Both the position numbers and the translations under genes were made by a program. DNA of 64,000 bases from a virus (lineage: Duplodnaviria > Caudoviricetes), in the IMG/VR virus record IMGVR_UViG_3300025575_000014, positions 1,393 through 65,392 of that record. One strand, written 5' to 3'. This document shows positions 1 through 64,000 of this stretch, one piece after another. Each line of letters starts with the position of its first letter. Positions within the stretch are counted from its first letter, which is position 1. Below the pieces are notes generated by a model. It ran no database searches. It had not been told where the DNA came from and saw nothing but the letters and a program-made list of their open reading frames with translations.

Positions 1-992
1 TTTTGAGGTTGCTCGCCATTAGTCTGACCGTCTAATTGATTAGGTTCTTGTGAAGGTTGTTGACCTTCTGATACTGGCATTGAATCTGTTGGTTGTGTAG
101 GTTCTGCCTGTTCAACATCTAATGTTTCCATATCTTCAATGTTGCCAGCTTCATCCCTTGGATAATAAAACTTAGGTAAATCCCTTATGATAATTTCGTT
201 TGCCCATGTTAACAGGCTAACTTCGTTATCTTTATCTTTATACCAACACTCTACGACACTTACCATATCTTCTGTTTTACTTTTGCTTTCTTCTCCGAAA
301 TTCTCTAAGTCTCCATATTCTGAACCTTCATTAGATAACTTACTTCTAAATTCTTCACCGTAAATTCTGCAAACTTGATCTAATGTTTTATTTTCTATCT
401 GAAAACAATAGTCCATGTCTTCAATCTTGATTACATTCGGTTGAGGAATAAAGTTAATAGGATGAGGATTAGTTGTTTCAAGTCTACCTCTATACGTGTG
501 ACCATTATAATCGGGATTAAATGAAACTTTGAGGATAGACATACCATTCTTTTTAGTAATACGTTCATTCTCGCTGACCATCTTTTGTAAGTTAGAACCT
601 TCACTCATATATGTTAGCATGCCCTCTATCATCTTTCGATTCTCCATACCATCAGCAGATTCTATTGCTGATACCGCTGGTTTAGGTACTGCAACATCAA
701 TTGTTCCTTCTATCAATTGCATTGTTATGTTTACATTACTATCTAATTCCTCTGCAGAACTTAATTCCTTTCTACTGGACATGAAACCTTTTATTTTTGT
801 ATCTTCTCTAGCATCGTGATATTGTGCATCCCATAAATTGCTATAAGCCCTGAAAGAAGAATGAGAGGACATTGCTTCGTTGAGTTTCCGTTTCCATCCT
901 AAAAGTTTATCATTAGTTTCTTTTTTCTCTTTAACATCTGCTTGCTTACCTTTGATTTTTTTAACGATTTTCTTTACTAAATTATCTGCCAC
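1..992 (-). CDS. Portal protein, N-terminal ~330 aa (runs off window start)
   Basis: Manual translation from GTG at 992 after GGGTGA RBS: MADNLVKKIVKKIKGKQ...NITMQLIEGTIDVAVPKP...NPHPINFIPQPN...VVECWYKD; open to position 1; lies downstream of terL. Confidence 0.8.
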   Translation of the reverse strand, partial: MADNLVKKIVKKIKGKQADVKEKKETNDKLLGWKRKLNEAMSSHSSFRAYSNLWDAQYHDAREDTKIKGFMSSRKELSSAEELDSNVNITMQLIEGTIDVAVPKPAVSAIESADGMENRKMIEGMLTYMSEGSNLQKMVSENERITKKNGMSILKVSFNPDYNGHTYRGRLETTNPHPINFIPQPNVIKIEDMDYCFQIENKTLDQVCRIYGEEFRSKLSNEGSEYGDLENFGEESKSKTEDMVSVVECWYKDKDNEVSLLTWANEIIIRDLPKFYYPRDEAGNIEDMETLDVEQAEPTQPTDSMPVSEGQQPSQEPNQLDGQTNGEQPQ

Positions 993-1029
993 TTTATCAC
1001 CCGCTTTCTTTTAGGATTATGTTAATTTT

Positions 1030-1191
1030 CTATTTCTTCTTCCTGAGTGCTTTGAAGCTTTCTATAAGACGTTTATCTTGTTTGTAAGTACAGAAGCTAT
1101 ATAATAATCCTATTATAAAAATTACTAACCACAACCACCAATACTTAATAAGCAACTCGCCTTGCGTTAGGTGTATGAAATCATTTAACAT
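1030..1191 (-). CDS. 53-aa single-TM membrane protein
   Basis: Manual ORF MLNDFIHLTQGELLIKYWWLWLVIFIIGLLYSFCTYKQDKRLIESFKALRKKK; overlaps the stop of the upstream gene. Confidence 0.6.
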   Translation of the reverse strand: MLNDFIHLTQGELLIKYWWLWLVIFIIGLLYSFCTYKQDKRLIESFKALRKKK

Positions 1192-1423
1192 TTAATCGCC
1201 TGCCATTTATGTGTTTATCTATAAAACCTATAAATAAAATAGCTCCTAGTATTTTGATACCATTAAACCCATTTCTCATTGTTATATTAATGTTAATGTT
1301 AAAAATAGCAATACTAGCTACGACGGTAACAAAAACAAAAAGTCCAGTAAAAAAGAACCCTAATAAATTTTTTAATATCTTCTTTAACAATATATCGCCT
1401 ACTTCCAGAAAAATTATGTGCAT
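1181..1423 (-). CDS. Small two-TM membrane protein (probable TTG start at 1390)
   Basis: Two hydrophobic segments; co-oriented with neighbours. Confidence 0.55.
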   Translation of the reverse strand: MHIIFLEVGDILLKKILKNLLGFFFTGLFVFVTVVASIAIFNININITMRNGFNGIKILGAILFIGFIDKHINGRRLNVK

Positions 1424-1465
1424 GGATAAACCATATTTGTTGCTTATGTTATAAAGTCTATACTT

Positions 1466-1912
1466 TTAAGCTCTATTTGTTATTTCATCTTTATACCAAC
1501 TAGGTTTACCATCTTTAATCAGTAACTTTAAATTTCGCATTATATTTATAGCAACATCACAAGCCTCATCATCAACAATAGTAGTTTTAAAATTAGCCAT
1601 GATGTAATCCGCTAATTTATCTATTTGTTCTTTCTTTTCATCTTTTAGTTGTTCCTCGCAATCAACTTGAATATTTCTTCTGCCAACTATTTTATTGTTG
1701 TAAGCGGTTGTTATATCTGAATGTGATAGAATTTGTTTTTCTGTTGGTTCCTCGAATATCTTTTTCAGAGAGTTATATATTCTTGATTGTGTTTGGTCGC
1801 ATTTTTCTCTACCTTGAACTTTCTCTTTAGCTAATAGATAAATGCTCAACAATTCCGATTCATCCATTGCCACATTATAATTAACTACTGTACTTAATTT
1901 TTCAACTTTCAT
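1466..1912 (-). CDS. Hypothetical protein
   Basis: 148-aa ORF with AAAGGGGTG RBS. Confidence 0.75.
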   Translation of the reverse strand: MKVEKLSTVVNYNVAMDESELLSIYLLAKEKVQGREKCDQTQSRIYNSLKKIFEEPTEKQILSHSDITTAYNNKIVGRRNIQVDCEEQLKDEKKEQIDKLADYIMANFKTTIVDDEACDVAINIMRNLKLLIKDGKPSWYKDEITNRA

Positions 1913-2138
1913 ACAAATACACCCCTTTAATTAATATTTTACCCTCACCATTTGCCCTAGAATCCATTGTTAGCGTACAACCTTTATGGTTATACCTTCA
2001 AAATTCTATTCTTGCGGTGGAGGTATGCCACTAAACCCTTTAAACTAGCCATTCTATTTTTAACAATATTTACAACAAAATCTATAAATTATCGCACATC
2101 TATGTAGTGAGAACTAGCTATGCTTTATGTAAATGCGC

Positions 2139-4007
2139 TTATTGTCTACGTGCTAAGTAATCTTCCATTGCTTTCGGATCAGCAAGTAAGTCCGCTTTTA
2201 AATCCTCTGGAAGTTTATCTAAGAATGATAAATCCTTGGTGCGTGTAATGTATTTAATTTGTTGCGCCCTAGCTTCTTCAGCTATCATGTCACTAAATAA
2301 TATATCATCGTGCTTTCCAGACTCCGCATCAGGTCTACCCTCTTTATTGATAAAGGTTAAGCATTCATTTAAAAAATCAATGTCATTGAACGAATCAATA
2401 TTATCTCGAATCAAAACAACTTCTCTGTCTATAATTAATGGCCTTGTATTTCCATCTGTCTTAAATCCATATTTACGTTGATATTCACCACTTATACTGT
2501 CATATCTCTTACGAATATATTGTTTATGATAACCCAACCGTTTAAGTTCTTCTATCGGGAATGTATTAAAATTACTCTCTATGCTTATGAGAGCATGGTT
2601 GTAATACTGTCCGATACAATAACATTGGTGTGCGTATGTGTCAGATTCCATGTAAGCGTGAAGCGTTAAGCATCTGTTACCAGTAATGTTATTGATAACC
2701 GTACCTGTAAAGTAATCCGAACCTTCGCCCTTAGTATCCCCACCAAGCACATACGGATAACCAGCAATACATTCTTCATATAATTTAATGTAACCATTGC
2801 TGCTTTCAACAAACTTAATTGTCTTATCCTTAATCTTATTCTTAGTGATTGCATCATCCCACTCAAAAACAAACGAACCTACTTTATAAGGTTTTTCAGC
2901 ATACTTGGACTTAAGTACCATCTTACGTAATACAATTTTTTCTTTATCGAATATACATAAGCCACTAGCAATAAACGCTTCATCTGCAGAACAAGGATAT
3001 TCTTGCTTCATATCACCTTTAAAATCTTTCCATTGGTTAAAATACCAATATAACTGATTAAAATTGAGCTTTACGTTATCGAGCAACCACTTACACCTAT
3101 AGTAAGCCCACTTTTCGTTTTCTACATCTGTGTTTTCTTCTGCATTTGTAATGTTACTCTTAAAATTAGCTTCTGTAATATCACTCTCAAAGTTTTCTAC
3201 ATATTCAGGAGTGTCCCACCATTCAAAGAATAAACATTCCCAATTGTTGTTCTCTTCCCATAATTCGAAAAACTCATTGATACCATTTGCGGTGCTCTCA
3301 AGCACTTTGATTGAATTTTTAGTAAGTGCAGGTTTAAGACCAGTTAAAATACTTTTAAGATTTAACCAGAAACCGCATTCACTACCATGAAAGAAATTAA
3401 GTGTTTTTGACCTACCAGCATTTTTACTGCCTGCGGTGCTTACTCTCCATCTGCTATTAAGCTTTTCAAAGTGCAACTCTCGCCTATTGTTGTATTTTTC
3501 TGTTGGTTTTAGTTGAATCGGTAAAGTATCATAAGGAAATTTTGCCTTATCACTAAATATAGCTTCCGTATTGTCCTTTTCATCTGCTAGTGTGAAGCCC
3601 GAAAAGTTGCGTTGAGTAATACTGCATGCTAATTGATAAGCGGTTATAATACTCGTAAAACCCTGCTGGCGACCTTTGAGTATGAGAAAATTAAGATATA
3701 ATCTTTTCCCATTGTTAAAATCATCTTTTGCAACATTTAGTATATCCAAGAATTTAACCTGGACCATATTAATAAAGAATGGTACTGTCTCCTGTTTTTT
3801 ATTTACAATGACAAAACACATCTCAATTAAAAATTCTGGATTGGTTTTAATTTCAACTCTAAGGTCAGCTCCATTTCCACCAACAATATATTCCGCAATT
3901 GCAGCTACAAACATATTGTCTTTATCAATATCCTTATACCTGGACCACATCTGTTTACGTTTTTTAATTATATCTAAAGCTTTCATACAATCACCTTTTC
4001 TATCCAT
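2139..4007 (-). CDS. terL: Terminase large subunit (probable start 3986, MKALDII)
   Basis: Walker A LKGRQQGFTS, Walker B FFHGSE, motif III ESTANG, RNase H-like nuclease residues VLGGDTKGEGSDY and HDDILFS. Confidence 0.93.
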   Translation of the reverse strand: MDRKGDCMKALDIIKKRKQMWSRYKDIDKDNMFVAAIAEYIVGGNGADLRVEIKTNPEFLIEMCFVIVNKKQETVPFFINMVQVKFLDILNVAKDDFNNGKRLYLNFLILKGRQQGFTSIITAYQLACSITQRNFSGFTLADEKDNTEAIFSDKAKFPYDTLPIQLKPTEKYNNRRELHFEKLNSRWRVSTAGSKNAGRSKTLNFFHGSECGFWLNLKSILTGLKPALTKNSIKVLESTANGINEFFELWEENNNWECLFFEWWDTPEYVENFESDITEANFKSNITNAEENTDVENEKWAYYRCKWLLDNVKLNFNQLYWYFNQWKDFKGDMKQEYPCSADEAFIASGLCIFDKEKIVLRKMVLKSKYAEKPYKVGSFVFEWDDAITKNKIKDKTIKFVESSNGYIKLYEECIAGYPYVLGGDTKGEGSDYFTGTVINNITGNRCLTLHAYMESDTYAHQCYCIGQYYNHALISIESNFNTFPIEELKRLGYHKQYIRKRYDSISGEYQRKYGFKTDGNTRPLIIDREVVLIRDNIDSFNDIDFLNECLTFINKEGRPDAESGKHDDILFSDMIAEEARAQQIKYITRTKDLSFLDKLPEDLKADLLADPKAMEDYLARRQ

Positions 4008-4214
4008 TATGTTAAATTGGATTATACATTTATATATGTTATGTTAAATTTAACTACAAGTATTATAGCCATATTTAACTAAACCTAGTTATGCCAACGT
4101 TTATAGAACATTGACCAGTTTAACACAATATCTATTAAGTTAAACTCGACACCCTCACCATTTACCTTGTAATGAACTTTAAGTATGCAGCCCTTATAGT
4201 TGCACCCCTAATTA

Positions 4215-4818
4215 TGCAACCTTTTTAGTGCAACCTTTTTAGTGCAACCTTTTTTATTCTAAGTAATCTTCAAGTTTTCTACCAATAGTTGCATTTAGAT
4301 CGACTTCTTTACGTTCTCGCCATTCAGCTGGTTTTCTATTTGCAAGCCAAAACTTTATAGCGGTTACGTCAGGTGATAAATGTTTAGTTACTACTTTAGT
4401 AACTGCAATTTTATGGTTACCCTCATCATCTCTAATTGCTTTACCATCTGGGTTATACAAGGGTTCTTCTGTAATCTCCTTGTATGTATAGCCCTGCGCT
4501 TTCTTATATAGTGCATTCTCTATAATGATGTCCGTTACTTCCTTGCCAAACTTAAAAGCGTTAGCCAACTCGATATGTTTATTCTTATAATCATACAAAG
4601 TCGCAACATTAATACCTAAGTTATCTGCAACCTGTTTATTAGATAATCCATTTCTTACCCACGCTTCTATTAATGTAAGTTTTTCTCTAATCTCTGGCCA
4701 TCTACTTCTATTACCTACTGGGTTTGAAGGTGCAACTATTATCTCTACAGGTGCAACCTTTTGTGCAACCTTTTCGATTCTAATTGTTTTTACAGGTGCA
4801 ACCTTTTTAGCTGCAACC
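4215..4818 (+). repeat. Cluster of eight TGCAACC repeats in and just downstream of terS, including a 14-bp tandem TGCAACCTTTTTAG x3
   Basis: Copies at 4215, 4229, 4243, 4626, 4752, 4764, 4797, 4812. Confidence 0.9.
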
Positions 4819-4964
4819 TTTTCACCTCTCAACCAGTTCTCTCTATGTTTCCAACTCTTTAAAGTATTAACACCAATACCATACTTACTTGCTATATCCT
4901 TATATGTCATGCCTTGCTTATAGTCTTTGCCTGCTTGCTCTCTCACATCTGACATAGTATTCAC
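4254..4964 (-). CDS. terS: Terminase small subunit (probable start 4955)
   Basis: Two HTH segments (GMTYKDIASKYGIGVNTLKSWK; GLSNKQVADNLGINVATLYDYK), IENALYKKAQG and PDVTAIKFWLANRKPAEWR motifs; directly upstream of terL. Confidence 0.88.
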   Translation of the reverse strand: MNTMSDVREQAGKDYKQGMTYKDIASKYGIGVNTLKSWKHRENWLRGEKVAAKKVAPVKTIRIEKVAQKVAPVEIIVAPSNPVGNRSRWPEIREKLTLIEAWVRNGLSNKQVADNLGINVATLYDYKNKHIELANAFKFGKEVTDIIIENALYKKAQGYTYKEITEEPLYNPDGKAIRDDEGNHKIAVTKVVTKHLSPDVTAIKFWLANRKPAEWRERKEVDLNATIGRKLEDYLE

Positions 4965-5030
4965 TTCCTTACTCTGCGATCACACCCTTATGCTAATTGC
5001 TTTAATCGTATTTATATCCACCCACACATA

Positions 5031-5063
5031 AAAATAAGCACCCATTAAATTAATAACGAGTGC
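5031..5063 (-). terminator. Intrinsic terminator between late promoter and terS
   Basis: GCACTCGTT-loop-AATGGGTGC followed by TTATTTT on the minus strand. Confidence 0.6.
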
Positions 5064-5098
5064 TTTGTCCTAGGGGGACTATATATTTATATAACTAA

Positions 5099-5128
5099 AT
5101 TATACCATATTGATTTCAACGTAGTGAA
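5099..5128 (-). promoter_or_regulatory. Extended -10 promoter upstream of terS (putative late promoter)
   Basis: TGG-TATAAT (minus strand, -10 at 5099-5104). Confidence 0.55.
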
Positions 5129-5204
5129 TAAATTTCCATACAATTTTTATACAATATTTACACAATAAAAAGCAAAGTGCAAAATATGCCCAATGCTAAT
5201 TGAT

Positions 5205-5570
5205 TCATATTAAGATTTTAAATATATTCGTTATATCAGCACCGTACTTTTTAGTTACTTCTATTAGTTTTTTAAATTTAAGCTCATACATCTCCATCGG
5301 GTTTTCTTTAAATATCCCTCTTTTATTTTTACACATAATTTCAAACTCAAACATCCCAAATTCTTTTTCCCAAGGCTTTTCATCATCAAAATTCATATAT
5401 TTTTCATAGCCTTTCCCATCCTCTAAAATAATAAACTGATTTAGTTTAACAAATTCACTTCCGATGTTTATTATCGAATGTCCTTCACCATTATCATTTT
5501 TTATAACAGTTTTTTTATTCTTTATCATTTTAACACCCCTTTTATAATAATGGCGGTTTAGGTCCGCCAA
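5205..5570 (-). CDS. Hypothetical protein (probable start 5528)
   Basis: AAAGGGGTG RBS before MIKNKK. Confidence 0.7.
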   Translation of the reverse strand: MADLNRHYYKRGVKMIKNKKTVIKNDNGEGHSIINIGSEFVKLNQFIILEDGKGYEKYMNFDDEKPWEKEFGMFEFEIMCKNKRGIFKENPMEMYELKFKKLIEVTKKYGADITNIFKILI

Positions 5571-5582
5571 CCTTATCTGCTA

Positions 5583-6038
5583 TTAAGTCAATAAAGGTTT
5601 GCCATGTCCTCTGAATATTTGACTACCATGTAATTCCCTTATCTTATCCATGCTTAACTCTTTATAATGCTTCTTTGCTGAATCTCCTAGACTCCATGCT
5701 ATTTTTTTCTTTCTCCATCTAAATCCTAACTCTTTAAATATTGTTGTAAAAGGTTTTGTATTTCCTGTTAGCCATATCCAACTACCGCATATTTCAATTT
5801 CTAATCCTTCACAGTTAATCAGTTTTTCGATTACGTCCTTGAAGTTCTCTGCATATTCATATTCGCTATAATCTACATTTGCAGTATCTTTTAATGTCTT
5901 GAGCAATTCATCATACTCACCGTTTAATGTTTGCATCGCTTCAAGTGTGCCACCCTTATCCGGGTGATGTAAGAAAGCTAATCTCCTGTACTCCGTTTTC
6001 AACTCTTCAATAGTTTTAATATTTTTTAAGAATTTCAT
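5583..6038 (-). CDS. J-domain (DnaJ-like) protein
   Basis: ELKTEYRRLAFLHHPDKGG with intact HPD motif, plus an unrelated C-terminal domain. Confidence 0.85.
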   Translation of the reverse strand: MKFLKNIKTIEELKTEYRRLAFLHHPDKGGTLEAMQTLNGEYDELLKTLKDTANVDYSEYEYAENFKDVIEKLINCEGLEIEICGSWIWLTGNTKPFTTIFKELGFRWRKKKIAWSLGDSAKKHYKELSMDKIRELHGSQIFRGHGKPLLT

Positions 6039-6082
6039 AATTAATCCCCCTCAAGATTATTTAATAACTAACTTATATTCTT

Positions 6083-6111
6083 ATTGTATATCACATGACA
6101 TACATTGTCAA
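6083..6111 (-). promoter_or_regulatory. SigA promoter TTGACA-N17-TACAAT
   Basis: Near-consensus hexamers with 17-bp spacer; near-duplicate of 7220-7248. Confidence 0.85.
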
Positions 6112-6134
6112 CAATAATTTGGGTTATTTTTCAA

Positions 6135-6165
6135 AATAAAAAAAAGAAAGGTTTTACCCTTTCCC
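6135..6165 (-). terminator. Intrinsic terminator, repeat family shared with 27501 and 28557
   Basis: AAAGGG-TAAAA-CCTTT hairpin followed by a T run. Confidence 0.7.
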
Positions 6166-6339
6166 TTTCAGCTTTGCTATTATATGAGTTTGTGCATCTA
6201 ATATTATTATCATCCTTACATAGTTTGAAAGGTCAAGCCCTAGTTTAGCAGCTTGTTTTTCTCCCTGTTCTCTCATTTCTTTAGTCATCCTTATATTAAC
6301 TATTTCTTTTTTTGGTGAATCTTCTGTTTTAATTTTCAT
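6154..6339 (-). CDS. Ribbon-helix-helix (CopG/Arc-like) regulator
   Basis: EIVNIRMTKEMREQGEKQAAKLGLDLSNYVRMII fits the beta-alpha-alpha RHH pattern. Confidence 0.75.
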   Translation of the reverse strand: MKIKTEDSPKKEIVNIRMTKEMREQGEKQAAKLGLDLSNYVRMIIILDAQTHIIAKLKGKG

Positions 6340-6707
6340 TATGCTCCCTGCCCTTCTAACTCTATATATCTTACATTATCTATATTCCAGTTTAAATCAC
6401 TTGGTACATTGTCTTTATCAGCTCTTTCGTATAAATATTTATCTGTAGACATTCTTTCAATGTCGTTATCATAAACCCTAATGCAATGAGAAAACATATA
6501 ATTTTTAAGAGTTTCAAACCTTATAGTAGATTCTTCCTTTACAAATTCATTGCTTTTTATAAAATCATTTTTCTTGTCTTCGTTTATAAAGTAATAATAA
6601 AACCAATGGTCCATTTCCACACCGCCATCTGTGCCATACACCGAACACCCTACCTTAAATAATTCTTTCACATTTTGTTGCTCTAATACTTCGAGAAATG
6701 TTTTCAT
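6339..6707 (-). CDS. Hypothetical acidic protein
   Basis: 122-aa ORF with RBS, in a promoter/terminator-bounded cassette. Confidence 0.7.
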   Translation of the reverse strand: MKTFLEVLEQQNVKELFKVGCSVYGTDGGVEMDHWFYYYFINEDKKNDFIKSNEFVKEESTIRFETLKNYMFSHCIRVYDNDIERMSTDKYLYERADKDNVPSDLNWNIDNVRYIELEGQGA

Positions 6708-6745
6708 ATTAATATGCCCCTTTATAATTAGATTATTTTTTGATG

Positions 6746-7153
6746 TTATTTCCTATTAAAATTAATTTCGGTCCCTATTCTTTTAAAAGAAATTGCATTT
6801 GTATATGGTGTTGTATTTATGCTTATATTGTTTTCTCTTGCATACTTTATTGCGTCCTCTTCGCTTCTAAAGTCTGGGACATTTTCTAATGCTTTTTCTG
6901 TCTCTAAATTTTCAATGCAATATATTTTATCAAACATTCTCATTTTATTTGAATTTTTATAAATTTCATCTTTAAAGTTTGAAATGAAATTTATTTTACA
7001 CTGATCTTTGGATGATGTAGCGATATGAATTTTCACATTCCCTTTTACTGCGTGTATAAAATTATATTCAGGTGTTTTGCTATTCTCAATTTTAAATCCG
7101 TTTTCAATTGCAAGAGCTTTCATGATTTCAATTTTATTATTGTTATCAGTCAT
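6746..7153 (-). CDS. Hypothetical protein
   Basis: 135-aa ORF with AAAGGGGA RBS, first gene after promoter 7220-7248. Confidence 0.7.
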   Translation of the reverse strand: MTDNNNKIEIMKALAIENGFKIENSKTPEYNFIHAVKGNVKIHIATSSKDQCKINFISNFKDEIYKNSNKMRMFDKIYCIENLETEKALENVPDFRSEEDAIKYARENNISINTTPYTNAISFKRIGTEINFNRK

Positions 7154-7219
7154 TTTTACATATCCCCTTTAACTTTAATTTGTTGTACTTGCTGGCTTTG
7201 GTTAGCTTTCTATATTTAC

Positions 7220-7248
7220 ATTGTATATCACACGAAACACATTGTCAA
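7220..7248 (-). promoter_or_regulatory. SigA promoter TTGACA-N17-TACAAT
   Basis: 28/31 nt identical to 6083-6113. Confidence 0.85.
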
Positions 7249-7332
7249 CATTTATTTTAGATTTATTTTAATTATTTTTCTGCATAAAAAAGAGCAGGCA
7301 TTGAGTACCCACTCACTTCATTATATAGTCAT

Positions 7333-8148
7333 TTAATAATTACTTTGTTTAGGATTTGGCACTTCAAAATATCTATGTGATGATTCTATAAAGCTTAATA
7401 TATTACCAGTATTGCCCTTAGGTAAATTTTCAAAATGTAATACTGTCTGTTCCTCAAAGTATTCTTCATCTATCCCGTATTCTTCTAAGCTATTGATCCA
7501 TCCTAATATTTCATCAAGTTTTGATTCTTTAATCTTCATATGTTCTTTTCCTATTTCTCTTTTGAAATAAAAGCTATAGGTTTTTAAAAATGTGACGTCA
7601 TTTGGTAAAATGATGTATCTTTCATTAGTATTATTTGGTTTAGTATTTTTAACCTTAGTATTATTTACACTCCCATTTGTAAGAATTGATTCTGCATTAT
7701 TAGCGTTTTTTATTCCTCCCAAAATGCGTAATTTAGATATGTCAGCACTTGTGGCTAGTTTTTTCTCTAATAATTCTCTCGTGTTTCTACCACTTTCGAT
7801 ATATTCTAATAACAATTCAGGGTTTTCAATTATTTTAAAGTATCTTTTAGGTGGTATCCCTTTAACTTTATATTTTATTAATTTTAATTTTTGCAAATTT
7901 TTAATAACCGTTCTTTGCACTTTTTCACCTAAACTAGTATCGAGTAATAAATTATCTACAGTATTAAAAAAGTAACCATCATCTGTTAAACTTTCTCTTA
8001 TGTTAAAATAATTATATTTCGCTATCAGTTCTGTATAGATAATCGCTTCATTCATGCCTAGCGAAAACATGAGATTCTTATTAATTACGACACTTCCATC
8101 TGCTCTGATTAAATCATAAATCGGACTTAAATTTTTCAATTTTACCAT
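7333..8148 (-). CDS. Replication-initiator-like winged-HTH protein (Rep)
   Basis: N-terminus VINKNLMFSLGMNEAIIYTELI...DGYFFNTVDNLLLDTSLGEKVQRTVIKNL...KGIPPKRYF is typical of Firmicute phage/plasmid initiators; low-complexity N/T/K linker. Confidence 0.65.
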   Translation of the reverse strand: MVKLKNLSPIYDLIRADGSVVINKNLMFSLGMNEAIIYTELIAKYNYFNIRESLTDDGYFFNTVDNLLLDTSLGEKVQRTVIKNLQKLKLIKYKVKGIPPKRYFKIIENPELLLEYIESGRNTRELLEKKLATSADISKLRILGGIKNANNAESILTNGSVNNTKVKNTKPNNTNERYIILPNDVTFLKTYSFYFKREIGKEHMKIKESKLDEILGWINSLEEYGIDEEYFEEQTVLHFENLPKGNTGNILSFIESSHRYFEVPNPKQSNY

Positions 8149-8190
8149 CTCCCATTGTATATTTACGGAGACTTATGATATAATAAAGAT

Positions 8191-8245
8191 ACAATCTATT
8201 TCATAAATCGCCTAACGCCTATGTCCCCCAAAGATATAGGTTTTT
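8191..8245 (+). ncRNA. Putative antisense countertranscript to the rep leader
   Basis: Plus-strand TTGTAT-N18-(TG)a-TATAAT at 8155-8184, then terminator CCTATGTC-ccccaaa-GATATAGG-TTTTT at 8218-8245; lies inside the leader of the rep mRNA (-10 at 8260-8265). Confidence 0.6.
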
Positions 8246-8326
8246 CCGTTCCTATGTATATTATACCACTTCGTTGATTCGATTTATATTAAAATCAAAC
8301 AAAAGGACACTAATCAAATAGTATCC

Positions 8327-8746
8327 TCACTTCATTATTTTACACAATTTTTCGATCGCTTTCCTGGCTACTCGTACAACATCACCTGTCTCATGTTTTA
8401 ATTCTACTCTCGTAGCCCTCCAAGTGTTGTTGTTAGCGTACTTTAATTCTAATACTTTCAACTCAGTTTTATCCAGTAGTTTCATCGCTTCATCTAATCT
8501 TTTGATTTGAGTTTCTAGTGATATTTTATCTATTTCGAGCATAGCTTCATCGGCCATATTTTGATATGCGTATTGTTCTGTTGTATTAGATATGTTGCTA
8601 GTTTGCACCCTCTCGTCAAAACTTGTGCTTTGAATGCTCATACTTCCTATTGTTTGCACTTCTTCAATTTGTAGCTTTTTATCCTCTATTTCCGCAAGTA
8701 TATACTTCCTGTTTTTTATAAGTTGTATAACGTCTTTTTCTTTCAT
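8327..8746 (-). CDS. ArpU/RinA-family late transcriptional activator
   Basis: ~140 aa; coiled-coil N-terminus, ERVQTSNISNTTEQ motif and C-terminal LLDKTELKVLELKY-HTH. Confidence 0.75.
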   Translation of the reverse strand: MKEKDVIQLIKNRKYILAEIEDKKLQIEEVQTIGSMSIQSTSFDERVQTSNISNTTEQYAYQNMADEAMLEIDKISLETQIKRLDEAMKLLDKTELKVLELKYANNNTWRATRVELKHETGDVVRVARKAIEKLCKIMK

Positions 8747-8997
8747 TATTGAACCCTCTTATATTTCAGTTTTGTAGTTTCGCCACCTCGTTCACTTCTA
8801 TGTTCTTTGTTCATCATTATGATTTGTTTAACTTTTATAGCATCTTGAGGATTTATTTCCAGTAGTCTTTCCCTCATGTCTTTGTGTACTGTAGACCTTG
8901 AAACTCCAAATATCTTTGATGCAACTCTGATCGTGCATTTAGTTTCAATCATGTGTTCAGCGATTCCTTTTGCTCTAGCTTCTATATATTCTTTCAT
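8746..8997 (-). CDS. spoIIID: Sporulation transcription regulator SpoIIID homologue
   Basis: MKEYIEARA...TIRVASKIFGVSRSTVHKDMRERLLEINP...NKEHRSERGGETTKLKY closely follows the SpoIIID signature (GVSKSTVHKD...RHIRGGEATK). Confidence 0.92.
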   Translation of the reverse strand: MKEYIEARAKGIAEHMIETKCTIRVASKIFGVSRSTVHKDMRERLLEINPQDAIKVKQIIMMNKEHRSERGGETTKLKYKRVQ

Positions 8998-9006
8998 CGT
9001 TGCCCC

Positions 9007-9213
9007 CTACTTTTTAATAACATGTGTCCTGCGTTTATTTTTTCCGACAGCGGAAATCGTATAATTTTTATATATATCATCACGTTTTCTCTTTTCCGCT
9101 GCTTTTAACCTCGATATATGTGTATGTGTAATTAAACTTAAAAGCTCCCAATCTTTATTTTTACTAGCTTCATCTATTAATTCGATTTCCTCGGTAGTTA
9201 GAAAATCTTTCAT
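9007..9213 (-). CDS. Hypothetical protein
   Basis: 68-aa ORF translationally coupled to its neighbours. Confidence 0.6.
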   Translation of the reverse strand: MKDFLTTEEIELIDEASKNKDWELLSLITHTHISRLKAAEKRKRDDIYKNYTISAVGKNKRRTHVIKK

Positions 9214-9374
9214 AAAGTTTCCTTTTTACAAAATTTTACACACGTAAATGTCCTTTGTCTAAATCCACGTAAAGGACATTTGCCATCACATTGTTTCACT
9301 AGCACACCTTTTCTATTTTTATAGAATGGTTCGTATAATTCGCAATCTCCACATTTTCCTTTAGCTTCACTCAT
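9210..9374 (-). CDS. 54-aa Cys-rich (Zn-binding-like) protein
   Basis: Manual ORF MSEAKGKCGDCELY...QCDGKCPL...TCVKFC; start and stop overlap neighbours. Confidence 0.6.
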   Translation of the reverse strand: MSEAKGKCGDCELYEPFYKNRKGVLVKQCDGKCPLRGFRQRTFTCVKFCKKETL

Positions 9375-9565
9375 TTCTTTTCTCCCTCCATGTTTTCACA
9401 GAATTTATTAATAATCCTATCAAGTCGTTTTTGAGATATTTTTTCATCCTTAAAGGCACTTCTTAGACATTCTTCTAGTCTTGTATCTAATAGTTCGCAA
9501 TGCTCAATAAATTTCCTGTTCGCAAGGGTTTCTGCCACTATAACGAGTGTTCCCTTGGCTATCAT
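9371..9565 (-). CDS. Hypothetical protein
   Basis: 64-aa coupled ORF. Confidence 0.6.
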   Translation of the reverse strand: MIAKGTLVIVAETLANRKFIEHCELLDTRLEECLRSAFKDEKISQKRLDRIINKFCENMEGEKK

Positions 9566-9945
9566 TCGACCACTTCCGAAATTTCTATTTCTACCCTCGG
9601 ATTCTTTTTATCATACAGAACTCTGGAACCATCCACGCTTACTATTATTTTAGAATCATCATCCTTCAAAATTTTAGCTTTTACGAGAATATCGTGAGTA
9701 CTTTCCATCAAATTTGTAAGGTCTACTTTACCCCTAGTTGGCATGTAGTAAAGACATTTTATAGTGATGGGTGATTCTATCGGCTCGCCTTTATATTGGC
9801 TATTAAGCTTATATAGGCTTGCTTCTTAGTAGTTGGTAAAGGCTTCGCTAGGAACTATAAACCTTCTACCAGTTTTATGATTTTTAAGTATTCGTTGACT
9901 ATTCTTCTTTGTAATCGGTCTACCTTCTATCATTAAAGTGATCAT
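9562..9945 (-). pseudogene. rusA: RusA-family Holliday junction resolvase with one in-frame TAA at 9826-9828
   Basis: MITLMIEGRPITKKNS...AFTNY*EASLYKL...PITIKCLYYMPTRGKVDLTNLMESTHDIL...DDDSKII...NPRVEIEI: both halves in the same frame; D-L-x-N and DD catalytic motifs. Confidence 0.8.
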
Positions 9946-10019
9946 GTCCTCACCCCCTAAAAACTTTAATTGACTATACTTCCACTTATTTAATTCTCGC
10001 TCTTTCTCTTGAATAATCA

Positions 10020-10556
10020 CTACCGCAGCCCTACAATTTCTTTAAGCTTACTCCAACCACTTTTGGCCCTTAATTCTTTATTTTCTTTTTCAAGTCTTAC
10101 ATTTTTAATCGCCATATCCATTATTGTTTCGCTATTTGCTTTTATTTTTTTATAGTATTTACGGTTTTCTTCTTTATACTTTTCGCACTTCGCTTTATTT
10201 ATTATGTTTAAATCGATATTTCCCTGCGCCATTTTCGTTTTATCGCTAATCTCTCTTTTAAGTTCAATGATTTTTAGTTCTCTTTCTCTTTTATCTTTCA
10301 AAGATATGGCATGTAGTTCTTTTGCTATTTCAGCATCGGATTTTAAAGTTTTATTTTCTCTTGTTAATTTTTCAATATCATCCTCTAACCTATATGTTTT
10401 AATTAAAATAGAATTTTTACGTTTTTGTAAGTCCATAATGAAATCATTTAACATAGTCGTTGTACACTCATAATCTTTTATTTCGCCTTTCATTCTTTGA
10501 TTATCGCTTTTCATTCTCTCATTATTTTTAATTAATTGTGTTTTTCTCCTATTCAT
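10020..10556 (-). CDS. Coiled-coil hypothetical protein
   Basis: 178 aa, K/E-rich heptads. Confidence 0.7.
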   Translation of the reverse strand: MNRRKTQLIKNNERMKSDNQRMKGEIKDYECTTTMLNDFIMDLQKRKNSILIKTYRLEDDIEKLTRENKTLKSDAEIAKELHAISLKDKRERELKIIELKREISDKTKMAQGNIDLNIINKAKCEKYKEENRKYYKKIKANSETIMDMAIKNVRLEKENKELRAKSGWSKLKEIVGLR

Positions 10557-10569
10557 TATTCATCCCCCT

Positions 10570-10944
10570 TTAAATATAATTTCTGCCCCCCATTAAGCGA
10601 ATCAATATCTCGTCAACCCTGTAACCATCTCTATGTCCGCATAGCCTTTTACATATAAGCACCGCATCAAAATCACTACAATCAAGAATTTCTCTTATTT
10701 CATCCTTACAATAATGAGTTTTTTCGGAAAACATTTCAGTTAATTTATGTTGTAGGTTGGTTTTTAATTTTAAATCTGCTTCTTTGTTCAAATGAACGCC
10801 ACCATTGCCCCTGTGACATTCAACGCATAGTTTTGCTAAGTTAGCTTTTATCGTTCTCATGTATACCGCTTGACTTTTAAAAATCCGATGATGGATTTCG
10901 CAATAAATATTTTCCTTACCACACAATTCGCAAGTTCCATTCAT
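10570..10944 (-). CDS. HNH endonuclease
   Basis: CELCG...EIHHRI...NLAKLCVECHRG...VH. Confidence 0.85.
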   Translation of the reverse strand: MNGTCELCGKENIYCEIHHRIFKSQAVYMRTIKANLAKLCVECHRGNGGVHLNKEADLKLKTNLQHKLTEMFSEKTHYCKDEIREILDCSDFDAVLICKRLCGHRDGYRVDEILIRLMGGRNYI

Positions 10945-11144
10945 TTCTTCTCACCCTCTGTAATTTGATTAGCAACATACTTTTCTAACATATTTATTAT
11001 TTGTCCTTTACTAGCTGCATTGTAATAAATTATCCTTTCCGTGTGTGTAGTTTCTCTAATGTCTTTGTCATAGCTATGATTTTCAAAGTCATAGCAGCCC
11101 TCTTTCAAAACCTTTATAAAAATCTGTTCCATTTCAATATCCAT
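10941..11144 (-). CDS. Hypothetical protein
   Basis: 67-aa coupled ORF. Confidence 0.55.
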   Translation of the reverse strand: MDIEMEQIFIKVLKEGCYDFENHSYDKDIRETTHTERIIYYNAASKGQIINMLEKYVANQITEGEKK

Positions 11145-11700
11145 TCTGTTGTCTTTCGTAGTTGATTTTATTTTTTTCTAAATATGCTGATTCCATCTCT
11201 TTTGCAGTAAACCCAAGTGCATGTCCTAGGTGAATGAACGCAACATACATGTTTGCATACTCAATATTTAAATAATCCATGATAGGCTCTTTATTGCTTG
11301 TTTTCCAATACTTAAACGACCTACTCGCATTTGCTACCATCGAAAATTTTATAATAAATTTTTCTAACGCCTCCAACCAGTTTGTAGTTTTAAATTTCAA
11401 TAACTCATACACCATTTTAAATTCTACATCCTTGTAAGGAATGTCTACTTGCACCACATTTCCAACCGACATTACAAAATGAAAGACGTCTGATGCTTCC
11501 ATGAGTTTGTCATTCTTGTTAGCTTCACTGAGCTCTCCAACCTCTGTTGCCAAGGCCAATAATCTATAAGCAAGTAACTGTTGTTTATCCTCTACGACTA
11601 CACCCTTTGTTTTTAAATTAGCCATGATATAGTCATCTAAATCCTCTTGTTCTTTGAATAGTTCCCCTACTTTCATACATTTACCCCTCGTTATCCACAA
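11134..11700 (-). CDS. dut: Dimeric (all-alpha) dUTPase (probable start 11676)
   Basis: LALATEVGELSEA, LMEASDVFHFVMS and C-terminal AYLEKNKINYERQQNGY. Confidence 0.85.
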   Translation of the reverse strand: MWITRGKCMKVGELFKEQEDLDDYIMANLKTKGVVVEDKQQLLAYRLLALATEVGELSEANKNDKLMEASDVFHFVMSVGNVVQVDIPYKDVEFKMVYELLKFKTTNWLEALEKFIIKFSMVANASRSFKYWKTSNKEPIMDYLNIEYANMYVAFIHLGHALGFTAKEMESAYLEKNKINYERQQNGY

Positions 11701-11754
11701 TCTGTGGTTATTTTGTGTATAATGTTACGTTCTGTTGAAATGATACTTAAAAAA

Positions 11755-11994
11755 TTACAATTTAAGCTTATTAAGACATTTGTCACAAATAACTTTGCCC
11801 ATAAATTCTTTTGTTACCTTAATCTCTCCGCAAAACGTACAACCTGGCTCGTACTTCTTTAATAATATGTATTCACCATCTGTAAATATCTCCAATGCCC
11901 CTTTATCGTCTATTTTAAACGACTTCCTTAATTCTGCTGGTAAAACGATTCTCCCTAGTTCATCTAAACGTCTAACAATTCCGATTGACTTCAT
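11755..11994 (-). CDS. abrB: AbrB/SpoVT-family transition-state regulator with Cys-rich tail
   Basis: MKSIGIVRRLDELGRIVLPAELRK...LEIFTDGEYILLKKYEPGCTFCG...ICDKC; AAGGAGG RBS; 10-bp-stem hairpin in the 5' UTR (12014-12043). Confidence 0.92.
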   Translation of the reverse strand: MKSIGIVRRLDELGRIVLPAELRKSFKIDDKGALEIFTDGEYILLKKYEPGCTFCGEIKVTKEFMGKVICDKCLNKLKL

Positions 11995-12127
11995 TTTCGA
12001 ATCCTCCTTATGTATTAGCAGAACCATTTAAGATTCTGCTAATTTCTATATTTATATTATATCACATAAAGTGGTATATTTACACAGAATGTTGAATATA
12101 ATGATAAATATATGTTTATCTCCTAAA

Positions 12128-12721
12128 TTATCCTAGCTCTCTATAAAACTTATCGTACTTTTCTATTAAATCCCATCTATCGATAAATATATCATATTTA
12201 CTTTTACGCCCTATACACATTGTAACCACTTTCAAATCACTACCAGGTATTATAAAAAACTTTTCAATGGCTTTATTTTCATCAAGTGCAAATATCATAT
12301 ACAAATCGCAAGTAGCAAATTTCTTAGTAGTCCTAAATGTATGAACTCTAGACCCCTTAACATAGCCAGGCCTGCTAACCTTAACGTCTATTTTAATGTT
12401 GTCGTTTATCAATAAATCAAACGGATATTTAGTAGTCATCCTTTCAACTTCAAACCCTTTGCCCTCGATTAATTCAATAGCTTTTAATTCATAATCTTGG
12501 CCCAAACTCGTATCGCTAATTTTTAAACCCATCTTTAATTTTTCTGCCCAATAAGAAAAACCACCAGTTTTTGCTATTTTATTAGTAAGTGCATCATCAT
12601 TTGTAATACTAATTATTTCCGTTCTACTTGGCATACGATTAATACTTAATAATTCTGCAACTCTCATTATTTCACTCTCTATAAGATTATCGTTCCACCT
12701 GATGCCTTTTGTATACCCCAT
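12128..12721 (-). CDS. HTH plus PD-(D/E)xK-type nuclease-like protein
   Basis: C-terminal YPFDLLINDNIKIDVKVS fits D-x(n)-D/E-x-K; own promoter TTGTAC-N17-TATTAT upstream. Confidence 0.6.
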   Translation of the reverse strand: MGYTKGIRWNDNLIESEIMRVAELLSINRMPSRTEIISITNDDALTNKIAKTGGFSYWAEKLKMGLKISDTSLGQDYELKAIELIEGKGFEVERMTTKYPFDLLINDNIKIDVKVSRPGYVKGSRVHTFRTTKKFATCDLYMIFALDENKAIEKFFIIPGSDLKVVTMCIGRKSKYDIFIDRWDLIEKYDKFYRELG

Positions 12722-12831
12722 TCAAACACCCCTTCTTATTATTTATCTTACTTTATCCTATAATACCATATCTTTCCTTATGGTACAAGGCAAATTAGTA
12801 TGATACAATATATTTAAGGGGATGATTTTAT

Positions 12832-12966
12832 ATGAAAGAAAAAATAACAATTACTATTGATGAAGAAATATTAAAAAAATTACAAACTATAGCCGAAAAA
12901 GAAAGCAGAACTATAAGCGGCTTAATAAATAAAACTTTAAAAGATAGCATAAAGAGCGATAAATAA
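12832..12966 (+). CDS. 44-aa ribbon-helix-helix protein divergent from the nuclease
   Basis: MKEKITITIDEEILKKLQTIAEKESRTISGLINKTL; AAGGGGATG RBS, TG-a-TACAAT promoter, bidirectional hairpin shared with ssb. Confidence 0.8.
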   Translation: MKEKITITIDEEILKKLQTIAEKESRTISGLINKTLKDSIKSDK

Positions 12967-13008
12967 TATCGCTCTAACTTATTTTGATAAAGGAGAATAA
13001 GAAACTCC

Positions 13009-13413
13009 TTATTTAAAAGGGATATCCGAATCGTCAACCGGTGTTATACCCGAATCACTACCAAAATCATTTGAACTTGTTTGTTTTGAAGAAGTATTTT
13101 CATTTTTACCGCCAGTAAATTCGATAGTATTAACCATAATATCAGAAGAGTATTTTATTACACCATCTTTGCCTTCATACTTATTTATTCTTAATGCACC
13201 CTCTACTAACACCTTAGTCCCTTTAACTAAGTACTGTGCTAATTTTTCACCTCTCTCGCCAAATAAGCAACAATTAAGCCAATCAGTACCATCTTCTTTT
13301 TTAAATCCTCTCGCTACTGCAACACTGAATTTTAGCAATGCTTTTCCACTTCCAGCAATGAATGAAAGTTCTGCATCTGATCCTAAATTACCGTTGAATA
13401 TAATCTTATTTAT
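13009..13413 (-). CDS. ssb: Single-stranded DNA-binding protein, apparent ATA start
   Basis: (M)NKIIFNGNLGSDAE...LKFSVAV...TDWLNC...LVKGTKVLVEG...DDSDIPF; OB fold extends upstream of the listed ORF to ATA at 13411-13413 after GAGGAG. Confidence 0.9.
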   Translation of the reverse strand: MNKIIFNGNLGSDAELSFIAGSGKALLKFSVAVARGFKKEDGTDWLNCCLFGERGEKLAQYLVKGTKVLVEGALRINKYEGKDGVIKYSSDIMVNTIEFTGGKNENTSSKQTSSNDFGSDSGITPVDDSDIPFK

Positions 13414-13468
13414 AATAAATCACTCCTCTTTCTAATTTTATTTGTGTCAGAATATTTTTGAATTGCGA

Positions 13469-13666
13469 CTAAACTAACGATTCCCCATTACACATTCTTG
13501 CAACTCTTTTACATTCGTGGTTTGCTTCTTTTCTTGTCTCAAATGCACTGTGCATTTTATCAATTTCACTGTTATAATCTTCTAAAGTTTTATAATGTTT
13601 TACATCTAAAACCTTATTTGTTGCATCAGCACTTATTACACAAAATCTACTAAAATTTTCATTCAT
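13469..13666 (-). CDS. Hypothetical protein
   Basis: 65-aa coupled ORF. Confidence 0.55.
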   Translation of the reverse strand: MNENFSRFCVISADATNKVLDVKHYKTLEDYNSEIDKMHSAFETRKEANHECKRVARMCNGESLV

Positions 13667-14259
13667 TTCAATTCCTCCATCATTTTTATTTCATTGCCCC
13701 AACAATCCCAACCCTTAATTTCTTGTCGTGCAAATAACTCTATTCGTGGTAAATCTCCAACTAATTCGATTATTTCATTTCTTACTATAGGTGGTTTTTC
13801 ACTATGCTTAGTTAGTGGCTGATATATTATTTGTCTTACCTTTGCAGAAATTCTTTTCGGTTTTCCTTTCGTAGCTAGAAGACACAACTCTGCGTTTTGC
13901 CTAGTCCATCTACCTTGCCCCATAAAATCATCAATACCATTTCTTTTTATATTTCTTTCTTCATTAAAAATTTTATTTCTCTTAACCCAATCAAAGGCAC
14001 ATGTTTTATATTCAAAACCCCAGGCTTTAATTACTTCAAATACCTTATCTAACTTTGGCATTGTCACCCAAATAAAAAGCAAACAATCTTTATCACTAAT
14101 ACTTTTTACATCTAAATTACATATATCATCCATGGTCATTGTTGAATAATAATCTTCGGATGAACTTCTTTTCGCTCCCTTACCTAGTGCCATTCTACTG
14201 TTATAACTCCAAGGAGGATCAGCATAAATTATTTGATATTTTTTATTAGGAAATTCCAT
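13663..14259 (-). CDS. MT-A70-family N6-adenine methyltransferase (orphan)
   Basis: YQIIYADPPW, LFIWVT, WGFEYKT, HSEKP, IELFAR and GWDCWGNE motifs. Confidence 0.9.
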   Translation of the reverse strand: MEFPNKKYQIIYADPPWSYNSRMALGKGAKRSSSEDYYSTMTMDDICNLDVKSISDKDCLLFIWVTMPKLDKVFEVIKAWGFEYKTCAFDWVKRNKIFNEERNIKRNGIDDFMGQGRWTRQNAELCLLATKGKPKRISAKVRQIIYQPLTKHSEKPPIVRNEIIELVGDLPRIELFARQEIKGWDCWGNEIKMMEELK

Positions 14260-14303
14260 TATTTTAACCCCCCACTGTGTCGTGATATTCTCATATTTTG
14301 CAA

Positions 14304-14546
14304 CTATTCTATAAATTCTTTTCCTATTTCCTCATAGTTAGGTTTAATAATTTCAGCTACTTCATGAATGAGATTATAAAAATTTCTACTTTTCGTATCT
14401 CTGAGATAATGAGCATTGTTAATTTCTTTCCAAATAGAATTTAAATCTGTTTTCAATTGTGCGTTTTCTTTATTTAGTCTGTTAATTGTCTGTATTAATA
14501 CATATCTTTCATTTTCTTTCAACAGTTCTTCCACCGTTATTGGCAC
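14304..14546 (-). CDS. Hypothetical coiled-coil protein
   Basis: 80-aa ORF. Confidence 0.6.
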   Translation of the reverse strand: MPITVEELLKENERYVLIQTINRLNKENAQLKTDLNSIWKEINNAHYLRDTKSRNFYNLIHEVAEIIKPNYEEIGKEFIE

Positions 14547-14668
14547 CTCGTTTCATTTGCAGGACATTCAAACAACCCACAATCTTTACAGCAATCTTTC
14601 CATACAGTTTCGCCTTTTTCATTGAATAGAACTTGTTTGTTATCTTCCATATTATTCCCTCCTTTTAA

Positions 14669-15793
14669 TTAGCTGATAGCTTTAATATCCTTTGAATACA
14701 CGTTTAATCCTTCATACTTCAAGTCATAATACTTTGATGCTATACCCGGAAACTTTGCTGCAAACTCATTCATATATTTTACCGGCGAACTGTTTTCTCC
14801 ATTTGCTATGCAAAATTCTCTAAAGCTTTTCTTTTTAAAAAAATTAGGTTGATTGCACCACCTAGCTAAAGTTATATACATTCCTCTATATGGACTTTCC
14901 TCATATCTGTTAAACCTCATAATATAAGGCAAGCAGCCATACTTCATTAATATTTTAATTCTTTCAAATGTATCTTCAATATCTTGATTCCAAAAGTTCT
15001 GATCCCATTTATCGTTTCTATCAAACCCAGTAAATACATATAGCTTTGTAGTTTTTTTTATATGTTTTTTCCATATCGTTAATTTATTTTCTATAAGCTC
15101 CCTATCTCCTAAGAAATCAAAGGCAAATATATAATCTCCAAAATACTTAACTGGCTTAAATGCTAATACTTTTTCCTCTGTCATTAATCTAATGTCTAAT
15201 CCTTGTCTGAATTGAAAATACTTTTTAGTATCGACTATTGTTTTCAATATCTGTTTCCAGCCTGGAAATGCTAAAAAATTATCATCCCATAGAGATATTC
15301 TAGGTTTTGAAATATCAAGAAACTCATTTATAGGTGAGTGTATAACTGTGCAATCATACTTTTTATTAACACAGAATGGACACTTACGGAAACAACCTCT
15401 AGTAGTAAATCCTATTGAGCATTTTAAATAATCATCGAATTGTTTTGGTTTAGAACCACTGTCTATTTTATTTTGTACCCAAGTGCTATATAAACTATAG
15501 TCTGGCATGGAATGCTCTATTTCATATGGTAAATCTGGTGCTTTGTCAAAGAAAAATCCAGTACCACCATATTCAACATTGGTTATTTCTAATACTTTTT
15601 CGTCTATAGGTGTATCTGTAAATACTTTTGATATAAATACTTTGTCATATGCTTCGAAACTCTCATAATCCAATTTTAAGGTTACATTATTTCCTTTTGA
15701 CTTATAGTACCCACTTAGCTTCATACAAGCCAAGTTGGGAAATCTGTGTTGTTTCCTACCTATTAAATCAGCATCTATTATTCCAATATTCAA
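14669..15793 (-). CDS. Radical SAM protein
   Basis: TTRGCFRKCPFCV (CxxxCxxC), WDDNFL, N-terminal FPNLACMKLSGYYKSKG domain. Confidence 0.88.
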   Translation of the reverse strand: MNIGIIDADLIGRKQHRFPNLACMKLSGYYKSKGNNVTLKLDYESFEAYDKVFISKVFTDTPIDEKVLEITNVEYGGTGFFFDKAPDLPYEIEHSMPDYSLYSTWVQNKIDSGSKPKQFDDYLKCSIGFTTRGCFRKCPFCVNKKYDCTVIHSPINEFLDISKPRISLWDDNFLAFPGWKQILKTIVDTKKYFQFRQGLDIRLMTEEKVLAFKPVKYFGDYIFAFDFLGDRELIENKLTIWKKHIKKTTKLYVFTGFDRNDKWDQNFWNQDIEDTFERIKILMKYGCLPYIMRFNRYEESPYRGMYITLARWCNQPNFFKKKSFREFCIANGENSSPVKYMNEFAAKFPGIASKYYDLKYEGLNVYSKDIKAIS

Positions 15794-15824
15794 CTCTAAT
15801 ACCTCCCTTCGGACTATTTAGCAA

Positions 15825-16394
15825 TTACGACTTAACTAACTTTCCAGTTATAAGCTCACTAAATTCTAAGCTTTCAACCCATTTGCAAAATTCTTTCCAT
15901 TCAGGCAACCTATGGTCTTTACGTTGGCTATATACAGTTTTTAACGCTCTGTAGTTCGTAGTTAGTCGAGCGGTTAATTCAAATCCACTAGGGTTGCTAT
16001 ATAAAAGTCTTAAATAATCTACGCTATCTTTTGTTTCATTGTAGGTATTTTTTAATTCTTCCATGACGGTAATTATTCTTGGATCGACATATTGATTATA
16101 TTGATTGTGTAGATTGAATTTACTTATTTTATGCATAGTACTTTGACTTGAAACAAAATTTACGAAGGTATAGCGTTCCATCTCAATCCATGCTTTATTG
16201 CTAAAAGTTAAGTCAAACGATACTAAAATACCTGTCAAGAATTGGTCATGCCCTTCGCCTTTATCGGAGGTTGCAAGGCCCATAACTCTATCGGTTATAA
16301 ATCTATCGCATTTATTTGTATCTACTGCCATTGGATATTTTGAAGCCTTTACACTACTAGGCAATCCCATTGTTTCTACATTATCAATTTTCAT
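15825..16394 (-). CDS. ThyX (flavin-dependent thymidylate synthase)-like protein with divergent motif
   Basis: GEGHDQFL, EMERYTFVNFVSSQSTMH, TNYRALKTVYSQRKDHRLPEW align with ThyX motifs (HxSxLE, RHR...SxR, TxNxRxL...R...EI) but lack RHR. Confidence 0.6.
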   Translation of the reverse strand: MKIDNVETMGLPSSVKASKYPMAVDTNKCDRFITDRVMGLATSDKGEGHDQFLTGILVSFDLTFSNKAWIEMERYTFVNFVSSQSTMHKISKFNLHNQYNQYVDPRIITVMEELKNTYNETKDSVDYLRLLYSNPSGFELTARLTTNYRALKTVYSQRKDHRLPEWKEFCKWVESLEFSELITGKLVKS

Positions 16395-16397
16395 ATT

Positions 16398-17180
16398 TTA
16401 CCCCTCCAAATATTGATATTCTCTAATCTCTTGATTCTTTTTTAGCTTAATCAATCCACTTCGATAAATAGAATTTATATCTTTCCACGTTGTGTTATAT
16501 GTTTTAGCAATCTCCTTACAGGTCATAACCTCGTTTTTTAGCCCAATCTTTTTGGAAAATATATCAAATTCTTTTTCACTCAATATTGTTTTTATTATTT
16601 TTATCATGTGTTTACCAGCCATTTCTACAATTGGGTCAACCGCTTTTTCATCTTTAATCGCATCTGCAATCGGTGATCCTGTTTCTCCAACTTTTAAATC
16701 AAAAGAACAAACTTCAACCATACTTTTTTTAAATTCCGTAATTTCCTCTAATGTCTTATCACAATATTCAACCATTTCACTTGACGTAGCTTTCCTTCCT
16801 AGTTCACTTTCTAATTCTTTAACCATCGCATCAATTTTATAATTTTTATCGAATATCCAGCAAGGCACTCTTATTGTTCTTGAATGATTTTGTACCAACC
16901 TTATCATGTGTTGCCGAATCCACGAATGAGCATAAGTGCTTAATTTTAAGTTTTTACTTAAATCAAATTTATCTATAGATTTCATTAAACCCATAACTCC
17001 AACTTGGCATAGGTCTTCAAATTCTGTAGTCCTAGATACAAATCTTTTAGCTATAGTTTTTATCATTCCGATATTGCATAATATTAAATATTCCAGTGCT
17101 TCTTTATCTCCATTTTGCGTTCTTAATATGAATTCTTTTTCCTCCACTTTTCCCAGCAACGGGTATTTGATTATTTCCAT
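16398..17180 (-). CDS. Sigma-70 factor, SigA/RpoD-like
   Basis: Region 1.2-like YPLLGKVEEKEFI, 2.2 EDLCQVGVMGLMKSIDKFD, 2.3-2.4 STYAHSWIRQ...RTIRVP, region 3 ELGRKATSSEM, region 4 HTH. Confidence 0.88.
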   Translation of the reverse strand: MEIIKYPLLGKVEEKEFILRTQNGDKEALEYLILCNIGMIKTIAKRFVSRTTEFEDLCQVGVMGLMKSIDKFDLSKNLKLSTYAHSWIRQHMIRLVQNHSRTIRVPCWIFDKNYKIDAMVKELESELGRKATSSEMVEYCDKTLEEITEFKKSMVEVCSFDLKVGETGSPIADAIKDEKAVDPIVEMAGKHMIKIIKTILSEKEFDIFSKKIGLKNEVMTCKEIAKTYNTTWKDINSIYRSGLIKLKKNQEIREYQYLEG

Positions 17181-17230
17181 TTTCTCCCCCTTAGTTTGTT
17201 GTAAAGTCACATTAGGTTTTTGTAATAGGA

Positions 17231-17524
17231 CTATATAACTTCTGTTAATATTCTAAATTCTTTTAATATATTGCCATCAAATGTACACTCAATTGGTTTA
17301 TTTAATAATTTATCTACAGTTTCAACATTGGCATCTTTTAACATCTTCTGTACATTGTCCATCATAGTAACCATGCCATTATCTTCATGTCCTTTATATG
17401 AGGGATTATAATAATAGCTACCAACAACTCCCCAACCTTCTCCGCCTATTCCAAGCGTTAATCCAAATAAATATTCAGAGTAACCAAACCTTACACTTTT
17501 AATTTTCGCTAATTTCCTTTTCAT
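17231..17524 (-). CDS. Hypothetical phage protein
   Basis: 97-aa ORF with AAGGAGG RBS. Confidence 0.75.
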   Translation of the reverse strand: MKRKLAKIKSVRFGYSEYLFGLTLGIGGEGWGVVGSYYYNPSYKGHEDNGMVTMMDNVQKMLKDANVETVDKLLNKPIECTFDGNILKEFRILTEVI

Positions 17525-17563
17525 ATAATCCTCCTTAAATTATCATCCGTGTTTTTATTAAAT

Positions 17564-18046
17564 CTAATATTCTATATGATATTTCTTGCACACTTCTGAA
17601 AAATTATATTCTTCGCCAGTAAGTTGTTTATATAGGTATCTATCGCTTAAATAAACTTCCGGGAGCAACCCTTCTGTTTTATCTTTTGAAGTGTCCCACG
17701 CAACACAATTTCTTGCAACGTTTTCCGTTATTCCCTCGATTGTCGCTTCTCCTAATTTATCCTCGTACTCTTTTAAATAATTTCTTACCTCTGCGAACCC
17801 AACTAAAGCGAGATACATGCCACATGTAAACCTATCTTCGTCCATATATTCTCCAAAATCTATAGCATTGCAATATTCTTCATCATGTTCTATTCCGTAC
17901 AATTCTTTATCCATTTTACGAATATATTCAACTAAAGATATTTCCGCTTCGCCAACTCTTACATATACCTCTTTACCTTTTACAAATACAAAGTTGTGCA
18001 TGTGTTCAATCATTCCTTTGGGATTTTCAGTTACTAATTTTTTCAT
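17564..18046 (-). CDS. Hypothetical acidic protein
   Basis: 160-aa ORF with AAGGAG RBS. Confidence 0.75.
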   Translation of the reverse strand: MKKLVTENPKGMIEHMHNFVFVKGKEVYVRVGEAEISLVEYIRKMDKELYGIEHDEEYCNAIDFGEYMDEDRFTCGMYLALVGFAEVRNYLKEYEDKLGEATIEGITENVARNCVAWDTSKDKTEGLLPEVYLSDRYLYKQLTGEEYNFSEVCKKYHIEY

Positions 18047-18154
18047 ATAATCACTCCTTTAGTTTGCTACCGACATCAATGTCGGCAACAAAATATTAAA
18101 TATTTCCTAATCACTTTCATGTTTAATCTTCACATCCATCATCTTCTAACTTAA

Positions 18155-18895
18155 TTAATAATCTCTATGTTCAACAAGTGTTTCATCGTTGCTACTTTGA
18201 TCGTCTATTTCTATTTTTGTGTAAGCTTGATCTACCCTCATCATAAACATATCAAATTTATCTAAGTGCCTTAATGATTTTAGATCGCTAGCTTTTTTCT
18301 TCCATTCCAATCTATGCCCTTTATCAATTTCTTTCCATCTAGTAAGCATGAACTCAACATTTAATTTTTCGTCTTCTTCACATTCAAATCTAACTATATG
18401 TTTTTCGTAATCGTTCCAATCGCTACTAACTTCTTCTACCTCAAAGCTAGTATTGATATAGCCACCGTCATATTCATAATTTTCTATTTTTTCAGTATCT
18501 ATTACATTAGAACAATATTCGCACCATTTTTCATAAATTTTAGTTATCTTTATATCACTTGAAATTTCTTCGCAAGTCATTAATTCTTTAAAGTTTTCTA
18601 ATAACTTTCTATTTTCTAAAGAGGTACCCTTAAGTACATCAACTAGTACAGAATCAAGTTTACATACATATTGTGAGTAATCATAATTTTCTAAATAAGG
18701 AACCATTACTGATTTAACTTTGTTTTCAATTACCTTTTTAACTTCTCCATTCCATCCGAACATATCATTTAGAGCCGAAGAAACGCACTCTTCAAGTTTT
18801 GCTGCTATTACCTTTTCAACTATTCCCTTTTCTATTTCCTGCGATATACAATCTTTTATACTATTTTCTAAATTCATAATAATTTCCCCCTCCAA
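18155..18895 (-). CDS. Hypothetical phage protein (probable start 18877)
   Basis: 240-aa acidic ORF with GGAGGGGG RBS. Confidence 0.75.
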   Translation of the reverse strand: MEGEIIMNLENSIKDCISQEIEKGIVEKVIAAKLEECVSSALNDMFGWNGEVKKVIENKVKSVMVPYLENYDYSQYVCKLDSVLVDVLKGTSLENRKLLENFKELMTCEEISSDIKITKIYEKWCEYCSNVIDTEKIENYEYDGGYINTSFEVEEVSSDWNDYEKHIVRFECEEDEKLNVEFMLTRWKEIDKGHRLEWKKKASDLKSLRHLDKFDMFMMRVDQAYTKIEIDDQSSNDETLVEHRDY

Positions 18896-19105
18896 TTTAT
18901 CTACAAATAAAACTCCATTTTCTCAACCCTTTTAAAGTTGCTACCACACCATGTTTTCTACAAAAACCAATATAATTAATTCTACTTTTATTTGTCATTG
19001 CAATTCCCTCCATTATTTTGTATAATAATGGTCAGGTAAGTAAATTCACAAAATCTATTACCTAACCAATTTCTTAATCTAAGTACCCTCGCCGAAGGGT
19101 GCTTT

Positions 19106-19471
19106 TTAATTTGCTTGATAAAAGTCATACTCACAATCGAAATTATCAAGAACACTCCCTGCCGAACATTCCTCGAGTGCATCTTCTAAATCAGAATTTC
19201 TATTCTCTAATTCCTCAATCCTCTCCTGCATGTACTCCCTTGTTTCAAATTTATCATGTAACGTTTTGTCTAATAAATCAAATAGTATCTCTTTGTCCAT
19301 TGTAGCGAGGTTAAGCATACCCACCGTGAAGTTGTTATTGTATTCATTATCAATTACCACCAAAGCTTTAGAACCTCTTGTGATGCCCTTGTGAGTTGTT
19401 ATTTCTGTATATCCTGTCGCTAAACCTTCTTCAATTTCTGTTGATATTAAATTTACGATTGACATTGGCAA
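19106..19471 (-). CDS. Hypothetical protein
   Basis: 121-aa ORF with AAGGAGG RBS. Confidence 0.7.
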   Translation of the reverse strand: MPMSIVNLISTEIEEGLATGYTEITTHKGITRGSKALVVIDNEYNNNFTVGMLNLATMDKEILFDLLDKTLHDKFETREYMQERIEELENRNSDLEDALEECSAGSVLDNFDCEYDFYQAN

Positions 19472-19548
19472 TTCCTCCTTATTATTCCATTTCTTATTAT
19501 ATTATATTCCTATAAGTAATATTATGCAACAGTTTGTTGTTATTTTAT

Positions 19549-20148
19549 TTATAGCTTTACATATTCAATTCCATAGACTTTGTAAGTATTTTTAAAAAAC
19601 TCCAATCCTTTTTCTTTTGCTATGTCATGGTGTAAAGTACAAAGAGATATTTTGCTTTTGTCATCTAATGTATAAATAATAGCTTCTTGTCCGCAAATGC
19701 TACACTTAGAATGTTTAAGACAATAAAACAAGTACGTTGAAATTTCAGTAGTCCTGTTAAGTGCTAGGTCTGTTAAAGGTATACTATTCATTATTACAAA
19801 CTCAATTACAAAATCTATAAAAGCTCTTGCAACCTCCAGTGTGCAATTAGATAAGCTAAAATCTTCTAATCCGCTTTCCATGCAAAAATTATATTTAAAC
19901 AACTGTTTAATGTACTCAGGAACATCTCCATTCCAATCCGCTATATCTTTAAATGTTGCGTAAAGTTTTTTCCTTTGTTCAGCATTTATTTTTCTACCAT
20001 CATCAAATGTTATTTCTCCATGTATACCCTTATTTGTAGAATATTTTAATAATTCTTCTTTAGTAATGTCTAAGCCAACCGTCAAAAATGCCTTTCCCTT
20101 AATTTCTTTTATACTTAAAACTTGTACTGGCTGGCTAAAGTTTTTCAT
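19549..20148 (-). CDS. Putative HNHc nuclease of the recombination module
   Basis: INAEQRKKLYATFKDI...FSLSNCTLEVARAFIDFVIEF...KCSICG...LCTLHH. Confidence 0.7.
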   Translation of the reverse strand: MKNFSQPVQVLSIKEIKGKAFLTVGLDITKEELLKYSTNKGIHGEITFDDGRKINAEQRKKLYATFKDIADWNGDVPEYIKQLFKYNFCMESGLEDFSLSNCTLEVARAFIDFVIEFVIMNSIPLTDLALNRTTEISTYLFYCLKHSKCSICGQEAIIYTLDDKSKISLCTLHHDIAKEKGLEFFKNTYKVYGIEYVKL

Positions 20149-20153
20149 AAGTG

Positions 20154-21305
20154 TTATTCCTCCTCGATTTTCCCTTTTGCAGTAGCTACATAATCATAGT
20201 TGTTATCTTTTAAAAATTTACTAAGTGCAACGACTTCTCCCATATTCCCTTGTATTCTCATTTCAATGAAGAATCGTTCCTCTGCTATTTCTGAAACTGT
20301 TTTTTTATCCTCTACTGATTCAGCACTTATATTGATATTTCTAACCAATTCTTTTGTTTTTGTTTCTCGCTCTAGTTTTTCAGTAGCTTTATTTTTTTCA
20401 GCTTCATCCTTTAAATACTGTGTTCTTTCAGCTTGTAACTCCTTATTCAACTTTTCCGTTTTTTCATCCTCAATAGCTTTTAATCTTAATCTTTCTTTTT
20501 CTTCCGCAGCTTCTTTTGCAATTCTTTTATTTCTTTCTTCTATCCTTACTTTTTCCGCTTCTTCAAATTTAGCTTTTTCTATTCTCTCAAGAACTAATTT
20601 TTCCGCTTTAGCTTTATTATCTGCTATAGCTTTTAACTCATTAGCCTTTGTTCTTTCTGCCCTGTCGTTTATCGTAGATAGTATTTGAGATATAGGAAAT
20701 TCTGTATTTATAAGCATTTGAAAATCCGAAATATCTAATTTGGCATCAATGTTTTTATTGCAATTTTCTATAGTATCTTTTATTATTTGTAGGTTTTCAA
20801 CTTCTTGTTGTTGTTCTTGTTGCAGAAGATAACCTCGTCTTTCAATATCCTCCTTAACCTTTTTAACGCTCATAGAAACGTTCATATATTCATCATGTAC
20901 AATCAGTTTACTACTATACTTATCATTCAACAGAAGCTCTTTAACCATGCTTTCTATGTGCGTTTGTGCCATTAATCTTTTAATCTCTCTAGCCTTATCA
21001 TCAAATACAGAAATTGCTTGTTTGATAGGGTTTTCAACTTCTACTATTAATCCAACTAATTCCTTGCATTGGCCTTCAAACCTAGTTACTGGAATAAGCA
21101 TTTCTTTCTTAATTCCTTTTCTATAAGTTTCTAAATCATTTTTCGTCTTAGAAAGTTCTTTTTGCATCGCTTTACAATCTTTTAAAGTGCTTTCAGAAAC
21201 TACTAGATTTTTATATTTTTCAGATCCAGCTATTAAAGAAGCCTTTACCTCTTCAAAATTTATTTGTACGATCGGTAATTGTTTTTCTAGTTTTATATCC
21301 AACAT
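20154..21305 (-). CDS. DUF1351-like coiled-coil protein
   Basis: LPIVQINFEEVK...YKNLVVSE...K..RKGIKKEMLIPV..FE; next to ERF. Confidence 0.7.
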   Translation of the reverse strand: MLDIKLEKQLPIVQINFEEVKASLIAGSEKYKNLVVSESTLKDCKAMQKELSKTKNDLETYRKGIKKEMLIPVTRFEGQCKELVGLIVEVENPIKQAISVFDDKAREIKRLMAQTHIESMVKELLLNDKYSSKLIVHDEYMNVSMSVKKVKEDIERRGYLLQQEQQQEVENLQIIKDTIENCNKNIDAKLDISDFQMLINTEFPISQILSTINDRAERTKANELKAIADNKAKAEKLVLERIEKAKFEEAEKVRIEERNKRIAKEAAEEKERLRLKAIEDEKTEKLNKELQAERTQYLKDEAEKNKATEKLERETKTKELVRNINISAESVEDKKTVSEIAEERFFIEMRIQGNMGEVVALSKFLKDNNYDYVATAKGKIEEE

Positions 21306-21567
21306 ATTAATTCCCCCTATTTTTCAAAACTTTGTTACATCAAAATATTTTTGAAGTGTGCCGCTATTCACCATCACTAAATATCGTGTTATTACCAGCT
21401 ACAAGAGTTATTTCACTAATAGTATTAACTAGCTTTACATTAGTCCACCCTTTGCCATCGTTGAATACAATAACTTTATGATAATCTTCCTTTTCTATTC
21501 TTTTTAACAAATCATATACAGTCATGTTTATACCTCCTTATTGCGTACTGTTATCATATTATGCCAT

Positions 21568-22407
21568 CTATATTATGCCTTCCAGCGGATTAGCTACCTT
21601 ATCAGGACGCAGCCCCAATTTCTCCATTGCTTCACTCCAAACCTCAAAAGTCATTTGTTCAAACTTTGTATTGTTATAAGCGGCACATATTATCGCTTGC
21701 TTAACGCCTTTTTTATCTGCCAACACTTTGATTGCTTCAATTTTGTTCTTATCAATCAATTTTTCTTCGCTTTTCTCATTACCCATTTTCTTAAAATTTT
21801 CATAAGCACTTTTTTTATCTTCTTGTTTGATGAATTTAACTTCTTTTGCATTGTACTTTTTGCACAATGAAGCTTCGTTATATCCCTTGCTCGCTGCCAT
21901 ATCAACTAACATTTTAGTAGTTACATTATTAGAATCAAAATTGTGTTTATCATTCTTCGTTCCTGTAGGTTCCTTATTATCTGCATCATCTTCATCAGTT
22001 GGTAATCCAAATGTTTTTAACAAAAAGTACCTCTCGTTGTACGAAAGTGCAGTCCCCACTGCCTTACTTATATCATCCGTTTGTTGCCCTAGTGCTAGCC
22101 ATTCAGTAACTAACATTTCTGTAGGTGTTTCTGCATTTATCCATGTATAAGTTAGTTTGAAAGTCACTATAAAATCCATACTTTCTTTTCCTTTAGCGGT
22201 TATATAATTATGCTTTTCCCAATGCACCGTAGAATAATCAACACTAGGTATAAGCAATAATCCCATTTCATCCATCTTAACTTTGATTTTACTTAGTACT
22301 TGGCTACCACTTACATAATCAAAACCATAACTTTTAGTATCTTTTGAAAATCCTGTTATAGACTTTCTAACCTCAACTATTTTCTGAAATAAATTTAATT
22401 TTTCCAT
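21568..22407 (-). CDS. ERF-family ssDNA annealing protein
   Basis: LNLFQKIVEVRK...FDYVSGSQVLSKIK...KAVGTALSYNERYFLLKTFGLPTDEDDAD. Confidence 0.82.
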   Translation of the reverse strand: MEKLNLFQKIVEVRKSITGFSKDTKSYGFDYVSGSQVLSKIKVKMDEMGLLLIPSVDYSTVHWEKHNYITAKGKESMDFIVTFKLTYTWINAETPTEMLVTEWLALGQQTDDISKAVGTALSYNERYFLLKTFGLPTDEDDADNKEPTGTKNDKHNFDSNNVTTKMLVDMAASKGYNEASLCKKYNAKEVKFIKQEDKKSAYENFKKMGNEKSEEKLIDKNKIEAIKVLADKKGVKQAIICAAYNNTKFEQMTFEVWSEAMEKLGLRPDKVANPLEGII

Positions 22408-22426
22408 ATTGTCCCCCTATTTATTT

Positions 22427-23044
22427 TTAAACACATTTTTCTAAAAACTCATATTTCTTTTTCAACGACACAGGCAATTCTCTAAGAAGTTTACTCACCC
22501 AACTTTGACTTAAATTTAATTTTTCTGCTATTTTCATTTGTGAAGATTCATCAATAAAAAACATTTTTAATATCACTTTATGGCTAGGTTTAAGTTCGTT
22601 AATAAGTAGATTAACTTCTTTTATTTCTTCGTGCTTTAAAACTAATTCCTCACACTGATCTGGACTTGAAATCAAATTCATTAATGTCAATGTATTTCCA
22701 CAACCATCGGTGGCAAACGGTTCATCAAAACTTACTTCGCACATGTTATATTTCTTTTTATTTGATTCCTTTCTTATTTGCATTAAAAAGTCATTTGTTA
22801 CAACCCTGCCTAGCAATGTGGTGAACAGATAACCTTTTTCAATATCATAAGCGTTAAAAGCTTTCGCCAATGCCATGCTGCCTATTTGGTTTAAATCCTC
22901 AATATCTAAATCCGAATTTGTAAATTCAAGTGCTTTTTTATAAATTAATCTTTCGAACTGTTCAAATGTTTCGCCGCAAGTCATTTCTCTTATTTCAATT
23001 CCTTTTTCTTTTGTTTTTAACTTTATCGCTTTTCGTATCTCCAC
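22427..23044 (-). CDS. Sigma-70-family factor resembling sporulation SigE/SigK
   Basis: EDLNQIGSMALAKAFNAYDIEKG, VSFDEPFATDGCGNTLTLMNLI (cf. SigE VSFDEPLNIDWDGNEL), region 4 SQMKIAEKLNLSQSWVSKL. Confidence 0.82.
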   Translation of the reverse strand: MEIRKAIKLKTKEKGIEIREMTCGETFEQFERLIYKKALEFTNSDLDIEDLNQIGSMALAKAFNAYDIEKGYLFTTLLGRVVTNDFLMQIRKESNKKKYNMCEVSFDEPFATDGCGNTLTLMNLISSPDQCEELVLKHEEIKEVNLLINELKPSHKVILKMFFIDESSQMKIAEKLNLSQSWVSKLLRELPVSLKKKYEFLEKCV

Positions 23045-23070
23045 GCTTACCTCCCTCGATTCCCATAGTT

Positions 23071-23247
23071 TTAATTTTGTTTTAAGTTATAATCAAGACA
23101 ACTTTCTCCATAAGCACATTGTTGTTCTTCTGCATCCCCGCAATCTCCACTCCAATGATGTTTATTACAAAATGGTACATATCCAGCCCCAACATCTCTT
23201 TCGTCCGATACAACACTATGAGTACATATATCGCATTTGTTTTCCAT
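23071..23247 (-). CDS. 58-aa Cys/His-rich protein
   Basis: Manual ORF MENKCDICTH...FCNKHHW..DC...CAYGESCLDY with AAGGGGGAG RBS. Confidence 0.6.
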   Translation of the reverse strand: MENKCDICTHSVVSDERDVGAGYVPFCNKHHWSGDCGDAEEQQCAYGESCLDYNLKQN

Positions 23248-23258
23248 AACTCCCCCTT

Positions 23259-23459
23259 TTATAAAATATCAATTTTAATTTTTAAAAGTTTAATAAGTAT
23301 TTGAATCTGTTTTAATCTAGGATTCCGTTTACCATTTTCTATTTGGCAATAACAAGATTGCGTTACTCCTAAGCGTTCTGCAACTTCTGCTTGTGACATG
23401 TCAGCTTTAACTCTAGCGATTTTTAATTCTTGTCTTTTCACTACATCATTTCCTTTCAT
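23259..23459 (-). CDS. Cro-like XRE HTH regulator
   Basis: LKIARVKADMSQAEVAERLGVTQSCYCQIENGKRNP; divergent from the repressor. Confidence 0.88.
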   Translation of the reverse strand: MKGNDVVKRQELKIARVKADMSQAEVAERLGVTQSCYCQIENGKRNPRLKQIQILIKLLKIKIDIL

Positions 23460-23485
23460 GCTAAATTATTCCTTCTTATTGTTAT

Positions 23486-23514
23486 ATTGTATTACATATC
23501 GTTATAATTTGCAA
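23486..23514 (-). promoter_or_regulatory. Early lytic (PR-like) promoter TTGCAA-N17-TACAAT
   Basis: Hexamers at 23509-23514 and 23486-23491, just upstream of cro. Confidence 0.7.
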
Positions 23515-23727
23515 CCCTTTATTTTCCTATTTTCCACATCTTGTTGAATTATTTTTTCACACTATTTCTTTTAGAAATTATTTTTGTCTTTTTGGTATTC
23601 TTTTTGCTATTTTCGTTTATAATGTTAGTATGTAGTTGAAAAAATCTTATGTTAATCTACTAATAAATGTATATATTGTTTTATATGTTGTTTTTTAAAT
23701 TTTAAAAATACATGGAGGTGTTTATAT

Positions 23728-24156
23728 ATGGAGGATAAAATTATGAATAGTGACGAAGAGTTGAGAGAAGTATTTACCCAACGACTAAAGCGATTGAGGA
23801 TGGATAAGGATTTAACCTTAGAGGAACTTGCCAAAATATTGAAAACTAAATACGATATAGGAGTAACTTACGGATCATTGGGTAATTATGAGCGGAATAC
23901 GCGTATGCCGAGTTTGTTCATTCTATCTAAAATTGCAGAGTTTTTCGATGTAACGACAGATTACCTACTGGGAAAGGTGGATATTAAAAATGCCAAAATA
24001 ATGCAGACAACCATATTCGATAAATACAATAAACAACAGAACGTTAAACTCGTTGTTAACAAAGATTCAGAGCTTGCTAATATGTCCATAAATGAAATAA
24101 GGGAACTGGTAATCAAATTACGTAGTTTAGGAATTGATTTCGACAATATCGTTTAA
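23728..24156 (+). CDS. CI-like XRE repressor
   Basis: RLKRLRMDKDLTLEELA...LGNYERNTRMPSLFILSKIAEFFDVTTDYLLG; divergent from cro. Confidence 0.85.
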   Translation: MEDKIMNSDEELREVFTQRLKRLRMDKDLTLEELAKILKTKYDIGVTYGSLGNYERNTRMPSLFILSKIAEFFDVTTDYLLGKVDIKNAKIMQTTIFDKYNKQQNVKLVVNKDSELANMSINEIRELVIKLRSLGIDFDNIV

Positions 24157-24265
24157 TAGAAATGTAAAAATAGGTCAATATTTAGTAGTATATAGTGTTC
24201 ATTAATTTGTTCTTTCTGTCACATTCAATGATATAATAAAGGAAGAACATTAGGAGGCTATGCTT

Positions 24266-24406
24266 ATGACAAATTTACTAAAAGGTCTTTTTTACATACA
24301 AACTAGTGACGGTAAAAAAATTACTAAAGAACAAATTCTAGACAAGCTTAAGAAACCAAAATCAATTATTCTTACAGTAGCTTTACTGATAGCGTTCATA
24401 CACTAA
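24266..24406 (+). CDS. 46-aa peptide with C-terminal TM helix
   Basis: MTNLLKGLFYIQTSDGKKITKEQILDKLKKPKSIILTVALLIAFIH; AGGAGG RBS, TG-a-TATAAT at 24232, hairpin terminator shared with the convergent gene. Confidence 0.65.
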   Translation: MTNLLKGLFYIQTSDGKKITKEQILDKLKKPKSIILTVALLIAFIH

Positions 24407-24461
24407 AGCAGATAAAAAACACCTACATTAATTTGCAGATGTTTTTTTATTTTTCATATGA

Positions 24462-24938
24462 TTATTTATCGTCCATGTTGTCTATGTATAGCTTACATAT
24501 TATATTGACTATTTCATTTCTACTGTACCCGCCTTTACTCTTCGCTAATTTATCCAGTTTATCAGCCAACGCAATATCCATGACAATACCGAAAGCTTTA
24601 GTCTTAACTCTAGCCTTAGCTTTAATAGGTATGTCTAATTGTAGCTTATCGCTTAGCTTATGGTCTAGTTTTTCTTTTGGTCTATGGCTTAGTTTTTTCT
24701 TCTTGTCAACAATTGGAGTATTGTCTTTTTTATCCTCTTGTGGTATGTTTGTTTTGACGTACTGCTTAGATATAGAATCGTATATATAGCTAGCCTTTTT
24801 GAAATTTCTTGCTATACTAGTGCGACCTATGCCTAAATAGTGCGCCGCTTTTGTTAATGTATCACCTTTTGCAAGTAGATCATTAACATATTCTAATTGC
24901 TTTACTATCTCCATTTCCTCAAACTCCGATTTGTTCAT
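24462..24938 (-). CDS. HTH plus C-terminal RHH DNA-binding protein (plasmid-type)
   Basis: N-terminal TLTKAAHYLGIGRTSI HTH; C-terminal KAFGIVMDIALADKLDKLAKSKGGYSRNEIVNIIC RHH. Confidence 0.7.
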   Translation of the reverse strand: MNKSEFEEMEIVKQLEYVNDLLAKGDTLTKAAHYLGIGRTSIARNFKKASYIYDSISKQYVKTNIPQEDKKDNTPIVDKKKKLSHRPKEKLDHKLSDKLQLDIPIKAKARVKTKAFGIVMDIALADKLDKLAKSKGGYSRNEIVNIICKLYIDNMDDK

Positions 24939-25032
24939 TGCAATCTCACCTCTTAAATACTTTACTATATCTTAACTAAAATTGAAATAGAAAAAGGATA
25001 CAGTATCTTACAACTATATCCATAAACTTTAT

Positions 25033-25335
25033 CTATTCATTTTTACTGTCAGCAATCGCACCTTTGATGTTTTCCCAAAAATACATTAAATTAACTACGG
25101 GTATTACTGCAAGTGTCGCTATTACTATATAAAGACTAAGAGGTGCGTTATCAAACGCCCAATTAAATAAATTATTAAATCTTTCTAACCATTCATCTGG
25201 CAGAGTATCCATTTGTTCTTGTATATGTCTCATTGCTTTAAAAGGATCGTTTCCTTTATTTAACTTCATTCTAAGTATTGCAGACATTACACCCGCTAAT
25301 ACTGTTATCCAATATATCTGTAATATAATATTCAT
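25033..25335 (-). CDS. Two-TM membrane protein
   Basis: Two hydrophobic helices; RBS present. Confidence 0.65.
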   Translation of the reverse strand: MNIILQIYWITVLAGVMSAILRMKLNKGNDPFKAMRHIQEQMDTLPDEWLERFNNLFNWAFDNAPLSLYIVIATLAVIPVVNLMYFWENIKGAIADSKNE

Positions 25336-25564
25336 TTGTTACCCCCAAATTAATCCTCATTACTTTGTTCAGTTTTTATTTCTTCGTTTATAAAAAATAA
25401 TGCAGTTCTTAATCCTTCGATGGAATTATTATCTTCTATTAATTCACATTGTATTTCGGTTTCTATAATTTCCTTTGCCCTCTTTAATCCTTCAATCATT
25501 GTTTTTTCTCCTTTCAACCTCTCGATTTAAAATCGACTACTTTAGAATATTTTTGAAATATGAC

Positions 25565-25786
25565 TTAAATTCCTACTTTTGTACCATCACTATAATGATA
25601 TACAATGTCGTTAAAAAACAATTCACTGTTAAATTTAAGTTCAGCCCCTCTTGTATTTATCCTCCTATGATTATAGGTATATCTACTCATTTCAATAAAG
25701 AGTAATCTTTTAGGAGTATCATTTATTGTTTTTAATTCATCTTTATCCTCTACGATATTTCCATGTGCATTTATTACTACTCTCAT
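25565..25786 (-). CDS. Hypothetical protein
   Basis: 73-aa ORF with GGAGGAG RBS. Confidence 0.6.
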   Translation of the reverse strand: MRVVINAHGNIVEDKDELKTINDTPKRLLFIEMSRYTYNHRRINTRGAELKFNSELFFNDIVYHYSDGTKVGI

Positions 25787-25812
25787 AATCTCCTCCAGCT
25801 TGATTCGTATTA

Positions 25813-26002
25813 TTATTTTTTCAAGTTCATAATTTGACCCATCGGTTTATTAATTACATTCAAACCACCTTGAAGGCATATCCCAATACTCAAATCTAAC
25901 ATTTCTAATTGCTCTTGTTTTAATCCTACTGGATATATTGTCCCATCCTTGCAATAACATAATAACTATTCCGTCTTTTGTTCCATCGGACATGTTATTC
26001 AT
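25813..26002 (-). pseudogene. Probable small gene with a +1 frameshift near 25955
   Basis: RBS and ATG give MNNMSDGTKDGIVIM; the protein-like continuation YCKDGTIYPVGLKQEQLEMLDLSIG...LKK* is one base out of frame; span 190 = 63x3+1. Confidence 0.4.
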
Positions 26003-26019
26003 TTAATAGCCCCCTCGTT

Positions 26020-26202
26020 TCAATCTTTCTTTAAGTCCCTGACCTCTTTTATCAATGTCTCATCAAGTTCTTTCATCATCTCTATACCTTTCTCGTCGGA
26101 TAATCTTCTCAATACTCTTCCTTGCCTGAACGTTAGTTTTACACCCTTAACATAAACCATATCAATAAATTTATCAAAGAGCCTTTCTTTCTCGGCATTC
26201 AT
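26020..26202 (-). CDS. Hypothetical protein
   Basis: 60-aa ORF with RBS. Confidence 0.55.
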   Translation of the reverse strand: MNAEKERLFDKFIDMVYVKGVKLTFRQGRVLRRLSDEKGIEMMKELDETLIKEVRDLKKD

Positions 26203-26803
26203 ATAAATTCCTTCTCTCGTTTATAATAAATTTTATAATTCTTAATGTATATTTAAAATTTGTTGTATCTCCGTTATTTTTAGTAAAATTACCGCCTTTT
26301 CTTTTGTTGAAATATTCTATGCAAAGGTTATAAGCATACGTATTTACGTTTGTTGTTTTTATAGTATCGAGTTTGCTTTTAAAAGTTGATAGTATAGACT
26401 TATATATGTCTATAGAGTACATTGAGTTAACTTCTAATAGCCATTGTAATATATCATCATCTAATTTTACCTCATATCTTCCGTTTTTCCTGTAACAACT
26501 TGTAGGCCCTATGAAATGATTATAATTAAGTTTTTCCGTACCCCTTTCTGTAAATCTATAATAAATATCACCAGTAAAAAATTCTGTAATGCTATATCTA
26601 TTATCCATATAATATTTTTTATTGTTTAATAGCATAAAATAATTATCTATACTATTTATTAACACTTCCTTTTTATGTTTTTTTAAAAGTGGATTAATAA
26701 ATACCTTTATTAAATTTATATTTTCTTTGTATTTTGTCTTAGATGTTTTCTCCCAGTGTTCAAGTACCAAGCTTTCATTCTTCGTTAATTTATACTGTTT
26801 CAA
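26174..26803 (-). CDS. Protein resembling the C-terminal domain of phage/plasmid replication initiators
   Basis: LVLEHWEK...LINSIDNYFMLLNNKKYY...YSITEFF resembles the IFxHWN...AIDNYA...WTLxEF domain; TTG start after GAGGGGG. Confidence 0.4.
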   Translation of the reverse strand: MKQYKLTKNESLVLEHWEKTSKTKYKENINLIKVFINPLLKKHKKEVLINSIDNYFMLLNNKKYYMDNRYSITEFFTGDIYYRFTERGTEKLNYNHFIGPTSCYRKNGRYEVKLDDDILQWLLEVNSMYSIDIYKSILSTFKSKLDTIKTTNVNTYAYNLCIEYFNKRKGGNFTKNNGDTTNFKYTLRIIKFIINERRNLYECRERKAL

Positions 26804-26809
26804 TTTTAT

Positions 26810-27455
26810 CCCCCTCTATTTATTTTATTGTATATAAGTTTTTGAACTTCTAAAATGTTTCGGGACTAAAGGAATGAAGATAGAACTCCCTCCCTCCTAA
26901 AAATTAGATTTTACTCTAATCTTCAAGAAAGTGTTAATGTTTCGTACACTTTAAGTACTCGACTTCACACCGTTATTTCTAACCAACCATTCAAAAGTAT
27001 TTCTACCTCAACTCACTCATTTAGCGCCATACATTAAGTTTTTAGTTGCTCCCTTTGCATTTCTGCAACACTTCTATATCCATATTAATGAGATTTTTCG
27101 TCCTCTCCCATACACCCAGCCATGTAGTTCACCGAGGACGTATTTCCATCTAACGAATAACAAATACAGTGCTACGCTCCTAATTGGCATTAGTATTTCC
27201 TACTGTATGAGTTTTTTAGTTTAACGAGGCATTCTTCCTTCAACGGCCTCCAATCATTTGTAAAATACAAAAACCCTTCTACAAGTGATTAACTTATAAA
27301 AGGGTTGTATTGGAGTATTAAAAGTGCTATAATTAGCTCAATAATATTCTTCTAAACGTCTTTCAAAGTGTTCTGATCACTTGATTGATTTAGCTCTCAT
27401 GGTTGGTCTTGTAAGCCAATATGAGAGTGTTGAAGATTTTTTAATTTATTCTATT
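26810..27455 (-). ncRNA. Long structured leader/ncRNA (~650 nt) with internal attenuator
   Basis: Promoter TTGTAA-N17-TATACT (27462-27490); 12-bp-stem terminator plus T5 at 27269-27304; ~440 nt downstream with no convincing ORF (longest found 38 codons, no RBS), GC-richer, several hairpins. Confidence 0.55.
27340..27442 (+). ncRNA. Putative antisense RNA to the attenuator leader
   Basis: TTGTAT-N17-(TG)c-TATAAT at 27305-27333; hairpin CTCTCAT..GTTGG/CCAAT..ATGAGAG at 27394-27427, T run at 27437-27442. Confidence 0.6.
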
Positions 27456-27500
27456 AATGGTAGTATACTACGAAATGTTGAATTTTACAATAACTTTCCT

Positions 27501-27531
27501 AATAAAAAAGAGAAAGGTTTTACCCTCTCTC
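27501..27531 (-). terminator. Intrinsic terminator (repeat family)
   Basis: GAGAGAGG-gtaaaa-CCTTTCTC-TTTTTT; 30/31 identical to 28557-28587. Confidence 0.8.
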
Positions 27532-27536
27532 AATAA

Positions 27537-28289
27537 TTAACTTTTAGTTATTTTTCTTACACCTTCAGGTGTTAATAATGTCGGCATCCTTTCGCCTAAC
27601 TTTTTGTAGTCGATCTCCTCTTTTAAATTGAAACTTTCTAGCGTCAATCTAGTTCTCAAAGTGTCTATGGAAATATCGTATTCTTCAGCTATTTCTCTCA
27701 TAGTTTTAAACCCTTTTAAATTTATGGTATTGCCAAGTTGTTTTATTATCGCATTTTTTATACAGTTTTCTGCATATAATCTTGAAGAAAATTTCTCGAT
27801 ATTTTTATCATTTCCCCAAAACTTTATAACATCTAAATACCATCTTTCATCTTCAAATATAAAACTAACCACTTTTTCATCTTTAAGATAGTGTATTTCT
27901 CCGTTTTCATCTATTATTATTGCACCATCATTTCTTCTAGTTTGATTTTCTAAACAAATTTCATCCCATTTTTTTAAAATTTTATCGCTATTATTTGAAA
28001 TTAATTCTCCCCAGTTCGGTATTTCTTGGTTTTTACTCTTTAAGTTTTCTAGTTTATAGACTAATTCATCTATGTTTATAATATCATCCTCATAATCGCA
28101 TATGGTATTAAAGCCATTTTCCCACCCTCTATCATGACGTGATGCGTAATTAGTAAGTATTGCAGTGTGTATTTTTTCAATTATCAGATCAAATACGTCA
28201 CTGACGGTTCCGCTTTTATCCAATATATTGTTTTGCTGATTTGCATACTTCGATAATTCTACTAATTGTTTCAATGTCTCTTTATTCAT
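27537..28289 (-). CDS. Hypothetical protein with C-terminal HTH
   Basis: TMREIAEEYDISIDTLRTRL HTH at the C-terminus. Confidence 0.7.
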   Translation of the reverse strand: MNKETLKQLVELSKYANQQNNILDKSGTVSDVFDLIIEKIHTAILTNYASRHDRGWENGFNTICDYEDDIINIDELVYKLENLKSKNQEIPNWGELISNNSDKILKKWDEICLENQTRRNDGAIIIDENGEIHYLKDEKVVSFIFEDERWYLDVIKFWGNDKNIEKFSSRLYAENCIKNAIIKQLGNTINLKGFKTMREIAEEYDISIDTLRTRLTLESFNLKEEIDYKKLGERMPTLLTPEGVRKITKS

Positions 28290-28291
28290 TT

Positions 28292-28489
28292 TTACACACC
28301 CCTTTTATTGTTTTTCATATACTTTAAAAATTCATAATTTCCGTTTGTTGATTTAAGGTTTTTTCTCCACGTACACCTAGCTTCTCTAAAAGTCATACAT
28401 TTAGGTATGTCGGTATCGCGTTGAACTATCTTATTTAATAGTTTTTGATATACATTCATTGATATTTGCCCCCTCTTTATTTTAAACAT
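28292..28489 (-). CDS. Hypothetical protein (probable start 28459)
   Basis: AGAGGGG RBS before MNVYQK; first gene after the consensus promoter. Confidence 0.55.
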   Translation of the reverse strand: MFKIKRGQISMNVYQKLLNKIVQRDTDIPKCMTFREARCTWRKNLKSTNGNYEFLKYMKNNKRGV

Positions 28490-28515
28490 TATTTAACTAA
28501 CTCTCTATACTTCAT

Positions 28516-28544
28516 ATTATACACACACGTGTGTGTATTGTCAA
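28516..28544 (-). promoter_or_regulatory. Perfect SigA promoter TTGACA-N17-TATAAT containing a 20-bp palindrome
   Basis: Palindrome ATACACACACGTGTGTGTAT at 28519-28538 fills the spacer. Confidence 0.9.
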
Positions 28545-28556
28545 TCATTTCTAATA

Positions 28557-28587
28557 AATAAAAAAGAGAAAGGTTTTATCCTCTCTC
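28557..28587 (-). terminator. Intrinsic terminator (repeat family)
   Basis: Near-identical to 27501-27531. Confidence 0.8.
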
Positions 28588-28676
28588 CATCCCAGCACAA
28601 CTCTCAATAGATTGATTAACCTCACTTGAACTTATTTTCAATTCCTGCATTGTTTCCAGAACTCTTTCTCTTGTAT

Positions 28677-28886
28677 TCATCTTTCTAACTCATTTTCATA
28701 TTGATTCGGAGCAAATTTCAAAGATATTATTTCAATAGGTTCGTTGATGTTTTCTTTTATTTTTATATTCCAAAATTCTTGTTGGTCATTTCTATATATA
28801 TCCGCAACTTTACGAGTTAATAAGAGTTCCTCTTTAAGAATTTTATTTTCATTGATTAAAGTAGTAAGTTTATTTTTGAATATCAT
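28677..28886 (-). CDS. Hypothetical protein
   Basis: 69-aa ORF with AAGGAG RBS. Confidence 0.6.
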   Translation of the reverse strand: MIFKNKLTTLINENKILKEELLLTRKVADIYRNDQQEFWNIKIKENINEPIEIISLKFAPNQYENELER

Positions 28887-28901
28887 TCTCCAACTCCTTT
28901 T

Positions 28902-29090
28902 TTATTCTTTTTCTCTTTCATTCTCATATTCATGCTCGCAATTTCTTGATCCGTAATAATTGCAGGAATCTTTTATACTTTCAACCATGATTTCATGTCG
29001 TGCATTTTCCCATTCTTTAGCTTCTTCTGTTTTACATTCATTTAACATAATAGAATGATATACGTTTTCTAGTGCTGCAGCTGCATTCAT
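28902..29090 (-). CDS. Hypothetical acidic protein
   Basis: 62-aa ORF with AAGGAG RBS. Confidence 0.6.
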   Translation of the reverse strand: MNAAAALENVYHSIMLNECKTEEAKEWENARHEIMVESIKDSCNYYGSRNCEHEYENEREKE

Positions 29091-29111
29091 TAATATTCTC
29101 CTTATTTATTG

Positions 29112-29273
29112 TTATAAATCTATATCAACCACTGGAAAATTTATTTTATATCTCATTTCTTCTTTGAAATTTTCAAACTGGTTATATCTTTTGAGAAATT
29201 CTTTTTCTGTGATTATTCCTCTTTGTTCCTGCGCTATAAAATGACCAATTATTTGATTAAACATTTCAGACAT
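29112..29273 (-). CDS. 53-aa hypothetical protein
   Basis: Manual ORF MSEMFNQIIGHFIAQEQRG...VDIDL. Confidence 0.45.
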   Translation of the reverse strand: MSEMFNQIIGHFIAQEQRGIITEKEFLKRYNQFENFKEEMRYKINFPVVDIDL

Positions 29274-29464
29274 TTTTTTATTCATTTTTCTAACTCCTTA
29301 TCATTGCTACCAATACTGAACTCTATTATGTGTTTATATTCCATATCTAAACTAAATTTAATTTCTTTTAGCCTTCCATCAGCATCAACCGAAAAGTACT
29401 TTTCATTTTTACCATTTTCTACGCAAATTCCATTTTTATAATCATATAGGTTATATTGTTAATT

Positions 29465-30433
29465 TCATTCTCTTTCATTCTCCTTGTTACTAATATGCTC
29501 GCATTCTTTAATTGCTTGGTCTATGAGATATTGAGGAACTTTATATTTTTGACTTAACATGTTTAATGCTTGCTTGTAAATATATTTACTTTCTTTCAGG
29601 TTATCAATACATTTAATTAGTTCCTTGGCTTCTGTAATGGCTTTGTCCTTTTCTAAACTATTTTTGTTACTATAATTTTTATACACTTGTAACGTCCTCT
29701 CAATTGCTTTAATTTTGATTTCTTGGAGTTCGGAATTTCTAGCTTTTGCTAGCATTTGTTTATGGTCATTCTCATTTAACTTCTTTTCTATTGCTGCATA
29801 CCATGCTTTTACTTCCATGTGCTTGCGCTTGCTATATTTAACACCTCTATTAAGGCATTTAAAGCGTTGTTTCATGTGGTTGCTATAATTAGTCTGCCAC
29901 TCTCTCATTTTCTCTACACCATCAAAATATCGCGTATTAGATAATATGCTTTCATTTTTCTTGTTTTTAAATTTAGGCACTATGAGAGCGTGAATATGCC
30001 AAGTTTTTTCATCTTTGTGTAAAGTTGCATAGACACAATTACTCCCAAAGTTATCTTTTAGGAATTTAGCATTATCGTTTTTCCATAATTCTAAATCCGT
30101 TTTTGATAATCCTTTAAAAAAGTCAGGTGATGCGGACATTAATAACGATCTTGCTATTATTGCATTTTTTCTTAATTTAATATCTGTTATATAGTTTTTG
30201 ACATTATTGATTACGTTTTTATCGCCTATTAATATTTCGTTTTTTATATTAGTATTTGCATTTGCAACTTCGTTTTCTCGTTCCATATGATTAACAAATC
30301 CATTTAATGAATTGACGGTTTTGTATTTGTCAGCTATTCTAAATATTGCATAATAAAAATTTGAGTTTTTACTTATAGTTATGTCTTTCAATTTTTCTGT
30401 TTTAACTGGTGTTCTAAAATCTTCCCAACTCAT
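29465..30433 (-). CDS. mobV: MOBV (Mob/Pre) relaxase
   Basis: YAIFRI..K, NHMER (catalytic His region), RKNAIIARSLLMSASPDFF, ATLHKDEKTWHIHALIVP (HxDE..H.H), WQTNY...LNRG; coiled-coil C-terminus. Confidence 0.92.
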   Translation of the reverse strand: MSWEDFRTPVKTEKLKDITISKNSNFYYAIFRIADKYKTVNSLNGFVNHMERENEVANANTNIKNEILIGDKNVINNVKNYITDIKLRKNAIIARSLLMSASPDFFKGLSKTDLELWKNDNAKFLKDNFGSNCVYATLHKDEKTWHIHALIVPKFKNKKNESILSNTRYFDGVEKMREWQTNYSNHMKQRFKCLNRGVKYSKRKHMEVKAWYAAIEKKLNENDHKQMLAKARNSELQEIKIKAIERTLQVYKNYSNKNSLEKDKAITEAKELIKCIDNLKESKYIYKQALNMLSQKYKVPQYLIDQAIKECEHISNKENERE

Positions 30434-30466
30434 TTATTTGCTCCTTGTTTATTGTTTTGCAAAATG

Positions 30467-30482
30467 CCGTACTGAGTTACGG
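30467..30482. promoter_or_regulatory. Candidate oriT hairpin
   Basis: CCGTA-CTGAGT-TACGG inverted repeat ~35 bp upstream of mobV; MOBV oriTs typically are hairpins at the mob promoter, and the GAG|TTAC loop resembles the pMV158 GTG|TTAT nick context. Confidence 0.35.
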
Positions 30483-30550
30483 TTTATATTCCTATCTAAT
30501 TACTAGGTTTTACCATATGCAACCTTCAGAATCTGTTTTTTATGTTACCA

Positions 30551-31915
30551 TTAATTACTAACTTTTTGTACATTGTTTGCATATTTTGGTTGATTATAGT
30601 AAATGTTTTGATTGTCTAAAAATGGCAATTTATTATGAGCAATTATTAATACCATGTCATCGTTTATACGTCTGATTTCACCTGGTGTAAATAATTTCTT
30701 AGTAGTAGTTCCTGTTGTTACTTTGTCACCGTTATGTGTCTCTGTTTTCACTTCTCTATCATCACATAAATTTGAAATATAACTCATTGTTTTATAATCA
30801 GAAATAGAAGGTAGTATAACTTTAGATTTAAGATTATTCAGAATTGTGGTTGCGTTATTCTCGCCATATATTTCATAGAGTTTTGATATATTTTGTAAGC
30901 ATACTAAAAATCCAACTTCTTCTGATCTACATACTGAAACCGTTTCTTCAAAATTTGATATTTTACCAATATTCTGAAATTCATCGAGCATGAATAATAT
31001 CGGTAATCCTTTATTGTGCATAACCTTGTCAATTAATTGAGTATAGAATACCGATAAGAACGGTGATAGGTATTTACTCTTTGACGTATCATATTTGATG
31101 TACAATGCAATAGGTCTAGTTCTTAAATCGAGCGGCTTAAAATCGCTATTAGAGGTATTGTTGATTATTTTGTGATCTGTGAATAACTGTAGACTTGTTA
31201 ATAACGTTGACATTATGCTTGACATTGTTTTTGGACTTCCAGCACTAGCCATAAATATTTTAAATTGTATAGAAATATCTTCATTTTGATTATTACCTAA
31301 TATTTCTGTTAATTCCTCTAGTGGTGTATTGATTATAAGTTTTAAAGCTTGCGATATATTTTTACTGTATAATAAAGCACTTGTGAATAAAGGAATACTC
31401 ATGTTTTCCCATTCATTTCCGCTTTTCCCTGAACCACCATTAACAATTAAATTGCTTGCTAATTCTCTAACTTCTGTAAATCCTTCGCAGTTTTCTAAAA
31501 GATTGTATTTTGCATGTTTGCCTAAAGGCTCAAACAATATCGGTTCTCTGCCTATACTTCTTTGATACTCACTCGTTAAATCCCACAACTCACCTTTAGG
31601 ATCACCTATTATAAGGCTACTTTTAGGCAAATCATCGCTTAATAGATTAGGCAGAGGAATACTTGTTGTCTTCCCTTCTCCTGTTGGTGCTATAACACAG
31701 ACACCTTCTAATGTCTTCTTGAAGGTCAATTGAAACTCTTTTGATAATACTAGTCCGTCTGTTCCAGTAAGTTTTCCTAAATCCTTTTTAGTACCTAATT
31801 TTGAGGTTGCTAGTTTTTGCTTATTTTTTCTAAATAATAAAACTATATCTATAACCGGGATGCACATTGCTAACCATAATAATTTTTGCATCATTACGAA
31901 CTCTTCCACCGACAA
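30551..31915 (-). CDS. virD4: VirD4/TraG-like type IV coupling protein
   Basis: One N-terminal TM, Walker A APTGEGKT, GDPKGE, Walker B FMLDEFQNIG, LQNISKLYEIYG, ILNN...LFTPGEI. Confidence 0.92.
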   Translation of the reverse strand: MSVEEFVMMQKLLWLAMCIPVIDIVLLFRKNKQKLATSKLGTKKDLGKLTGTDGLVLSKEFQLTFKKTLEGVCVIAPTGEGKTTSIPLPNLLSDDLPKSSLIIGDPKGELWDLTSEYQRSIGREPILFEPLGKHAKYNLLENCEGFTEVRELASNLIVNGGSGKSGNEWENMSIPLFTSALLYSKNISQALKLIINTPLEELTEILGNNQNEDISIQFKIFMASAGSPKTMSSIMSTLLTSLQLFTDHKIINNTSNSDFKPLDLRTRPIALYIKYDTSKSKYLSPFLSVFYTQLIDKVMHNKGLPILFMLDEFQNIGKISNFEETVSVCRSEEVGFLVCLQNISKLYEIYGENNATTILNNLKSKVILPSISDYKTMSYISNLCDDREVKTETHNGDKVTTGTTTKKLFTPGEIRRINDDMVLIIAHNKLPFLDNQNIYYNQPKYANNVQKVSN

Positions 31916-31976
31916 TTACTCCTTGTATATTGATTGTAGATATGGGGTATACTTAAATTTAAAAGGAAGTGATATT

Positions 31977-32054
31977 ATGATATTATTATTAAGTGTTGGT
32001 GAAGTTTTGAGTTGGTGCGCTGCTGCTTATTGCTTGTATCGAGGTTTGTTTTAA
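31977..32054 (+). CDS. 25-aa hydrophobic peptide
   Basis: MILLLSVGEVLSWCAAAYCLYRGLF after AAAGGAAGTG RBS; stop overlaps the stop of the convergent RHH gene. Confidence 0.45.
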   Translation: MILLLSVGEVLSWCAAAYCLYRGLF

Positions 32055-32218
32055 ATTTCTTCAAGTCCGTCTTTTGATGATTTATTAAGACTTATATATT
32101 TCAGATAAAATTCACATGCTTCTTTTATAAATGCTGATTTTTCCTCCATGGCGTATATGGCTGCATAGATTTTTTGGTCTTTAGTTGTGTTCTTAAAACT
32201 TACAACTATTTTTGACAT
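32051..32218 (-). CDS. 55-aa RHH/ParR-like DNA-binding protein
   Basis: MSKIVVSFKNTTKDQKIYAAIYAMEEKSAFIKEACEFY; AAGAAGGA RBS. Confidence 0.7.
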   Translation of the reverse strand: MSKIVVSFKNTTKDQKIYAAIYAMEEKSAFIKEACEFYLKYISLNKSSKDGLEEI

Positions 32219-32436
32219 ATTTACGTCCTTCTTTGTATTGTTGTATTAATAATATATACAAAGTTTAATCAATTGGTTACAATGAATTACTCCATAAATA
32301 AGAAAAAGTCTAGCAAATGCTAAACTTTTAAATAAACTTTAATTGTTGGTTTTTATCAGAATAGCCTAAAAATTTTAATATTATTCTTTCTCGCTTTTTA
32401 CCGTAATATTCACTTTTAGTACTACTTTGTAGCTAA

Positions 32437-32610
32437 TTAAAAATCTAAATCAAAATCACTTTCCTGTTTTTTTTCATTTTTCATAACTTTAACCGGCATT
32501 TCTTTTTTTATTAACCCTTTAATATAAATGCTAGGACTTAACTGAGATAAGAGAAAATTATACATGTCTTTCTCTGTTTCTTTAAACGAAATGCTAACTT
32601 TTAAAGCCAA
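32437..32610 (-). CDS. ParR-like partition adaptor (57 aa)
   Basis: MALKVSISFKETEKDMYNFLLSQLSPSIYIKGLIKKEM...DFDLDF: RHH N-terminus and acidic tail; TTG start overlaps the parM stop. Confidence 0.75.
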   Translation of the reverse strand: MALKVSISFKETEKDMYNFLLSQLSPSIYIKGLIKKEMPVKVMKNEKKQESDFDLDF

Positions 32611-33458
32611 ATTGATTCACCTCTTTTTTTAAAACCTCTGCTATTGGCAAATATTGAATCTTCTATTAATTGAACATTAGGTATTCTATTTTTAAACGCT
32701 TTATGAAGCATTATAGCTCCACCACCAACTAACATAATGTCTAAGGTCTTGATACTATACCCAACTTGTAACTCATTCACAAGCCCTTCTACATAGCTTT
32801 TAAATATATCTAATGCAAAACCAATATTTCTATCTTCTCCATATATTTTTAATCCATTTTTAATTAATCTTGGTGCATCATCAGCTTTTAGATCAAGTGC
32901 ATATTTGCTATTAACCATTTTTATAAAATCTGAATATAAATTTAAGGTCCCAATAGGCAAACTATATGGTTTTTTAACTTTTTTATTTTCTAACAATGCG
33001 ATATCAGTTGTTCTACCTCCGATATCTACAATAACACCGTTAAATTCTTTGTTTATTAAAGCAGCAATGCCCTCTGGATATACTTCTATATCTTCAATTA
33101 TTAGCTTTCTTTCAATCCCATTTAAACCAATATTCTGCATCCTGTCTTTTAATAATAATTCTTTAAAAGCATTTTTATCTTCTTTGTATTGACTAAGAGG
33201 TAAACCCACACAAATCTGATTATTTATTTCATCCGTACTCATTGCTACCGCCGCAAGAAACATTTCTTTAATATATTCTTTTTTAATCTTACGGTATTCA
33301 GTATTATATGAACCTTCTTCCATATAAAAAGTACCATCCATGGTTGTTAACGCAATGGAACTGTCAAGTATATTGTCCGTCTTTGCAACTTTAGACGTAA
33401 AATTAACACCCTTTGAGGTTTTTGTTGCATAATTACCTAAATCCACACCTATTATCAT
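32601..33458 (-). CDS. parM: ParM/StbA-family actin-like partition ATPase
   Basis: Phosphate-1 GVDLGNYATK, VYPEG, phosphate-2 IVDIGGRTTD, adenosine LVGGGA, connect FANSRGF. Confidence 0.92.
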   Translation of the reverse strand: MIIGVDLGNYATKTSKGVNFTSKVAKTDNILDSSIALTTMDGTFYMEEGSYNTEYRKIKKEYIKEMFLAAVAMSTDEINNQICVGLPLSQYKEDKNAFKELLLKDRMQNIGLNGIERKLIIEDIEVYPEGIAALINKEFNGVIVDIGGRTTDIALLENKKVKKPYSLPIGTLNLYSDFIKMVNSKYALDLKADDAPRLIKNGLKIYGEDRNIGFALDIFKSYVEGLVNELQVGYSIKTLDIMLVGGGAIMLHKAFKNRIPNVQLIEDSIFANSRGFKKRGESIWL

Positions 33459-33539
33459 TAAATATATCTCCTTTTAACTACTTCTTACTATATAGTATTC
33501 CATATTGAGCAAAATGTAACCAATGTTGTTTTGCAAAAT

Positions 33540-33586
33540 AAAAAACCCATATACTTACATGAAAGGCAAGCATACAGGCTTTAAAC
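33540..33586 (-). terminator. Intrinsic terminator isolating the par operon from upstream phage genes
   Basis: 14-bp G:U-rich stem GCCTGTATGCTTGC/GTAAGTATATGGGT followed by a T run. Confidence 0.7.
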
Positions 33587-33715
33587 TATTGTGGAATTAT
33601 ATTATTTTATTACAGCAAACATTCAAGAACCTATTACATAATTTGATCTACTTATATTATACAACATATTTACAGTTATAAATTTAATTATGTCAGATTA
33701 TTTTTGAAGCACGTC

Positions 33716-33898
33716 TTATAATAGTTCTGGTGATAATTCACTTTTAAGCCAACCTACACCCTCTAACTTAACTACCCATATGTCATATACATTTTTATCT
33801 TCAATGAAAGGCTTACACTTGCTTTTAAGCATTTCTACATTGTTTGCTTCTACAATATGTGTCCTACCATTAATATAACTAATTCTTGCTTCTAACAT
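33716..33898 (-). CDS. Hypothetical protein
   Basis: 60-aa ORF with AGGAGG RBS. Confidence 0.6.
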   Translation of the reverse strand: MLEARISYINGRTHIVEANNVEMLKSKCKPFIEDKNVYDIWVVKLEGVGWLKSELSPELL

Positions 33899-33927
33899 AG
33901 CCCATTCCTCCTTAATTTTTATTCCGA

Positions 33928-34239
33928 CTATCTCATTCTCTCTTTTACTCTCATACCAATATCAGAAATTATTTTATTTAATCTCTTATTCTCTACCATA
34001 AGCACATCATAATCACGTTCAGCAGAATCAATACCTAACAAAGTATCTACTGAGACATTAAAGGTTTTGGCTATTAGCACTATTCTGTCTAAAGAAGGTT
34101 CTCTGTCACCTATCTCGATATGGCTTATCATTGATTTACTGTATTTTAATTTATTTGCTAATTCTAATATGTTCCAATTGTTCCGCTTGCGTAATTTTCT
34201 TACCATTTCCCCGAATATATTAATACGTTTCATCCCCAT
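33928..34239 (-). CDS. XRE-family HTH regulator
   Basis: FGEMVRKLRKRNNWNILELANKLKYSKSMISHIEIGDREPS...FNVSVDTLLG. Confidence 0.88.
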   Translation of the reverse strand: MGMKRINIFGEMVRKLRKRNNWNILELANKLKYSKSMISHIEIGDREPSLDRIVLIAKTFNVSVDTLLGIDSAERDYDVLMVENKRLNKIISDIGMRVKERMR

Positions 34240-34244
34240 TCTTA

Positions 34245-34436
34245 TTACATCTTTTCAATTAACCATAATCCAACTTTAATTTCTAAATTATCAATTGCTA
34301 TCGCGAAGTTTTTCAAAGTTTCTTTTTCATCACAAATTTTCTCAAACCCACTACAATAGCCACTTTCTCTATGAATTAACACTTTATTTTTCTTATCAAT
34401 TATTAATTCAGTATGGTCAAATAAACCTACTTTCAT
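34245..34436 (-). CDS. Hypothetical protein
   Basis: 63-aa ORF with AAAGGAG RBS. Confidence 0.6.
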   Translation of the reverse strand: MKVGLFDHTELIIDKKNKVLIHRESGYCSGFEKICDEKETLKNFAIAIDNLEIKVGLWLIEKM

Positions 34437-34721
34437 AGTTTTCTCCTTTCGGTTATCAAGTAATCCTCGTTACCTCCACGCTTGCATTTTAAACAATTCT
34501 CGATTATGCAACCACTAGCCATTAGTTTTATTCCTTAAGTATTTTTGCCAATTTTCGTTCATTTCATGAAATCCGTCATATATACGTTTTTCATCCGCTC
34601 TTAATCTCTTAGCATTTTCGTTATGCCATAGTATTTTCTGTTCATTCTCGTGTATTTTTTTATCTATGTCGCGCTCATTCATATAAATATAATCCTCCCC
34701 AGAATTTATTTTAATTCCAAA

Positions 34722-34847
34722 TTAATCTTCTCTATTAGCATCGTTATATCTTTCCTCGAACTCAATTTTGTCTATTGGCACAATCTCTTTTTCTTCACAT
34801 TCACGCACATACTTTTTATACAATTTTATAACTTTAACCCTTGTTAT
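34722..34847 (-). CDS. 41-aa protein with apparent ATA start
   Basis: GGGAGG-N7-ATA then TRVKVIKLYKKYVRECEEKEIVPIDKIEFEERY. Confidence 0.45.
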   Translation of the reverse strand: MTRVKVIKLYKKYVRECEEKEIVPIDKIEFEERYNDANRED

Positions 34848-34946
34848 AATATAACCTCCCTACCATATTTAAACATTATCATAATTATATTATATTCCTA
34901 ATTGTAATAAATAACAACTAAATGTTGAAATAATATTTAAAAATAT

Positions 34947-35159
34947 TTACTCTTTTATAGGAGTTTCCAATAACTCACCAACATCATTTTTTATTTCATC
35001 CAATTTTGTGCCTGCTGAAACCGCTGCCGAACCTTTTAAATGATTTAATAACCACAAAACCTCAGTTTCATCCTTGCATTTTTCAAATAAATCATCCAAA
35101 ATAACATCTAAAACAAAATGTTTAAGCCTTAGTTTTCCATTTTCACCTCTTGATAGCAC
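34947..35159 (-). CDS. Hypothetical protein
   Basis: 70-aa GTG-start ORF with AGGGGG RBS. Confidence 0.55.
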   Translation of the reverse strand: MLSRGENGKLRLKHFVLDVILDDLFEKCKDETEVLWLLNHLKGSAAVSAGTKLDEIKNDVGELLETPIKE

Positions 35160-35352
35160 TTTATATACCCCCTGTAATTCACAATGTAGCCTGTGATTGA
35201 TTTTTATTCGATATTTGACTAATCATACCTTTTAATATTAAATCGTCTTAGAAGGCTTATTAGTAGTTAATTTCATAACCACTAAAATGATTAAATTTAA
35301 TAATTTATTTTTATCATTAGAGTATTTGTCATAATAGAGTTGAATTAACCAA

Positions 35353-35613
35353 TTACGTATTCTGCTCATAAAATATGAAACCCCCGAGGGTAATTCTGTT
35401 CGATAATTCTTGTCCGTTTAATTCTTTATATTCAATCAACATTTTAGATAAAATCACACTATACATACTTAAAATTTTAGTATATTTATCAATTTCTTGT
35501 GGTGTCCTTTTGGAATCTTCGCAATATTCCGAACATCTATAATACAAATCTAAGCTTTCGTTGTATCTATTACAAAATTCTTTATGCTTGATTTTAAATT
35601 CCTTTTCACCCAT
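35353..35613 (-). CDS. Hypothetical protein
   Basis: 86-aa ORF with GGAGG RBS. Confidence 0.65.
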   Translation of the reverse strand: MGEKEFKIKHKEFCNRYNESLDLYYRCSEYCEDSKRTPQEIDKYTKILSMYSVILSKMLIEYKELNGQELSNRITLGGFIFYEQNT

Positions 35614-35625
35614 ATCTCTAACCTC

Positions 35626-37467
35626 CTAATACGGAATAGGTTCGTCTGTGACATAGTTAGGATTAAGCTCCATGTTTTTATTCTTTTCCCACCCATAATT
35701 TACTATCTCTTTGGTTCTATCATTGTAAAATCTTAATGTCTTTTTACTAAAATTCATTCTTATAACTTTTCTTATTCCACTTTCACGATCTTTTAAACTT
35801 GTAATGAAAGCATCGCACTCCGCATTATCTCCAAAATTTCTTTCTATCGCAATTATATTATCAGCTTTATTGGCGATATTGTTTGAACCACTTATATCCA
35901 ATTTATCTAAATTACCTTCTTGTGCATCATCTGTTTTAATTTCACCTTTTCCTTTGTTGGGATGCGCAAGTAGAACCACATGAACATTATTGCTAATAGC
36001 GAAGTTTTTACAACTTTGAATAAAATTTGCTTGTGCTGAATACAATTCATCTGCTACTTCTTCGAGCTTACTCATAAGATTATCAATCACAAACAACTTA
36101 ACACCATAGCGATCAGCAGCAATACCCATAATTTTAAAGAAATCATCCATTTTCTTGCTAACTTTGTCTGAACTTCTATCGAATAAATAAAATTTGTCTT
36201 GGTGCCATTTTTTTATTTCTGTTATGATATTCGGTTTTAATTCCGCTTTAGACTTATATTTACACTGAATAAATCTAAAATAATCGTCTTTGTTTCCAGC
36301 TATTTGTTTGTATAACCAATCCTGTATTTTATGCTCCGACATTTCACCACTGTATAAAAACACTTTTGTATTTTTCATAAGATTATGTGCTATCACCTGG
36401 CTTATAAATGTGGTTTTACCTTCTCCGTTTCTACCGAATATTATTGTGAGTTCTTGTTCTTTCCAATCCTCCACATGTTCGTCATATTCAATAAACCCTG
36501 TTTCGATACCGTTAGATTGTATTTCGATATTTGATTTATATTCTAATTGCGATACCTCAATTAAGCCTTCTGGAACTTCATTTATAGCTTTATTTATTAA
36601 TTCTAGAATGTATTTTTCACCCTCATAATAAAGGTCTTCGTTAGCATCTTTGTGTTTTTCAGATGTTATAATTTTTACATTTTTAAGTTTCATTTTTATT
36701 TTATCAGCCATTTCAAAACCCGGCTTATCATTATCAGCATAAACTATAAATTCTTTTATACATTGCAACCATTCCCAACAATTATCAATCCAAGTAAGAT
36801 TATTTGAGCCACTAGGTACACTCACAACATTTTTATAACCACTCTGATAAATTGCCATCGCATCCGGCTGGCCTTCCGTAATTACAAGAGGTTTAGACAT
36901 ATCAATATGTTCCATTCCCCATAAAATCGGCATTGTGTCAAGTTCACAACCACCCTTTAGTCCACCTTTTATAGCTTCCCTATAACTAACGAATACTAAT
37001 TTACCACCTTTGAAGTACTGAAATACATAAACGTCTTTGTTTGCGAATCTACCTTGCTTAACATTTAATTCATTCAACGTCTGTTTAGTAATTTTTCTTT
37101 TATCCATGTAAGAAATTAATGAATCGGTTAATTCTATAGTTTTAATATTCGGGAATTTATATATTTTCTTAGAAGTTTTGTTTTGTAAATGAACTCCGCT
37201 TTTACCTACCAATTCCCCGACTTTTTCTACAGCTTCACAAAATGACATATTTTCATAATCTTGATAATATCTATAAATATCAATTTGTTCTCCGCATGAA
37301 TTACACCTATACATCATTCCTTTAGCAAACCAACTCATAGAAGGTTTTTTATCTGTGTGAAAAGGACAACTCACCATCTTTTTAATTTCTCTTAACCCTA
37401 ATCCACTTAAAATTATTTCTTTTGCTCGTTGCCCTAAATCTTCTTTTAATTCCACTGCATCTAGCAT
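35626..37467 (-). CDS. Primase-helicase (Zn finger, TOPRIM, SF4 helicase; T7 gp4/Twinkle-like)
   Basis: CPFHTDKKPS...CNSCG; ITEGQPDA, YADNDKPG, KDANE; GRNGEGKT, FVIDNLM, LAHPNK, DISGS. Confidence 0.92.
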   Translation of the reverse strand: MLDAVELKEDLGQRAKEIILSGLGLREIKKMVSCPFHTDKKPSMSWFAKGMMYRCNSCGEQIDIYRYYQDYENMSFCEAVEKVGELVGKSGVHLQNKTSKKIYKFPNIKTIELTDSLISYMDKRKITKQTLNELNVKQGRFANKDVYVFQYFKGGKLVFVSYREAIKGGLKGGCELDTMPILWGMEHIDMSKPLVITEGQPDAMAIYQSGYKNVVSVPSGSNNLTWIDNCWEWLQCIKEFIVYADNDKPGFEMADKIKMKLKNVKIITSEKHKDANEDLYYEGEKYILELINKAINEVPEGLIEVSQLEYKSNIEIQSNGIETGFIEYDEHVEDWKEQELTIIFGRNGEGKTTFISQVIAHNLMKNTKVFLYSGEMSEHKIQDWLYKQIAGNKDDYFRFIQCKYKSKAELKPNIITEIKKWHQDKFYLFDRSSDKVSKKMDDFFKIMGIAADRYGVKLFVIDNLMSKLEEVADELYSAQANFIQSCKNFAISNNVHVVLLAHPNKGKGEIKTDDAQEGNLDKLDISGSNNIANKADNIIAIERNFGDNAECDAFITSLKDRESGIRKVIRMNFSKKTLRFYNDRTKEIVNYGWEKNKNMELNPNYVTDEPIPY

Positions 37468-38345
37468 TAAAAATCATCCCTCCTTGTAACTGGCTTATAT
37501 TTGGGTTTTTCTTTAATTTGTGTTTTGAATGGCTGATTTAGATAATTTTCAAAATTGTTAACACCAAATAACGTTTGCGGTCTTAAATAAATCCTCATAT
37601 CCTTTTCATTAAGACTAGGCTCGTGATTCCACTCGATGGTTTTTATGTCTATTACTTTTATGAAATCTCCTAATGTGTATTTAGCGTTATCGTTAAACCT
37701 AGCATTTATAAGTTTTCTAGTCGCACTACTATTACTACTAAATTTTTTATCTGCTTTTAAATTTAGGTAATCGATTATTTCTTTAAAAGGTATTTCGGTA
37801 GATGTATCTTTTAAGGGTTCGTTATTAGTAATAGGACTTATAGCATTACCTTCTTTACCTTCTTTACCTTCTTTACCTTCTTTACCTTCTTTACCTTCTT
37901 TATTAGTGGTTAGTTGCTGGTTAGTTGCTGGTTGGTTGCTGGTTAGTTGCTGGTTAGTCTGCTGGTTGCATATTCCTTGAAACGATTGAAATTGCTCGGT
38001 TGGTTGCTGGTTAGTATGCTGGTTGAATTTTTCATAATTTACGATAGAATATATTGTAAACTTCGGAGTAGCTTTTATGTTTACAATCATATTATCTTCT
38101 AAAAGTCTTTTCAAACACGTTCTAATCCTTTGTTCTCCTATGTTTAACTCTTTACTCCATTGAGTTCTCCCAAATATAAATTCACCATATCCCAAGGTGT
38201 ATTTTATATTTTGATAATAGCTTGTTTTGGTTTCTTTTTTATACCTAGCTTTACCTAACATGGTAATCCAAATTTTTAAGCAATTCGCATCGGTATAAAT
38301 CCAATGTTCAAAAATAGACCTGCACAATGGGAATGAATTAAACAT
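37467..38345 (-). CDS. Phage replisome organiser / replication initiator
   Basis: Start MFNSFPLCRSIFEHWIY after AAGGAGG; wHTH; Q/N repeats; C-terminal IPFKEIIDYLN...LRPQTLFG.NNFENYLNQ conserved phage C-terminal domain. Confidence 0.85.
   Translation of the reverse strand: MFNSFPLCRSIFEHWIYTDANCLKIWITMLGKARYKKETKTSYYQNIKYTLGYGEFIFGRTQWSKELNIGEQRIRTCLKRLLEDNMIVNIKATPKFTIYSIVNYEKFNQHTNQQPTEQFQSFQGICNQQTNQQLTSNQPATNQQLTTNKEGKEGKEGKEGKEGKEGNAISPITNNEPLKDTSTEIPFKEIIDYLNLKADKKFSSNSSATRKLINARFNDNAKYTLGDFIKVIDIKTIEWNHEPSLNEKDMRIYLRPQTLFGVNNFENYLNQPFKTQIKEKPKYKPVTRRDDF
37848..37975. repeat. Iteron-like tandem repeats inside the initiator gene (likely lytic ori)
   Basis: 9-bp TTCTTTACC tandem (KEG repeats) and ~12-bp GTTGCTGGTTAG-like repeats (NQQLT/NQP). 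Confidence 0.75.
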
Positions 38346-38437
38346 TGTATTTCCTCCTTTGATAAATATAGAATAATATCCCTGCGGAGGTAATATAAAA
38401 TCATGTACTTTTAAAAAAATACGTGTTATAATATAAG

Positions 38438-38512
38438 TAATATATTTCAAAAGCAACTAAGTTTATAAACCTTCACTTTGTCAACCGGCCATGGTTGGCA
38501 ATTTTCTTTTTT
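38438..38512 (+). ncRNA. Putative antisense RNA to the initiator leader
   Basis: TG-t-TATAAT at 38424-38432, terminator TTGTCAACC-ggccat-GGTTGGCAA-TTTTCTTTTTT at 38478-38512; opposing promoter TTTACA-N18-TATAAT at 38533-38562. Confidence 0.6.
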
Positions 38513-38565
38513 CAACAATTTGGCATGTTTTTATTATACAACACTTCAACGATATGTGTAAATGA

Positions 38566-39000
38566 TTATTCTTCATATCTATTATCGTGTAAAAATTTTC
38601 TATAATCCTGCTCTAAATAATTTCTTTGTATAAAGTCTAATAAATGCCCATATTTAATATAAATATTTTTCTTTAGAAACTTGTCTATACTGTGTTTTCT
38701 TATCTTTTCTAATTTGTAATATTCTTTAAATATTTTATTGTAATCAGAAAGTTTAAGATCATAATCAGCCTTTTGGTAATCTCCATATTGAAATTGGTCT
38801 GCCATTTTACCGATTTCATCATCTCGACCATAATAGCTATAAATAAGTTCTTTTTCATCTCCGAAGTTTCCTGCTTGATATCTACTAGTATAATAATCAC
38901 GAAAAGTCCATAAAAAATCTAGTCTGTGCGCAATCCATTCTTTATCCGTTTCCCACTCATCAAATGTATAAGGTTTTGAATATTGTCTGTAATCTTTCAT
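38566..39000 (-). CDS. Hypothetical protein
   Basis: 144-aa ORF with AAGGAGG RBS. Confidence 0.7.
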   Translation of the reverse strand: MKDYRQYSKPYTFDEWETDKEWIAHRLDFLWTFRDYYTSRYQAGNFGDEKELIYSYYGRDDEIGKMADQFQYGDYQKADYDLKLSDYNKIFKEYYKLEKIRKHSIDKFLKKNIYIKYGHLLDFIQRNYLEQDYRKFLHDNRYEE

Positions 39001-39019
39001 AAAATATAAAACCTCCTTA

Positions 39020-39187
39020 TTATTTGCCTTTGTTTTCTTTTAACCACTTCATCACTGGTTCCAATTCAAATCTTATTTGTGTCCCTATATTGATGAACGG
39101 AAGACCTTCCTTGCGCCATCTTGATAATGTCATACTACTCACTTGCAAATATTCAGCTAAATCACGATTAGTTAGTAACTTTGCCAC
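39020..39187 (-). CDS. Small MerR/Xis-like HTH protein
   Basis: KLLTNRDLAEYLQVSSMTLSRWRKEGLPFINIGTQIRFE; GTG start. Confidence 0.85.
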   Translation of the reverse strand: MAKLLTNRDLAEYLQVSSMTLSRWRKEGLPFINIGTQIRFELEPVMKWLKENKGK

Positions 39188-39333
39188 ATTTATCATCCCC
39201 TTACATTCATTATAGCATGGATATGGATAAAAATACATGTTTAAAAATATTTATTTATGTTGTAACATGTCTATACATTTTCACATAGTATATAAACATA
39301 ACTAAGAAAAATATAGAAGGAGTGTAAAAAAAA

Positions 39334-39501
39334 ATGAATAAATCTTATGAATTTTCAAATGAGGGATTAAAGAAAGCAATCAATGAACGTCATAGCCATT
39401 TAAAGGCGCGCAGAAAGATTTTAATAACAGTTAGTATATTTGCATTAACAAGTGTTTTAAACTTGCCCAGTGCATCAGTAATTGCGTTCAGGTGTCTGTA
39501 A
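39334..39501 (+). CDS. 55-aa protein with TM segment
   Basis: Manual ORF after AAGGAG; first gene of the plus-strand cluster. Confidence 0.5.
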   Translation: MNKSYEFSNEGLKKAINERHSHLKARRKILITVSIFALTSVLNLPSASVIAFRCL

Positions 39502-39531
39502 AACATACTAATATATAAGGAGTTTGTAAAA

Positions 39532-39885
39532 TTGAATAATAAATTTATATCTAAATTAATATCTGAGGCTAATGGTATAGCAGAATGGTCAAACAAAGAG
39601 GGAAAAATAGATACTTACATTGATGGTGTGTATTATCCTACAGGTTGGTTTTATCAAAAAGGAAATTCAGAAAATTTAAAATTAAAAATGATGGAAATGG
39701 AATTAAGTTATAAGCAATTAAATAAAATTTATAGACAGTTTTCATATGTAAATTTATCTAAAAGAATAAGTTTTGAGGAATCTATAGACATAATAATTAA
39801 AGCGACCTTAGATAAAGTAAATTCATGGGTATTCCATAAAGGTGAAAACGATGAAAAATGGACAGTTGTTAAACCGTTCAATTAA
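39532..39885 (+). CDS. Hypothetical protein
   Basis: 117 aa, TTG start, ATATATAAGGAGTTT RBS unit. Confidence 0.7.
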   Translation: MNNKFISKLISEANGIAEWSNKEGKIDTYIDGVYYPTGWFYQKGNSENLKLKMMEMELSYKQLNKIYRQFSYVNLSKRISFEESIDIIIKATLDKVNSWVFHKGENDEKWTVVKPFN

Positions 39886-39903
39886 TATACGGGGAGTTTA
39901 TAA

Positions 39904-40062
39904 ATGAATACAATAAATAGTGATTTTAGAAAAATAGAAGAATTGAAAAAGGAAAATAAGATATTAGAAATAAATATGAATGCATTATGTGATGAAGACG
40001 GTACTATATTTCGAATGATAGCAGAAAACGAGAGAATCATAGAAACATTAATTAATATATAA
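39904..40062 (+). CDS. 52-aa acidic protein
   Basis: Manual ORF with the repeated RBS unit. Confidence 0.6.
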   Translation: MNTINSDFRKIEELKKENKILEINMNALCDEDGTIFRMIAENERIIETLINI

Positions 40063-40074
40063 GGAGTTTTATAA

Positions 40075-40317
40075 ATGAAAAAATATATTGATGCAATTGA
40101 AAAATTAAGAAATGAAATGTTGCAAGAAAAAGAAAAACTCGAAGAAAAAGGCCTATACGAATCAGAAAAATTCATGACTATCGAATCTGTTTTCTGTAAA
40201 TTATGCGAATTGGAGGTTGCCTTAAACGTAGGTGTGACCAAAATGGAAAGTTTAGAAGATATCGAAATAGAACAATTAGTTTATGATTTATTAAATAAAG
40301 ACTTGTTGCAACTTTAA
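40075..40317 (+). CDS. Small acidic protein
   Basis: 80 aa, repeated RBS unit. Confidence 0.7.
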   Translation: MKKYIDAIEKLRNEMLQEKEKLEEKGLYESEKFMTIESVFCKLCELEVALNVGVTKMESLEDIEIEQLVYDLLNKDLLQL

Positions 40318-40331
40318 ATCAAAAGGAGTGA

Positions 40332-40523
40332 TTGTTATTGAGAAAAGTTATAGTTGATGCAATTCGAGAACTTAAATACATGATAGACGAAGAACCGGAG
40401 GAATCTTTTGAAAATGCTAAAGAAATGGAAGATTGTATATATGCCTATAACGGTTTAAGTATTATTCAAAAAAGATTAATAGATTGTATTCCAGAAACAG
40501 AAATAGAAAGGGATGATTATTGA
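40332..40523 (+). CDS. Small acidic protein
   Basis: 63 aa, AAAAGGAGTG RBS. Confidence 0.65.
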   Translation: MLLRKVIVDAIRELKYMIDEEPEESFENAKEMEDCIYAYNGLSIIQKRLIDCIPETEIERDDY

Positions 40524-40717
40524 TGAAACCGTCAGAATTAGTTAATTTGAATGATTACAACAATTTATTGGATACGTGGTTATTCGATAAATACGAACTT
40601 GATGGATGGGGAGATTATTACGATTCAATGAAAAAATTAGGTTGGAATGAAAACAAAATATATAAAGAATTTAAAATAATACAGTTAGAATTTGAAAAAG
40701 ACGTAGAAATAGATTAA
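40520..40717 (+). CDS. Small acidic protein
   Basis: 65 aa, coupled to the previous gene. Confidence 0.65.
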   Translation: MMKPSELVNLNDYNNLLDTWLFDKYELDGWGDYYDSMKKLGWNENKIYKEFKIIQLEFEKDVEID

Positions 40718-40737
40718 ATTAAAAGGAGTGGTTATTA

Positions 40738-40917
40738 ATGTTATTAAAAATAGATATTGAAATCGAGGATGGATTATTGAAATGTATACCCTTAGATAAA
40801 TTAGTGAACGAAACATTACTGCAAACACTTTACAAAGAAGAAAAAAATAAAAACATTGGTTCTTTCAAGTTAAAAGTAGAGGAAATAAAAAAGGCCACAA
40901 TTAAGCAGCCCTCATAG
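40738..40917 (+). CDS. 59-aa protein
   Basis: Manual ORF with AAAAGGAGTG RBS. Confidence 0.55.
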   Translation: MLLKIDIEIEDGLLKCIPLDKLVNETLLQTLYKEEKNKNIGSFKLKVEEIKKATIKQPS

Positions 40918-40925
40918 AAAAAAAT

Positions 40926-40958
40926 ATATCAAAGGACATTTCGCGTGTCCTTTGATAT
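40926..40958. terminator. Terminator hairpin between the early cluster and the convergent lysis cassette
   Basis: 13-bp perfect stem ATATCAAAGGACA/TGTCCTTTGATAT. Confidence 0.75.
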
Positions 40959-41058
40959 TATATGCAGAAATTTTAAAAGTGATTGTATTTTGTTTATGAT
41001 ATATTTGTATTATGTTTATAATTTAATTGTAATTTATTTATAATATTTCTGTAATGAA

Positions 41059-41556
41059 TTACAATGTTAGTTTATTTTCTCCAACTTGTGCTGATACAGT
41101 TTGTGGAGTTTCATTTGCTTTTAGTGCATCTTGAGTATTGGAAGATACTTCTTTTGTAACAACAACATCAGCTTCATCTTTGACAGGATCATAAACTGGT
41201 GCTAATAAAGTTTCTACTTGATTATTAACTTCCCCGACTACACTTTCCCTAAAGTGGTCTAGCTGTGATTGTGTAAGGAATGGGAATTTAGCTAATAGTA
41301 TTTTATCAAACATGGTGGCCTTTAAATTCCCTGCATTGGGGATTAACTTAAACAATTGTTCTACTTGATAAAATATACCTTTGGCTACTGTAGCACGAGA
41401 ATTATAAGTATCTGCCCCTAATTTGACCGTCTCTACTTGTTTTTTCTTACCAAGGTATAAACTTACCTGTGCTATTAAATATGTAGTAGCAAGCCCTACA
41501 ATGGTGAATATAGCTTCTGTTAATATATTTGAAATTCCGTTTATCAATGTATTCAT
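41059..41556 (-). CDS. Holin (LL-H-like)
   Basis: N-terminal TM, QVEQL and ESVVGEVN motifs; adjacent to the endolysin. Confidence 0.65.
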   Translation of the reverse strand: MNTLINGISNILTEAIFTIVGLATTYLIAQVSLYLGKKKQVETVKLGADTYNSRATVAKGIFYQVEQLFKLIPNAGNLKATMFDKILLAKFPFLTQSQLDHFRESVVGEVNNQVETLLAPVYDPVKDEADVVVTKEVSSNTQDALKANETPQTVSAQVGENKLTL

Positions 41557-41573
41557 GATAAAACCTCCTTAAA

Positions 41574-42269
41574 TTATATTAGTATTTTGAAAGACTTGAA
41601 ACCTTTAGCCTCCAATTCTTTTATCCTAGCATCCGCATTTGCTTCATCTGCGAAACTACCTGTTATAACCCGGTATGTTTTATTACCTGTTGTAACTGTT
41701 GGCTTAGAAACAGTTGCAGGCTTAATTGTTATGTTTGGAATATCCTTACCTGTAATGCCTTTTACGATTGCGTTTGCTAATTTTTCAGCATTATATTTAT
41801 TGCAATCACTTTTGGTATCGCAAAAGAATGGCTCCACCAGAATTGCGGTTGCATTAGTATGTTTTAATACGTATAATCCTGGTCTTGAGACACTCCCTCT
41901 GTTATGAAAGCCAAGAGTAGCCATTTGTGTATTTATTCTATCTGCATATACCTTTGCTTTTGCACTTATATACTCAACTTCGCAACCACTAGCCTTATCT
42001 GTTTGGAAAGCATTTACATGAAGACTAACAAATAAGTCTACTTTGGAATTGTTAGCCTTGTTAACTCTATAGGCTAGGCTTTGACCTAACGTTAATTCAC
42101 TTTGCGCAGGTGTTACGTTGATTACTGTATGGCCCAGCTTCTGTAATCCCGCTATTACTAAAGCGCCATATTGTCTATTAACTACTGTTTCTATTAAATA
42201 TCCACCCGCCCCAGTATCTCCGCTGCCACTTCCGTTTAGAGAGTGGCCTAAATCTATCGCAATCCTCAT
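41574..42269 (-). CDS. Endolysin: Amidase_3 plus SPOR domain
   Basis: IAIDLGH, ETVVN, SLHVN, ILVEPFFCD; C-terminal YRVITGSFADEANADARIKELEAKGF. Confidence 0.93.
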   Translation of the reverse strand: MRIAIDLGHSLNGSGSGDTGAGGYLIETVVNRQYGALVIAGLQKLGHTVINVTPAQSELTLGQSLAYRVNKANNSKVDLFVSLHVNAFQTDKASGCEVEYISAKAKVYADRINTQMATLGFHNRGSVSRPGLYVLKHTNATAILVEPFFCDTKSDCNKYNAEKLANAIVKGITGKDIPNITIKPATVSKPTVTTGNKTYRVITGSFADEANADARIKELEAKGFKSFKILI

Positions 42270-42283
42270 ACATTAAAACCTCC

Positions 42284-42634
42284 CTATTTAAGTATTTCGT
42301 CAATCCTTTTATGTGCTGATTTAGTAGAACCTTCAACTGTGCATAATCTAGTGTCCATACTATTTATTTGTCTACTATGTTCCCTGTTATCTAACTTTAT
42401 GTCATCCATTCCCTTGCTGATATAATCAAGTTTTGTTTCGATTATGGAACTACTTTTAGTTTCACACATAGTCTCTGCTTTTATTTTCGCTTCTGCATCT
42501 GCGAGTTCCTTTTTAGCTTGAGTTTCTGCATTTTTTAAATCTTGTTTTGACAATCTTGTATAACTTCTAATCGCTACGAACAATGATACTGCTGCAATGA
42601 ATATCAAAAATATAGATTTTGTATTCTCGCTCAT
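42284..42634 (-). CDS. XhlA/BhlA-like holin-associated membrane protein
   Basis: N-terminal TM then coiled coil ending STKSAHKRIDEI; first gene of the lysis cassette. Confidence 0.7.
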   Translation of the reverse strand: MSENTKSIFLIFIAAVSLFVAIRSYTRLSKQDLKNAETQAKKELADAEAKIKAETMCETKSSSIIETKLDYISKGMDDIKLDNREHSRQINSMDTRLCTVEGSTKSAHKRIDEILK

Positions 42635-42685
42635 TTACATTTCCCTCCTATTGTCTTTAATATTTTCTTAAGGTAAAATGGAAAT

Positions 42686-42747
42686 ACCTTTGTATTTAAA
42701 GGTTTTTGATGCAAGCGGTCAGCCAAAAACAAGCCGCTTGCATTTTT
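42686..42747 (+). ncRNA. Putative antisense RNA to the lysis-cassette leader
   Basis: TTGTCT-N17-TAAAAT at 42651-42679; 10-bp perfect stem ATGCAAGCGG/CCGCTTGCAT plus TTTT at 42709-42747. Confidence 0.5.
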
Positions 42748-42871
42748 ATGTGTTGCGAGTTCTCCTTCCTTAAAACCGATTCAACCTTTATTCTTTAATT
42801 GTAACATAACGTTGAAATGGAGGGTATAAAAACAATAATAAAAACACCCATTAATAATGAGTGCTAACATC

Positions 42872-45800
42872 TTACCTTTTAATTAATTGACGGTCATCAG
42901 AACTTAATGAATTATAAAAATCCTTTCTATCTGATTTAGTCATGCCATCGTATTTTTGTTGCAATTCAGAATAACCTGATTCTTTCAATTTTTTAACCGC
43001 TGCTTTTTTTCTGCTACTTCTTTCTTTACTGGGTGTATCGTATTTATCAAAAATTGCAGTTGTGCTAGCATGTGGATTATCTTTTAACGCATTTCCAAGT
43101 TCTTCATTTAATGCTTTTGAATTAGCAAGTTTCGTTTTGCTATTTTCTGAAATTAGTTCCGTTAATTTTATTTGCTTTTTTTCATTACTTGGTGCAGTAT
43201 ATTCTCTTAACCAATTACCCTCATAAGATTTTTTGGAACTATCATATGATGAATTTGTTGCCGCTTTTGCATAAGTACCAGCACCGCTTCCAACCAGTGC
43301 GTTGCCTATGACTTTTTGTACTCCTGATGATGGAGTTTCATTGTTATATTTAAAGGTGCTAGGTACACCAAAAGGAATTGGACCTGCTTCACTTAAAATA
43401 TACTTAAGAATATTAATGTCATTTTCTGACCCTGTTTTATCGGGATTGCTTATTTTTCTACCTAAATAGTCAGTATTAGAAGCCCAACCAACTCCTGTTC
43501 TTAAAAATGGTGACAATTTACCTTGTAATGATTTAGATACACCGCCTAAAACCCCATTTGTTACAACATTGGAAACTAATTTAGTGAAATCGCCTATACC
43601 ACTTCTAAACAATGAAATGTATACGTCTGGTTGAACTTGTAATTGCAATTCGTGTCCTTTGGGGTTTTTATCTGTAAGATGTCCTGTAAATAAATAGTTC
43701 AATCCTTCTGTTAACAAACCACCAGCCACTAAACCTGTTATATATTGACTTCTTGCCGCATTGCCGCCAGGACCTTTTTCAAATGCTTTACCAACCATAC
43801 GAACGGAAGATTCCGTCCAATCTGGTGCTAAAAGTAGCATTCGTTCAGTTCCTAACGCGGAAGGGTTTTTACCTAATGACTGCCAATTGAGACCACCATA
43901 CGCTAGGTTAACTTCTTTGGCGATACTAATTTTAGCTTTTGATAAGTCTGCATTAACCGTTTCTGGATGCTTAGACGCAAAATCTAAAACTTTATTTTGA
44001 TAATCAGTAACTTTAAGCCATCTTTGAATTTTTCCAAATAATAAGTTGTTATTAGCTTCAATAAGATGCTTGCCTTGTTTTAGAATCGGTAAATTAGTTA
44101 TTTTATCCATTTTTGAACCTGTAGTTGTTAATCTACTTAATGTATCAATATTGGATGATAATTTAGAAGTTGTGCCAGTATGTCGTGCAAAATCTTTTTC
44201 GGATACTTGAAACTCTGGACTATCTAAAAGGTGTAAATCGTTCCAATGTCTTATAAAATCTATTCCGCCTTTATTATTATATAAAGCTTGTGCGGCTAAT
44301 GTGATATGGTGAAAAGTTGAAAATGCCAAATCCATTGTTTTAACAACACCTTGATATTTCTGTATACCTCTCATGCTATCAATTTTTTTAGTTAAATCCG
44401 AATCCGTAATTGCTCTCAATCCATTAGCGAGATTTTCAGGTAATACAAAAGGTCTTACTTCATATCCGGTAGCGGTTGGAACATGTTTATCTAATCCGAT
44501 AACGTTTTTAAATCCTTCTGGGACGTTCTTGCTATAAGAACCTAATCCACTAGTTTCTAATGAGGTAGCAAGTTCTCTAGTGGTATTTGCGTAGGACATT
44601 TCTTGATTATGAATTGCTAATAGGTCATTTGCTTTTAATGTTGCTGGTTGCTTACCATTTAAAAGTCCTTCGCTGATATTGTCATAAACTCTTTGCTTAC
44701 CATGTGAAGTGTTGGGATTAATACCATTGTTTCTTATGTCGGTTTTAACACCTCTAGGAGGTTTAACCCACATTCTGTTTGCGTAATTTTCCCTACCTAC
44801 ATTTATTGCACCTGTTTTTAAAGCATAATCTTTACTTTCTTTATAATATTTTTCAGCCATTTCCACCGCTTTCATAGCGTTCGGAGATAGATTTAAAGCC
44901 TGTTTATAACCGTCTCTATAGGTTATCTTAGTGTTAGGTATATAGCTATCCATTATTGGGTCGTTATGGTCTGTCATATCTCTTAAATGATTCATATTAC
45001 CGCCAGCATCGATAAATAATTGTATACCTTCTTGCTCGTTGGGTGCTAGTTTTTTCATAGTATCCGCTAAGTGATTTCCTGCTGCTATCTGTCCATTTCT
45101 TTTACCTATAAAGGCATCGCGTATATTTTGTGACGTTGCTTTATCGTTTTTGCCTGAAATAATCGGCAAAGGTTTATTATCGACATATTCACTGCTTACT
45201 TCATGCTCTAGTGAAGGGTCCCAATTTGGATCACTTGGTTTAATATATAACGGTTTTTTAGGTGGTATTTTATCGCCACTATCACCAGGTTTTATTTTAG
45301 TAAATTTCATAGGTTTTTCACTCATATTAGCGGTACTGGTCATGTCACTTTTACTCTTAGTTGATTTAGGTAAAGTATCTTCCGCTTTAACAATTCCACT
45401 ATCTTTTTTAATCTTTTGCGTAGGAACTTTATCCTTTTCAACCTTTGTAACTGGTTTTCCTTCTTTACCTATTATTCCTGTGGCACCTTGACCATCAGCA
45501 AAAACACTGATATTTACAGGATTTCCATTTGGCGATTTACCTTTTATGTGGATAATACCATCTTCATTTAGAAAAAGTTTATATTTAATGCCTTTCTCGT
45601 CCATTTTTTTAATAAATTTTTCTGTTTCTAATTTCTGCCTAGGAACATCTGTTACTACTTTTTTTGATTTAACAACATTGTTATCGGAAATTTTGTTTTG
45701 TTCAGACGATTTTTTCTCAACTATTTTTGTGGAATTTGTTCCGCTTGTTTCTCCTTTAATCATAGGTAACTTATTGATAGTGTCATTTTTTTTATCTACC

Positions 45801-48800
45801 GTTATTTGTTCTGGATTAAATACCGCATAAGTGTTTGAACCATCTTTTTCAAGTATTTTAAAACCATCATAACCTAACTCTTTAAGTTCGCTTGTGAAGC
45901 TATTAACACCTTTTAATTGTCCTAGTGTAGTCGGTTTTGTAATTTTAGGAAGTTCGCCATCATAATTGAAAATATCTTCAAACTGTTGAGGTGTAATTTT
46001 ATCATTGTTATAGTCCCACATTTTATCATGTTTTAATGTAGCTTTTATAACCCTCCCTTCACCTACGTTTGATTGATATGTTGTTGCATAATTATTAGCG
46101 CTTTCTAAACTATCAGTGAAATAAAAAGCATCGCCATATAAAGTACTTTTCTTATTAAACGAATTATCAAATTGTTTAAACTTTTTATTAGTACCATGAT
46201 ATACAAAGTTATCTTTAGTAGTATTTTTAAGCTCTGCATCTTTTAAATTAGGTTGATTATCATCAATATCTATTTTTGCGTCTTTCCCGCTTGTTGTTCC
46301 TTCGATAACTCTTGTTCTTTCACTCTTTTGTTCATTTCCCTTAGTTGCAATGCTTTCTTGATTGCTTCCCTGTTTGATATTACCTTCACTTGTATCACCT
46401 CCGAATAAATCAGTTTGACCATCATTAACTACTGAATTATTTATCTTTTCTGCAATATTTTTATTTTTACCTAAGTAATCTGTAATATCACTTGTGGCTT
46501 TTTCTACCGCTGAATTTAATTTTAATCCCTCCGAACCTATTTTACTAGCATACGTGTTCAATATATCATTAATTGGGTCGCCTTTTTTACCCTTGCCTTG
46601 GTCTATTAATTTTAAAACATTATCTAAAATTTCTTTTTTCTTAGCGTTACCAACAGTATTTAAAGTATTTCCAGCATCATTTAAAATATCACTTTTGTTT
46701 ATAACTTTATTAAATACATTTTTGTTGCTTGTAATAGTGTGCTTTAATTGAGATATGAGTTTCATTTTATCAGCGAAATTGCTACCCATAACATCACTAG
46801 TTCCTAGACCATCTAAGGACATTTGTTGGTTCTCTGCTACGTCATTGACCATTCCATTTTGACTACCTTTAATCATATAAATAGCTTCATGCAATTCATT
46901 TTTATTAGGATTATTTTTTTGTATATAATCCATTACTGCATTTTGGTTTGCATCATTTTCTTTTGAATCATTAGGAAATTCGCTGCCTATCATTGAAGCT
47001 TTGTCATAATCGAGATTTTTATTAACTACATGGTGATATAGTCTGTCATTTAATTGAGCAATATTATAACCTTGAACTATAGATTTATCTTTAGTAGATA
47101 ATCCTTGTTTCTTTAAATCATCAACAGTGTAATTGCCATCTCTAAATATTTGTGCAGCATCTTTTGGAGTTCCTTGACCCTCTGCTATATTTTGCATTGC
47201 TCCGATTTCTCTAGCTTTCTTATCGGTTATACCGTCACTTTCCTTCAGCAATAGCGCATTAACACTATCGGTATTTGTTCTTTGAGCCAATTCAAGCCTG
47301 TGATGTCCGTTAACTACCCAGTTCTTACCTTGATTGTCTTGCCATACAGTTATTGCACCAGCTTTACTTTTAACAAACTTATCGGTGCCTTTGAGTTTAT
47401 CGGTAGTACCTGTTTCAGAATCGGTATTTTCTTTAAATTGGAATCTCTTAGGGTCAACACCAATCGAATTAACTTTTATTGATTTCATTTCTTCACTATT
47501 AGAAACACCGTTGTTGTCAGTGGTATCTACCTTTTTCGCGGTGTCGGAAATATGGTTTAAACCTTCGTTATTTGCGTTCTGCTGAACGTTACTACCTATA
47601 GGTGCATTAACATTGTCAACTGTTTGCGAGGTGCCGCTAGTTTGGTTTACGTTAGTACCATTATAGCCAGTTAAAGCGGTGTCATTAGGATGCTTCATTT
47701 TGTAAACATCATCAATAGAGTTTAATCCCTCATTACTTCCATTTTGTTCAATTACGTCTGAACCCTTTTGAGCTTTTTCTAATACTGTTTGAGCATTGTT
47801 TCTATTTATAGTAATGACTTTTTTTCTAACTTCTTCCATGATAGGATTTTCTTGTGGCATATCTTCTAGTTTATTTGCGATTTCAGCAAGTCCTTGCGCT
47901 TGGTCAATTTCATCATGTTTCAGTTGAGTGTATTCGCTTTTAGGTTGAGTGTCGTTTGCAATTGGAGCTGATTCCATGGCCTGTTTATATTTTTGGATAA
48001 CGTTCTTAGTTTCACCATCTGTTTTAGAATTTTTTAATTCATCAGAAAATTTTATTTCCCATTTAGGTATTGCGTTCCCTTTGTTGTCTTGATAATTAGA
48101 GTTTTCTATAAATACATTAGCTGATTCTGGAGAATTTTTTAATGTTGAATCGCCTTTGTTGGTTGTTTCGGTAGGTTTTACCCAATATCCGCTTCCTGGT
48201 ATCGGTTCAGTATAACCCTTTGATTTTATATAACTTGAAGTTTTACCCATTACATCGCCTAAAGCTTTGCCTCCTGCACCCCATAATGCACCGCTTACGA
48301 ATCCTTCACCAGCACTTTTAGCAATTTGCTTTGTGTTTCCTCCTTGTAGTGAAGTTTCGGTTGCGTTTAATCCTGCAAATTCTGTACCAGTACTAGCTGC
48401 GGAAATTCCATATTGAATAGCCTTATTTGCTATTTTATTTGATACATAATCACCGACTACTTTGCCTGTTAATTTAGAAATTCCATTTTCAGCAAGAGTA
48501 GACATTTGACCAAATTTAGCAATGCCTGCTTTTTCTAAACTACCGAAACCAAACATACTTCCTACCGCATCTGCAATAAAATCGGTTGCGGCGTTGCCTG
48601 TACTTTTATTATCGCTTTGATATGCCCCAGCTTGAAATGCACTTCTTGCAGTTTCAGTAATTCTGTGAGTGATTGCATTTCTGTCTATTGATTCAGCATC
48701 ATAACCTAAATTTTGAAAAAGTTTCATTCCCCATCTTGCGATAAGATTAGGTTGCTCTTTTTCTATTGCTGCATTCATAGCGGTACGGTCATTTGCATTA

Positions 48801-50194
48801 TATGGTTTGTTGTCGTAATGGATTGCATATGCTGGGTCGTTTAACATTTTTTTATAAGCTGCATTGCCACTATTATCATTAGGTTCAATTGTATTAGGTG
48901 CAACCTTTTGAGTATCGGTGGTTGCATATGTTATAGGAACTTCATTTTTAGGTTGTAAATACTGATTCAAATAATCTAATTTGATTGGGTCGGATTTAGG
49001 AGTTGTCGAATCAAGTTCTTGACCACTAAGCATTGGTAATTGAGCCTTTATTGTTGCATCTTTTTCATTTGAAGCTTTGCCTTTTGCTACTTGCGCTGCT
49101 ATTTCTGCTTTAGAGCCTGTAATATTAGTTGTGTATGGCATATTTATTTGAGCCTTACCAGTAAGAGGATTAATGCCTGTTGTTACATCTGCACCCATAG
49201 CCTTAACATCTTCATGTCCTGCTTTTAACTGACCATTTAAAGTTGATTTTGCATTATTAACTAACCCTAGCAAATAATTAGCAATATCAATATCAGCTTG
49301 GCTTGATTCAGAATCGTTAATAGTTTCACTATATTGTTTTCCTAAATCATCAAGGCTAGTTAATCTATCTTCAAATGTTTTTTTAGCGGAATCGCCTTTG
49401 CTATTAAGAATATCATTAACACTAGCAATCCCTTCCTTACCATCCGCACTATTCATTATTTTAGCTAGTGCAATTTTGGCTTTATCTGCATAACGTTGGT
49501 TATCGGTTAATACCTTTTGAGCCGCTATTTTTGAAGTTGCATCATAGCGTGCATTATCCGTTAACACCGCTTGTGCATCTTGTGCAACCTTAGTCTTATA
49601 TCTTGCATTAGAAGTAGCTTGTTCAGTGTTAAAATGAGCATCAGAAACATTGTCTCTACTTGCGGTATGATCGTAATTAGATTTCCAATGAGAATCAGTT
49701 GTTGCATCCCTGCCAGCTTGATATTCTTGTGCTACTTCTTTATCAGCATAGTTTCTAGCTAAATTATCAATTACTGTTCGTTTATCATTAGCCATTGTAT
49801 TTGCATTGTTATCGTAAGCTGATTGTTGAAGTTTTAAATTGCTATCTATGTTGTCCATTGCCTTAGTACGTCTTTGGTTTATAGCACCAACATATTTGTT
49901 ATTAACTTGATTCATTTCTGCAATCCCTGCACCAGCATTAGAATTTGCCCCTAAACCTCTAGTTGAAATTGTATTGTTATAGTTATTTTGTGCGGTTTTA
50001 TTGTTGCTATTTTGACTAGCTACTTCGGTGTCAAAATTTTGATTAGTGCTAGATTTTTGGGTATTCAAAGCGGAGGTATTACCTTTAAGTGTACTTTTTA
50101 ATATAGCAATTTTAGCAGCGTAAGTTGGAGCAAGTTCTTTACTAGCTATTGCGGTTTGTGAATTTATTTTCTGTGCATAATTTGTTGAAGCCAT
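42872..50194 (-). CDS. Giant internal virion/ejection protein of polyvalent type (2440 aa)
   Basis: Last structural gene before lysis; ParB-like domain (~47130-47480: VDPKRFQFK...WVVNGHHRLELA), ART-like domain (~45800-46210: VYHGT...FYFTD...GYDG..YAVFNPEQI), Gly/Ala-rich membrane-interacting segments. Confidence 0.75.
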   Translation of the reverse strand: MASTNYAQKINSQTAIASKELAPTYAAKIAILKSTLKGNTSALNTQKSSTNQNFDTEVASQNSNNKTAQNNYNNTISTRGLGANSNAGAGIAEMNQVNNKYVGAINQRRTKAMDNIDSNLKLQQSAYDNNANTMANDKRTVIDNLARNYADKEVAQEYQAGRDATTDSHWKSNYDHTASRDNVSDAHFNTEQATSNARYKTKVAQDAQAVLTDNARYDATSKIAAQKVLTDNQRYADKAKIALAKIMNSADGKEGIASVNDILNSKGDSAKKTFEDRLTSLDDLGKQYSETINDSESSQADIDIANYLLGLVNNAKSTLNGQLKAGHEDVKAMGADVTTGINPLTGKAQINMPYTTNITGSKAEIAAQVAKGKASNEKDATIKAQLPMLSGQELDSTTPKSDPIKLDYLNQYLQPKNEVPITYATTDTQKVAPNTIEPNDNSGNAAYKKMLNDPAYAIHYDNKPYNANDRTAMNAAIEKEQPNLIARWGMKLFQNLGYDAESIDRNAITHRITETARSAFQAGAYQSDNKSTGNAATDFIADAVGSMFGFGSLEKAGIAKFGQMSTLAENGISKLTGKVVGDYVSNKIANKAIQYGISAASTGTEFAGLNATETSLQGGNTKQIAKSAGEGFVSGALWGAGGKALGDVMGKTSSYIKSKGYTEPIPGSGYWVKPTETTNKGDSTLKNSPESANVFIENSNYQDNKGNAIPKWEIKFSDELKNSKTDGETKNVIQKYKQAMESAPIANDTQPKSEYTQLKHDEIDQAQGLAEIANKLEDMPQENPIMEEVRKKVITINRNNAQTVLEKAQKGSDVIEQNGSNEGLNSIDDVYKMKHPNDTALTGYNGTNVNQTSGTSQTVDNVNAPIGSNVQQNANNEGLNHISDTAKKVDTTDNNGVSNSEEMKSIKVNSIGVDPKRFQFKENTDSETGTTDKLKGTDKFVKSKAGAITVWQDNQGKNWVVNGHHRLELAQRTNTDSVNALLLKESDGITDKKAREIGAMQNIAEGQGTPKDAAQIFRDGNYTVDDLKKQGLSTKDKSIVQGYNIAQLNDRLYHHVVNKNLDYDKASMIGSEFPNDSKENDANQNAVMDYIQKNNPNKNELHEAIYMIKGSQNGMVNDVAENQQMSLDGLGTSDVMGSNFADKMKLISQLKHTITSNKNVFNKVINKSDILNDAGNTLNTVGNAKKKEILDNVLKLIDQGKGKKGDPINDILNTYASKIGSEGLKLNSAVEKATSDITDYLGKNKNIAEKINNSVVNDGQTDLFGGDTSEGNIKQGSNQESIATKGNEQKSERTRVIEGTTSGKDAKIDIDDNQPNLKDAELKNTTKDNFVYHGTNKKFKQFDNSFNKKSTLYGDAFYFTDSLESANNYATTYQSNVGEGRVIKATLKHDKMWDYNNDKITPQQFEDIFNYDGELPKITKPTTLGQLKGVNSFTSELKELGYDGFKILEKDGSNTYAVFNPEQITVDKKNDTINKLPMIKGETSGTNSTKIVEKKSSEQNKISDNNVVKSKKVVTDVPRQKLETEKFIKKMDEKGIKYKLFLNEDGIIHIKGKSPNGNPVNISVFADGQGATGIIGKEGKPVTKVEKDKVPTQKIKKDSGIVKAEDTLPKSTKSKSDMTSTANMSEKPMKFTKIKPGDSGDKIPPKKPLYIKPSDPNWDPSLEHEVSSEYVDNKPLPIISGKNDKATSQNIRDAFIGKRNGQIAAGNHLADTMKKLAPNEQEGIQLFIDAGGNMNHLRDMTDHNDPIMDSYIPNTKITYRDGYKQALNLSPNAMKAVEMAEKYYKESKDYALKTGAINVGRENYANRMWVKPPRGVKTDIRNNGINPNTSHGKQRVYDNISEGLLNGKQPATLKANDLLAIHNQEMSYANTTRELATSLETSGLGSYSKNVPEGFKNVIGLDKHVPTATGYEVRPFVLPENLANGLRAITDSDLTKKIDSMRGIQKYQGVVKTMDLAFSTFHHITLAAQALYNNKGGIDFIRHWNDLHLLDSPEFQVSEKDFARHTGTTSKLSSNIDTLSRLTTTGSKMDKITNLPILKQGKHLIEANNNLLFGKIQRWLKVTDYQNKVLDFASKHPETVNADLSKAKISIAKEVNLAYGGLNWQSLGKNPSALGTERMLLLAPDWTESSVRMVGKAFEKGPGGNAARSQYITGLVAGGLLTEGLNYLFTGHLTDKNPKGHELQLQVQPDVYISLFRSGIGDFTKLVSNVVTNGVLGGVSKSLQGKLSPFLRTGVGWASNTDYLGRKISNPDKTGSENDINILKYILSEAGPIPFGVPSTFKYNNETPSSGVQKVIGNALVGSGAGTYAKAATNSSYDSSKKSYEGNWLREYTAPSNEKKQIKLTELISENSKTKLANSKALNEELGNALKDNPHASTTAIFDKYDTPSKERSSRKKAAVKKLKESGYSELQQKYDGMTKSDRKDFYNSLSSDDRQLIKR

Positions 50195-50209
50195 ACATAA
50201 AAACCTCCT

Positions 50210-50947
50210 TTATTTTGATGCCAGTGATTTCTTTAATGAATCTGCATATCTTTGGTTGTCAGTTTTTACTGCGGTTGAATCAATTATAGCCTGTGCATTG
50301 TATCTATCGTTGGCGGTTTTTAAAGCTTGTGCTGCCGTTAATTGAGCATCTTTATATCTCGAGTTATCCGTAGATTGAGTAGTAGCATATTGAGCATCAG
50401 CGACCTTGTCTCTGCCTATATTGTAATTATTAGTAGTGTTCCATTCACTATCTGCCACAGAATCCCTTCCAGCTTGATATTCTTGTGCAACTTGTTTATC
50501 TGCATAATCATGTGCCATTGTGTTGGCAGAATCTAATTTGTCAGCCCCTAAATTAGCAACATTAGCGTTATAGTCTATGTTCGCTTGAGCAATGCTACTG
50601 TCCACAGTGTTCAATGCACCTGTTCTATTCTGTTTAATCGCAGCAATGTAACGATTATTAATTTGGTCCTGTTCTGCAAGTCCTGTTAACGCGATACTAC
50701 TTCGACCAATCCCCTTACTTAAATTTGAAGTGTCGAGTGAATTTTTATTAGATACATTGCTTATATTTTGATTAGTAACTTGGGTGTCATAACTTTGATT
50801 AATTCCTGTCTTTGAATTAGTTAATGCAAGTGTACTAGCGGCTAAAGAGTTCTTAAGTGCGGTAACCTTCATATTGTAAGCTGGATTAAGTTCAGAATTT
50901 GCCACCGCGGTTTGTTGAGTTATTTTTTGTGCATAAGTTGAAGACAT
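50210..50947 (-). CDS. Ejection-type protein paralogous to the N-terminus of the 2440-aa protein
   Basis: Collinear similarity over the full length (YAQKI, YADKQVAQEYQAGRD, TDNQRYAD). Confidence 0.7.
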   Translation of the reverse strand: MSSTYAQKITQQTAVANSELNPAYNMKVTALKNSLAASTLALTNSKTGINQSYDTQVTNQNISNVSNKNSLDTSNLSKGIGRSSIALTGLAEQDQINNRYIAAIKQNRTGALNTVDSSIAQANIDYNANVANLGADKLDSANTMAHDYADKQVAQEYQAGRDSVADSEWNTTNNYNIGRDKVADAQYATTQSTDNSRYKDAQLTAAQALKTANDRYNAQAIIDSTAVKTDNQRYADSLKKSLASK

Positions 50948-50990
50948 ATTAAAACCTCCTTAAAATAAAAAAAAGAACCTATCAAAGTTC

Positions 50991-52667
50991 TTATCCCCAT
51001 ATCTTTATAATATTCTTTACATCTCCTGCTATTCCGTTTTCCTTGGCATAACCTAGTCCTGTAGAACTTACAAGTTCATTCACTGAATTGGAACTCTTAT
51101 AAGCTTTTTCAACAAAGTCTTTGTATATATTTACAAAAGGACTATAATCAGAACTTATTGCCACATATGTCCCATCCTTGCTAAAATCAGAACTCGAACA
51201 AGAACCTGTAGGCATTACTGAAAGATTTGTAACTTTTGAAAAATTATCTCCGTTTCTACTATAAACCGTAAAAAAAGGTGAATAACTATGCGTAACCAAT
51301 AAGAAAAAGCCATCAGCACTAAAAGATACAGAATAAGAATTTCCTGGTGGTGCAGTATTAGTCCATGCTAATTTTGTAAAAGTATCTCCATTTCTTTTAT
51401 ATACAACAATATTTGAAGTGAGAGTATTTGTAGCCATATAAACACCATCTGGACTAAAGCAAACACCAAAACATGCGGCTAGTGGCAATATTGAAGGATT
51501 GTCCAGTTTTGTAAAAGTGTCACCATTCCTTTTATATATGACAATATAAGGATAAGAATAACAAGTTACCACTAAATACATACCATCTGGACTAAATTTT
51601 ACACTTTTACTAAAACCATTCGGAAGCACCGTTGGATTTGGAAGTTTCGTGAGAACATCATTGACAATTTTATAAATAAAAACAAATGGTGTATCGAAAG
51701 TACCTATCGCTAAATACGTACCATCTGGACTAAAGCACGTACTGTAAGCTGCATCCATAGCTAAACTTGAAGGGTTTGGGAGTTTTGTAAATACATCTCC
51801 ATTTCTTTTATATACAGTCACAAAAGGCGAACTACTATGTACGACGGATAAATAAACACCATCTAAACTAAAACATACACCGAAACATATATCCGGTGGT
51901 AATGTCGAAGGACTTGGAAGTTTTGTAAAAGTGTCACCGCTTCTTTTGTATATGCAAATAAATGGACTTGCATTAGACACTAATACTAAATATATCCCAT
52001 CTGGACTAAAAGCAATTCCGTTAGTAGTACCTACCGATAATGATGAAGGATTAGGAAGTTTAGTTGCATTAAATTTTATATACACAGGATCGTAAATTGA
52101 TAATGTTTCGCCATACAAAACATTTACACTTGATTGTCCTTTTATTATCGTTTCGCCCCCGCCTGTACCTGTTATCGTATTAACACCATCTGCTAATTCT
52201 TGAAATGAATTTGGGGAAGTTCCAGAAACCGTTCCCCCTTTGCCGTTGATAGCGGTTTTAACTATTTCTTTCCCATCAACGACACTTGTAAAAAGTCCAT
52301 TCCAACCGTCTTTATCTGCCTGTGTAACATGGATTGCCGAATTCGCTATATGGTTATCGCTATTTGTTGTTTTTGGAATCATAGCCTCAACCTCGGTGGT
52401 TAACGCATCGACCGCACTTAAATCGATTCCATTAACTCTAGTTGTAAGACTATCTATTTCAGTTTTTAAACCATTAACCGCAGTAAGGTCAATAGCTTTA
52501 ATAGCGATTGAATTGTCGCTAACTTTTTCGGTTAAACCAGCAATTAAGTTTGAATTTACTGTTATTTCATCTTCTATACTACTGGTATCAATAACCTTAT
52601 CTATGAAGTTCTTGATTTTATCATCGCATTGTATCATTAACGCTAAAGCAACCGTTTTAGTGTCCAT
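50991..52667 (-). CDS. Tail fibre/receptor-binding protein with 7-bladed beta-propeller
   Basis: N-terminal coiled coil, HIANSAIHVTQADKDGWNG motif, seven ~46-aa FSxDGxY...YKRxGDTFTKL repeats. Confidence 0.75.
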   Translation of the reverse strand: MDTKTVALALMIQCDDKIKNFIDKVIDTSSIEDEITVNSNLIAGLTEKVSDNSIAIKAIDLTAVNGLKTEIDSLTTRVNGIDLSAVDALTTEVEAMIPKTTNSDNHIANSAIHVTQADKDGWNGLFTSVVDGKEIVKTAINGKGGTVSGTSPNSFQELADGVNTITGTGGGETIIKGQSSVNVLYGETLSIYDPVYIKFNATKLPNPSSLSVGTTNGIAFSPDGIYLVLVSNASPFICIYKRSGDTFTKLPSPSTLPPDICFGVCFSLDGVYLSVVHSSSPFVTVYKRNGDVFTKLPNPSSLAMDAAYSTCFSPDGTYLAIGTFDTPFVFIYKIVNDVLTKLPNPTVLPNGFSKSVKFSPDGMYLVVTCYSYPYIVIYKRNGDTFTKLDNPSILPLAACFGVCFSPDGVYMATNTLTSNIVVYKRNGDTFTKLAWTNTAPPGNSYSVSFSADGFFLLVTHSYSPFFTVYSRNGDNFSKVTNLSVMPTGSCSSSDFSKDGTYVAISSDYSPFVNIYKDFVEKAYKSSNSVNELVSSTGLGYAKENGIAGDVKNIIKIWG

Positions 52668-52681
52668 TAAATCACCTTCCT

Positions 52682-54481
52682 TTACATATCTGAATATCTG
52701 CTTTCTATTTCTATAAAATCAGTAGGATTATTCACTGATCTTACTATATCTACAAAATAAGCACGTCCGAAACATGGAATCACATTATACATAGGGTACG
52801 CGTTGTATAAATTTCCATACAATAAAGAGTTAGAATCATTTTCATCTATGCCAGTATCTAAATTCATCGCAGATGGAAAACTTTTAGTTCCGTTGATGCC
52901 TGTAATTGAACTACAATCATAATAATAATGATTATCTAATATTATTATCCCTCTGCTCATGGTTAGGTTTGGAGAAGAATTTATTTGTGTTTCATTACCG
53001 CTATCTAAATTAAGTTTATAAAGAGTATCATATCGGTGCATCGGATTATAATTATCGTATTCCCACCTTGTAAACCTACAAAAATATAAGCAATCTAAAA
53101 CAATAGCCATCTCATTACCTGTTGAAATACTAGGTCCTATAGTTTTAATTAAAGTTTCACCGCTACCATCTTGACTATATCTATATAAAAGTCTATTACC
53201 GGAATCATCGTCTTTCATAGCGTAAATAAATCCATTATTAAGTGCAAAACTAACTACCTTAGGACAAAAATATGATGATAAACTCTTTTGTGTTAAATCA
53301 TATATAATTATTTGGTATACATTATCCTTTTTCACAAGTGCAAAAACCTTGTTATTGTAAATAGAAAAATCATATATTTTACCTAGTGTGTAACTAACTA
53401 TTGTGTCCCTTCCAGTTGCAAAACTATATTTCATTAAATAACTGTTGGTGTTATAGTACAGGTTGTTTTTATATAATTTATGAACGCAATCACTATAATT
53501 TCCATTTTTTAACGTATAATCCTTTTGAGGATAATAATATTGGTAGCCATCAATAGTAACTGGAATTTTAATTTTTAATATCGCCGAACCAGTATACTCA
53601 AAAATAGCAACATTACCATAATCAATCAAAGGTATATGCCACGTTGTTGAGCAATTACAACCAACTTCTGTATCTATAAAATAATTGATAGCACTTAACA
53701 ATTCATAATCTGTAGGAGATTTTGAAATCGGTTTGCCTTGATGAACTTTCCCTGTGCAAGTAGCGGTGCTAAGTCTAGGTTTATCATCATCATTTAAAAC
53801 ATGATAATAAAATATTCTGTCAGTATTATTTATTACATTTATTGTAGTTCCAGCATTATCCCCTGCAACCCTTTTGCTAGAATAAATTTCAAGAAAAATA
53901 AGTTTATCATTTTTGGGAATTATTTCGATATAATATAGGCCTTTTATAAGAATAGCATTTGGAGTAGTTTTAATAGGGAAATATTCAAATTGAACAACAC
54001 GATCCCATCTATAGTTGCAATAATACTTTCCGTTAAGCATTTCTAATTTTATAATGAGAGAAACAACACCATTATAAAAAAGTGTAGCATTTGTAGTTGA
54101 ACCATCGGCACAACCTATTACAAAAACACCTGATAAACTATAACCAGAATGTAAGGCTGCATATAGATCAGCTTCTAATTCTAATACAGGAACAATTTTA
54201 ACTCCTCTGCCCATATTAAAATCTATTTCTTCCAAAGTATTAACATCAACCACTTTTTTTATGTTTTTACCTTCTGTATCTCTGATTGCACTTAAGTGTA
54301 TAATACTGTTATCATCATAAGCAACAACAGGTTTATCTTCTGTACTAATATCAATGCTCGTTATTCTTTTTTTAGGATTAAGACTATCTATATTTTGATA
54401 TAAATAGTCCATATTTTCGTTTATTGCCTTTAAACTCAAAGGTGTAGTGTCTTTTATAGAATTTTTAACATATCTATTCAT
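52682..54481 (-). CDS. Tail-associated protein with C-terminal beta-propeller-like region
   Basis: In the tail operon; Tyr-rich short beta repeats; N-terminus paralogous to 54492-54761. Confidence 0.55.
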   Translation of the reverse strand: MNRYVKNSIKDTTPLSLKAINENMDYLYQNIDSLNPKKRITSIDISTEDKPVVAYDDNSIIHLSAIRDTEGKNIKKVVDVNTLEEIDFNMGRGVKIVPVLELEADLYAALHSGYSLSGVFVIGCADGSTTNATLFYNGVVSLIIKLEMLNGKYYCNYRWDRVVQFEYFPIKTTPNAILIKGLYYIEIIPKNDKLIFLEIYSSKRVAGDNAGTTINVINNTDRIFYYHVLNDDDKPRLSTATCTGKVHQGKPISKSPTDYELLSAINYFIDTEVGCNCSTTWHIPLIDYGNVAIFEYTGSAILKIKIPVTIDGYQYYYPQKDYTLKNGNYSDCVHKLYKNNLYYNTNSYLMKYSFATGRDTIVSYTLGKIYDFSIYNNKVFALVKKDNVYQIIIYDLTQKSLSSYFCPKVVSFALNNGFIYAMKDDDSGNRLLYRYSQDGSGETLIKTIGPSISTGNEMAIVLDCLYFCRFTRWEYDNYNPMHRYDTLYKLNLDSGNETQINSSPNLTMSRGIIILDNHYYYDCSSITGINGTKSFPSAMNLDTGIDENDSNSLLYGNLYNAYPMYNVIPCFGRAYFVDIVRSVNNPTDFIEIESRYSDM

Positions 54482-54491
54482 AGAATACCTC

Positions 54492-54761
54492 TTATCTTAA
54501 TATTGATATTTCTATAGTGCCATCGGAAAGTTTGTCAATAAAACCGTCTGCATTTCTTGAAACACAATAATTTTCAGTCTTTCCATCTTCATAAACAACA
54601 TCGAATATATCGGGACTTGTAAAATTTATAGTGCCGACATTTTGTGAATCTAGTGCTTCATTCAAATGTGTGTACAAATAATCAAAATTATCATTTAATC
54701 CCTTTAAACTTTGTGGTGTAGTATCTCTCATTTGGTTTTTAAGGAATCTATCATTGGCCAT
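54492..54761 (-). CDS. Small tail protein
   Basis: RFLKNQMRDTTPQSLKGLNDNFDYLY matches RYVKNSIKDTTPLSLKAINENMDYLY of the next gene. Confidence 0.6.
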   Translation of the reverse strand: MANDRFLKNQMRDTTPQSLKGLNDNFDYLYTHLNEALDSQNVGTINFTSPDIFDVVYEDGKTENYCVSRNADGFIDKLSDGTIEISILR

Positions 54762-54771
54762 TTTAACACCT

Positions 54772-56280
54772 CTATATTGAATACATTACTTCTGTTTGCT
54801 TAATTGTAAAATCTGAACCATTAACATTTTGAAATTTAAAACTTATTACCTTGCCTTTGTTTTTTAGTTTTACTTTGTAAGGTGTGAAATCAGTAGTTAA
54901 AGCTATAGTTTTGGTTTTAATCTTCTTTTCTGAGATAACACTAAGCAATATAGAGCCTGTTCCTTTTGCTACGAAATGCAACGATTGAACACTCTTTTTT
55001 AAGTCTAATTCTCCGAAAGTATAATCTCCTGTATGCCAACTTGCATCAATTGTTCTAGTATTGAATGTGTTAACCGTTTCATCATATTTAAATACTTTAT
55101 TCTCTTTGTTAATAAACAATAATTCACCGTTTTGTACTAAGAAATCATTGACCTCAAAACCTCTTTTAACCATGAAAGTATCGTTAATCATATCGTACTC
55201 GATGATTACATTATTATCCCAAACCGAATCCGGTCCTTTTATAGCCAAAATATATTTGTTTTTAAATATGATCGCGGTTGACACTCCCATATCAATCGAG
55301 CCACGAGGTATAGCTTTAAATTCTTCTTGAATCTTTTGAGATAAATATTTTATACTTACACCATTGAAAAGAAAAATTCCAACATCGGTTGCAAAGAATA
55401 TACCCGAGTTGTAACTTCTAATCGTCTTGTTACATATCGTACCTTGAACATTATCCGCTATTTGTGACACTGTGTAATTAGCCGGACTACTACCGTATAT
55501 ACGATAAATATTATTAGTTTTAAATACAATAACATCTTCAAATAAACCTTTAATTCCAACTATAATCCCATTATCCCATGTAGGAATTTCGATAAATCCT
55601 CCATGTTGATTTGCTTGACCTTCTGCAATCGGCATTGTAAAGTCCTCTGGATCAAATGCAGCACTAAACCATACAGTATTAAATAAACTACCGCCGCATA
55701 TCCACAATCGTTCTTTATATAATTCTAGAAATTGACCAGCGGGAGCTGAGTTATCATCGCTAGCAACAGAACCCGAACCATTCTTTTTAAGTCTTCTCAT
55801 TTTATTAGAAGCAATTCCGGCAACACTAATATCTATATCCTCAATTACTTTTACAACCGTCCATATATTAGACATAATTGTCATAAACTTCTCACCTGTT
55901 TGATAATTTACAAAATCGGCAACGGAGCTATTGTCGCCAGCATCATCATCTAATATTTTAACGAATGTATTGTCTCGCTGATTTAAAATATAATTATCGC
56001 CTTTTAAATCGTTGACAAGCACAATCCCTAATTCTCCATTGAAATATTCTGTATTTGCATTATAGTAATTATATAAACATCTAAGTTCAATACGTAAATC
56101 TTCATTATAAGTACCAAAAAAAGCAGGATTAAAAACCGAATATCCTTTACATAAACTCAAATTGCCTTTATTTAGGTCACAATTCTGTGATTCGGAAGCT
56201 TCGTTTAATTTTAAGTATTGAGCATCAACATATTCATTAATACCACCATCAAAGGCTAATGTCATTCTCTTTTCAGCCAT
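54772..56280 (-). CDS. Podovirus tail nozzle/stabilisation protein (P22 gp10/T7 gp12-like)
   Basis: FDGGIN N-terminus, YKERLWICG, VWFSA..DPEDF, VFKTNNIYRIYG, GTIC..TI, FFATDVGIFLFNG, ASWHTG; follows the adaptors. Confidence 0.75.
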   Translation of the reverse strand: MAEKRMTLAFDGGINEYVDAQYLKLNEASESQNCDLNKGNLSLCKGYSVFNPAFFGTYNEDLRIELRCLYNYYNANTEYFNGELGIVLVNDLKGDNYILNQRDNTFVKILDDDAGDNSSVADFVNYQTGEKFMTIMSNIWTVVKVIEDIDISVAGIASNKMRRLKKNGSGSVASDDNSAPAGQFLELYKERLWICGGSLFNTVWFSAAFDPEDFTMPIAEGQANQHGGFIEIPTWDNGIIVGIKGLFEDVIVFKTNNIYRIYGSSPANYTVSQIADNVQGTICNKTIRSYNSGIFFATDVGIFLFNGVSIKYLSQKIQEEFKAIPRGSIDMGVSTAIIFKNKYILAIKGPDSVWDNNVIIEYDMINDTFMVKRGFEVNDFLVQNGELLFINKENKVFKYDETVNTFNTRTIDASWHTGDYTFGELDLKKSVQSLHFVAKGTGSILLSVISEKKIKTKTIALTTDFTPYKVKLKNKGKVISFKFQNVNGSDFTIKQTEVMYSI

Positions 56281-56292
56281 GATTTTACCTCC

Positions 56293-56892
56293 TTATAAAA
56301 CATCAATTACGTCTGAATAATCCGAAACATAACTGTCTCTTGGAATCGAGTTATAAACACTCATATACAAGTCGTAATAGAGTTGATTATCTGTTATTAG
56401 AAACAACGCATAATACATTAACCCTTGATGATAAATCGCGCTTATAGTAGGAATATCGGTATCAAGTTTAAGTTCTATAGGCTTAATACCATACACAAGT
56501 TTTATATTGGTTACATTGCAACCTAACAGTACATCATCTCTTATCATAATTCCGTTTGCTTTCAATTCAATGTAATGACGAGGTATTTTAATAATAGTTT
56601 CATTAGAAACTTCCGTTGGTGAAATTATAGTAATGCCATCTTCTGCGTAAACTATTGGAATGATTTCCGTTGCGGTTACATAAAGTGAATGATAAGTCAG
56701 AAAGTCTGCTGGTAACTCTAAGGTATTAGTAAGAGGAATCAAATAATTTTGTTCTCCTATACTGCAATCTTTTTCTGCAAATACAACATAAGCTTGATTA
56801 ATAGCACTTTTAATTAATGCCATTTCCGAATTTTCATTCCCTTTTAATTTGAGTTTCCCTTTTATAACATCTTGAATATCTTTAAATCTCAT
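56293..56892 (-). CDS. Head-tail adaptor/ring protein paralogue 3
   Basis: MRFKDI..., AINQA, LELPADF, YHQGLMYYALF. Confidence 0.65.
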   Translation of the reverse strand: MRFKDIQDVIKGKLKLKGNENSEMALIKSAINQAYVVFAEKDCSIGEQNYLIPLTNTLELPADFLTYHSLYVTATEIIPIVYAEDGITIISPTEVSNETIIKIPRHYIELKANGIMIRDDVLLGCNVTNIKLVYGIKPIELKLDTDIPTISAIYHQGLMYYALFLITDNQLYYDLYMSVYNSIPRDSYVSDYSDVIDVL

Positions 56893-57401
56893 TGTTTAAC
56901 CTTCGGGTTTGTTATTCCAATTATAGAATTAAACTCACTCAAAAGGGAACTTGCAGCGGTAAAATTATTAACTAATGTTTGATAATGGTAAGCACCATAA
57001 GCGGCCAACACACTATGGAAAATAGCTTTTGCTTCTGGTTCTTTATCTCCATCTAATTTTAAATCCATGTCTAATGGGATATAATTATAAATCATTGTCA
57101 AGACACCTACCAAGTCACTATCGCTTACCAAAATATAATCATCACCTATATAAAAATCATTCTCTGATAGTTTCATTCCATCGGAAGTTAGCAGCATTGA
57201 TAGAGATAGAAAATCTATCGGCATACTTGAAGGAATATTTAAAACTGTTGTGATAGTTGAAGTCTTGAATTTTTTACTTTGTGTAGCGATAAGCTTTATT
57301 CCTGCATTAATTCCAGCCATAACGACTGATTCAATTTGCTTATCTCCTTCTTTAGCATTTATACGATTCAATGCTAATTTATATATTTCTTTAAGCTTCA
57401 T
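56889..57401 (-). CDS. Head-tail adaptor/ring protein paralogue 2
   Basis: MKLKEIYKLA..., GINAG, SMPIDF, FHSVLAAYGAY. Confidence 0.65.
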   Translation of the reverse strand: MKLKEIYKLALNRINAKEGDKQIESVVMAGINAGIKLIATQSKKFKTSTITTVLNIPSSMPIDFLSLSMLLTSDGMKLSENDFYIGDDYILVSDSDLVGVLTMIYNYIPLDMDLKLDGDKEPEAKAIFHSVLAAYGAYHYQTLVNNFTAASSLLSEFNSIIGITNPKVKQ

Positions 57402-57909
57402 TTTTGCCACCTCCATTATTCGCAATCATATTAAATTCATTTAAAAACATTGTTGCTGATTGATATTGCTTTTGGCTTAAAGTGTACGAGTATGAAGCAT
57501 AAGCCGCTAACGCAATACAGTAAATATCTTTTAAATCTATTGTAGCGGTTACATCCGTTATTTTAACAGGAACAAAAATATATGTTAAATCGAATGTTCC
57601 GCTTGTTATATCTTCGATTTTTGGAATAACAAGGTCACCAATTAACTCGTAATCCGTTATCGACATAACCCCATACACTGAATGTTTTAGTTCTACTAAA
57701 CCAAAATAGTCAGTAGGAAGTTTTATTTTTTCGGCATAAGGCAAGGTTGCTACTTTGGTTTTTTTGTCTTTGGTCATTGCAAGTAGTCCGATACCTTGAT
57801 TTATTGATGCAGTAAAGATCGTATCCATTTGAATGTCTGCATCTGTTCCTATTTCGGGTTCTTCATCAACCCTGTAATATGCTAAATCTAAAATTTCTCT
57901 AAGTGTCAT
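57391..57909 (-). CDS. Head-tail adaptor/ring protein paralogue 1
   Basis: MTLREILDLA..., SINQG, IKLPTDY, YCIALAAYASY. Confidence 0.65.
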   Translation of the reverse strand: MTLREILDLAYYRVDEEPEIGTDADIQMDTIFTASINQGIGLLAMTKDKKTKVATLPYAEKIKLPTDYFGLVELKHSVYGVMSITDYELIGDLVIPKIEDITSGTFDLTYIFVPVKITDVTATIDLKDIYCIALAAYASYSYTLSQKQYQSATMFLNEFNMIANNGGGKNEA

Positions 57910-57968
57910 TTATTCACCGCCTTTTGTATTAAAATAGACACCCTTTCGAGTGTCTTAAATTGTAATAT

Positions 57969-58649
57969 TTAGTTACTGTAGTTGTTGCATTGCAATTTAT
58001 GAAATTCATTATAATAATTTTCAGCATCTTTTCTAGCTTGAATTGCTTTTTCTATCGTTTCAAAACTTCCTAAATGCTTTTTAACACCATCGCGTGTTAT
58101 GTGTGCGCGAAAATGTGTTTTACCACTAGTACATACACCTTTGTGCTTCAATTTATTGTTTTTATTAAGGCTTCTATTTTGTTCTTGTATAAAATAGTCT
58201 GCCCATCTACAGTTGCTAGGTGAATAATCCTTTAATGGATTAATTCTATCTATCGTTAGCTTTTCAGCATATCCATTTTCTAAAGTCCATTCGAGAAAAG
58301 GCTGAAAATCATTTTCCCACTCTTTACAAACTCTAATGCCCTTGCCACCATATCTTTCATAATTATCAGTTTTAGGATTATTACACCTATTCACCATACA
58401 TTTATATATTCCATATATTCTTTTATATTTTATTGTATTACCTTTTTGAGTATGTCTTTCACAACCACAACTTTTATCCGGTTTGCGTTTAGGTAAACCT
58501 ATTAAGCGCGACTTTTGCAAAACGATTTCATTTCCACAATCGCATTTGCATAACCATGAACTCCCTCTATTATCTTGATAATTTAATTTTACAACAGTTA
58601 AATGTCCAAACACTTTATTGGTTAAATCTACTGTTTTTATATCAATCAC
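57969..58649 (-). CDS. Free-standing HNH-AP2 homing endonuclease (probable ATA start at 58640)
   Basis: FGHLTVV...WLCKCDCG, MVNRCNNP...YGGKGIRVC.EW, TIDRIN..KDYSPSNCRWA, C-terminal AP2 KHLGSFETIEKAIQARKDAE; own promoter TTGTAT-N17-TACAAT. Confidence 0.9.
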   Translation of the reverse strand: MIDIKTVDLTNKVFGHLTVVKLNYQDNRGSSWLCKCDCGNEIVLQKSRLIGLPKRKPDKSCGCERHTQKGNTIKYKRIYGIYKCMVNRCNNPKTDNYERYGGKGIRVCKEWENDFQPFLEWTLENGYAEKLTIDRINPLKDYSPSNCRWADYFIQEQNRSLNKNNKLKHKGVCTSGKTHFRAHITRDGVKKHLGSFETIEKAIQARKDAENYYNEFHKLQCNNYSN

Positions 58650-58740
58650 CTCTTACATATATTGTAACATAAAAGGTGACGTAATACAATACTTTTACGA
58701 ATCAATGTTGCACATTTTTTTCCTATTATGAAACTATCCA

Positions 58741-60429
58741 TTAAACACCAACATGTGATAAAGCAATTTGACCAGACGCTTGTACTTTTGCTCTACCCCA
58801 AACTGTTACACCAGATGTAGTTAACTGGTACTGTATAATTACTCTATTATTTGTTGTAGTTACAAACTGTACTGCATAACGAGTACCAGTTCCACCTACT
58901 TCATCAGTGCCTAAAACAGCTACTGTAACTATCCCTGAAGTATTACCAACTCGACTAATTACTCTTTTATATCTAGCATACATAGCACCAAAACTATAAT
59001 CATATCCACTAAATTCAATGTCAATCATAAATGCTCCACCTTCGTTAGCAAGCAAATCAAAGTAACCTAGCGTTACCCATGTCCCAACAACATTAGCATA
59101 AAATGGTGTCGTAAATCCATGGTCTACTTCGCCTGATTGACTTGGCCAAGATGAAAGTTTACGATTATCTCTTACTAAATCAACACTAGTCATTGAACCA
59201 ATATTTTGTTTAGCTATATTAACGCCTTGCGTTCCTACGCCAGTATCATTCCCACCAGCTAAAGTAACTAATGCACCAGTATATACTGCTTTTTGCCAAA
59301 TATTTGTGCCAACAACAAGATTGTGCATATTGTAAGCAACAATACCACCACTTGGAACACCCTTAAAAGTACAACCCCCAATATAAACATTTCCTATATT
59401 ATCTGCGTGTGTAGTGTCGGCTGAACCAATAAGCATAGCAACCGCACTTGTCCCAGAGCCTTGAAATACAACACCATTAAATGTAAGATCATACATGCCG
59501 CTTAAAAGAGATGAACCCTTTTGACCTATCCGAACAGGAGCAACACTACAGGAAGATATTCCTCCACCAATAACCATAAATTCAACGGTTGTGCATCCAT
59601 CGGCAACCATAATATCTAAACCATAATTAAAAGCACCTATGCCACTTGCTCCTGGTCCTGTTCCCGCAACAATTTTATTGTTTGACCAACGGATTCCACC
59701 ACCACTTTCCCATCTTACTGCGGAAATTGCATTAGTTTTTCTCCCCAACATAGCGACAACGCAATTACATATGCCTTGGTCTCCGAAATCTCCCTCTCCA
59801 GCATTATCGTTTAAAAAGTACATTCCATAATTAACTGGGTCATAAAAATGGCAAGAGTCTATTGTTCCAAATCTGCCTTCGACTTGTATATCATTAAAAA
59901 ATCCTTGAACTGTAACCCTAGATAAAGCATGGTTATGTCCTGAGTTCATTTTAATTCCAGTACCTGCGGTCGGGTTGCCTATAAATGTATTTATTACCGC
60001 AAAATCAACTAAAATTGTTCCTGCTGAATTAGTTGTTAAACAATCAGCAGTTGCGGATGAACAACGAAACCCACTAATAGCAATTCCAGGGAACGTTCCA
60101 CCTTGATTAGTGGATATTAGTCTACCACCAACACCACTTATTTTTAATGTTCCATTTACCATAAGTCCACCGCTCGGAATATAATACATTCTAGTAAGCC
60201 TAACCTCGCCACCAATTGCAACCGCTCCATCAATAGCTTGTTGGACAAAACTTGTATCGTCTACGCCAGCACTATATGTTGATGATGCACCGTAATTTTC
60301 AGGCATGAAGTATGTCACTTTTTTAGCCAAGTCCGACGTATTAGATTCAAGTTGATTCTCGATTTTATTCATATTTATAGCATTTACATCGGTAGTTCCG
60401 TCTACCCAGTTTGTTTTGGAATAACTCAT
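58741..60429 (-). CDS. Tailspike with right-handed beta-helix (putative polysaccharide depolymerase)
   Basis: N-terminal anchor YSKTNWVDG..INMNKIE, ENYGA...DDTSFVQQAID pectin-lyase-like start, Gly/Asn-rich parallel beta repeats. Confidence 0.75.
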   Translation of the reverse strand: MSYSKTNWVDGTTDVNAINMNKIENQLESNTSDLAKKVTYFMPENYGASSTYSAGVDDTSFVQQAIDGAVAIGGEVRLTRMYYIPSGGLMVNGTLKISGVGGRLISTNQGGTFPGIAISGFRCSSATADCLTTNSAGTILVDFAVINTFIGNPTAGTGIKMNSGHNHALSRVTVQGFFNDIQVEGRFGTIDSCHFYDPVNYGMYFLNDNAGEGDFGDQGICNCVVAMLGRKTNAISAVRWESGGGIRWSNNKIVAGTGPGASGIGAFNYGLDIMVADGCTTVEFMVIGGGISSCSVAPVRIGQKGSSLLSGMYDLTFNGVVFQGSGTSAVAMLIGSADTTHADNIGNVYIGGCTFKGVPSGGIVAYNMHNLVVGTNIWQKAVYTGALVTLAGGNDTGVGTQGVNIAKQNIGSMTSVDLVRDNRKLSSWPSQSGEVDHGFTTPFYANVVGTWVTLGYFDLLANEGGAFMIDIEFSGYDYSFGAMYARYKRVISRVGNTSGIVTVAVLGTDEVGGTGTRYAVQFVTTTNNRVIIQYQLTTSGVTVWGRAKVQASGQIALSHVGV

Positions 60430-60554
60430 CTTGTTTCACCTACTTTAAACATTCCAACTTTACACATACCAGCTTTAACCGTTGTTCTAACTGGCGTAAC
60501 TGGTGTACCTTTCTTATTGTTTTTCAATATTAAATTTATTAGTTTAATATCCAT
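60426..60554 (-). CDS. 42-aa virion-associated hypothetical protein
   Basis: Manual ORF coupled to both neighbours. Confidence 0.5.
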   Translation of the reverse strand: MDIKLINLILKNNKKGTPVTPVRTTVKAGMCKVGMFKVGETR

Positions 60555-60799
60555 TATGACAACCAATATCTAACAATAGACGTACCTGTTAAGGTCTTGT
60601 AATAGAGTTTATTAAATGTGTCTCTTCTGTCCTGCAATGGGATTGTTTCACCTGTTTTATATGTTTGATAATTCGAATTATCATTTATACTAATTTCAAC
60701 GTCTGCATCAACTGCAAGTATTAATGTAGGGAAAAGATTACTACTTAATGCGATGCTTTGTTCTGTAGCGGTTGCGTAAAGTTTGCCTGTTTTAACCAT
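60554..60799 (-). CDS. Small beta-rich structural protein
   Basis: 81 aa, AGGAGG RBS, follows the major capsid gene. Confidence 0.6.
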   Translation of the reverse strand: MVKTGKLYATATEQSIALSSNLFPTLILAVDADVEISINDNSNYQTYKTGETIPLQDRRDTFNKLYYKTLTGTSIVRYWLS

Positions 60800-60856
60800 G
60801 ATAAAAACCTCCTATTAAATAAAAATAAAGGAAGGACCTAAGCCCTCCCTTTTTGA

Positions 60857-61816
60857 TTAAGCTGATGGTGGAATGTTACCAATCACCCATCTCCAATCAT
60901 TCCAACCGTTGCTAAATCGCATATAGCCTCGAATCATCCAATTGTCTGTATTTAAGTCAACCCATGATTTAGTTTCAAGTGGTGTTCTGTCCACCCAAAA
61001 AAGGTTCTTCGCTTTCCACCTGCTATCTAACCCGTACCAACTTGTAGGATTATCTAGGAAATCGGAAATGATAACCTTGTACTTAGAGAACTTAGGATTA
61101 ACATTACCATTAGGAGAATCATAACCGTTCGGTGTACCTAAAATTTCCCAAGCAACATCTCTCAATTCAAATGGTACAACAATTGTGTCCATCTTGAAAT
61201 TACCTTTGATACCACTATCAGTAACAAAATTCTTAAACATGTTTTCGACAAGTGTTAAATTCGCTGGTGTAAGTGGTAAAGCGGTTAAGTTACTTTGAAC
61301 TTTACCCTTCTTGGTTTTTGAAGGATGAGAAGTTGAACATAATTCTTTACCATCTGCACCTAGCAGACTATAAGACTTTCCGTTTGCAGTAGTGTACGCG
61401 GTTTCAGTACAATAGTTGAAAGGTAAATGAACAAATCTTTCTTTAGTTCTATTTGCGCTATCCATGAGTGTACCTGCTTGATTCTGCATATCTATTAATT
61501 GAGCATCATCAATAGTTTCGCGTTTAATTTGAATACCCTTCTTGAAAACTTCGGGAGTGAATGTCTTAGTGTAACCTTCCTCCATACCCTCGAATGGAAC
61601 CTCTGCATCTGTCATTTCAAACTCGCCAATGCCTGTCATTCCTCCGATACTTTCTGAATAATGCTTAGAATCCTTTACTGTATAAAACTCTTTAAGTAAT
61701 GAATCTTGAGCGTTATCCGATTCCTCTTTACTCATATATGCCATAAGTGGACCTTCAAAACGTCCAATCGCTAAATCTATTTTTCCTGCGGTTGCTTTAA
61801 TAATCAACTCTATCAA
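60857..61816 (-). CDS. Major capsid protein (HK97 fold, Mu gpT-like; probable TTG start at 61807)
   Basis: KGIQIKRETIDD, GADGKELCSTSHP, MDTIVVPFELR, SDFLD...SWY, RGYMRFSNGWNDWRWVIG; preceded by scaffold and decoration genes. Confidence 0.85.
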   Translation of the reverse strand: MIELIIKATAGKIDLAIGRFEGPLMAYMSKEESDNAQDSLLKEFYTVKDSKHYSESIGGMTGIGEFEMTDAEVPFEGMEEGYTKTFTPEVFKKGIQIKRETIDDAQLIDMQNQAGTLMDSANRTKERFVHLPFNYCTETAYTTANGKSYSLLGADGKELCSTSHPSKTKKGKVQSNLTALPLTPANLTLVENMFKNFVTDSGIKGNFKMDTIVVPFELRDVAWEILGTPNGYDSPNGNVNPKFSKYKVIISDFLDNPTSWYGLDSRWKAKNLFWVDRTPLETKSWVDLNTDNWMIRGYMRFSNGWNDWRWVIGNIPPSA

Positions 61817-61867
61817 CTCCTAATTTTTATTCTTTTGCATTAAAAAAAGCCTTAGATTTCTAAGACT

Positions 61868-62254
61868 TTAAAATGTTATTACCGCTCTGTTCTTAACTGG
61901 ATTATATGAAACAATTTCGATTGCTCCTGTTGTTAAATTGCCACTGTCTATGCTCAAACCATCTGAGGATATTGCTACAGTTTGCATTCCTACAACTGGT
62001 GTTCCTGTGCCTGTTACATCACATTTATATTTATTATCTTTCCTGATTTTGAGATATTCCGTTTTTACGCTAATTCCTCCTGCGGTGTCTGCATTTAAAA
62101 TCGCATAAGGTGTAACCAATGGTGTAGCTTTTGTAAGCCTACCAGCAACCACCATAACCAACTCACCACTAACACCCGTTTCATTGTCCTTCATTAGTAT
62201 TGAACTTTCTGTATTCATATTGGGTACATAGATTGCACTGTGAAAATCGAACAT
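61868..62254 (-). CDS. Capsid decoration/cement protein
   Basis: 128 aa, Gly/Thr/Val-rich, between scaffold and capsid (lambda D-like position). Confidence 0.6.
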   Translation of the reverse strand: MFDFHSAIYVPNMNTESSILMKDNETGVSGELVMVVAGRLTKATPLVTPYAILNADTAGGISVKTEYLKIRKDNKYKCDVTGTGTPVVGMQTVAISSDGLSIDSGNLTTGAIEIVSYNPVKNRAVITF

Positions 62255-62272
62255 TTTATTACCTCCTTGTTT

Positions 62273-63289
62273 CTATTGCATATTTGCTTTGACAAAAGCC
62301 ATGGCTTGTTTTTCTGTGAAGCCCATAGACTTATAGGTAGACATTGTTTCTGCATCAATGAAAGTATCGTTTGAAGCACTAGAGTTACTTTCTTTCTCTG
62401 TCTTTAGGTGCTTCTTGGAGTTAAGCTTATTTAGTGTCTCTTGTCTTGCTATTTCTTTGGCTTTTTTGGTAATTTTTTCTTTGATTTTTCCTTCATTAAC
62501 TAATTTGAAAGCATCCATTAATTCGTAACCTTTCTCATACTTAGCCCAAACTTCATTGCTTATATCTTCTGGCTTTGTGATTAGATCAGGGAATGCTTTT
62601 TCTAAAGCGGTGTATTCAACTAATAATTTTTCATCATCAATAGGCTTTTCTTTAATTTCTTCCTTAGGTTCAATGACTTCTTTGGGTTCTGCTATCTCTG
62701 CGCCTTTTGTGATAAATTTTGCAGCGGCTAACATTGCAGCATAATTAGGATCAAGTGATATAGCATCTTGAATGGCTTTAACATCATAGCCTTTCTCTTC
62801 AAGTTCTTTGACCTTATTGTCCATAATCTGCGTATCCATCATTTTCCTATAAGAATCAAAATCCTTAACCCCAACATCGCCAAAATTCCTAACCGCCCAT
62901 TCATCATTTTCTTGCTTTAGTTTTTGAAACTCTTTCTTTTGTCTTCTAAGTTCTGCGAATGCCGCATTAGTTTTATCAGATTGTTTGATTTCGTCTGGGG
63001 TTTCTTCAAGTTCTTCAACTTCATCCTCAACAACTTCCTCAACTTCATCTTCGAGTTCTTCAACCTTTTCTTCTTTTTCCTCAACATCATCTCTTAACCA
63101 ATCAGGAACATCATTATTCCTAACACCATTAAAGAGGTTTTCTTCGTCAACATTATTTTCAATCGGTTCGGTGGTTTCCGATTCTTCTACACCTGTGTCG
63201 GCGAATAGTTGTAAATTCATTATTAACTTTGGTTCTATATCAGCAGATTTAGCGGCTTTCTGCATTTCTACGCTTGATTTTTTATTCAT
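62273..63289 (-). CDS. Capsid scaffolding protein
   Basis: Highly acidic, NLQLFAD motif, NAAFAELRR, basic C-terminus; start MNKKSS after AAAGGA. Confidence 0.8.
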   Translation of the reverse strand: MNKKSSVEMQKAAKSADIEPKLIMNLQLFADTGVEESETTEPIENNVDEENLFNGVRNNDVPDWLRDDVEEKEEKVEELEDEVEEVVEDEVEELEETPDEIKQSDKTNAAFAELRRQKKEFQKLKQENDEWAVRNFGDVGVKDFDSYRKMMDTQIMDNKVKELEEKGYDVKAIQDAISLDPNYAAMLAAAKFITKGAEIAEPKEVIEPKEEIKEKPIDDEKLLVEYTALEKAFPDLITKPEDISNEVWAKYEKGYELMDAFKLVNEGKIKEKITKKAKEIARQETLNKLNSKKHLKTEKESNSSASNDTFIDAETMSTYKSMGFTEKQAMAFVKANMQ

Positions 63290-63474
63290 GTATTTCCTTT
63301 CTAAATCATGATTTTCGCCCTTTTCATCTGGGGATTTTAAAGCATGACAAAATACATAGTCTTTGCTATGTGTCATTGCAAGCGAGTGCTTACTTGCCTA
63401 TACGGTAATTTAAAACATAAACAAACACTTGCAAAATAAAGAGCATAAAAAAAGAACTTACAATTAAGTAAATT

Positions 63475-63624
63475 CTATTTGCCACTCTTACCAGTTCTTA
63501 GATCGTTTCCAGTAATCCATACAGAAGTTTCTGTTGGCGCTCCTGTAGCTGAACCACTTACACCTCTGCCACTTACGGGCATTTGTTTACCGTTGTTACT
63601 GTTGTTACCATTGTCTTTAGCCAT
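63475..63624 (-). CDS. 49-aa Gly-rich head-region protein
   Basis: MAKDNGNN...GNDLRTGKSGK after AAAGGTGGTG RBS. Confidence 0.6.
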   Translation of the reverse strand: MAKDNGNNSNNGKQMPVSGRGVSGSATGAPTETSVWITGNDLRTGKSGK

Positions 63625-63746
63625 TAATAACACCACCTTTCATATATCGAATTGCAGTATAGGCAGAACCCTGCGTTAATACATACTCTTGACTTTGTGT
63701 ATTCTTAATGCTCACTTATTGAGGAACTCTTACCTCGCCTATACTT

Positions 63747-64000
63747 TTAATACGCTATTAGTCTTCTTGGATTTGATTCTGTATCTATGTGGGTACCAGG
63801 AACAAACGTTAAAGCTTCTGCAATTACATAAGAACCATCTGGATTTTTCTGTTGTGTAGTAACTTGAACAATGCAACCAGTTTGGGTATTGCATATCTTT
63901 GTAGATTTTAGCCAGCCTTGTTCTTTGCTTGAAGCCTTACATAATAAAGCAAATGTATCGCCATCACCATATACAACTAAATCTGATATATTTGCTTTAG
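63747..64000 (-). CDS. Conserved phage hypothetical protein, C-terminal part
   Basis: ...YGDGDTFALLCKASSKEQGWLKSTK...CIVQVTTQQ...AEALTFVPG; start lies beyond the window. Confidence 0.65.
   Translation of the reverse strand, partial: KANISDLVVYGDGDTFALLCKASSKEQGWLKSTKICNTQTGCIVQVTTQQKNPDGSYVIAEALTFVPGTHIDTESNPRRLIAY

Follow-up and report, generated by a model that had tools for sequence, protein, structure and literature searches.

What does a gap without open reading frames (ORFs) produce, and what does it control, when it holds two predicted promoters that face each other, two hairpins between them and a strong terminator? Such a gap, 733 nt long (26804-27536), is present in a viral genome whose genes suggest a plasmid-like state. 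An earlier note on this DNA had interpreted it as an antisense-RNA/attenuator switch of the pT181/Inc18 type, in which a countertranscript ends a rep mRNA prematurely and so sets plasmid copy number.

The DNA that was analyzed (the window, 64 kb) comprises bases 1393-65392 of a 65.4-kb IMG/VR virus record. Its G+C content is ~32%, its minus strand carries nearly all genes, and no tRNA or tmRNA was detected anywhere in it. Genes near the gap encode a ParM-like actin, a MobV (Mob_Pre) relaxase, a VirD4-type coupling protein (T4CP), a sigma factor and an Erf recombinase. The AbrB homologue encoded in the window has its best matches in uncultured Clostridia. These features are consistent with a plasmid-like prophage from a Clostridia host. 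The gap itself lies between two minus-strand genes, one for a 250-aa protein (27537-28289) and one for a 209-aa protein. Its features are collected in Table 1.

Table 1. Predicted features in and beside the ORF-less gap, in the order in which a minus-strand transcript would meet them (positions in the window)
Feature	Position	Strand	Remarks
Terminator T1 of the upstream 250-aa gene	27508-27531	minus	Upstream bound of the cassette; outside the conserved module
Sense promoter TTGTAA-N17-TATACT	27462-27490	minus	Predicted start near 27455
Predicted non-coding sense RNA, ~190 nt	27262-27455	minus	A-rich 5' tail, SL1, SL2, linker, T2; predicted ends
Predicted countertranscript, ~100 nt	27340-27445	plus	Complementary to SL1 and SL2; 3' end placed by the U6 run at 27436-27441
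Hairpin SL1	27394-27427	either RNA can form it	Apex UUGG-YUWACAAGA-CCAA conserved, base of stem variable
Hairpin SL2, directly abutting SL1	27352-27393		Stem conserved, 7-nt loop differs, 3' block AAAGACGUUURGAAG conserved
Antisense promoter TTGTAT-N17(TGc)-TATAAT, extended -10	27305-27333	plus	Predicted start near 27340
Terminator T2, 15-pair hairpin (2 G-U pairs) and U-tract	27262-27306 (stem 27306-27272)	minus	Tail TTTTTGTATTTT
ORF-free spacer from T2 to the next gene, ~460 nt	26804-27261	minus	No ORF of 40 aa or more
209-aa ORF, TTG start	26174-26803	minus	Orphan; N-terminal half weakly like the C-terminal part of DnaD/replisome organizers

The sense promoter comes directly after T1. By itself it is unremarkable, with a consensus score of only 9/12. 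A scan of 3 kb found 23 promoter-like sites where 16.5 are expected; thus, hexamers alone are not outstanding in AT-rich DNA of this kind. The RNA predicted to start at this promoter has a fold z-score of -4.95, and in the window its sole ORF consists of seven codons. On the other strand, the antisense promoter begins where T2 ends. The promoter scan did not list it, because its -35 hexamer agrees with the consensus at only three of six positions. The predicted plus-strand RNA starts 34 nt upstream of T2 with respect to the sense RNA, is perfectly complementary to SL1 and SL2, and can itself carry the SL1 hairpin.

T2 is situated ~190 nt past the sense promoter and 34 nt beyond the region where the two RNAs overlap. 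Its hairpin energy is calculated as -17.4 kcal/mol, and a scan for terminator-like sites found four where 0.9 are expected. The earlier note had described a 12-bp terminator followed by five T residues (27269-27304). The terminator and its U-tract are present and conserved, and the stem is longer than described, with 15 pairs if the two G-U pairs are counted.

A sensitive blastn search of 72,556 plasmids produced one homologue, which resides on pCF008-C, a circular 38.6-kb plasmid of Clostridium estertheticum CF008. Positions 13797-13984 of this plasmid align to 27262-27450 of the window with 73% identity (E = 4e-17), and no feature is annotated under the match. pCF008-C is a complete siphovirus-like genome that is maintained as a plasmid and encodes terminase, portal, capsid, tail, holin, lysin and a replisome organizer. 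In a blastn comparison of the 64-kb window with the whole of pCF008-C, the cassette is the sole nucleotide match (E = 1.7e-20). Translated similarities between the two elements are few and weak, the best being a DUF4250-like protein with 39% identity. The aligned similarity extends from the sense -35 hexamer to the end of the T2 U-tract; the flanks agree at only 1/10 and 15/34 positions.

Within the aligned span, the promoters differ from their own spacers in how well they are kept. The sense promoter of pCF008-C reads TTGTAA-N17-TGc-TATAAT; its hexamers are identical to those of the window at 11 of 12 positions, and its spacer at 4 of 17 (Fisher p = 0.0005). The antisense promoter of pCF008-C reads TTGCAA-N17(TGa)-TACAAT, with agreement at five of six -10 positions, both positions of the TG and four of six -35 positions, versus 6 of 14 in the rest of the spacer. 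It is this conservation in pCF008-C that raises the cassette promoters above chance level. Both promoters named in the earlier note, the minus-strand TTGTAA-N17-TATACT and the opposing TTGTAT-N17-TGc-TATAAT, are therefore not only present in the window but conserved in a second element, the former in its hexamers and the latter in its -10 and TG.

The hairpins are also retained. In SL1, 7 of 22 stem positions differ between the two copies, and three pairs are altered on both sides with pairing kept. SL2 is identical at 35 of 42 positions and has one compensatory pair, so that the covariation evidence amounts to four pairs in total from two sequences. The loop motifs of SL1 are possibly of the YUNR type. 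No tandem or direct repeats are found in the module. A covariance model (R1) scores 201 bits on the window copy and 194 bits on the pCF008-C copy. T2 is conserved in another manner: none of its 24 paired columns differs between the copies, compared with 32% of the other module columns (P of about 9e-5), and its hairpin energy in pCF008-C is -19.2 kcal/mol. This pattern indicates that the T2 sequence itself, beyond the pairing of the hairpin, is read by something.

No ORF is common to the two copies on either strand. The seven-codon ORF of the sense RNA is missing from pCF008-C, and a plus-strand ORF of 51 aa in the window is interrupted by a stop there. Together, the two sequences provide good evidence, if not proof, for selection on the two promoters, the two hairpins and T2, and for products that would be non-coding RNAs. 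We infer from them the production of both RNAs, the RNA ends and the biological role.

The 3' end of the plus-strand RNA is the weakest part of this observation, because the U-run there follows a 4-bp closing helix (CUUC/GAAG) drawn around the two hairpins instead of a simple hairpin. Such an end would be a non-canonical terminator, and the terminator scan made no call at this position. Both copies retain the closing helix and a U-rich tail. Of the ~100-nt plus-strand RNA that the earlier note had proposed, the geometry, the hairpin, the complementarity to the leader and the promoter are borne out as predictions, and the 3' end is without a canonical terminator.

Further copies were sought in samples of genomes and with exact-pattern scans, and the absences given here hold for the collections searched. 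Megablast and blastn searches of phage and plasmid collections returned no copy beyond that of pCF008-C. Exact and degenerate patterns for T2, SL1 and SL2, applied to IMG/VR, to 185,579 species genomes and to a metagenome collection, gave nothing or chance matches in unrelated taxa, for example in a Saccharibacteria coding region. When the module was compared by blastn with 396 Clostridiaceae genomes, only short AT-rich matches of 20-45 nt were found, and covariance model R1 identified only generic terminators in 148 Clostridiaceae genomes. A cmscan search of positions 20000-35000 against Rfam, at E values up to 1, yielded nothing in the region and a chance match to AbsR28 elsewhere. Likewise, no relatives of the 209-aa, 250-aa, MobV, T4CP and DUF4250-like proteins were found among viral or genome contigs.

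The regulatory switches of pT181 and Inc18 plasmids depend on a nascent leader that can adopt either of two folds but not both. For this reason, we asked by thermodynamic prediction whether upstream sequence can capture the 5' arm of T2 before the 3' arm is synthesized, using the pT181 repC leader from PLSDB as a control. In the control, pairing of the 5' arm gains -11.3 kcal/mol, the net advantage of the terminator is -2.7 kcal/mol and the probability that the 5' arm is paired upstream is 0.82. The corresponding values are -0.3 kcal/mol, -17.4 kcal/mol and 0.26 for the window leader, and -0.2 kcal/mol, -19.1 kcal/mol and 0.45 for the pCF008-C leader. Thus, the test that detects the pT181 preemptor finds no preemptor or antiterminator that competes with T2 in either the window or pCF008-C. 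T2 is predicted to terminate constitutively, with the countertranscript bound or not.

The region downstream of T2 bears on whether the sense RNA is a leader at all. In both elements, a spacer of about 470 nt separates T2 from the next ORF, and no similarity is detectable between the two spacers despite their equal length. Both fold only moderately better than shuffled sequences; in the window, the fold z-scores are -2.6 for the minus strand and -0.9 for the plus strand. The window spacer has no Rfam match and contains a purine run, GGAGGGAGGGAG. The best promoter candidate ahead of the 209-aa gene is TTAACA-N18-TAAAAT (26937-26908), a combination that occurs at chance-level frequency.

The 209-aa protein has no match in Pfam, PHROG or NCBIfam, has no relative in phage or plasmid records, and stands alone in a search of 5.8 billion clusters. 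Among 1.8 billion representative proteins, it matches only P0003 (E = 4.8e-6), a Lin1244_N protein of which the C-terminal residues 150-242 align with it. We considered whether the spacer at 26804-27261 is a decayed Lin1244_N half of the 209-aa gene and rejected this idea, as a tblastn search with P0003 is blank there. Comparison with DnaD/DnaB_2 rows of Atlas structures gives a weak likeness, with TM scores of 0.30-0.41. The protein may be a replisome-loading accessory protein; judged by these comparisons, it is neither RepC/Rep_trans nor RepR/RepE.

The leader of a rep mRNA that the earlier note implied is not supported: T2 is followed by ~470 ORF-free nt, and the 209-aa ORF that comes next has no family match and differs from the 44-aa ORF at the same place in pCF008-C. 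The implied link to a downstream gene is not supported either, since homology with pCF008-C ends at the U-tract of T2 and the next genes are unrelated. With a switch, a rep leader and a downstream linkage all unsupported, copy-number control becomes one possible role.

What, then, is the function of this locus? The conserved unit spans exactly the distance from promoter to terminator, and we therefore read it as an autonomous cassette that specifies a small RNA (sRNA) and its countertranscript. Two extrachromosomal Clostridium prophages that are otherwise unrelated have no DNA in common but this cassette, so that its likeliest role is in maintaining the plasmid state. We thus propose, with a probability of roughly 0.4, that positions 27262-27490 constitute a self-contained and horizontally shared sRNA/anti-sRNA cassette that probably serves the plasmid state. 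It could do so, most economically, through incompatibility or immunity, through copy-number sensing or through addiction.

In the mechanism that we envisage, the sense and antisense RNAs would pair rapidly, starting at their hairpin loops, and each would titrate or destabilize its partner. Transcription from the sense promoter would cross the antisense promoter and interfere with it, and the antisense RNA would halt short of the sense promoter. One of the two RNAs would provide the output through its unpaired fraction and would act in trans on a target. No such target was found, and short matches to replication genes occur at chance level. Two of these, both in the replication genes, were rejected as targets on that ground: a match of 15/16 positions at 38095-38110, and the 10-mer AAACGTCTTT at 37029, which does not recur in pCF008-C.

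Two observations sit poorly with an autonomous cassette. The ORF-less stretch of ~470 nt that follows T2 in both elements would be odd if the cassette had no connection with the region downstream, and the model of a stand-alone cassette leaves unexplained why the T2 stem is kept in sequence as well as in structure. In pCF008-C, moreover, two perfect DnaA boxes precede the sense -35 hexamer by 3 and 44 nt. As no DnaA boxes are near the window copy, we do not count them as part of the module; beside the pCF008-C promoter, they are hints of a link in cis to replication.

The rival that survives best is a serious one, although we regard it as rather unlikely. It holds that read-through of T2 is regulated without a classical preemptor, the sense transcript being the 5' leader of the spacer and of an operon led by the 209-aa gene, or of an origin. 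Since no alternative fold is available, the RNA would have to act on the polymerase itself, as HK022 put and pLS20 conAn2 do. SL1 and SL2 might help the polymerase past T2 in this manner, or T2 might be leaky, and the countertranscript would mask SL1 and SL2 and thereby cause termination. The arrangement of two abutting hairpins near a promoter and then a strong terminator is what such a mechanism would use, and RNAs that confer terminator resistance need no alternative fold. RNA elements of this type are described from Gram-positive mobile elements (PMC8191782).

Read-through would also give meaning to the ~470 ORF-free nt after T2 in both copies, to the lack of a convincing separate promoter for the 209-aa gene, to the weak likeness of its product to DnaD, and to the DnaA boxes that flank the pCF008-C copy. 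However, homology stops exactly at T2, and the DNA and genes downstream are unrelated between the two elements, which is difficult to reconcile with a leader. A leader of 650 nt would also be unusually long. Moreover, conAn2 is reported to have 20-bp inverted repeats at its ends, a GC-rich tract and an accompanying ConAn1 gene (PMC8191782), and none of these features is evident in the cassette.

If RNA is left out of the explanation, the conserved segment could be a site that acts as DNA, such as an operator, a recombination site or a packaging site, or it could be a remnant of recent transfer, with the promoter hexamers incidental. Promoter-like hexamers are abundant in AT-rich DNA, only two copies are available, and the T2 stem is kept in sequence beyond the needs of a hairpin. 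Yet two separate promoters keep their hexamers and not their spacers, the double-sided substitutions in SL1 suggest that base pairing in the RNA is under selection, and the boundaries of the segment coincide with a -35 hexamer and a U-tract. We consider a DNA-level site very unlikely on this balance.

An RNA-primed, Rep-independent origin of the ColE1 kind is a poor candidate too. Under this explanation, the minus-strand transcript, or its read-through into the region of GGAGGGAGGGAG, would be a pre-primer, and the plus-strand RNA would be an inhibitor like RNA I. The antisense RNA does cover the beginning of a long sense region that is non-coding, a purine run is present in the ORF-free stretch downstream, DnaA boxes adjoin the pCF008-C copy, and no plasmid-type Rep was recognized among the genes examined around the cassette. 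However, the sense transcript is cut short by the strong terminator T2 at about 190 nt, past the segment opposed by the antisense RNA and ahead of the presumed primer. The regions further downstream are unconserved and fold only moderately better than shuffles, and the window copy has no DnaA boxes nearby. To our knowledge, ColE1-type replicons have not been described in Clostridia.

The reading with which this analysis began, a classical antisense-induced attenuator of rep mRNA that sets copy number as in pT181 or in the Inc18 plasmids pIP501 and pAMbeta1, is extremely unlikely. Its geometry does fit, in that a countertranscript opposes a 5' leader, a terminator lies just beyond and the sense polymerase passes through the antisense promoter (PMC4981023), and the carriers are plasmid-like. 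However, no preemptor like that of pT181 is seen, and some 470 nt lie between T2 and the next ORF; in pT181, the attenuator directly adjoins the start of repC. The complete leader would measure about 650 nt, compared with 329 bp in pIP501 (PMC4981023), the downstream protein is not RepC or RepR and has a different gene in its place in pCF008-C, and no CopR-type gene was identified. The cis-antisense pair, the facing promoters, the terminator after the overlap and the plasmid-like element that the earlier note had recognized are all supported; no competing fold for T2 was found. That interpretation is right in kind, as a cis-antisense RNA pair in a plasmid-like element, and wrong in family.

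Toxin-antitoxin systems were rejected, those of type I because neither strand has an ORF common to both copies, and those of type III (ToxIN-like) because the module has no repeats and the downstream genes are unrelated.

Comparison with known systems places the sRNA/anti-sRNA cassette among antisense-RNA loci without assigning it to one of them. In pIP501, sense transcription crosses the antisense promoter, and the antisense RNA stops before the sense promoter (PMC4981023). The cassette shares with pIP501 RNAIII/RNAII and pT181 RNAI/II a cis-encoded countertranscript of ~100-136 nt directed at a 5' leader, convergent promoters, a terminator after the target and a plasmid context. It differs from them in having no mutually exclusive antiterminator, no RepC or RepR gene downstream and no sequence similarity, and no CopR-like partner was identified.

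In Escherichia coli, the two strands of a single locus encode the non-coding RNAs SdsR and RyeA, which have separate promoters and 3' ends; one of them is thought to restrain the other. The cassette is predicted to be, likewise, a source of two opposite-strand non-coding RNAs with no ORF. The SdsR/RyeA pair, however, is chromosomal and enterobacterial, whereas the cassette is mobile and carried by Clostridium phage-plasmids. In the prgQ/prgX region of pCF10, the antisense RNA Anti-Q takes part in the control of conjugation genes, and an alternative structure forms at the IRS1 terminator. Similarities to this region are the facing promoters roughly 100-200 bp apart, the antisense RNA, and a sense-leader terminator at which the choice between a short and a long transcript is made. 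Unlike pCF10, the cassette has no alternative structure that we could find, and the genes downstream are not conserved.

With HK022 put and pLS20 conAn2, the cassette has in common a structured RNA near a promoter, a location in a mobile element, a strong terminator downstream and no need of an alternative fold. It is reported that conAn2 is sufficient for antitermination, that a version from a Clostridium sporogenes plasmid functions in Bacillus subtilis, and that the conAn system of pLS20 is poorly conserved (PMC8191782). Those elements are not known to have an antisense partner, and no match of the cassette to conAn2 is evident in sequence or architecture. The type I toxin-antitoxin loci par/Fst and bsrG/SR4 also consist of a small cis-antisense RNA pair, convergently transcribed, in a mobile element. 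In those loci the overlap involves the toxin ribosome-binding site or the 3' end, in contrast to the cassette, where it involves the 5' and central parts of the sense RNA.

That a 190-bp cassette is the sole DNA common to two otherwise unrelated Clostridium plasmid prophages argues for strong selection on it or for movement between them. Little is known about how the plasmid state is controlled in phage-plasmids of Gram-positive bacteria. The cassette resembles the classical antisense attenuators without having their switch or their rep gene. It would represent a new module, an autonomous sRNA/anti-sRNA pair, or else a previously unknown means of gating a terminator.

A bolder proposal, which we find rather improbable, is that phage-plasmids have a portable control cassette made of RNA only. 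It could take the form of antisense-gated antitermination, in which SL1 and SL2 would cause T2 to be ignored unless they are masked, or that of a Rep-independent, horizontally exchanged incompatibility or addiction module. Either version, if true, would give temperate phages of Gram-positive bacteria a type of regulatory logic that has not been described for them. Because one of the two copies is in a cultured strain, C. estertheticum CF008, its transcripts, the read-through and the stability of the plasmid are open to direct tests. As for the terminator that precedes the cassette in the window, near-identical copies of T1 are present at 28557-28590 and near 6129-6163.

The Clostridium estertheticum CF008 phage-plasmid pCF008-C holds the one homologue found, among the collections searched, of the cassette, which is predicted to specify a minus-strand sense RNA and a facing countertranscript. 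Beside this copy are two perfect DnaA boxes (Table), spaced 41 bp apart in identical orientation; they precede the -35 hexamer of the sense promoter by 3 and 44 nt. No DnaA boxes are present near the window's copy of the cassette. The pair in pCF008-C may represent an origin, or may place the sense promoter under the control of DnaA.

Features near the cassette and related sites in the window and in pCF008-C (L005, the pCF008-C sequence)
Feature	Location	Strand	Remark
DnaA boxes (two)	L005:6242-6250 and 6283-6291 (pCF008-C record 14038-14046 and 14079-14087)		Perfect, TTATCCACA
ORF-free stretch after cassette	window 26804-27261; L005:5529-5995		About 460-470 nt in each
209-aa protein	window 26174-26803	-	Orphan
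Short matches to countertranscript block	window 37029-37038; 38095-38110		Conserved block AAACGTCTTT
44-aa CDS	L005:5394-5528	-	Strong RBS; N-terminal half partly hydrophobic
Near-consensus promoter	L005:5267-5295	+	TTGACA-N17-TATACT; faces 44-aa CDS
DUF4250-like protein	window 24462-24938; L005:6312-6884	-; -	
Terminator hairpin	window 27501-27534; 28557-28590; about 6129-6163		Three near-identical copies
Sigma-70 promoter	window 28516-28544	-	TTGACA-N17-TATAAT; perfect consensus, 12/12

The ORF-free stretches that follow the cassette in the window and in pCF008-C have no detectable similarity to each other; that of the window includes a GGAGGGAGGGAG run and an AU-rich hairpin of 14 pairs near 26900-26937. 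The next gene in the window encodes the 209-aa protein. Its residues 2-94 resemble a Lin1244_N protein (phage replisome-organiser type) in that protein's C-terminal domain; the N-terminal domain of the match has no counterpart in the 209-aa protein, which may act as a DnaD-like loader module in its own right.

The two AAACGTCTTT matches fall within the window's genes for the primase-helicase and the replisome organiser and, if real, would be antisense targets of the countertranscript. These matches are at the level expected by chance and are not repeated in pCF008-C.

In pCF008-C, the plus-strand promoter is predicted to direct transcription into the 3' end of the 44-aa CDS. The CDS and this opposing promoter (L005:5267-5528) constitute a candidate type I toxin-antitoxin pair adjoining the cassette.

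The best protein-level match between the window and pCF008-C is the DUF4250-like protein (39% over 64 aa). Its gene directly precedes the cassette in pCF008-C; the window's gene follows the cassette at a distance of 2.3 kb, in its own unit bounded by terminators at 25021-24996 and 24447-24414.

Small separate gene cassettes in the window are each closed by a copy of one repeated terminator hairpin (GAGAGAGG..CCTTTCTC, then a T-run), the three copies being 89-94% identical. The copy at 28557-28590 is followed by the perfect consensus promoter, which is predicted to drive two genes, of 65 aa and 250 aa, that closely precede the countertranscript-bearing cassette.

What the first reader, a model, noticed from the sequence alone, without database searches (positions are those of the whole stretch)
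26810..27260. ~440-nt GC-richer, ORF-free, multi-hairpin region: candidate large ncRNA or RNA-primed origin
Seen on the minus strand: stems TACAGT/ACTGTA enclosing CTAAT/ATTAG, CGTCCTC/GAGGACG, GTTGC/GCAAC with a TGCA-GAAA-TGCA tetraloop, ATTAGA/TCTAAT, then a purine run GGAGGGAGGGAG shortly before a gene resembling a replication-initiator C-terminal domain. This is one of the longest gaps without a convincing ORF in a gene-dense genome. Inference: either an undescribed replicon using a folded primer RNA (ColE1 RNAII-like logic, G-rich R-loop) or an ornate phage ncRNA (ROOL/GOLLD class). I cannot assign it to a known family.
Basis: partly seen in the sequence, partly recalled or inferred. Interest (0 to 1): 0.72.

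Follow-up and report, generated by a model that had tools for sequence, protein, structure and literature searches.

The report
Antisense-gated structured RNA, probable plasmid replicon
The gene-free stretch is the body of a roughly 640-base non-coding RNA unit, switched by a small antisense RNA, that this Clostridium phage-plasmid shares with Clostridium plasmids lacking any recognisable replication protein, so it is most likely an RNA-based replication origin rather than a gene leader or junk.

Summary
The ORF-free, mildly GC-richer stretch is real. It is the 3' two-thirds of one 733-nt non-coding module (26804-27536, minus strand).

The 5' third (27262-27490) is a conserved cassette: sense promoter, two hairpins, opposing antisense promoter and intrinsic terminator. 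Eight aligned copies from Clostridium plasmids and phage-plasmids show 18 compensatory pairs.

The finding's own region matches no Rfam family and has one detectable homologue, in the 9.95-kb C. botulinum plasmid pCLJ2. That alignment is about 60% identical, has indels not divisible by three, 57 shared base pairs with none broken and 12 compensatory, and an identical 16-nt purine tract.

Downstream genes differ in every relative, so the module stands alone. In other carriers the same cassette precedes a 600-870-nt covarying RNA found in 117 Clostridium plasmid records. These include a 3.3-kb plasmid encoding only a relaxase and a pentapeptide protein.

Best reading (about 0.45): an antisense-gated replication RNA with ColE1-like logic that maintains the prophage as a plasmid. 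Function is inferred, not shown.

The neighbouring "Rep-like" ORF is an orphan. ROOL/GOLLD membership is not supported.

This scan reached a similar Rep-less clostridial replicon reading on two other genomes (AI notes, not independent evidence).

The parts
27462..27490 (-). Sense promoter, TTGTAA-17 nt-TATACT. Predicted transcription start is near 27455.
   Evidence: Consensus scan. A promoter sits at the same place in every homologue. Transcription is not shown.
27394..27427 (-). Leader hairpin 1 (12 pairs), with the loop UACAAGA conserved in several copies.
   Evidence: Alignment A3 of 8 copies. Eight of the 12 pairs show compensatory changes.
27352..27393 (-). Leader hairpin 2.
   Evidence: RNAalifold on A3 with compensatory changes. 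The whole leader folds with z = -4.75.
27305..27333 (+). Antisense promoter, TTGTAT-17 nt-TATAAT with a TG extension. The predicted countertranscript of about 100 nt runs from about 27340 to the T-run at 27437-27442 and is complementary to hairpins 2 and 1.
   Evidence: Read from the sequence. A TTGAAA/TTGCAA/TTGAAT-17-TATAAT/TATACT/TACAAT promoter is found at the same place on the opposite strand in all homologues, although the surrounding sequence has diverged (read). Expression is not shown.
27262..27306 (-). Intrinsic terminator/attenuator: a 15-bp stem followed by a U-run.
   Evidence: Terminator scan. The stem is kept through wholesale sequence replacement in pCF007-C, p5BKT015925, pCDC3875 and pCLJ2.
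26886..27261 (-). Body of the non-coding RNA, which is the finding itself. Conserved helices: 27139-27134 with 27105-27100; 27126-27123 with 27114-27111; 27051-27043 with 26989-26981; 27038-27034 with 27011-27007; a GAAA-capped hairpin at 27007-26996; and a 17-bp helix, 26931-26915 with 26908-26892.
   Evidence: Pairwise alignment with pCLJ2 (A6): 57 pairs, none broken, 12 compensatory, against 0-4 in the slid controls. No ORF. No Rfam hit.
26885..26900 (-). Invariant purine tract UUAGGAGGGAGGGAGU. Its 5' half is the 3' arm of the 17-bp helix.
   Evidence: Identical over 16 nt in pCLJ2. A shorter UAGGG(U/A)AAA sits at the equivalent place in L001, L050 and L052.
26835..26850 (-). 3' boundary motif GAAGTTCAAAAMCTTA, a near-palindrome of the form TTGAA-n-TTCAA.
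   Evidence: Exact in L050 and L052, with related forms in L001 and pCLJ2.
26174..26803 (-). 209-aa orphan ORF (TTG start, GAGGGGG ribosome-binding site). It is a neighbour, not a conserved part of the module.
   Evidence: No family hit and no relatives. Downstream genes differ in every homologue.

Best explanation
26810-27260 is the structured body of a non-coding transcript of about 640 nt on the minus strand. Transcription starts at the promoter at 27490-27462. A roughly 100-nt countertranscript from the plus-strand promoter at 27305-27333 pairs with the two leader hairpins and decides whether RNA polymerase stops at the terminator (27306-27272) or reads on into the body. The body folds into several helices. 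It ends in a 17-bp hairpin that half-buries an invariant purine tract, followed by a pyrimidine run and a conserved boundary motif.

I read the whole module as a replication unit that needs no plasmid-encoded initiator. The long RNA would act at or as the origin, as a pre-primer or R-loop former in the manner of ColE1. The antisense RNA would set copy number. This would let the prophage persist as a plasmid next to its ParM partition genes.

Shown: the non-coding nature; the conserved cassette with covariation; structure-conserving homology to pCLJ2; independence from downstream genes; and carriage by plasmids without a recognisable Rep.

Inferred: transcription, attenuation by the antisense RNA, and any role in replication.
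For: (1) The 5' cassette is conserved in 8 aligned copies, with 18 of 36 pairs compensatory. The antisense promoter is retained in all of them.

(2) The body aligns with pCLJ2 with 57 pairs, none broken and 12 compensatory. Indels of 1, 2, 4, 10 and 32 nt exclude a shared reading frame.

(3) Folding is strand-asymmetric: z = -2.17 on the sense strand against -0.69 on the other.

(4) Downstream genes differ in each relative: the orphan ORF here, a 44-aa ORF in pCF008-C, an apparently ribbon-helix-helix-type gene (read by eye, no family search) with its own promoter in L052, a sigma factor in p5BKT015925, a small regulator in pCLJ2, and a strong terminator in pCF007-C.

(5) The same cassette precedes a 600-870-nt RNA with 25 compensatory pairs among 4 sequences. 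That RNA occurs in 117 Clostridium plasmid records. One is a 3.3-kb C. perfringens plasmid whose only proteins are a MobV relaxase and a pentapeptide-repeat protein. Another is a 5.6-kb C. baratii plasmid with no Rep family hit.

(6) pCLJ2 and p5BKT015925 have no Rep-family ORF. MOB-suite reports a replicon type for none of the carriers except pCW3.

(7) The module lies beside or near partition genes. ParM follows it in pCDC3875, and a ParM-like gene lies at 32601-33458 here.

(8) In pCF008-C the only two perfect DnaA boxes in 38.6 kb lie within about 60 nt upstream of the module's promoter. L050 and L052 each have one at the same place.
Against: The window's own copy has no DnaA box within one mismatch inside the module.

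The window's body is alignable to only one other sequence, so the covariation rests on two sequences, and the tested structure was derived from them.

pCW3, which by my recollection of published work replicates through its own Rep protein, also carries a divergent piece of the long RNA. The RNA family therefore need not always be the replicon.

A DUF4250-like HTH protein accompanies the module in 4 of 8 elements, including this window at 24462-24938. It could be an unrecognised initiator.

The phage also has other replication-type genes elsewhere.

A constitutive-looking strong terminator inside a primer transcript has no precedent in ColE1.
Confidence: 0.45

Rival explanations
1. It is a stand-alone structured RNA with a function other than replication. 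Candidates include plasmid incompatibility or immunity, control of conjugation or establishment in a new host, or an anti-defence or defence RNA. The antisense cassette would simply tune its level.
For: The related long RNA is far more ornate than a primer needs to be: it has GNRA-capped covarying helices and long invariant blocks. It also gives weak full-length matches to the orphan throat-1 motif (30.6 and 23.5 bits). pCW3-type plasmids, typed with a known replicon cluster, also carry a piece of it. Several carriers encode relaxases or T4SS parts nearby. As background knowledge, antisense-driven attenuation also controls conjugation in the enterococcal plasmids pCF10 and pAD1.
Against: It does not explain how the 3.3-kb and 5.6-kb plasmids replicate without any initiator. 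It also does not explain why DnaA boxes flank the promoter in three relatives.
Confidence: 0.25
2. It is a long regulated 5' leader of the downstream 209-aa gene, with pT181/Inc18-type antisense attenuation of an mRNA. The hairpins would serve only mRNA stability or translation control.
For: There is no strong promoter between the terminator and the ORF, only weak 9-10 of 12 matches. The ORF follows the module directly and has a good ribosome-binding site. In pCF008-C a small ORF also follows directly.
Against: The downstream gene differs in every relative. In L052, L050 and p5BKT015925, by my reading of the sequence, it has its own promoter. In pCF007-C the RNA ends at a strong terminator with no ORF. 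The ORF is an orphan, while the RNA is conserved in pCLJ2 in front of an unrelated gene.
Confidence: 0.2
3. It is non-functional spacer or decayed coding sequence, and its hairpins are chance.
For: Most local hairpins fold no better than shuffles. The overall z-score is only -2.2. No sequence relative was found in the phage or viral-contig searches tried, or by the single pattern scanned against genome contigs.
Against: There is about 60% identity to pCLJ2, with an invariant 16-nt tract, no broken pairs among 57 and 12 compensatory changes. No reading frame is shared. The position behind a conserved regulatory cassette is the same in all relatives.
Confidence: 0.07

Closest known systems
ColE1/pMB1 origin (RNA II pre-primer controlled by antisense RNA I)
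   Same: A non-coding transcript of about 550-650 nt. A roughly 100-nt antisense RNA is made from a promoter about 110 nt inside it and ends near its start. A G-rich tract lies near the 3' end. Several carriers have no plasmid initiator protein.
   Different: There is no sequence or Rfam similarity. An intrinsic terminator sits between the antisense target and the body, so control would be by attenuation rather than by refolding of the primer. The hosts are Gram-positive Clostridium. Priming has not been demonstrated.
Antisense-RNA transcription attenuation of rep mRNA (pT181; Inc18 plasmids pIP501/pAMbeta1)
   Same: A leader hairpin is targeted by a countertranscript and followed by a Rho-independent terminator. 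The elements are Firmicute plasmids.
   Different: What lies behind the attenuator is not a rep gene. It is a structured non-coding RNA, and the genes downstream are unrelated between elements.
throat-1 RNA motif (Rfam RF03110, function unknown)
   Same: The long RNA that follows the same cassette in pCF007-C and in the C. baratii plasmid gives full-length but sub-threshold matches. These share several helices and a GNRA-capped stem.
   Different: The scores (30.6 and 23.5 bits) are far below the gathering score of 124. The window's own region gives no match at all.
Rep-less theta replicon of Bacillus subtilis plasmid pLS20 (recalled from the literature, not checked here)
   Same: A roughly 1-kb Firmicute plasmid replicon that reportedly works without a plasmid-encoded initiator and is rich in dyad symmetry.
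   Different: No sequence comparison was made, and no antisense cassette is known to me there.
ROOL and GOLLD large RNAs of phages
   Same: Large, ORF-free, structured RNA loci carried on mobile elements of Firmicutes.
   Different: Neither Rfam model matches the window (E <= 10); in the relatives only the curated cut-off and weaker thresholds on some loci were tried. The size and the 5' antisense cassette also differ.

Membership tests
ColE1-type RNA-primed origin | Replication without a plasmid-encoded initiator | tested here: inconclusive
   Related carriers of 3.3, 5.6, 9.95 and 12.4 kb have no Rep-family ORF. The window's phage has other replication-type genes. A DUF4250-like protein co-occurs in 4 of 8 elements.
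ColE1-type RNA-primed origin | An antisense RNA complementary to the 5' part of the long transcript | tested here: met
   An opposing promoter with 17-nt spacing is conserved at the same position in all copies. This is sequence evidence only, with no expression data.
ColE1-type RNA-primed origin | Homology to RNA I / RNA II | tested here: not met
   No Rfam match at the gathering threshold or at E <= 10.
ColE1-type RNA-primed origin | An RNA-DNA hybrid processed by RNase H and extended by DNA polymerase I | not testable with these tools
   Needs biochemical or in vivo mapping.
pT181/Inc18 attenuation systems | A countertranscript plus an intrinsic terminator in the leader | tested here: met
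pT181/Inc18 attenuation systems | The attenuator controls a rep gene | tested here: not met
   The downstream ORF is an orphan with no Rep family hit. The downstream genes vary between relatives.
ROOL / GOLLD | A match to the curated covariance models | tested here: not met
   Window: no match at the gathering score or at E <= 10. Relatives: none at the gathering score in L057-L061, none at E <= 10 in parts of L001 and L055, none at E <= 0.05 in five loci.
throat-1 RNA (RF03110) | A match at or above the gathering score of 124.4 bits | tested here: not met
   The window gives no hit. The related long RNAs score 30.6 and 23.5 bits over the full model length.

The most novel reading that the evidence does not exclude
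Clostridium plasmids and phage-plasmids share a previously undescribed family of initiator-free, RNA-based replicons. In these, a small antisense RNA and a terminator meter out a long, intricately folded RNA that acts as the origin. This would be a Gram-positive counterpart of ColE1, built from unrelated and much more ornate RNA. The window carries a short, divergent member that keeps its prophage extrachromosomal.
Probability: 0.4. Interest if true: 0.85.

Novelty: new variant of a known kind. Interest (0 to 1): 0.66.

Why it matters
If the module is a replicon, it would explain how many small Clostridium plasmids replicate, and how at least some phage-plasmids do. This includes plasmids of C. 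perfringens, C. botulinum and C. baratii that have no recognisable Rep gene and no replicon type.

It would add a second, independent case of RNA-only replication control and initiation beside ColE1.

It would also assign a function to a large structured RNA class whose nearest catalogued relative, throat-1, is an orphan.

Finally, it would give plasmid typing schemes a missing marker, and Clostridium genetics a compact, protein-free origin.

Tried and rejected
**Rfam**
- The whole window at the gathering threshold gave nothing, and 26300-27800 at E <= 10 gave only one hit.
- That hit is a chance PrrB/RsmZ match on the terminator of the upstream gene.

**Searches with the window's own sequence**
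- BLAST of 26000-28300 against phages found nothing.
- The same query against plasmids matched only the 5' cassette.
- Seven pattern or protein scans of IMG/VR found no relative.
- The genome contigs pattern scan gave 46 hits, all of them chance.
- The first metagenome pattern found nothing. The second found L050 and L052.

**Direct homology between the window's body and other bodies**
- Local alignment to the pCF008-C body scored within the range of shuffles.
- nhmmer with the window body and with a profile of the long core found nothing in the window.
- I therefore do not claim that the window's body is a shortened throat-1-like core.

**Decayed-gene reading**
- All frames are stop-rich.
- Indels against pCLJ2 are not multiples of three.

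**Iterons**
- No direct-repeat family was found in the gap.

**Upstream 250-aa ORF as the DUF4250 partner**
- There is no significant similarity.

**Literature**
- Searches for a described Rep-less clostridial RNA replicon, for pCB102 or pCW3 replication RNAs, and for throat-1 found nothing relevant.

- The script machine was lost, so the sliding-window z-scores on both strands were replaced by strand-folding runs.

Full report
**Setting**

The window is an IMG/VR virus record of 65 kb. It carries a MobV relaxase and a T4SS coupling protein, a ParM-like gene and a cI-type repressor. It therefore looks like a Clostridium-type phage-plasmid. The finding lies on the minus strand, in a 733-nt gap between a 250-aa ORF (27537-28289) and a 209-aa ORF (26174-26803).

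**The observation**

- The gap is the second-longest stretch in the window without an ORF of 70 aa or more. The only longer one, 40318-41058, is packed with small plus-strand ORFs.
- All six frames are full of stops.
- GC is 36% over the finding and 39% over its core, against 31.8% for the window.
- The named stems are present.
- As single-sequence evidence the stems are weak. The region folds with z = -2.17 on the minus strand and -0.69 on the plus strand.
- Only the 26895-26975 segment is clearly non-random, at z = -3.57.
- The 209-aa ORF described as Rep-like has no family match and no relatives.
- No Rfam family matches, even at E <= 10.

**The 5' cassette**

Immediately upstream of the finding lie four elements:
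- a sense promoter (27490-27462);
- two hairpins;
- a strong terminator (27306-27272);
- on the other strand, a near-consensus promoter (27305-27333).

This roughly 190-nt cassette is the part that BLAST recognises elsewhere. It was found:
- in the C. estertheticum phage-plasmid pCF008-C;
- on two metagenome contigs, L050 and L052;
- in the C. estertheticum plasmids pCF007-C and pCF004-C;
- twice in tandem in the C. botulinum group III plasmid p5BKT015925;
- in C. botulinum pCDC3875;
- in C. botulinum pCLJ2.

In an eight-copy alignment, RNAalifold finds 36 pairs, of which 18 have compensatory changes. The terminator stem is completely replaced in sequence in some copies while its pairing is kept. 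The opposing promoter keeps its hexamers and its 17-nt spacing in every copy, although its surroundings diverge. The cassette is therefore a real antisense-plus-attenuator switch, as another first-stage note on this window also proposed.

**What lies behind the cassette in relatives**

There are two situations.

*Long-body class.* In pCF007-C, pCF004-C and pCDC3875 the cassette is followed by a 600-870-nt ORF-free RNA.
- In pCF007-C this RNA ends at a strong terminator.
- The RNA occurs in 117 Clostridium plasmid records.
- Four diverse copies give 78 predicted pairs, 25 of them compensatory and very few broken. They also show many invariant G-U pairs and a covarying GNRA-capped stem.
- It matches no Rfam family at threshold. 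It does give full-length sub-threshold matches to throat-1 (30.6 and 23.5 bits).
- Carriers include a 3.3-kb C. perfringens plasmid that encodes only a MobV relaxase and a pentapeptide-repeat protein.
- They also include a 5.6-kb C. baratii plasmid with no Rep hit.

*Short-body class.* In pCF008-C, L050 and p5BKT015925 the body is 350-450 nt. Three sequences give 64 pairs, 18 of them compensatory.

Across all carriers, the genes downstream of the module are unrelated to one another, so the module is a unit in its own right.

**The window's own body**

It cannot be aligned to either class by nhmmer or by a profile of the long core. With L050 and L052 it shares only its first about 30 nt and the 3' boundary motif at 26850-26835.

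A relaxed BLAST then found one true homologue, in the 9.95-kb plasmid pCLJ2 of C. botulinum Ba4 657. It sits behind the same cassette and in front of an unrelated small regulator gene.

- Over about 330 nt the two are about 60% identical.
- Indels of 1, 2, 4, 10 and 32 nt rule out a shared reading frame.
- A 16-nt purine tract (26900-26885) is identical.
- The consensus fold has 57 pairs. All are formed in both sequences. Twelve changed on both sides and 13 on one side. Slid controls give 0-4 double changes.
- The best-supported elements are the helix 27139-27134 with 27105-27100 and its inner hairpin, and the 17-bp helix 26931-26915 with 26908-26892. The 3' arm of the 17-bp helix is the first half of the purine tract.
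- A GAAA-capped hairpin at 27007-26996 becomes a three-pair stem (GAC with GUC) around an AAAA loop in pCLJ2, a change I read by eye.

With two sequences, and a structure derived from them, this is supportive rather than proof.

**Function**

I favour a replication role for the following reasons.
- The smallest carriers have nothing else that could be a replicon.
- pCLJ2 and p5BKT015925 have no Rep-family ORF.
- MOB-suite assigns no replicon type to any carrier except pCW3.
- The module sits next to partition genes in pCDC3875, and within 6 kb of the ParM-like gene here.
- In pCF008-C the only two perfect DnaA boxes in the 38.6-kb record lie just upstream of the module's promoter. L050 and L052 have one at the same spot.
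- An antisense RNA acting on a terminator is a standard copy-number device of Firmicute plasmids.

The model is that read-through transcripts fold and act at the origin, perhaps through the invariant purine tract forming a hybrid with the template. The countertranscript would limit read-through.

**Caveats**

- No transcript or replication data exist.
- The window's copy lacks a DnaA box.
- pCW3, which has its own Rep replicon type, carries a divergent piece of the long RNA.
- A DUF4250-like HTH protein co-occurs in four of eight elements, including the window at 24462-24938. It could be an unrecognised partner.

**Earlier scan notes and literature**

Two follow-up notes of this scan, on other genomes, reached a similar "Rep-less clostridial replicon RNA" reading. 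I treat them as leads. I found no paper describing this module.

Noticed in passing
L055:4190-5130 (pCF007-C); L059:3800-4650; L058:920-1900; L057:20-1080 (minus); L060:3290-4200 (pCW3): A large (600-870 nt) structured RNA with strong covariation is present in 117 Clostridium plasmid records. These include pCW3-type C. perfringens plasmids, where it lies upstream of dcm, and C. botulinum and C. baratii plasmids. No feature is listed under it in PLSDB's incomplete gene tables, and it gives only sub-threshold full-length matches to Rfam throat-1.
   Followed up: partly
L066:14038-14087 (pCF008-C; the same site as L001:3898-3947): The only two perfect DnaA boxes in the 38.6-kb phage-plasmid lie within about 60 nt upstream of the module's sense promoter. 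L050 and L052 each have one at the homologous place. The window's copy has none.
   Followed up: partly
window 24462-24938 (-): The N-terminal half of this 158-aa ORF is related to the DUF4250-family HTH protein that sits directly upstream of the module in pCF008-C (E = 1e-9). Homologues also occur in pCLJ2 and pCF007-C, but not in four other carriers.
   Followed up: partly
L061:3025-3810 (p5BKT015925): The promoter/antisense/terminator cassette is duplicated in tandem, together with about 70 nt of post-terminator sequence, ahead of a single RNA body.
   Followed up: no
window 26174-26803 (-): This 209-aa ORF has a good ribosome-binding site and a TTG start. Among 5.8 billion proteins its only match is an identical copy on a 2.3-kb metagenome contig.
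   Followed up: yes
window 40318-41058: This is the only longer stretch without an ORF of 70 aa or more, but it is not non-coding. It holds several short plus-strand ORFs, each preceded by a Shine-Dalgarno-like site.
   Followed up: partly
L057 (3.3-kb C. perfringens plasmid pZ1322HCP0005-4): This complete circular plasmid has just a MobV relaxase gene that spans the record's start, a pentapeptide-repeat protein and a 1.15-kb non-coding module. It is a natural minimal test case for the replicon hypothesis.
   Followed up: partly

Follow-up and report, generated by a model that had tools for sequence, protein, structure and literature searches.

A coupling protein-relaxase cassette with a candidate oriT in a probable Clostridium phage and in clostridial phage-plasmids

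The stretch of viral DNA analysed here (64,000 nucleotides, positions 1,393 to 65,392 of IMG/VR record IMGVR_UViG_3300025575_000014; hereafter, the window) belongs to a linear, metagenome-type contig of 65,392 bp with a CheckV completeness of 87%, so that ~13% of the phage genome is possibly missing, which bears on the absence of mating-pore genes reported below. On the minus strand, a block of ~3.7 kb (32304 to 28565), bounded by two terminator-like hairpins, forms a self-contained transcription unit for mobilisation that consists of a coupling protein gene, a candidate oriT, a MOBV relaxase gene and three small ORFs:

32304-32329, minus strand: terminator-like hairpin after the parMR-like genes, upstream boundary of the unit
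30551-31915, minus strand: VirD4-type coupling protein (T4CP), 454 amino acids, identified by Pfam domains and motifs
30467-30482, plus strand (opposite to mob): candidate oriT core, hairpin CCGTA-CTGAGT-TACGG, between the T4CP and relaxase genes
29465-30433, minus strand: MOBV (MobM/Pre-type) relaxase, 322 amino acids, identified by Pfam Mob_Pre, NCBIfam MobV and similarity to MobM
29112-29285, minus strand: small ORF, 57 amino acids, directly after the relaxase gene
28902-29090, minus strand: small ORF, 62 amino acids, accompanying the T4CP-MobV pair
28677-28886, minus strand: small ORF, 69 amino acids, last gene ahead of the operon terminator
28565-28588, minus strand: terminator-like hairpin, downstream boundary of the unit

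The relaxase matches Pfam Mob_Pre (PF01076) over model positions 4-194 of 196 (E = 2.3e-28, 99.8 bits, cut-off 25.5), falls marginally under the cut-off of NCBIfam MobV (99.8 vs 100 bits) and aligns over 150 residues with MobM of pMV158, the MOBV1 prototype (PDB 4lvi, E = 2e-10), from which it is distant in sequence and differs by 26 extra N-terminal residues. Both proteins belong to the Mob_Pre fold family and share the HxxR and HxDE...HxH motifs. In the window protein, motif I consists of H49 and R52, within ‘NHMER', and the metal-binding motif III of H139, D141, E142, H146 and H148, with LHKDEKTWHIH aligned to VHLDESTPHMH of MobM, in which His22 is the catalytic histidine of HxxR. Five of these residues (H49, R52, D141, E142 and H146) are invariant across 35 relaxase homologues, with identity down to 39%. 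By these signatures, the gene codes for a MOBV relaxase with intact catalytic motifs and a predicted nicking activity.

The coupling protein matches T4SS-DNA_transf (PF02534; E = 1e-58, 199.7 bits, cut-off 20.1) as well as TrwB_AAD_bind and TraG-D_C (PF10412 and PF12696), and scores below the equivalog threshold in each NCBIfam subfamily, with the highest score for the CD1115 family (177 bits vs 250). It contains Walker A (PTGEGKTT), DPKGE and Walker B (ILFMLDEF) motifs, with the Walker motifs kept in >20 homologues, and on this basis is classified as a VirD4-type T4CP with intact catalytic motifs. An earlier sequence-only reading of this DNA had described the two genes as a co-oriented pair with intact motifs and had suggested an HMM search with Mob_Pre and T4SS-DNA_transf; the Pfam matches, the motifs and the invariant residues, in two genes that both lie on the minus strand, confirm that description. 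The membrane anchor is one N-terminal hydrophobic helix (residues ~10-28, Kyte-Doolittle 1.9), compared with the two N-terminal membrane helices of classical VirD4, and the protein shares only 23% identity with the coupling protein of a conjugative plasmid from clostridia. Because the T4CP is this divergent and short (454 amino acids, one helix), its docking on a known pore is not predictable.

Searches of Pfam, PHROG and NCBIfam gave no match for the three small downstream ORFs or for two ORFs of 250 and 209 amino acids. The 62-aa ORF is detected by tblastn at the same place downstream of the relaxase, with 67-84% identity, in the related loci L003-L007, and small ORFs occupy the position directly after the relaxase in L003 and L004; the 57-aa ORF may have an accessory role in the operon. 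A duplicated terminator flanks a neighbouring 1-kb cassette.

The hairpin that the sequence-only reading placed just upstream of mobV is real and short: a 5 bp stem with a 6-nt loop, 34 nt from the mob start, with the conserved segment around it reaching ~30497. Its folding is ordinary (deltaG -3 kcal/mol, z -0.9) and, not being significant, is not counted as support for an oriT; the weight of so short a hairpin comes from comparison with other loci, not from thermodynamics. The window contains a single copy of the pattern CCGTANNNNGTTACGG, with 0.04 occurrences expected, and elsewhere the strict pattern is found at 9 loci in 2 Mb, only beside homologous T4CP/mob genes. With only the strict 16-nt pattern and stem-extended cases counted as oriT, the same core adjoins homologous genes in L001, L003, L004, L005, L008-L011, L013, L014-16, L042, L097 and L123; a looser 12-nt motif, for which we estimate ~6 chance matches in 2 Mb, has some matches far from mob genes.

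MAFFT misplaced the hairpin when run on raw intergenic regions, and the alignment became clear once the sequences had been oriented by the motif. The aligned core is TA-xTxxGT-TA, in the form GTAGTGAGTTAC in the relatives compared with ATAGTGTGTTATAC in pMV158, and the stems of L087 are themselves pMV158-like (AAAGTATAGTGTGTTATAC); the first loop base is C in the window and G or A in the relatives. The stems covary, as in AACCGTA/TACGGTT, CACCCCGTA/TACGGGGTG and TTGTGTA/TACACAA: in 5 of 9 stem pairs both bases are changed, 76% of the cells are paired compared with 26-45% when the partners are slid, and the covariation score of 0.197 (0.095 in shuffles) is reached by 2 of 500 shuffles. Conservation with covariation thus supports the hairpin as a candidate pMV158-type oriT core. 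A literature search with the core sequence gave unrelated primer matches only.

In pMV158 the oriT is found immediately upstream of mob, as is the candidate site in the window, with the nick-region core TAGTG(T/A)G/TTA within an inverted repeat. The mapped nick region of the plasmid is TAGTGTG/TTATAC, cleaved at G/T (PMC5863519), and the window core matches it as CTGAG/TTA vs GTGTG/TTA; by analogy with pMV158, the nick is predicted between G30476 and T30477. Because the core lies opposite to the mob strand, the candidate nicked strand is plus, a point on which the analysis refines the sequence-only reading. The window thus has the inverted repeat with a nick-like sequence close to the relaxase gene that is typical of pMV158-type origins, whereas its stem differs (CCGTA/TACGG), the site is not on the mob-coding strand and one inverted repeat is evident, not three overlapping ones, so that the site would be pMV158-like in function but outside that oriT sequence family. 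Across loci, the core occurs in either orientation relative to mob, and its conservation in both favours a cis site that is strand-specific over a promoter or terminator. This arrangement also bears on the idea that the kit is a decoy T4CP and relaxase by which resident conjugative plasmids are hindered or exploited while the phage itself is not moved. Phage-plasmid competition in general would be the motive, with no direct support, but a covarying oriT in cis, beside the genes in every lineage, is needed for self-transfer and not for a decoy, which makes this idea highly improbable.

The mobilisation unit is embedded in phage and plasmid genes:

3-4964, minus strand: packaging genes by HMM matches, namely portal (3-992, truncated by the window start), large terminase (2139-4007) and small terminase (4254-4964)
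32437-32610, minus strand: small ParR-like ORF overlapping parM
32601-33458, minus strand: ParM/actin-like partition ATPase (Pfam ALP_N, 3.9e-15; PHROG 691 partition protein, 3.9e-48)
35626-38456, minus strand: replication module by Pfam/PHROG-type matches, namely primase-helicase (35626-37467) and DnaD/replication-organiser-like initiator (37467-38456)
41059-42269, minus strand: lysis cassette by HMM matches, namely holin-like protein (41059-41556) and endolysin (41574-42269)
42872-61816, minus strand: virion module, by HMM matches and Atlas leads, with the following five lines as its parts
42872-50194, minus strand: polyvalent/ejection-type protein of 2440 amino acids with an ART-PolyVal domain
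50991-52667 and 52682-54481, minus strand: beta-propeller, receptor-binding-like proteins (Atlas leads only)
54772-56280, minus strand: internal virion protein (HMM match)
58741-60429, minus strand: beta-helix tailspike-like protein (Atlas lead only)
60857-61816, minus strand: major capsid protein (HMM match)

A full virion gene set in the same molecule had been claimed from the sequence alone, and HMM searches bear this out for the portal, terminases, capsid, internal virion proteins, holin and endolysin. The virion and packaging ORFs are open and all in the same orientation. HMMs for tail tube, sheath and tape-measure proteins have 0 matches among the contig genes, which fits a podovirus-like particle without proving one. 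The element has two initiator-like genes besides the primase-helicase, and no Phage_integrase match, that is, no tyrosine-type integrase or Xer-type recombinase, is found anywhere in the contig. Virion, packaging and lysis genes alongside genes for partition and replication, with no integrase found, are what the window has in common with phage-plasmids (P1, N15 and SSU5 groups; clostridial/IEBH community; PMC7969092). The window is probably most of a temperate, podovirus-like Clostridium phage, and its prophage appears to be kept as a plasmid, given ParM, its own replication genes and the integrase not found. Mating-pore genes, also missing in the sequence-only reading, are not detected either: a six-frame search of the 65.4-kb contig gives neither an AAA_10 (VirB4-type) nor an FtsK_SpoIIIE match, and none of the large ORFs of the contig is of mating-pore type. 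With a relaxase, a candidate oriT and no pore-gene match, the element resembles mobilisable, non-conjugative elements, and a helper pore would be needed because the contig lacks a VirB4-like or FtsK-like ATPase.

The search for relatives with and without the block, which had been proposed as a check, finds the T4CP-then-MobV order in 25/25 of the related loci whose sequence extends to the upstream DNA, with relaxase identity down to 35%; such tight linkage is what conjugative DNA processing predicts. In seven loci other than the two C. botulinum phage-plasmids described below (L005, L014, L017, L019, L020, L086 and L087), the pair adjoins tail, lysis or virion genes, the neighbours being tail fibre, minor tail, internal virion or endolysin genes. 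Two C. botulinum phage-plasmids of 48-50 kb, both closed circles, also have the pair (CP022402.1 and CP022398.1, from strain Su0604 and a relative); they share with the window the T4CP-MobV cassette (68% and 56% amino acid identity), the oriT core and ParM, but differ in having an unrelated, myovirus-type virion module, XerA-type and other tyrosine recombinases, and the oriT in sense orientation. Both are generically annotated and typed by MOB-suite as ‘non-mobilizable'. One related C. botulinum phage-plasmid has no cassette at the equivalent slot, so that the cassette behaves as a module; this with/without comparison is limited to the C. botulinum-type backbone because a primase-helicase search of viral contigs gives two distant matches only. 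By these comparisons, the cassette occurs in unrelated phage backbones and is recurrent in clostridial phages and phage-plasmids, not a one-off, which is a second refinement of the sequence-only reading.

Among 50,697 GenBank phage records, blastn finds no match to positions 28000-34000, tblastn finds no close homologue of the T4CP and relaxase (matches are at most 33% identical and come, with few exceptions, from unannotated faecal ‘Bacteriophage sp.' contigs), and no cultured, plaque-forming phage with the kit is found. A scan of viral contigs with the relaxase as a single protein gives no match; relatives among viral contigs were recovered by an alignment-based scan. In the literature on phage-encoded relaxases and on phage-plasmids with a coupling protein, no description of a T4CP-MobV cassette was found.

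The block could be passive or transitional cargo, that is, a recent small-plasmid cointegrate, an assembly mis-join or a stage in the decay of a phage into a mobilisable plasmid. The P1-like elements of enterobacteria provide a precedent, with relaxase and oriT found almost only in elements that have lost their phage genes or in oversized cointegrates (PMC10879196, PMC10123127); furthermore, the contig is linear and incomplete, and the cassette is discrete, with terminators at both ends. In contrast to the P1-derived mobilisable plasmids, the window kit coexists with an apparently intact, open and co-oriented virion and packaging gene set and is conserved across phage lineages. The GC content and strand bias do not change across the block, and there are no direct or inverted repeats bracketing it that would point to recent insertion. 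The closed circular phage-plasmids, with their complete annotated virion modules, and the seven loci with structural or lysis genes beside the pair also weigh against cargo, and together with the uniform composition they make misassembly unlikely. Finally, comparison with relatives gives dN/dS of 0.08-0.19 for both genes, a range that includes unsaturated pairs of C. botulinum-type phage-plasmids (dS 0.19-0.45), which indicates purifying selection on the T4CP and relaxase in the related loci. Values of ~0.1 within lineages imply long retention rather than decay, for which the sequence-only reading had named a ratio near 1, so that passive cargo is quite unlikely.

A use of the pair in the phage's own DNA metabolism deserves more credit, even if we regard it as unlikely. 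The HUH-like relaxase would nick at the hairpin, so as to start rolling-circle replication before packaging or to resolve plasmid multimers by site-specific recombination, with the T4CP-type ATPase as an accessory DNA translocase. Site-specific recombination is among the reactions of MOBV/Pre proteins and could be a second or even the main role of the relaxase, and the Pfam family is named ‘plasmid recombination enzyme'; the lack of a Phage_integrase/Xer-type match in the contig and the frequent position of the cassette next to parM in related loci, a plasmid-stability context, point in the same direction. What this account does not explain is a membrane-anchored T4CP linked to the relaxase at all 25 loci: we know of no role of a VirD4-type, membrane-anchored coupling protein in replication or resolution. 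The cassette is no substitute for tyrosine recombinases because the C. botulinum phage-plasmids carry both, the element already has replication genes of its own, and related phage-plasmids manage without the cassette.

The reading that we favour, and consider fairly probable, is that of a selected mobilisation cassette which lets a plasmid prophage ride the conjugation pore of a helper; nicking, docking and transfer are the inferred steps. Where a lysogen contains a conjugative plasmid or ICE as well, the relaxase would cut one strand of the circular prophage at the G/T step within the oriT hairpin loop (plus strand, 30476/30477). It would remain bound to the 5' end via its catalytic histidine, the phage's own membrane-anchored T4CP would pass the relaxase-DNA complex to the helper mating pore, and the single strand would enter the recipient, to be rejoined and then copied. 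With the oriT inverted as in the window, the partition, repressor-like and replication genes would be the first to enter, and the fate in the recipient would be lysogeny or zygotic induction. The phage would thus have two routes, a receptor-dependent one in virions and a contact-dependent, receptor-independent one by conjugative mobilisation. Movement of the plasmid prophage across the sporulation septum by the T4CP and relaxase is far less likely.

Streptococcal IMEs reportedly combine a relaxase with their own coupling protein and no pore. The logic of Firmicutes mobilisable elements (IMEs and plasmids) is the same, with relaxase, own T4CP and oriT present and the channel alone borrowed, but these elements have no virion genes, whereas the carrier in the window, kept as a plasmid, is a tailed phage that looks complete. 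In pMV158, a rolling-circle plasmid of 5.5 kb, the T4CP is borrowed from the helper, whereas the window represents a 65-kb phage with its own. A homologous T4CP-MobV pair (40% and 41% amino acid identity) is found on the C. botulinum plasmid pGA0702E1CS (KT901798), which, unlike the window, is a true conjugative plasmid with pLS20/CD1115-type pore genes, a MobP2 relaxase and no phage genes; this places the family in the company of conjugative elements and means that the genus contains candidate helpers.

Transfer by phage and transfer by conjugation are usually viewed as alternatives. Plasmid-mobility surveys put phage-plasmids in a separate class, in which relaxases and oriTs are called rare, defective or artefactual (PMC10123127, PMC10879196). 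Standard typing would miss the elements described here, given the ‘non-mobilizable' verdict of MOB-suite and the missed NCBIfam cut-offs; the analysis also yields a new MOBV oriT core of wide distribution (GTA-GTGAGT-TAC, its stems covarying), which could improve oriT detection. Tentatively, and with somewhat more doubt than confidence, we suggest that conjugative mobilisation serves a whole family of temperate and intact clostridial phages and phage-plasmids as a second way of infection in regular use, by which they reach cells that may have no receptor for the phage. If so, some viruses would bypass receptor specificity by riding conjugation pores, and the host range and gene flow of clostridial phages, including those of toxin-plasmid-rich species, would be tied to the conjugative network.

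Nearly all genes in the window lie on the minus strand, at a GC content of ~30% that shows no step at the block encoding the coupling protein and the relaxase. Read from right to left, the gene order is as follows.

60857-61816, minus strand: major capsid protein
58741-60429, minus strand: beta-helix tailspike-like protein (Atlas lead, score 0.94, TM 0.64)
54772-56280, minus strand: internal virion protein
Next, minus strand: two beta-propeller proteins
42872-50194, minus strand: 2440-aa polyvalent protein with an ART-PolyVal domain
Next, minus strand: endolysin, then holin
Next, minus strand: DnaD-like initiator, then primase-helicase
Next, minus strand: HTH regulator
Next, minus strand: ParM and a small overlapping gene
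30551-31915, minus strand: VirD4-type coupling protein (T4CP)
29465-30433, minus strand: MOBV relaxase (mob)
Next, minus strand: Erf, two sigma factors, radical-SAM protein
Next, minus strand: small terminase, large terminase, then portal, running off the left end

With the portal at the left end and the head genes at the right, the order wraps around, which gives the record the appearance of an almost complete phage genome in permuted form. The contig is a linear IMG/VR record of 65,392 bp, of which the window covers bases 1393-65392; its CheckV completeness is 87%, so that ~13% of the genome may be absent from it. A search of all six frames of this 65.4-kb contig detected neither a tyrosine integrase nor a VirB4-type ATPase or an FtsK-type translocase. 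The gene set and these negatives agree with the sequence-only reading of a tailed phage that carries genes for plasmid maintenance and lacks a mating pore, the tail morphology being presumptive.

Several other features of this genome deserve mention. The 2440-aa protein of the virion module, with the ADP-ribosyltransferase domain at residues ~1331-1464, shares 64% identity over 785 aa with a 1382-aa protein of a Clostridium sp. contig (L005) and is probably an ejected polyvalent protein. Midway through the structural genes, with the tailspike-like gene on one side and small virion genes on the other, lies an HNH endonuclease gene (57969-58649; PHROG 374, E 4e-67) that could have arrived as a homing-type insertion. 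The early region (14669-23044) encodes the radical-SAM protein (14669-15793), sigma-70-family factors (16398-17210 and 22427-23044), a DUF1351 protein and the Erf recombinase; the two sigma factors suggest a phage-specific temporal transcription programme.

Both mobilisation proteins had been claimed from their motifs, and profile searches and alignments uphold the assignments. The relaxase matches Mob_Pre with 99.8 bits (cut-off 25.5) and pMV158 MobM in PDB with E 2e-10, and falls marginally short of the NCBIfam MobV model (99.8 against a cut-off of 100). Its HxxR motif supplies the catalytic histidine (H49, with R52), and its HxDE..HxH cluster spans H139-H148. None of H49, R52, D141, E142 and H146 varies among 35 aligned homologues with identities as low as 39%. 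The coupling protein matches T4SS-DNA_transf (E 1e-58), TrwB_AAD_bind and TraG-D_C, and its Walker A and B boxes and single N-terminal hydrophobic helix are kept in >20 homologues. The nearest NCBIfam model, the Firmicute CD1115 family, is matched below its cut-off, and a clostridial conjugative plasmid has a CD1115-type T4CP that is only 23% identical.

The mobilisation unit is delimited by terminator-like hairpins at 32329-32304 and 28588-28565, and a 62-aa ORF downstream of the pair (28902-29090) accompanies T4CP and mob in the closer relatives. Beside it, two 94%-identical terminator hairpins (27501-27534 and 28557-28590; minus strand GAGAGAGG..CCTTTCTC plus a T run) enclose a 1-kb cassette that gives the impression of an autonomous expression unit, possibly acquired by exchange; it comprises a perfect consensus promoter (28544-28516, TTGACA-17-TATAAT), a 65-aa ORF, and a 250-aa ORF without a family match.

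T4CP and mob are separated by 117 bp (plus strand GCCGTACTGAGTTACGGTTTATATTCC). The hairpin noticed just upstream of the relaxase gene is indeed found here, at 30467-30482 (5-bp stem, 6-nt loop), and derives its weight from conservation across loci and covariation rather than from folding energy, which is unremarkable (deltaG -3 kcal/mol, z -0.9). With 0.04 occurrences expected, the pattern CCGTANNNNGTTACGG is seen a single time in the window, and in only nine of the loci retrieved for comparison (L-numbers; ~2 Mb in total), always adjoining a homologous T4CP or mob gene. The site is AACCGTA-GTAAGT-TACGGTT in the 55%-identity group, which includes C. botulinum plasmids, and GTAGTGAGTTAC in L005 and in L042, a high-GC element with a relaxase just 31% identical, where the stem is CACCCCGTA/TACGGGGTG; in L097, it is TTGTGTA/TACACAA. 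In a 13-sequence alignment, both partners have changed in five of the nine stem pairs, covariation scores 0.197 compared with 0.095 in shuffles (equalled by 2 of 500), and stem pairing of 76% falls to 26-45% when the partners are slid.

The core TA-xTxxGT-TA does not vary among the sites and corresponds to the mapped nick region of the pMV158 oriT (...AAGTATAGTGTG/TTATACTTTAC); there, immediately upstream of mobM, MobM cleaves the transferred strand at a G/T step (PMC5863519). In the species Clostridium mobile (L087), the T4CP gene has one copy of the core on either side, in inverted orientation (~8476, antisense; 9880, sense), with stems that almost match those of pMV158, and two copies are present in L021 (9918 and 9969). 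The site is on the mob-sense strand in L001, L005, L008-L011, L013 and L042, and on the opposite strand in the window, L003, L004, L014-16 and L021; over some 30 nt, flank TTTATAT(T)CCTATC included, the L005 arrangement recurs in the window as its reverse complement. Such flips relative to mob are common among these relatives. Conservation in both orientations makes a promoter or terminator role hard to support and fits a strand-specific origin of transfer, for which the hairpin is a candidate on comparative sequence grounds.

Among ~95 relaxase homologues in public data, T4CP directly precedes mob in all 25 related loci that include upstream DNA, down to 35% relaxase identity. Two C. botulinum plasmids that carry the pair are closed circles of 48-50 kb, and their annotation includes a complete myovirus-type virion module as well as ParM and lysis genes. 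The pair is also present in L005, which has a giant virion protein and an amidase in common with the window phage; downstream of parM in contigs from C. estertheticum and from metagenomes; and in viral contigs and Clostridium genomes, where its neighbours are genes for minor tail, tail-fibre or internal virion proteins or for endolysin. In one viral contig (L013, 6044-6811), with a cassette nearly identical to that of a C. botulinum plasmid, the relaxase frame ends after 258 codons, which may reflect a frameshift or a sequencing error. For each of the two genes, pairwise dN/dS lies at 0.08-0.19, a range that takes in unsaturated C. botulinum-type comparisons (dS 0.19-0.45); in the window comparisons, dS is saturated and the ratio is still far below 1. 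This recurrence and the low dN/dS make it unlikely that the block was mis-assembled, stems from a cointegrate or belongs to an element in decay. By computational criteria, it is neither a one-off chimera of plasmid and phage nor decaying with dN/dS near 1, two of the outcomes foreseen as fatal to the proposal.

A homologous pair is also found at 160-2464 in the C. botulinum conjugative plasmid pGA0702E1CS (L146/L147, NZ_KT901798.1), in addition to the plasmid's own CD1115-type T4CP, pore genes and MobP2 relaxase; the PLSDB gene table has no entry for this second T4CP gene, and no copy of the strict oriT core was detected near the pair.

The simplest reading, which we consider rather probable, is a mobilisation cassette: the relaxase would process the oriT of the plasmid prophage, whose own T4CP would hand the DNA to a helper's pore. 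By analogy with pMV158, the nick is predicted between G30476 and T30477 of the plus strand, in which case T4CP, parM, the HTH-regulator and the replication genes would enter the recipient first and mob last. The main rival is that this Pre/Mob enzyme serves internal replication or multimer resolution; such a role leaves the invariably linked membrane T4CP unexplained, and is weakened by the tyrosine recombinases of cassette-bearing relatives and by the existence of relatives without the cassette, such as the related C. botulinum phage-plasmid pRSJ14_1, which lacks it at the equivalent slot.

In PLSDB, MOB-suite types two closed C. botulinum phage-plasmids (NZ_CP022402.1, that is, L001, and NZ_CP022398.1) as ‘non-mobilizable' despite the T4CP-MobV-oriT cassette; together with the sub-threshold NCBIfam scores of the window proteins, this indicates that standard pipelines under-call the kit. 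Papers on plasmid mobility and on phage-plasmids keep phage-plasmids separate from mobilisable plasmids. Database records of cassette-bearing elements carry generic labels only, and no description of the clostridial cassette or its oriT core was found in the literature searched, which covers few subscription journals. The presence of the kit is confirmed, and in silico evidence supports its mobilisation role. Each part is an ordinary representative of a known family, namely MOBV, VirD4-type T4CP and pMV158-like oriT; what is new is their conserved presence together in intact-looking phages.
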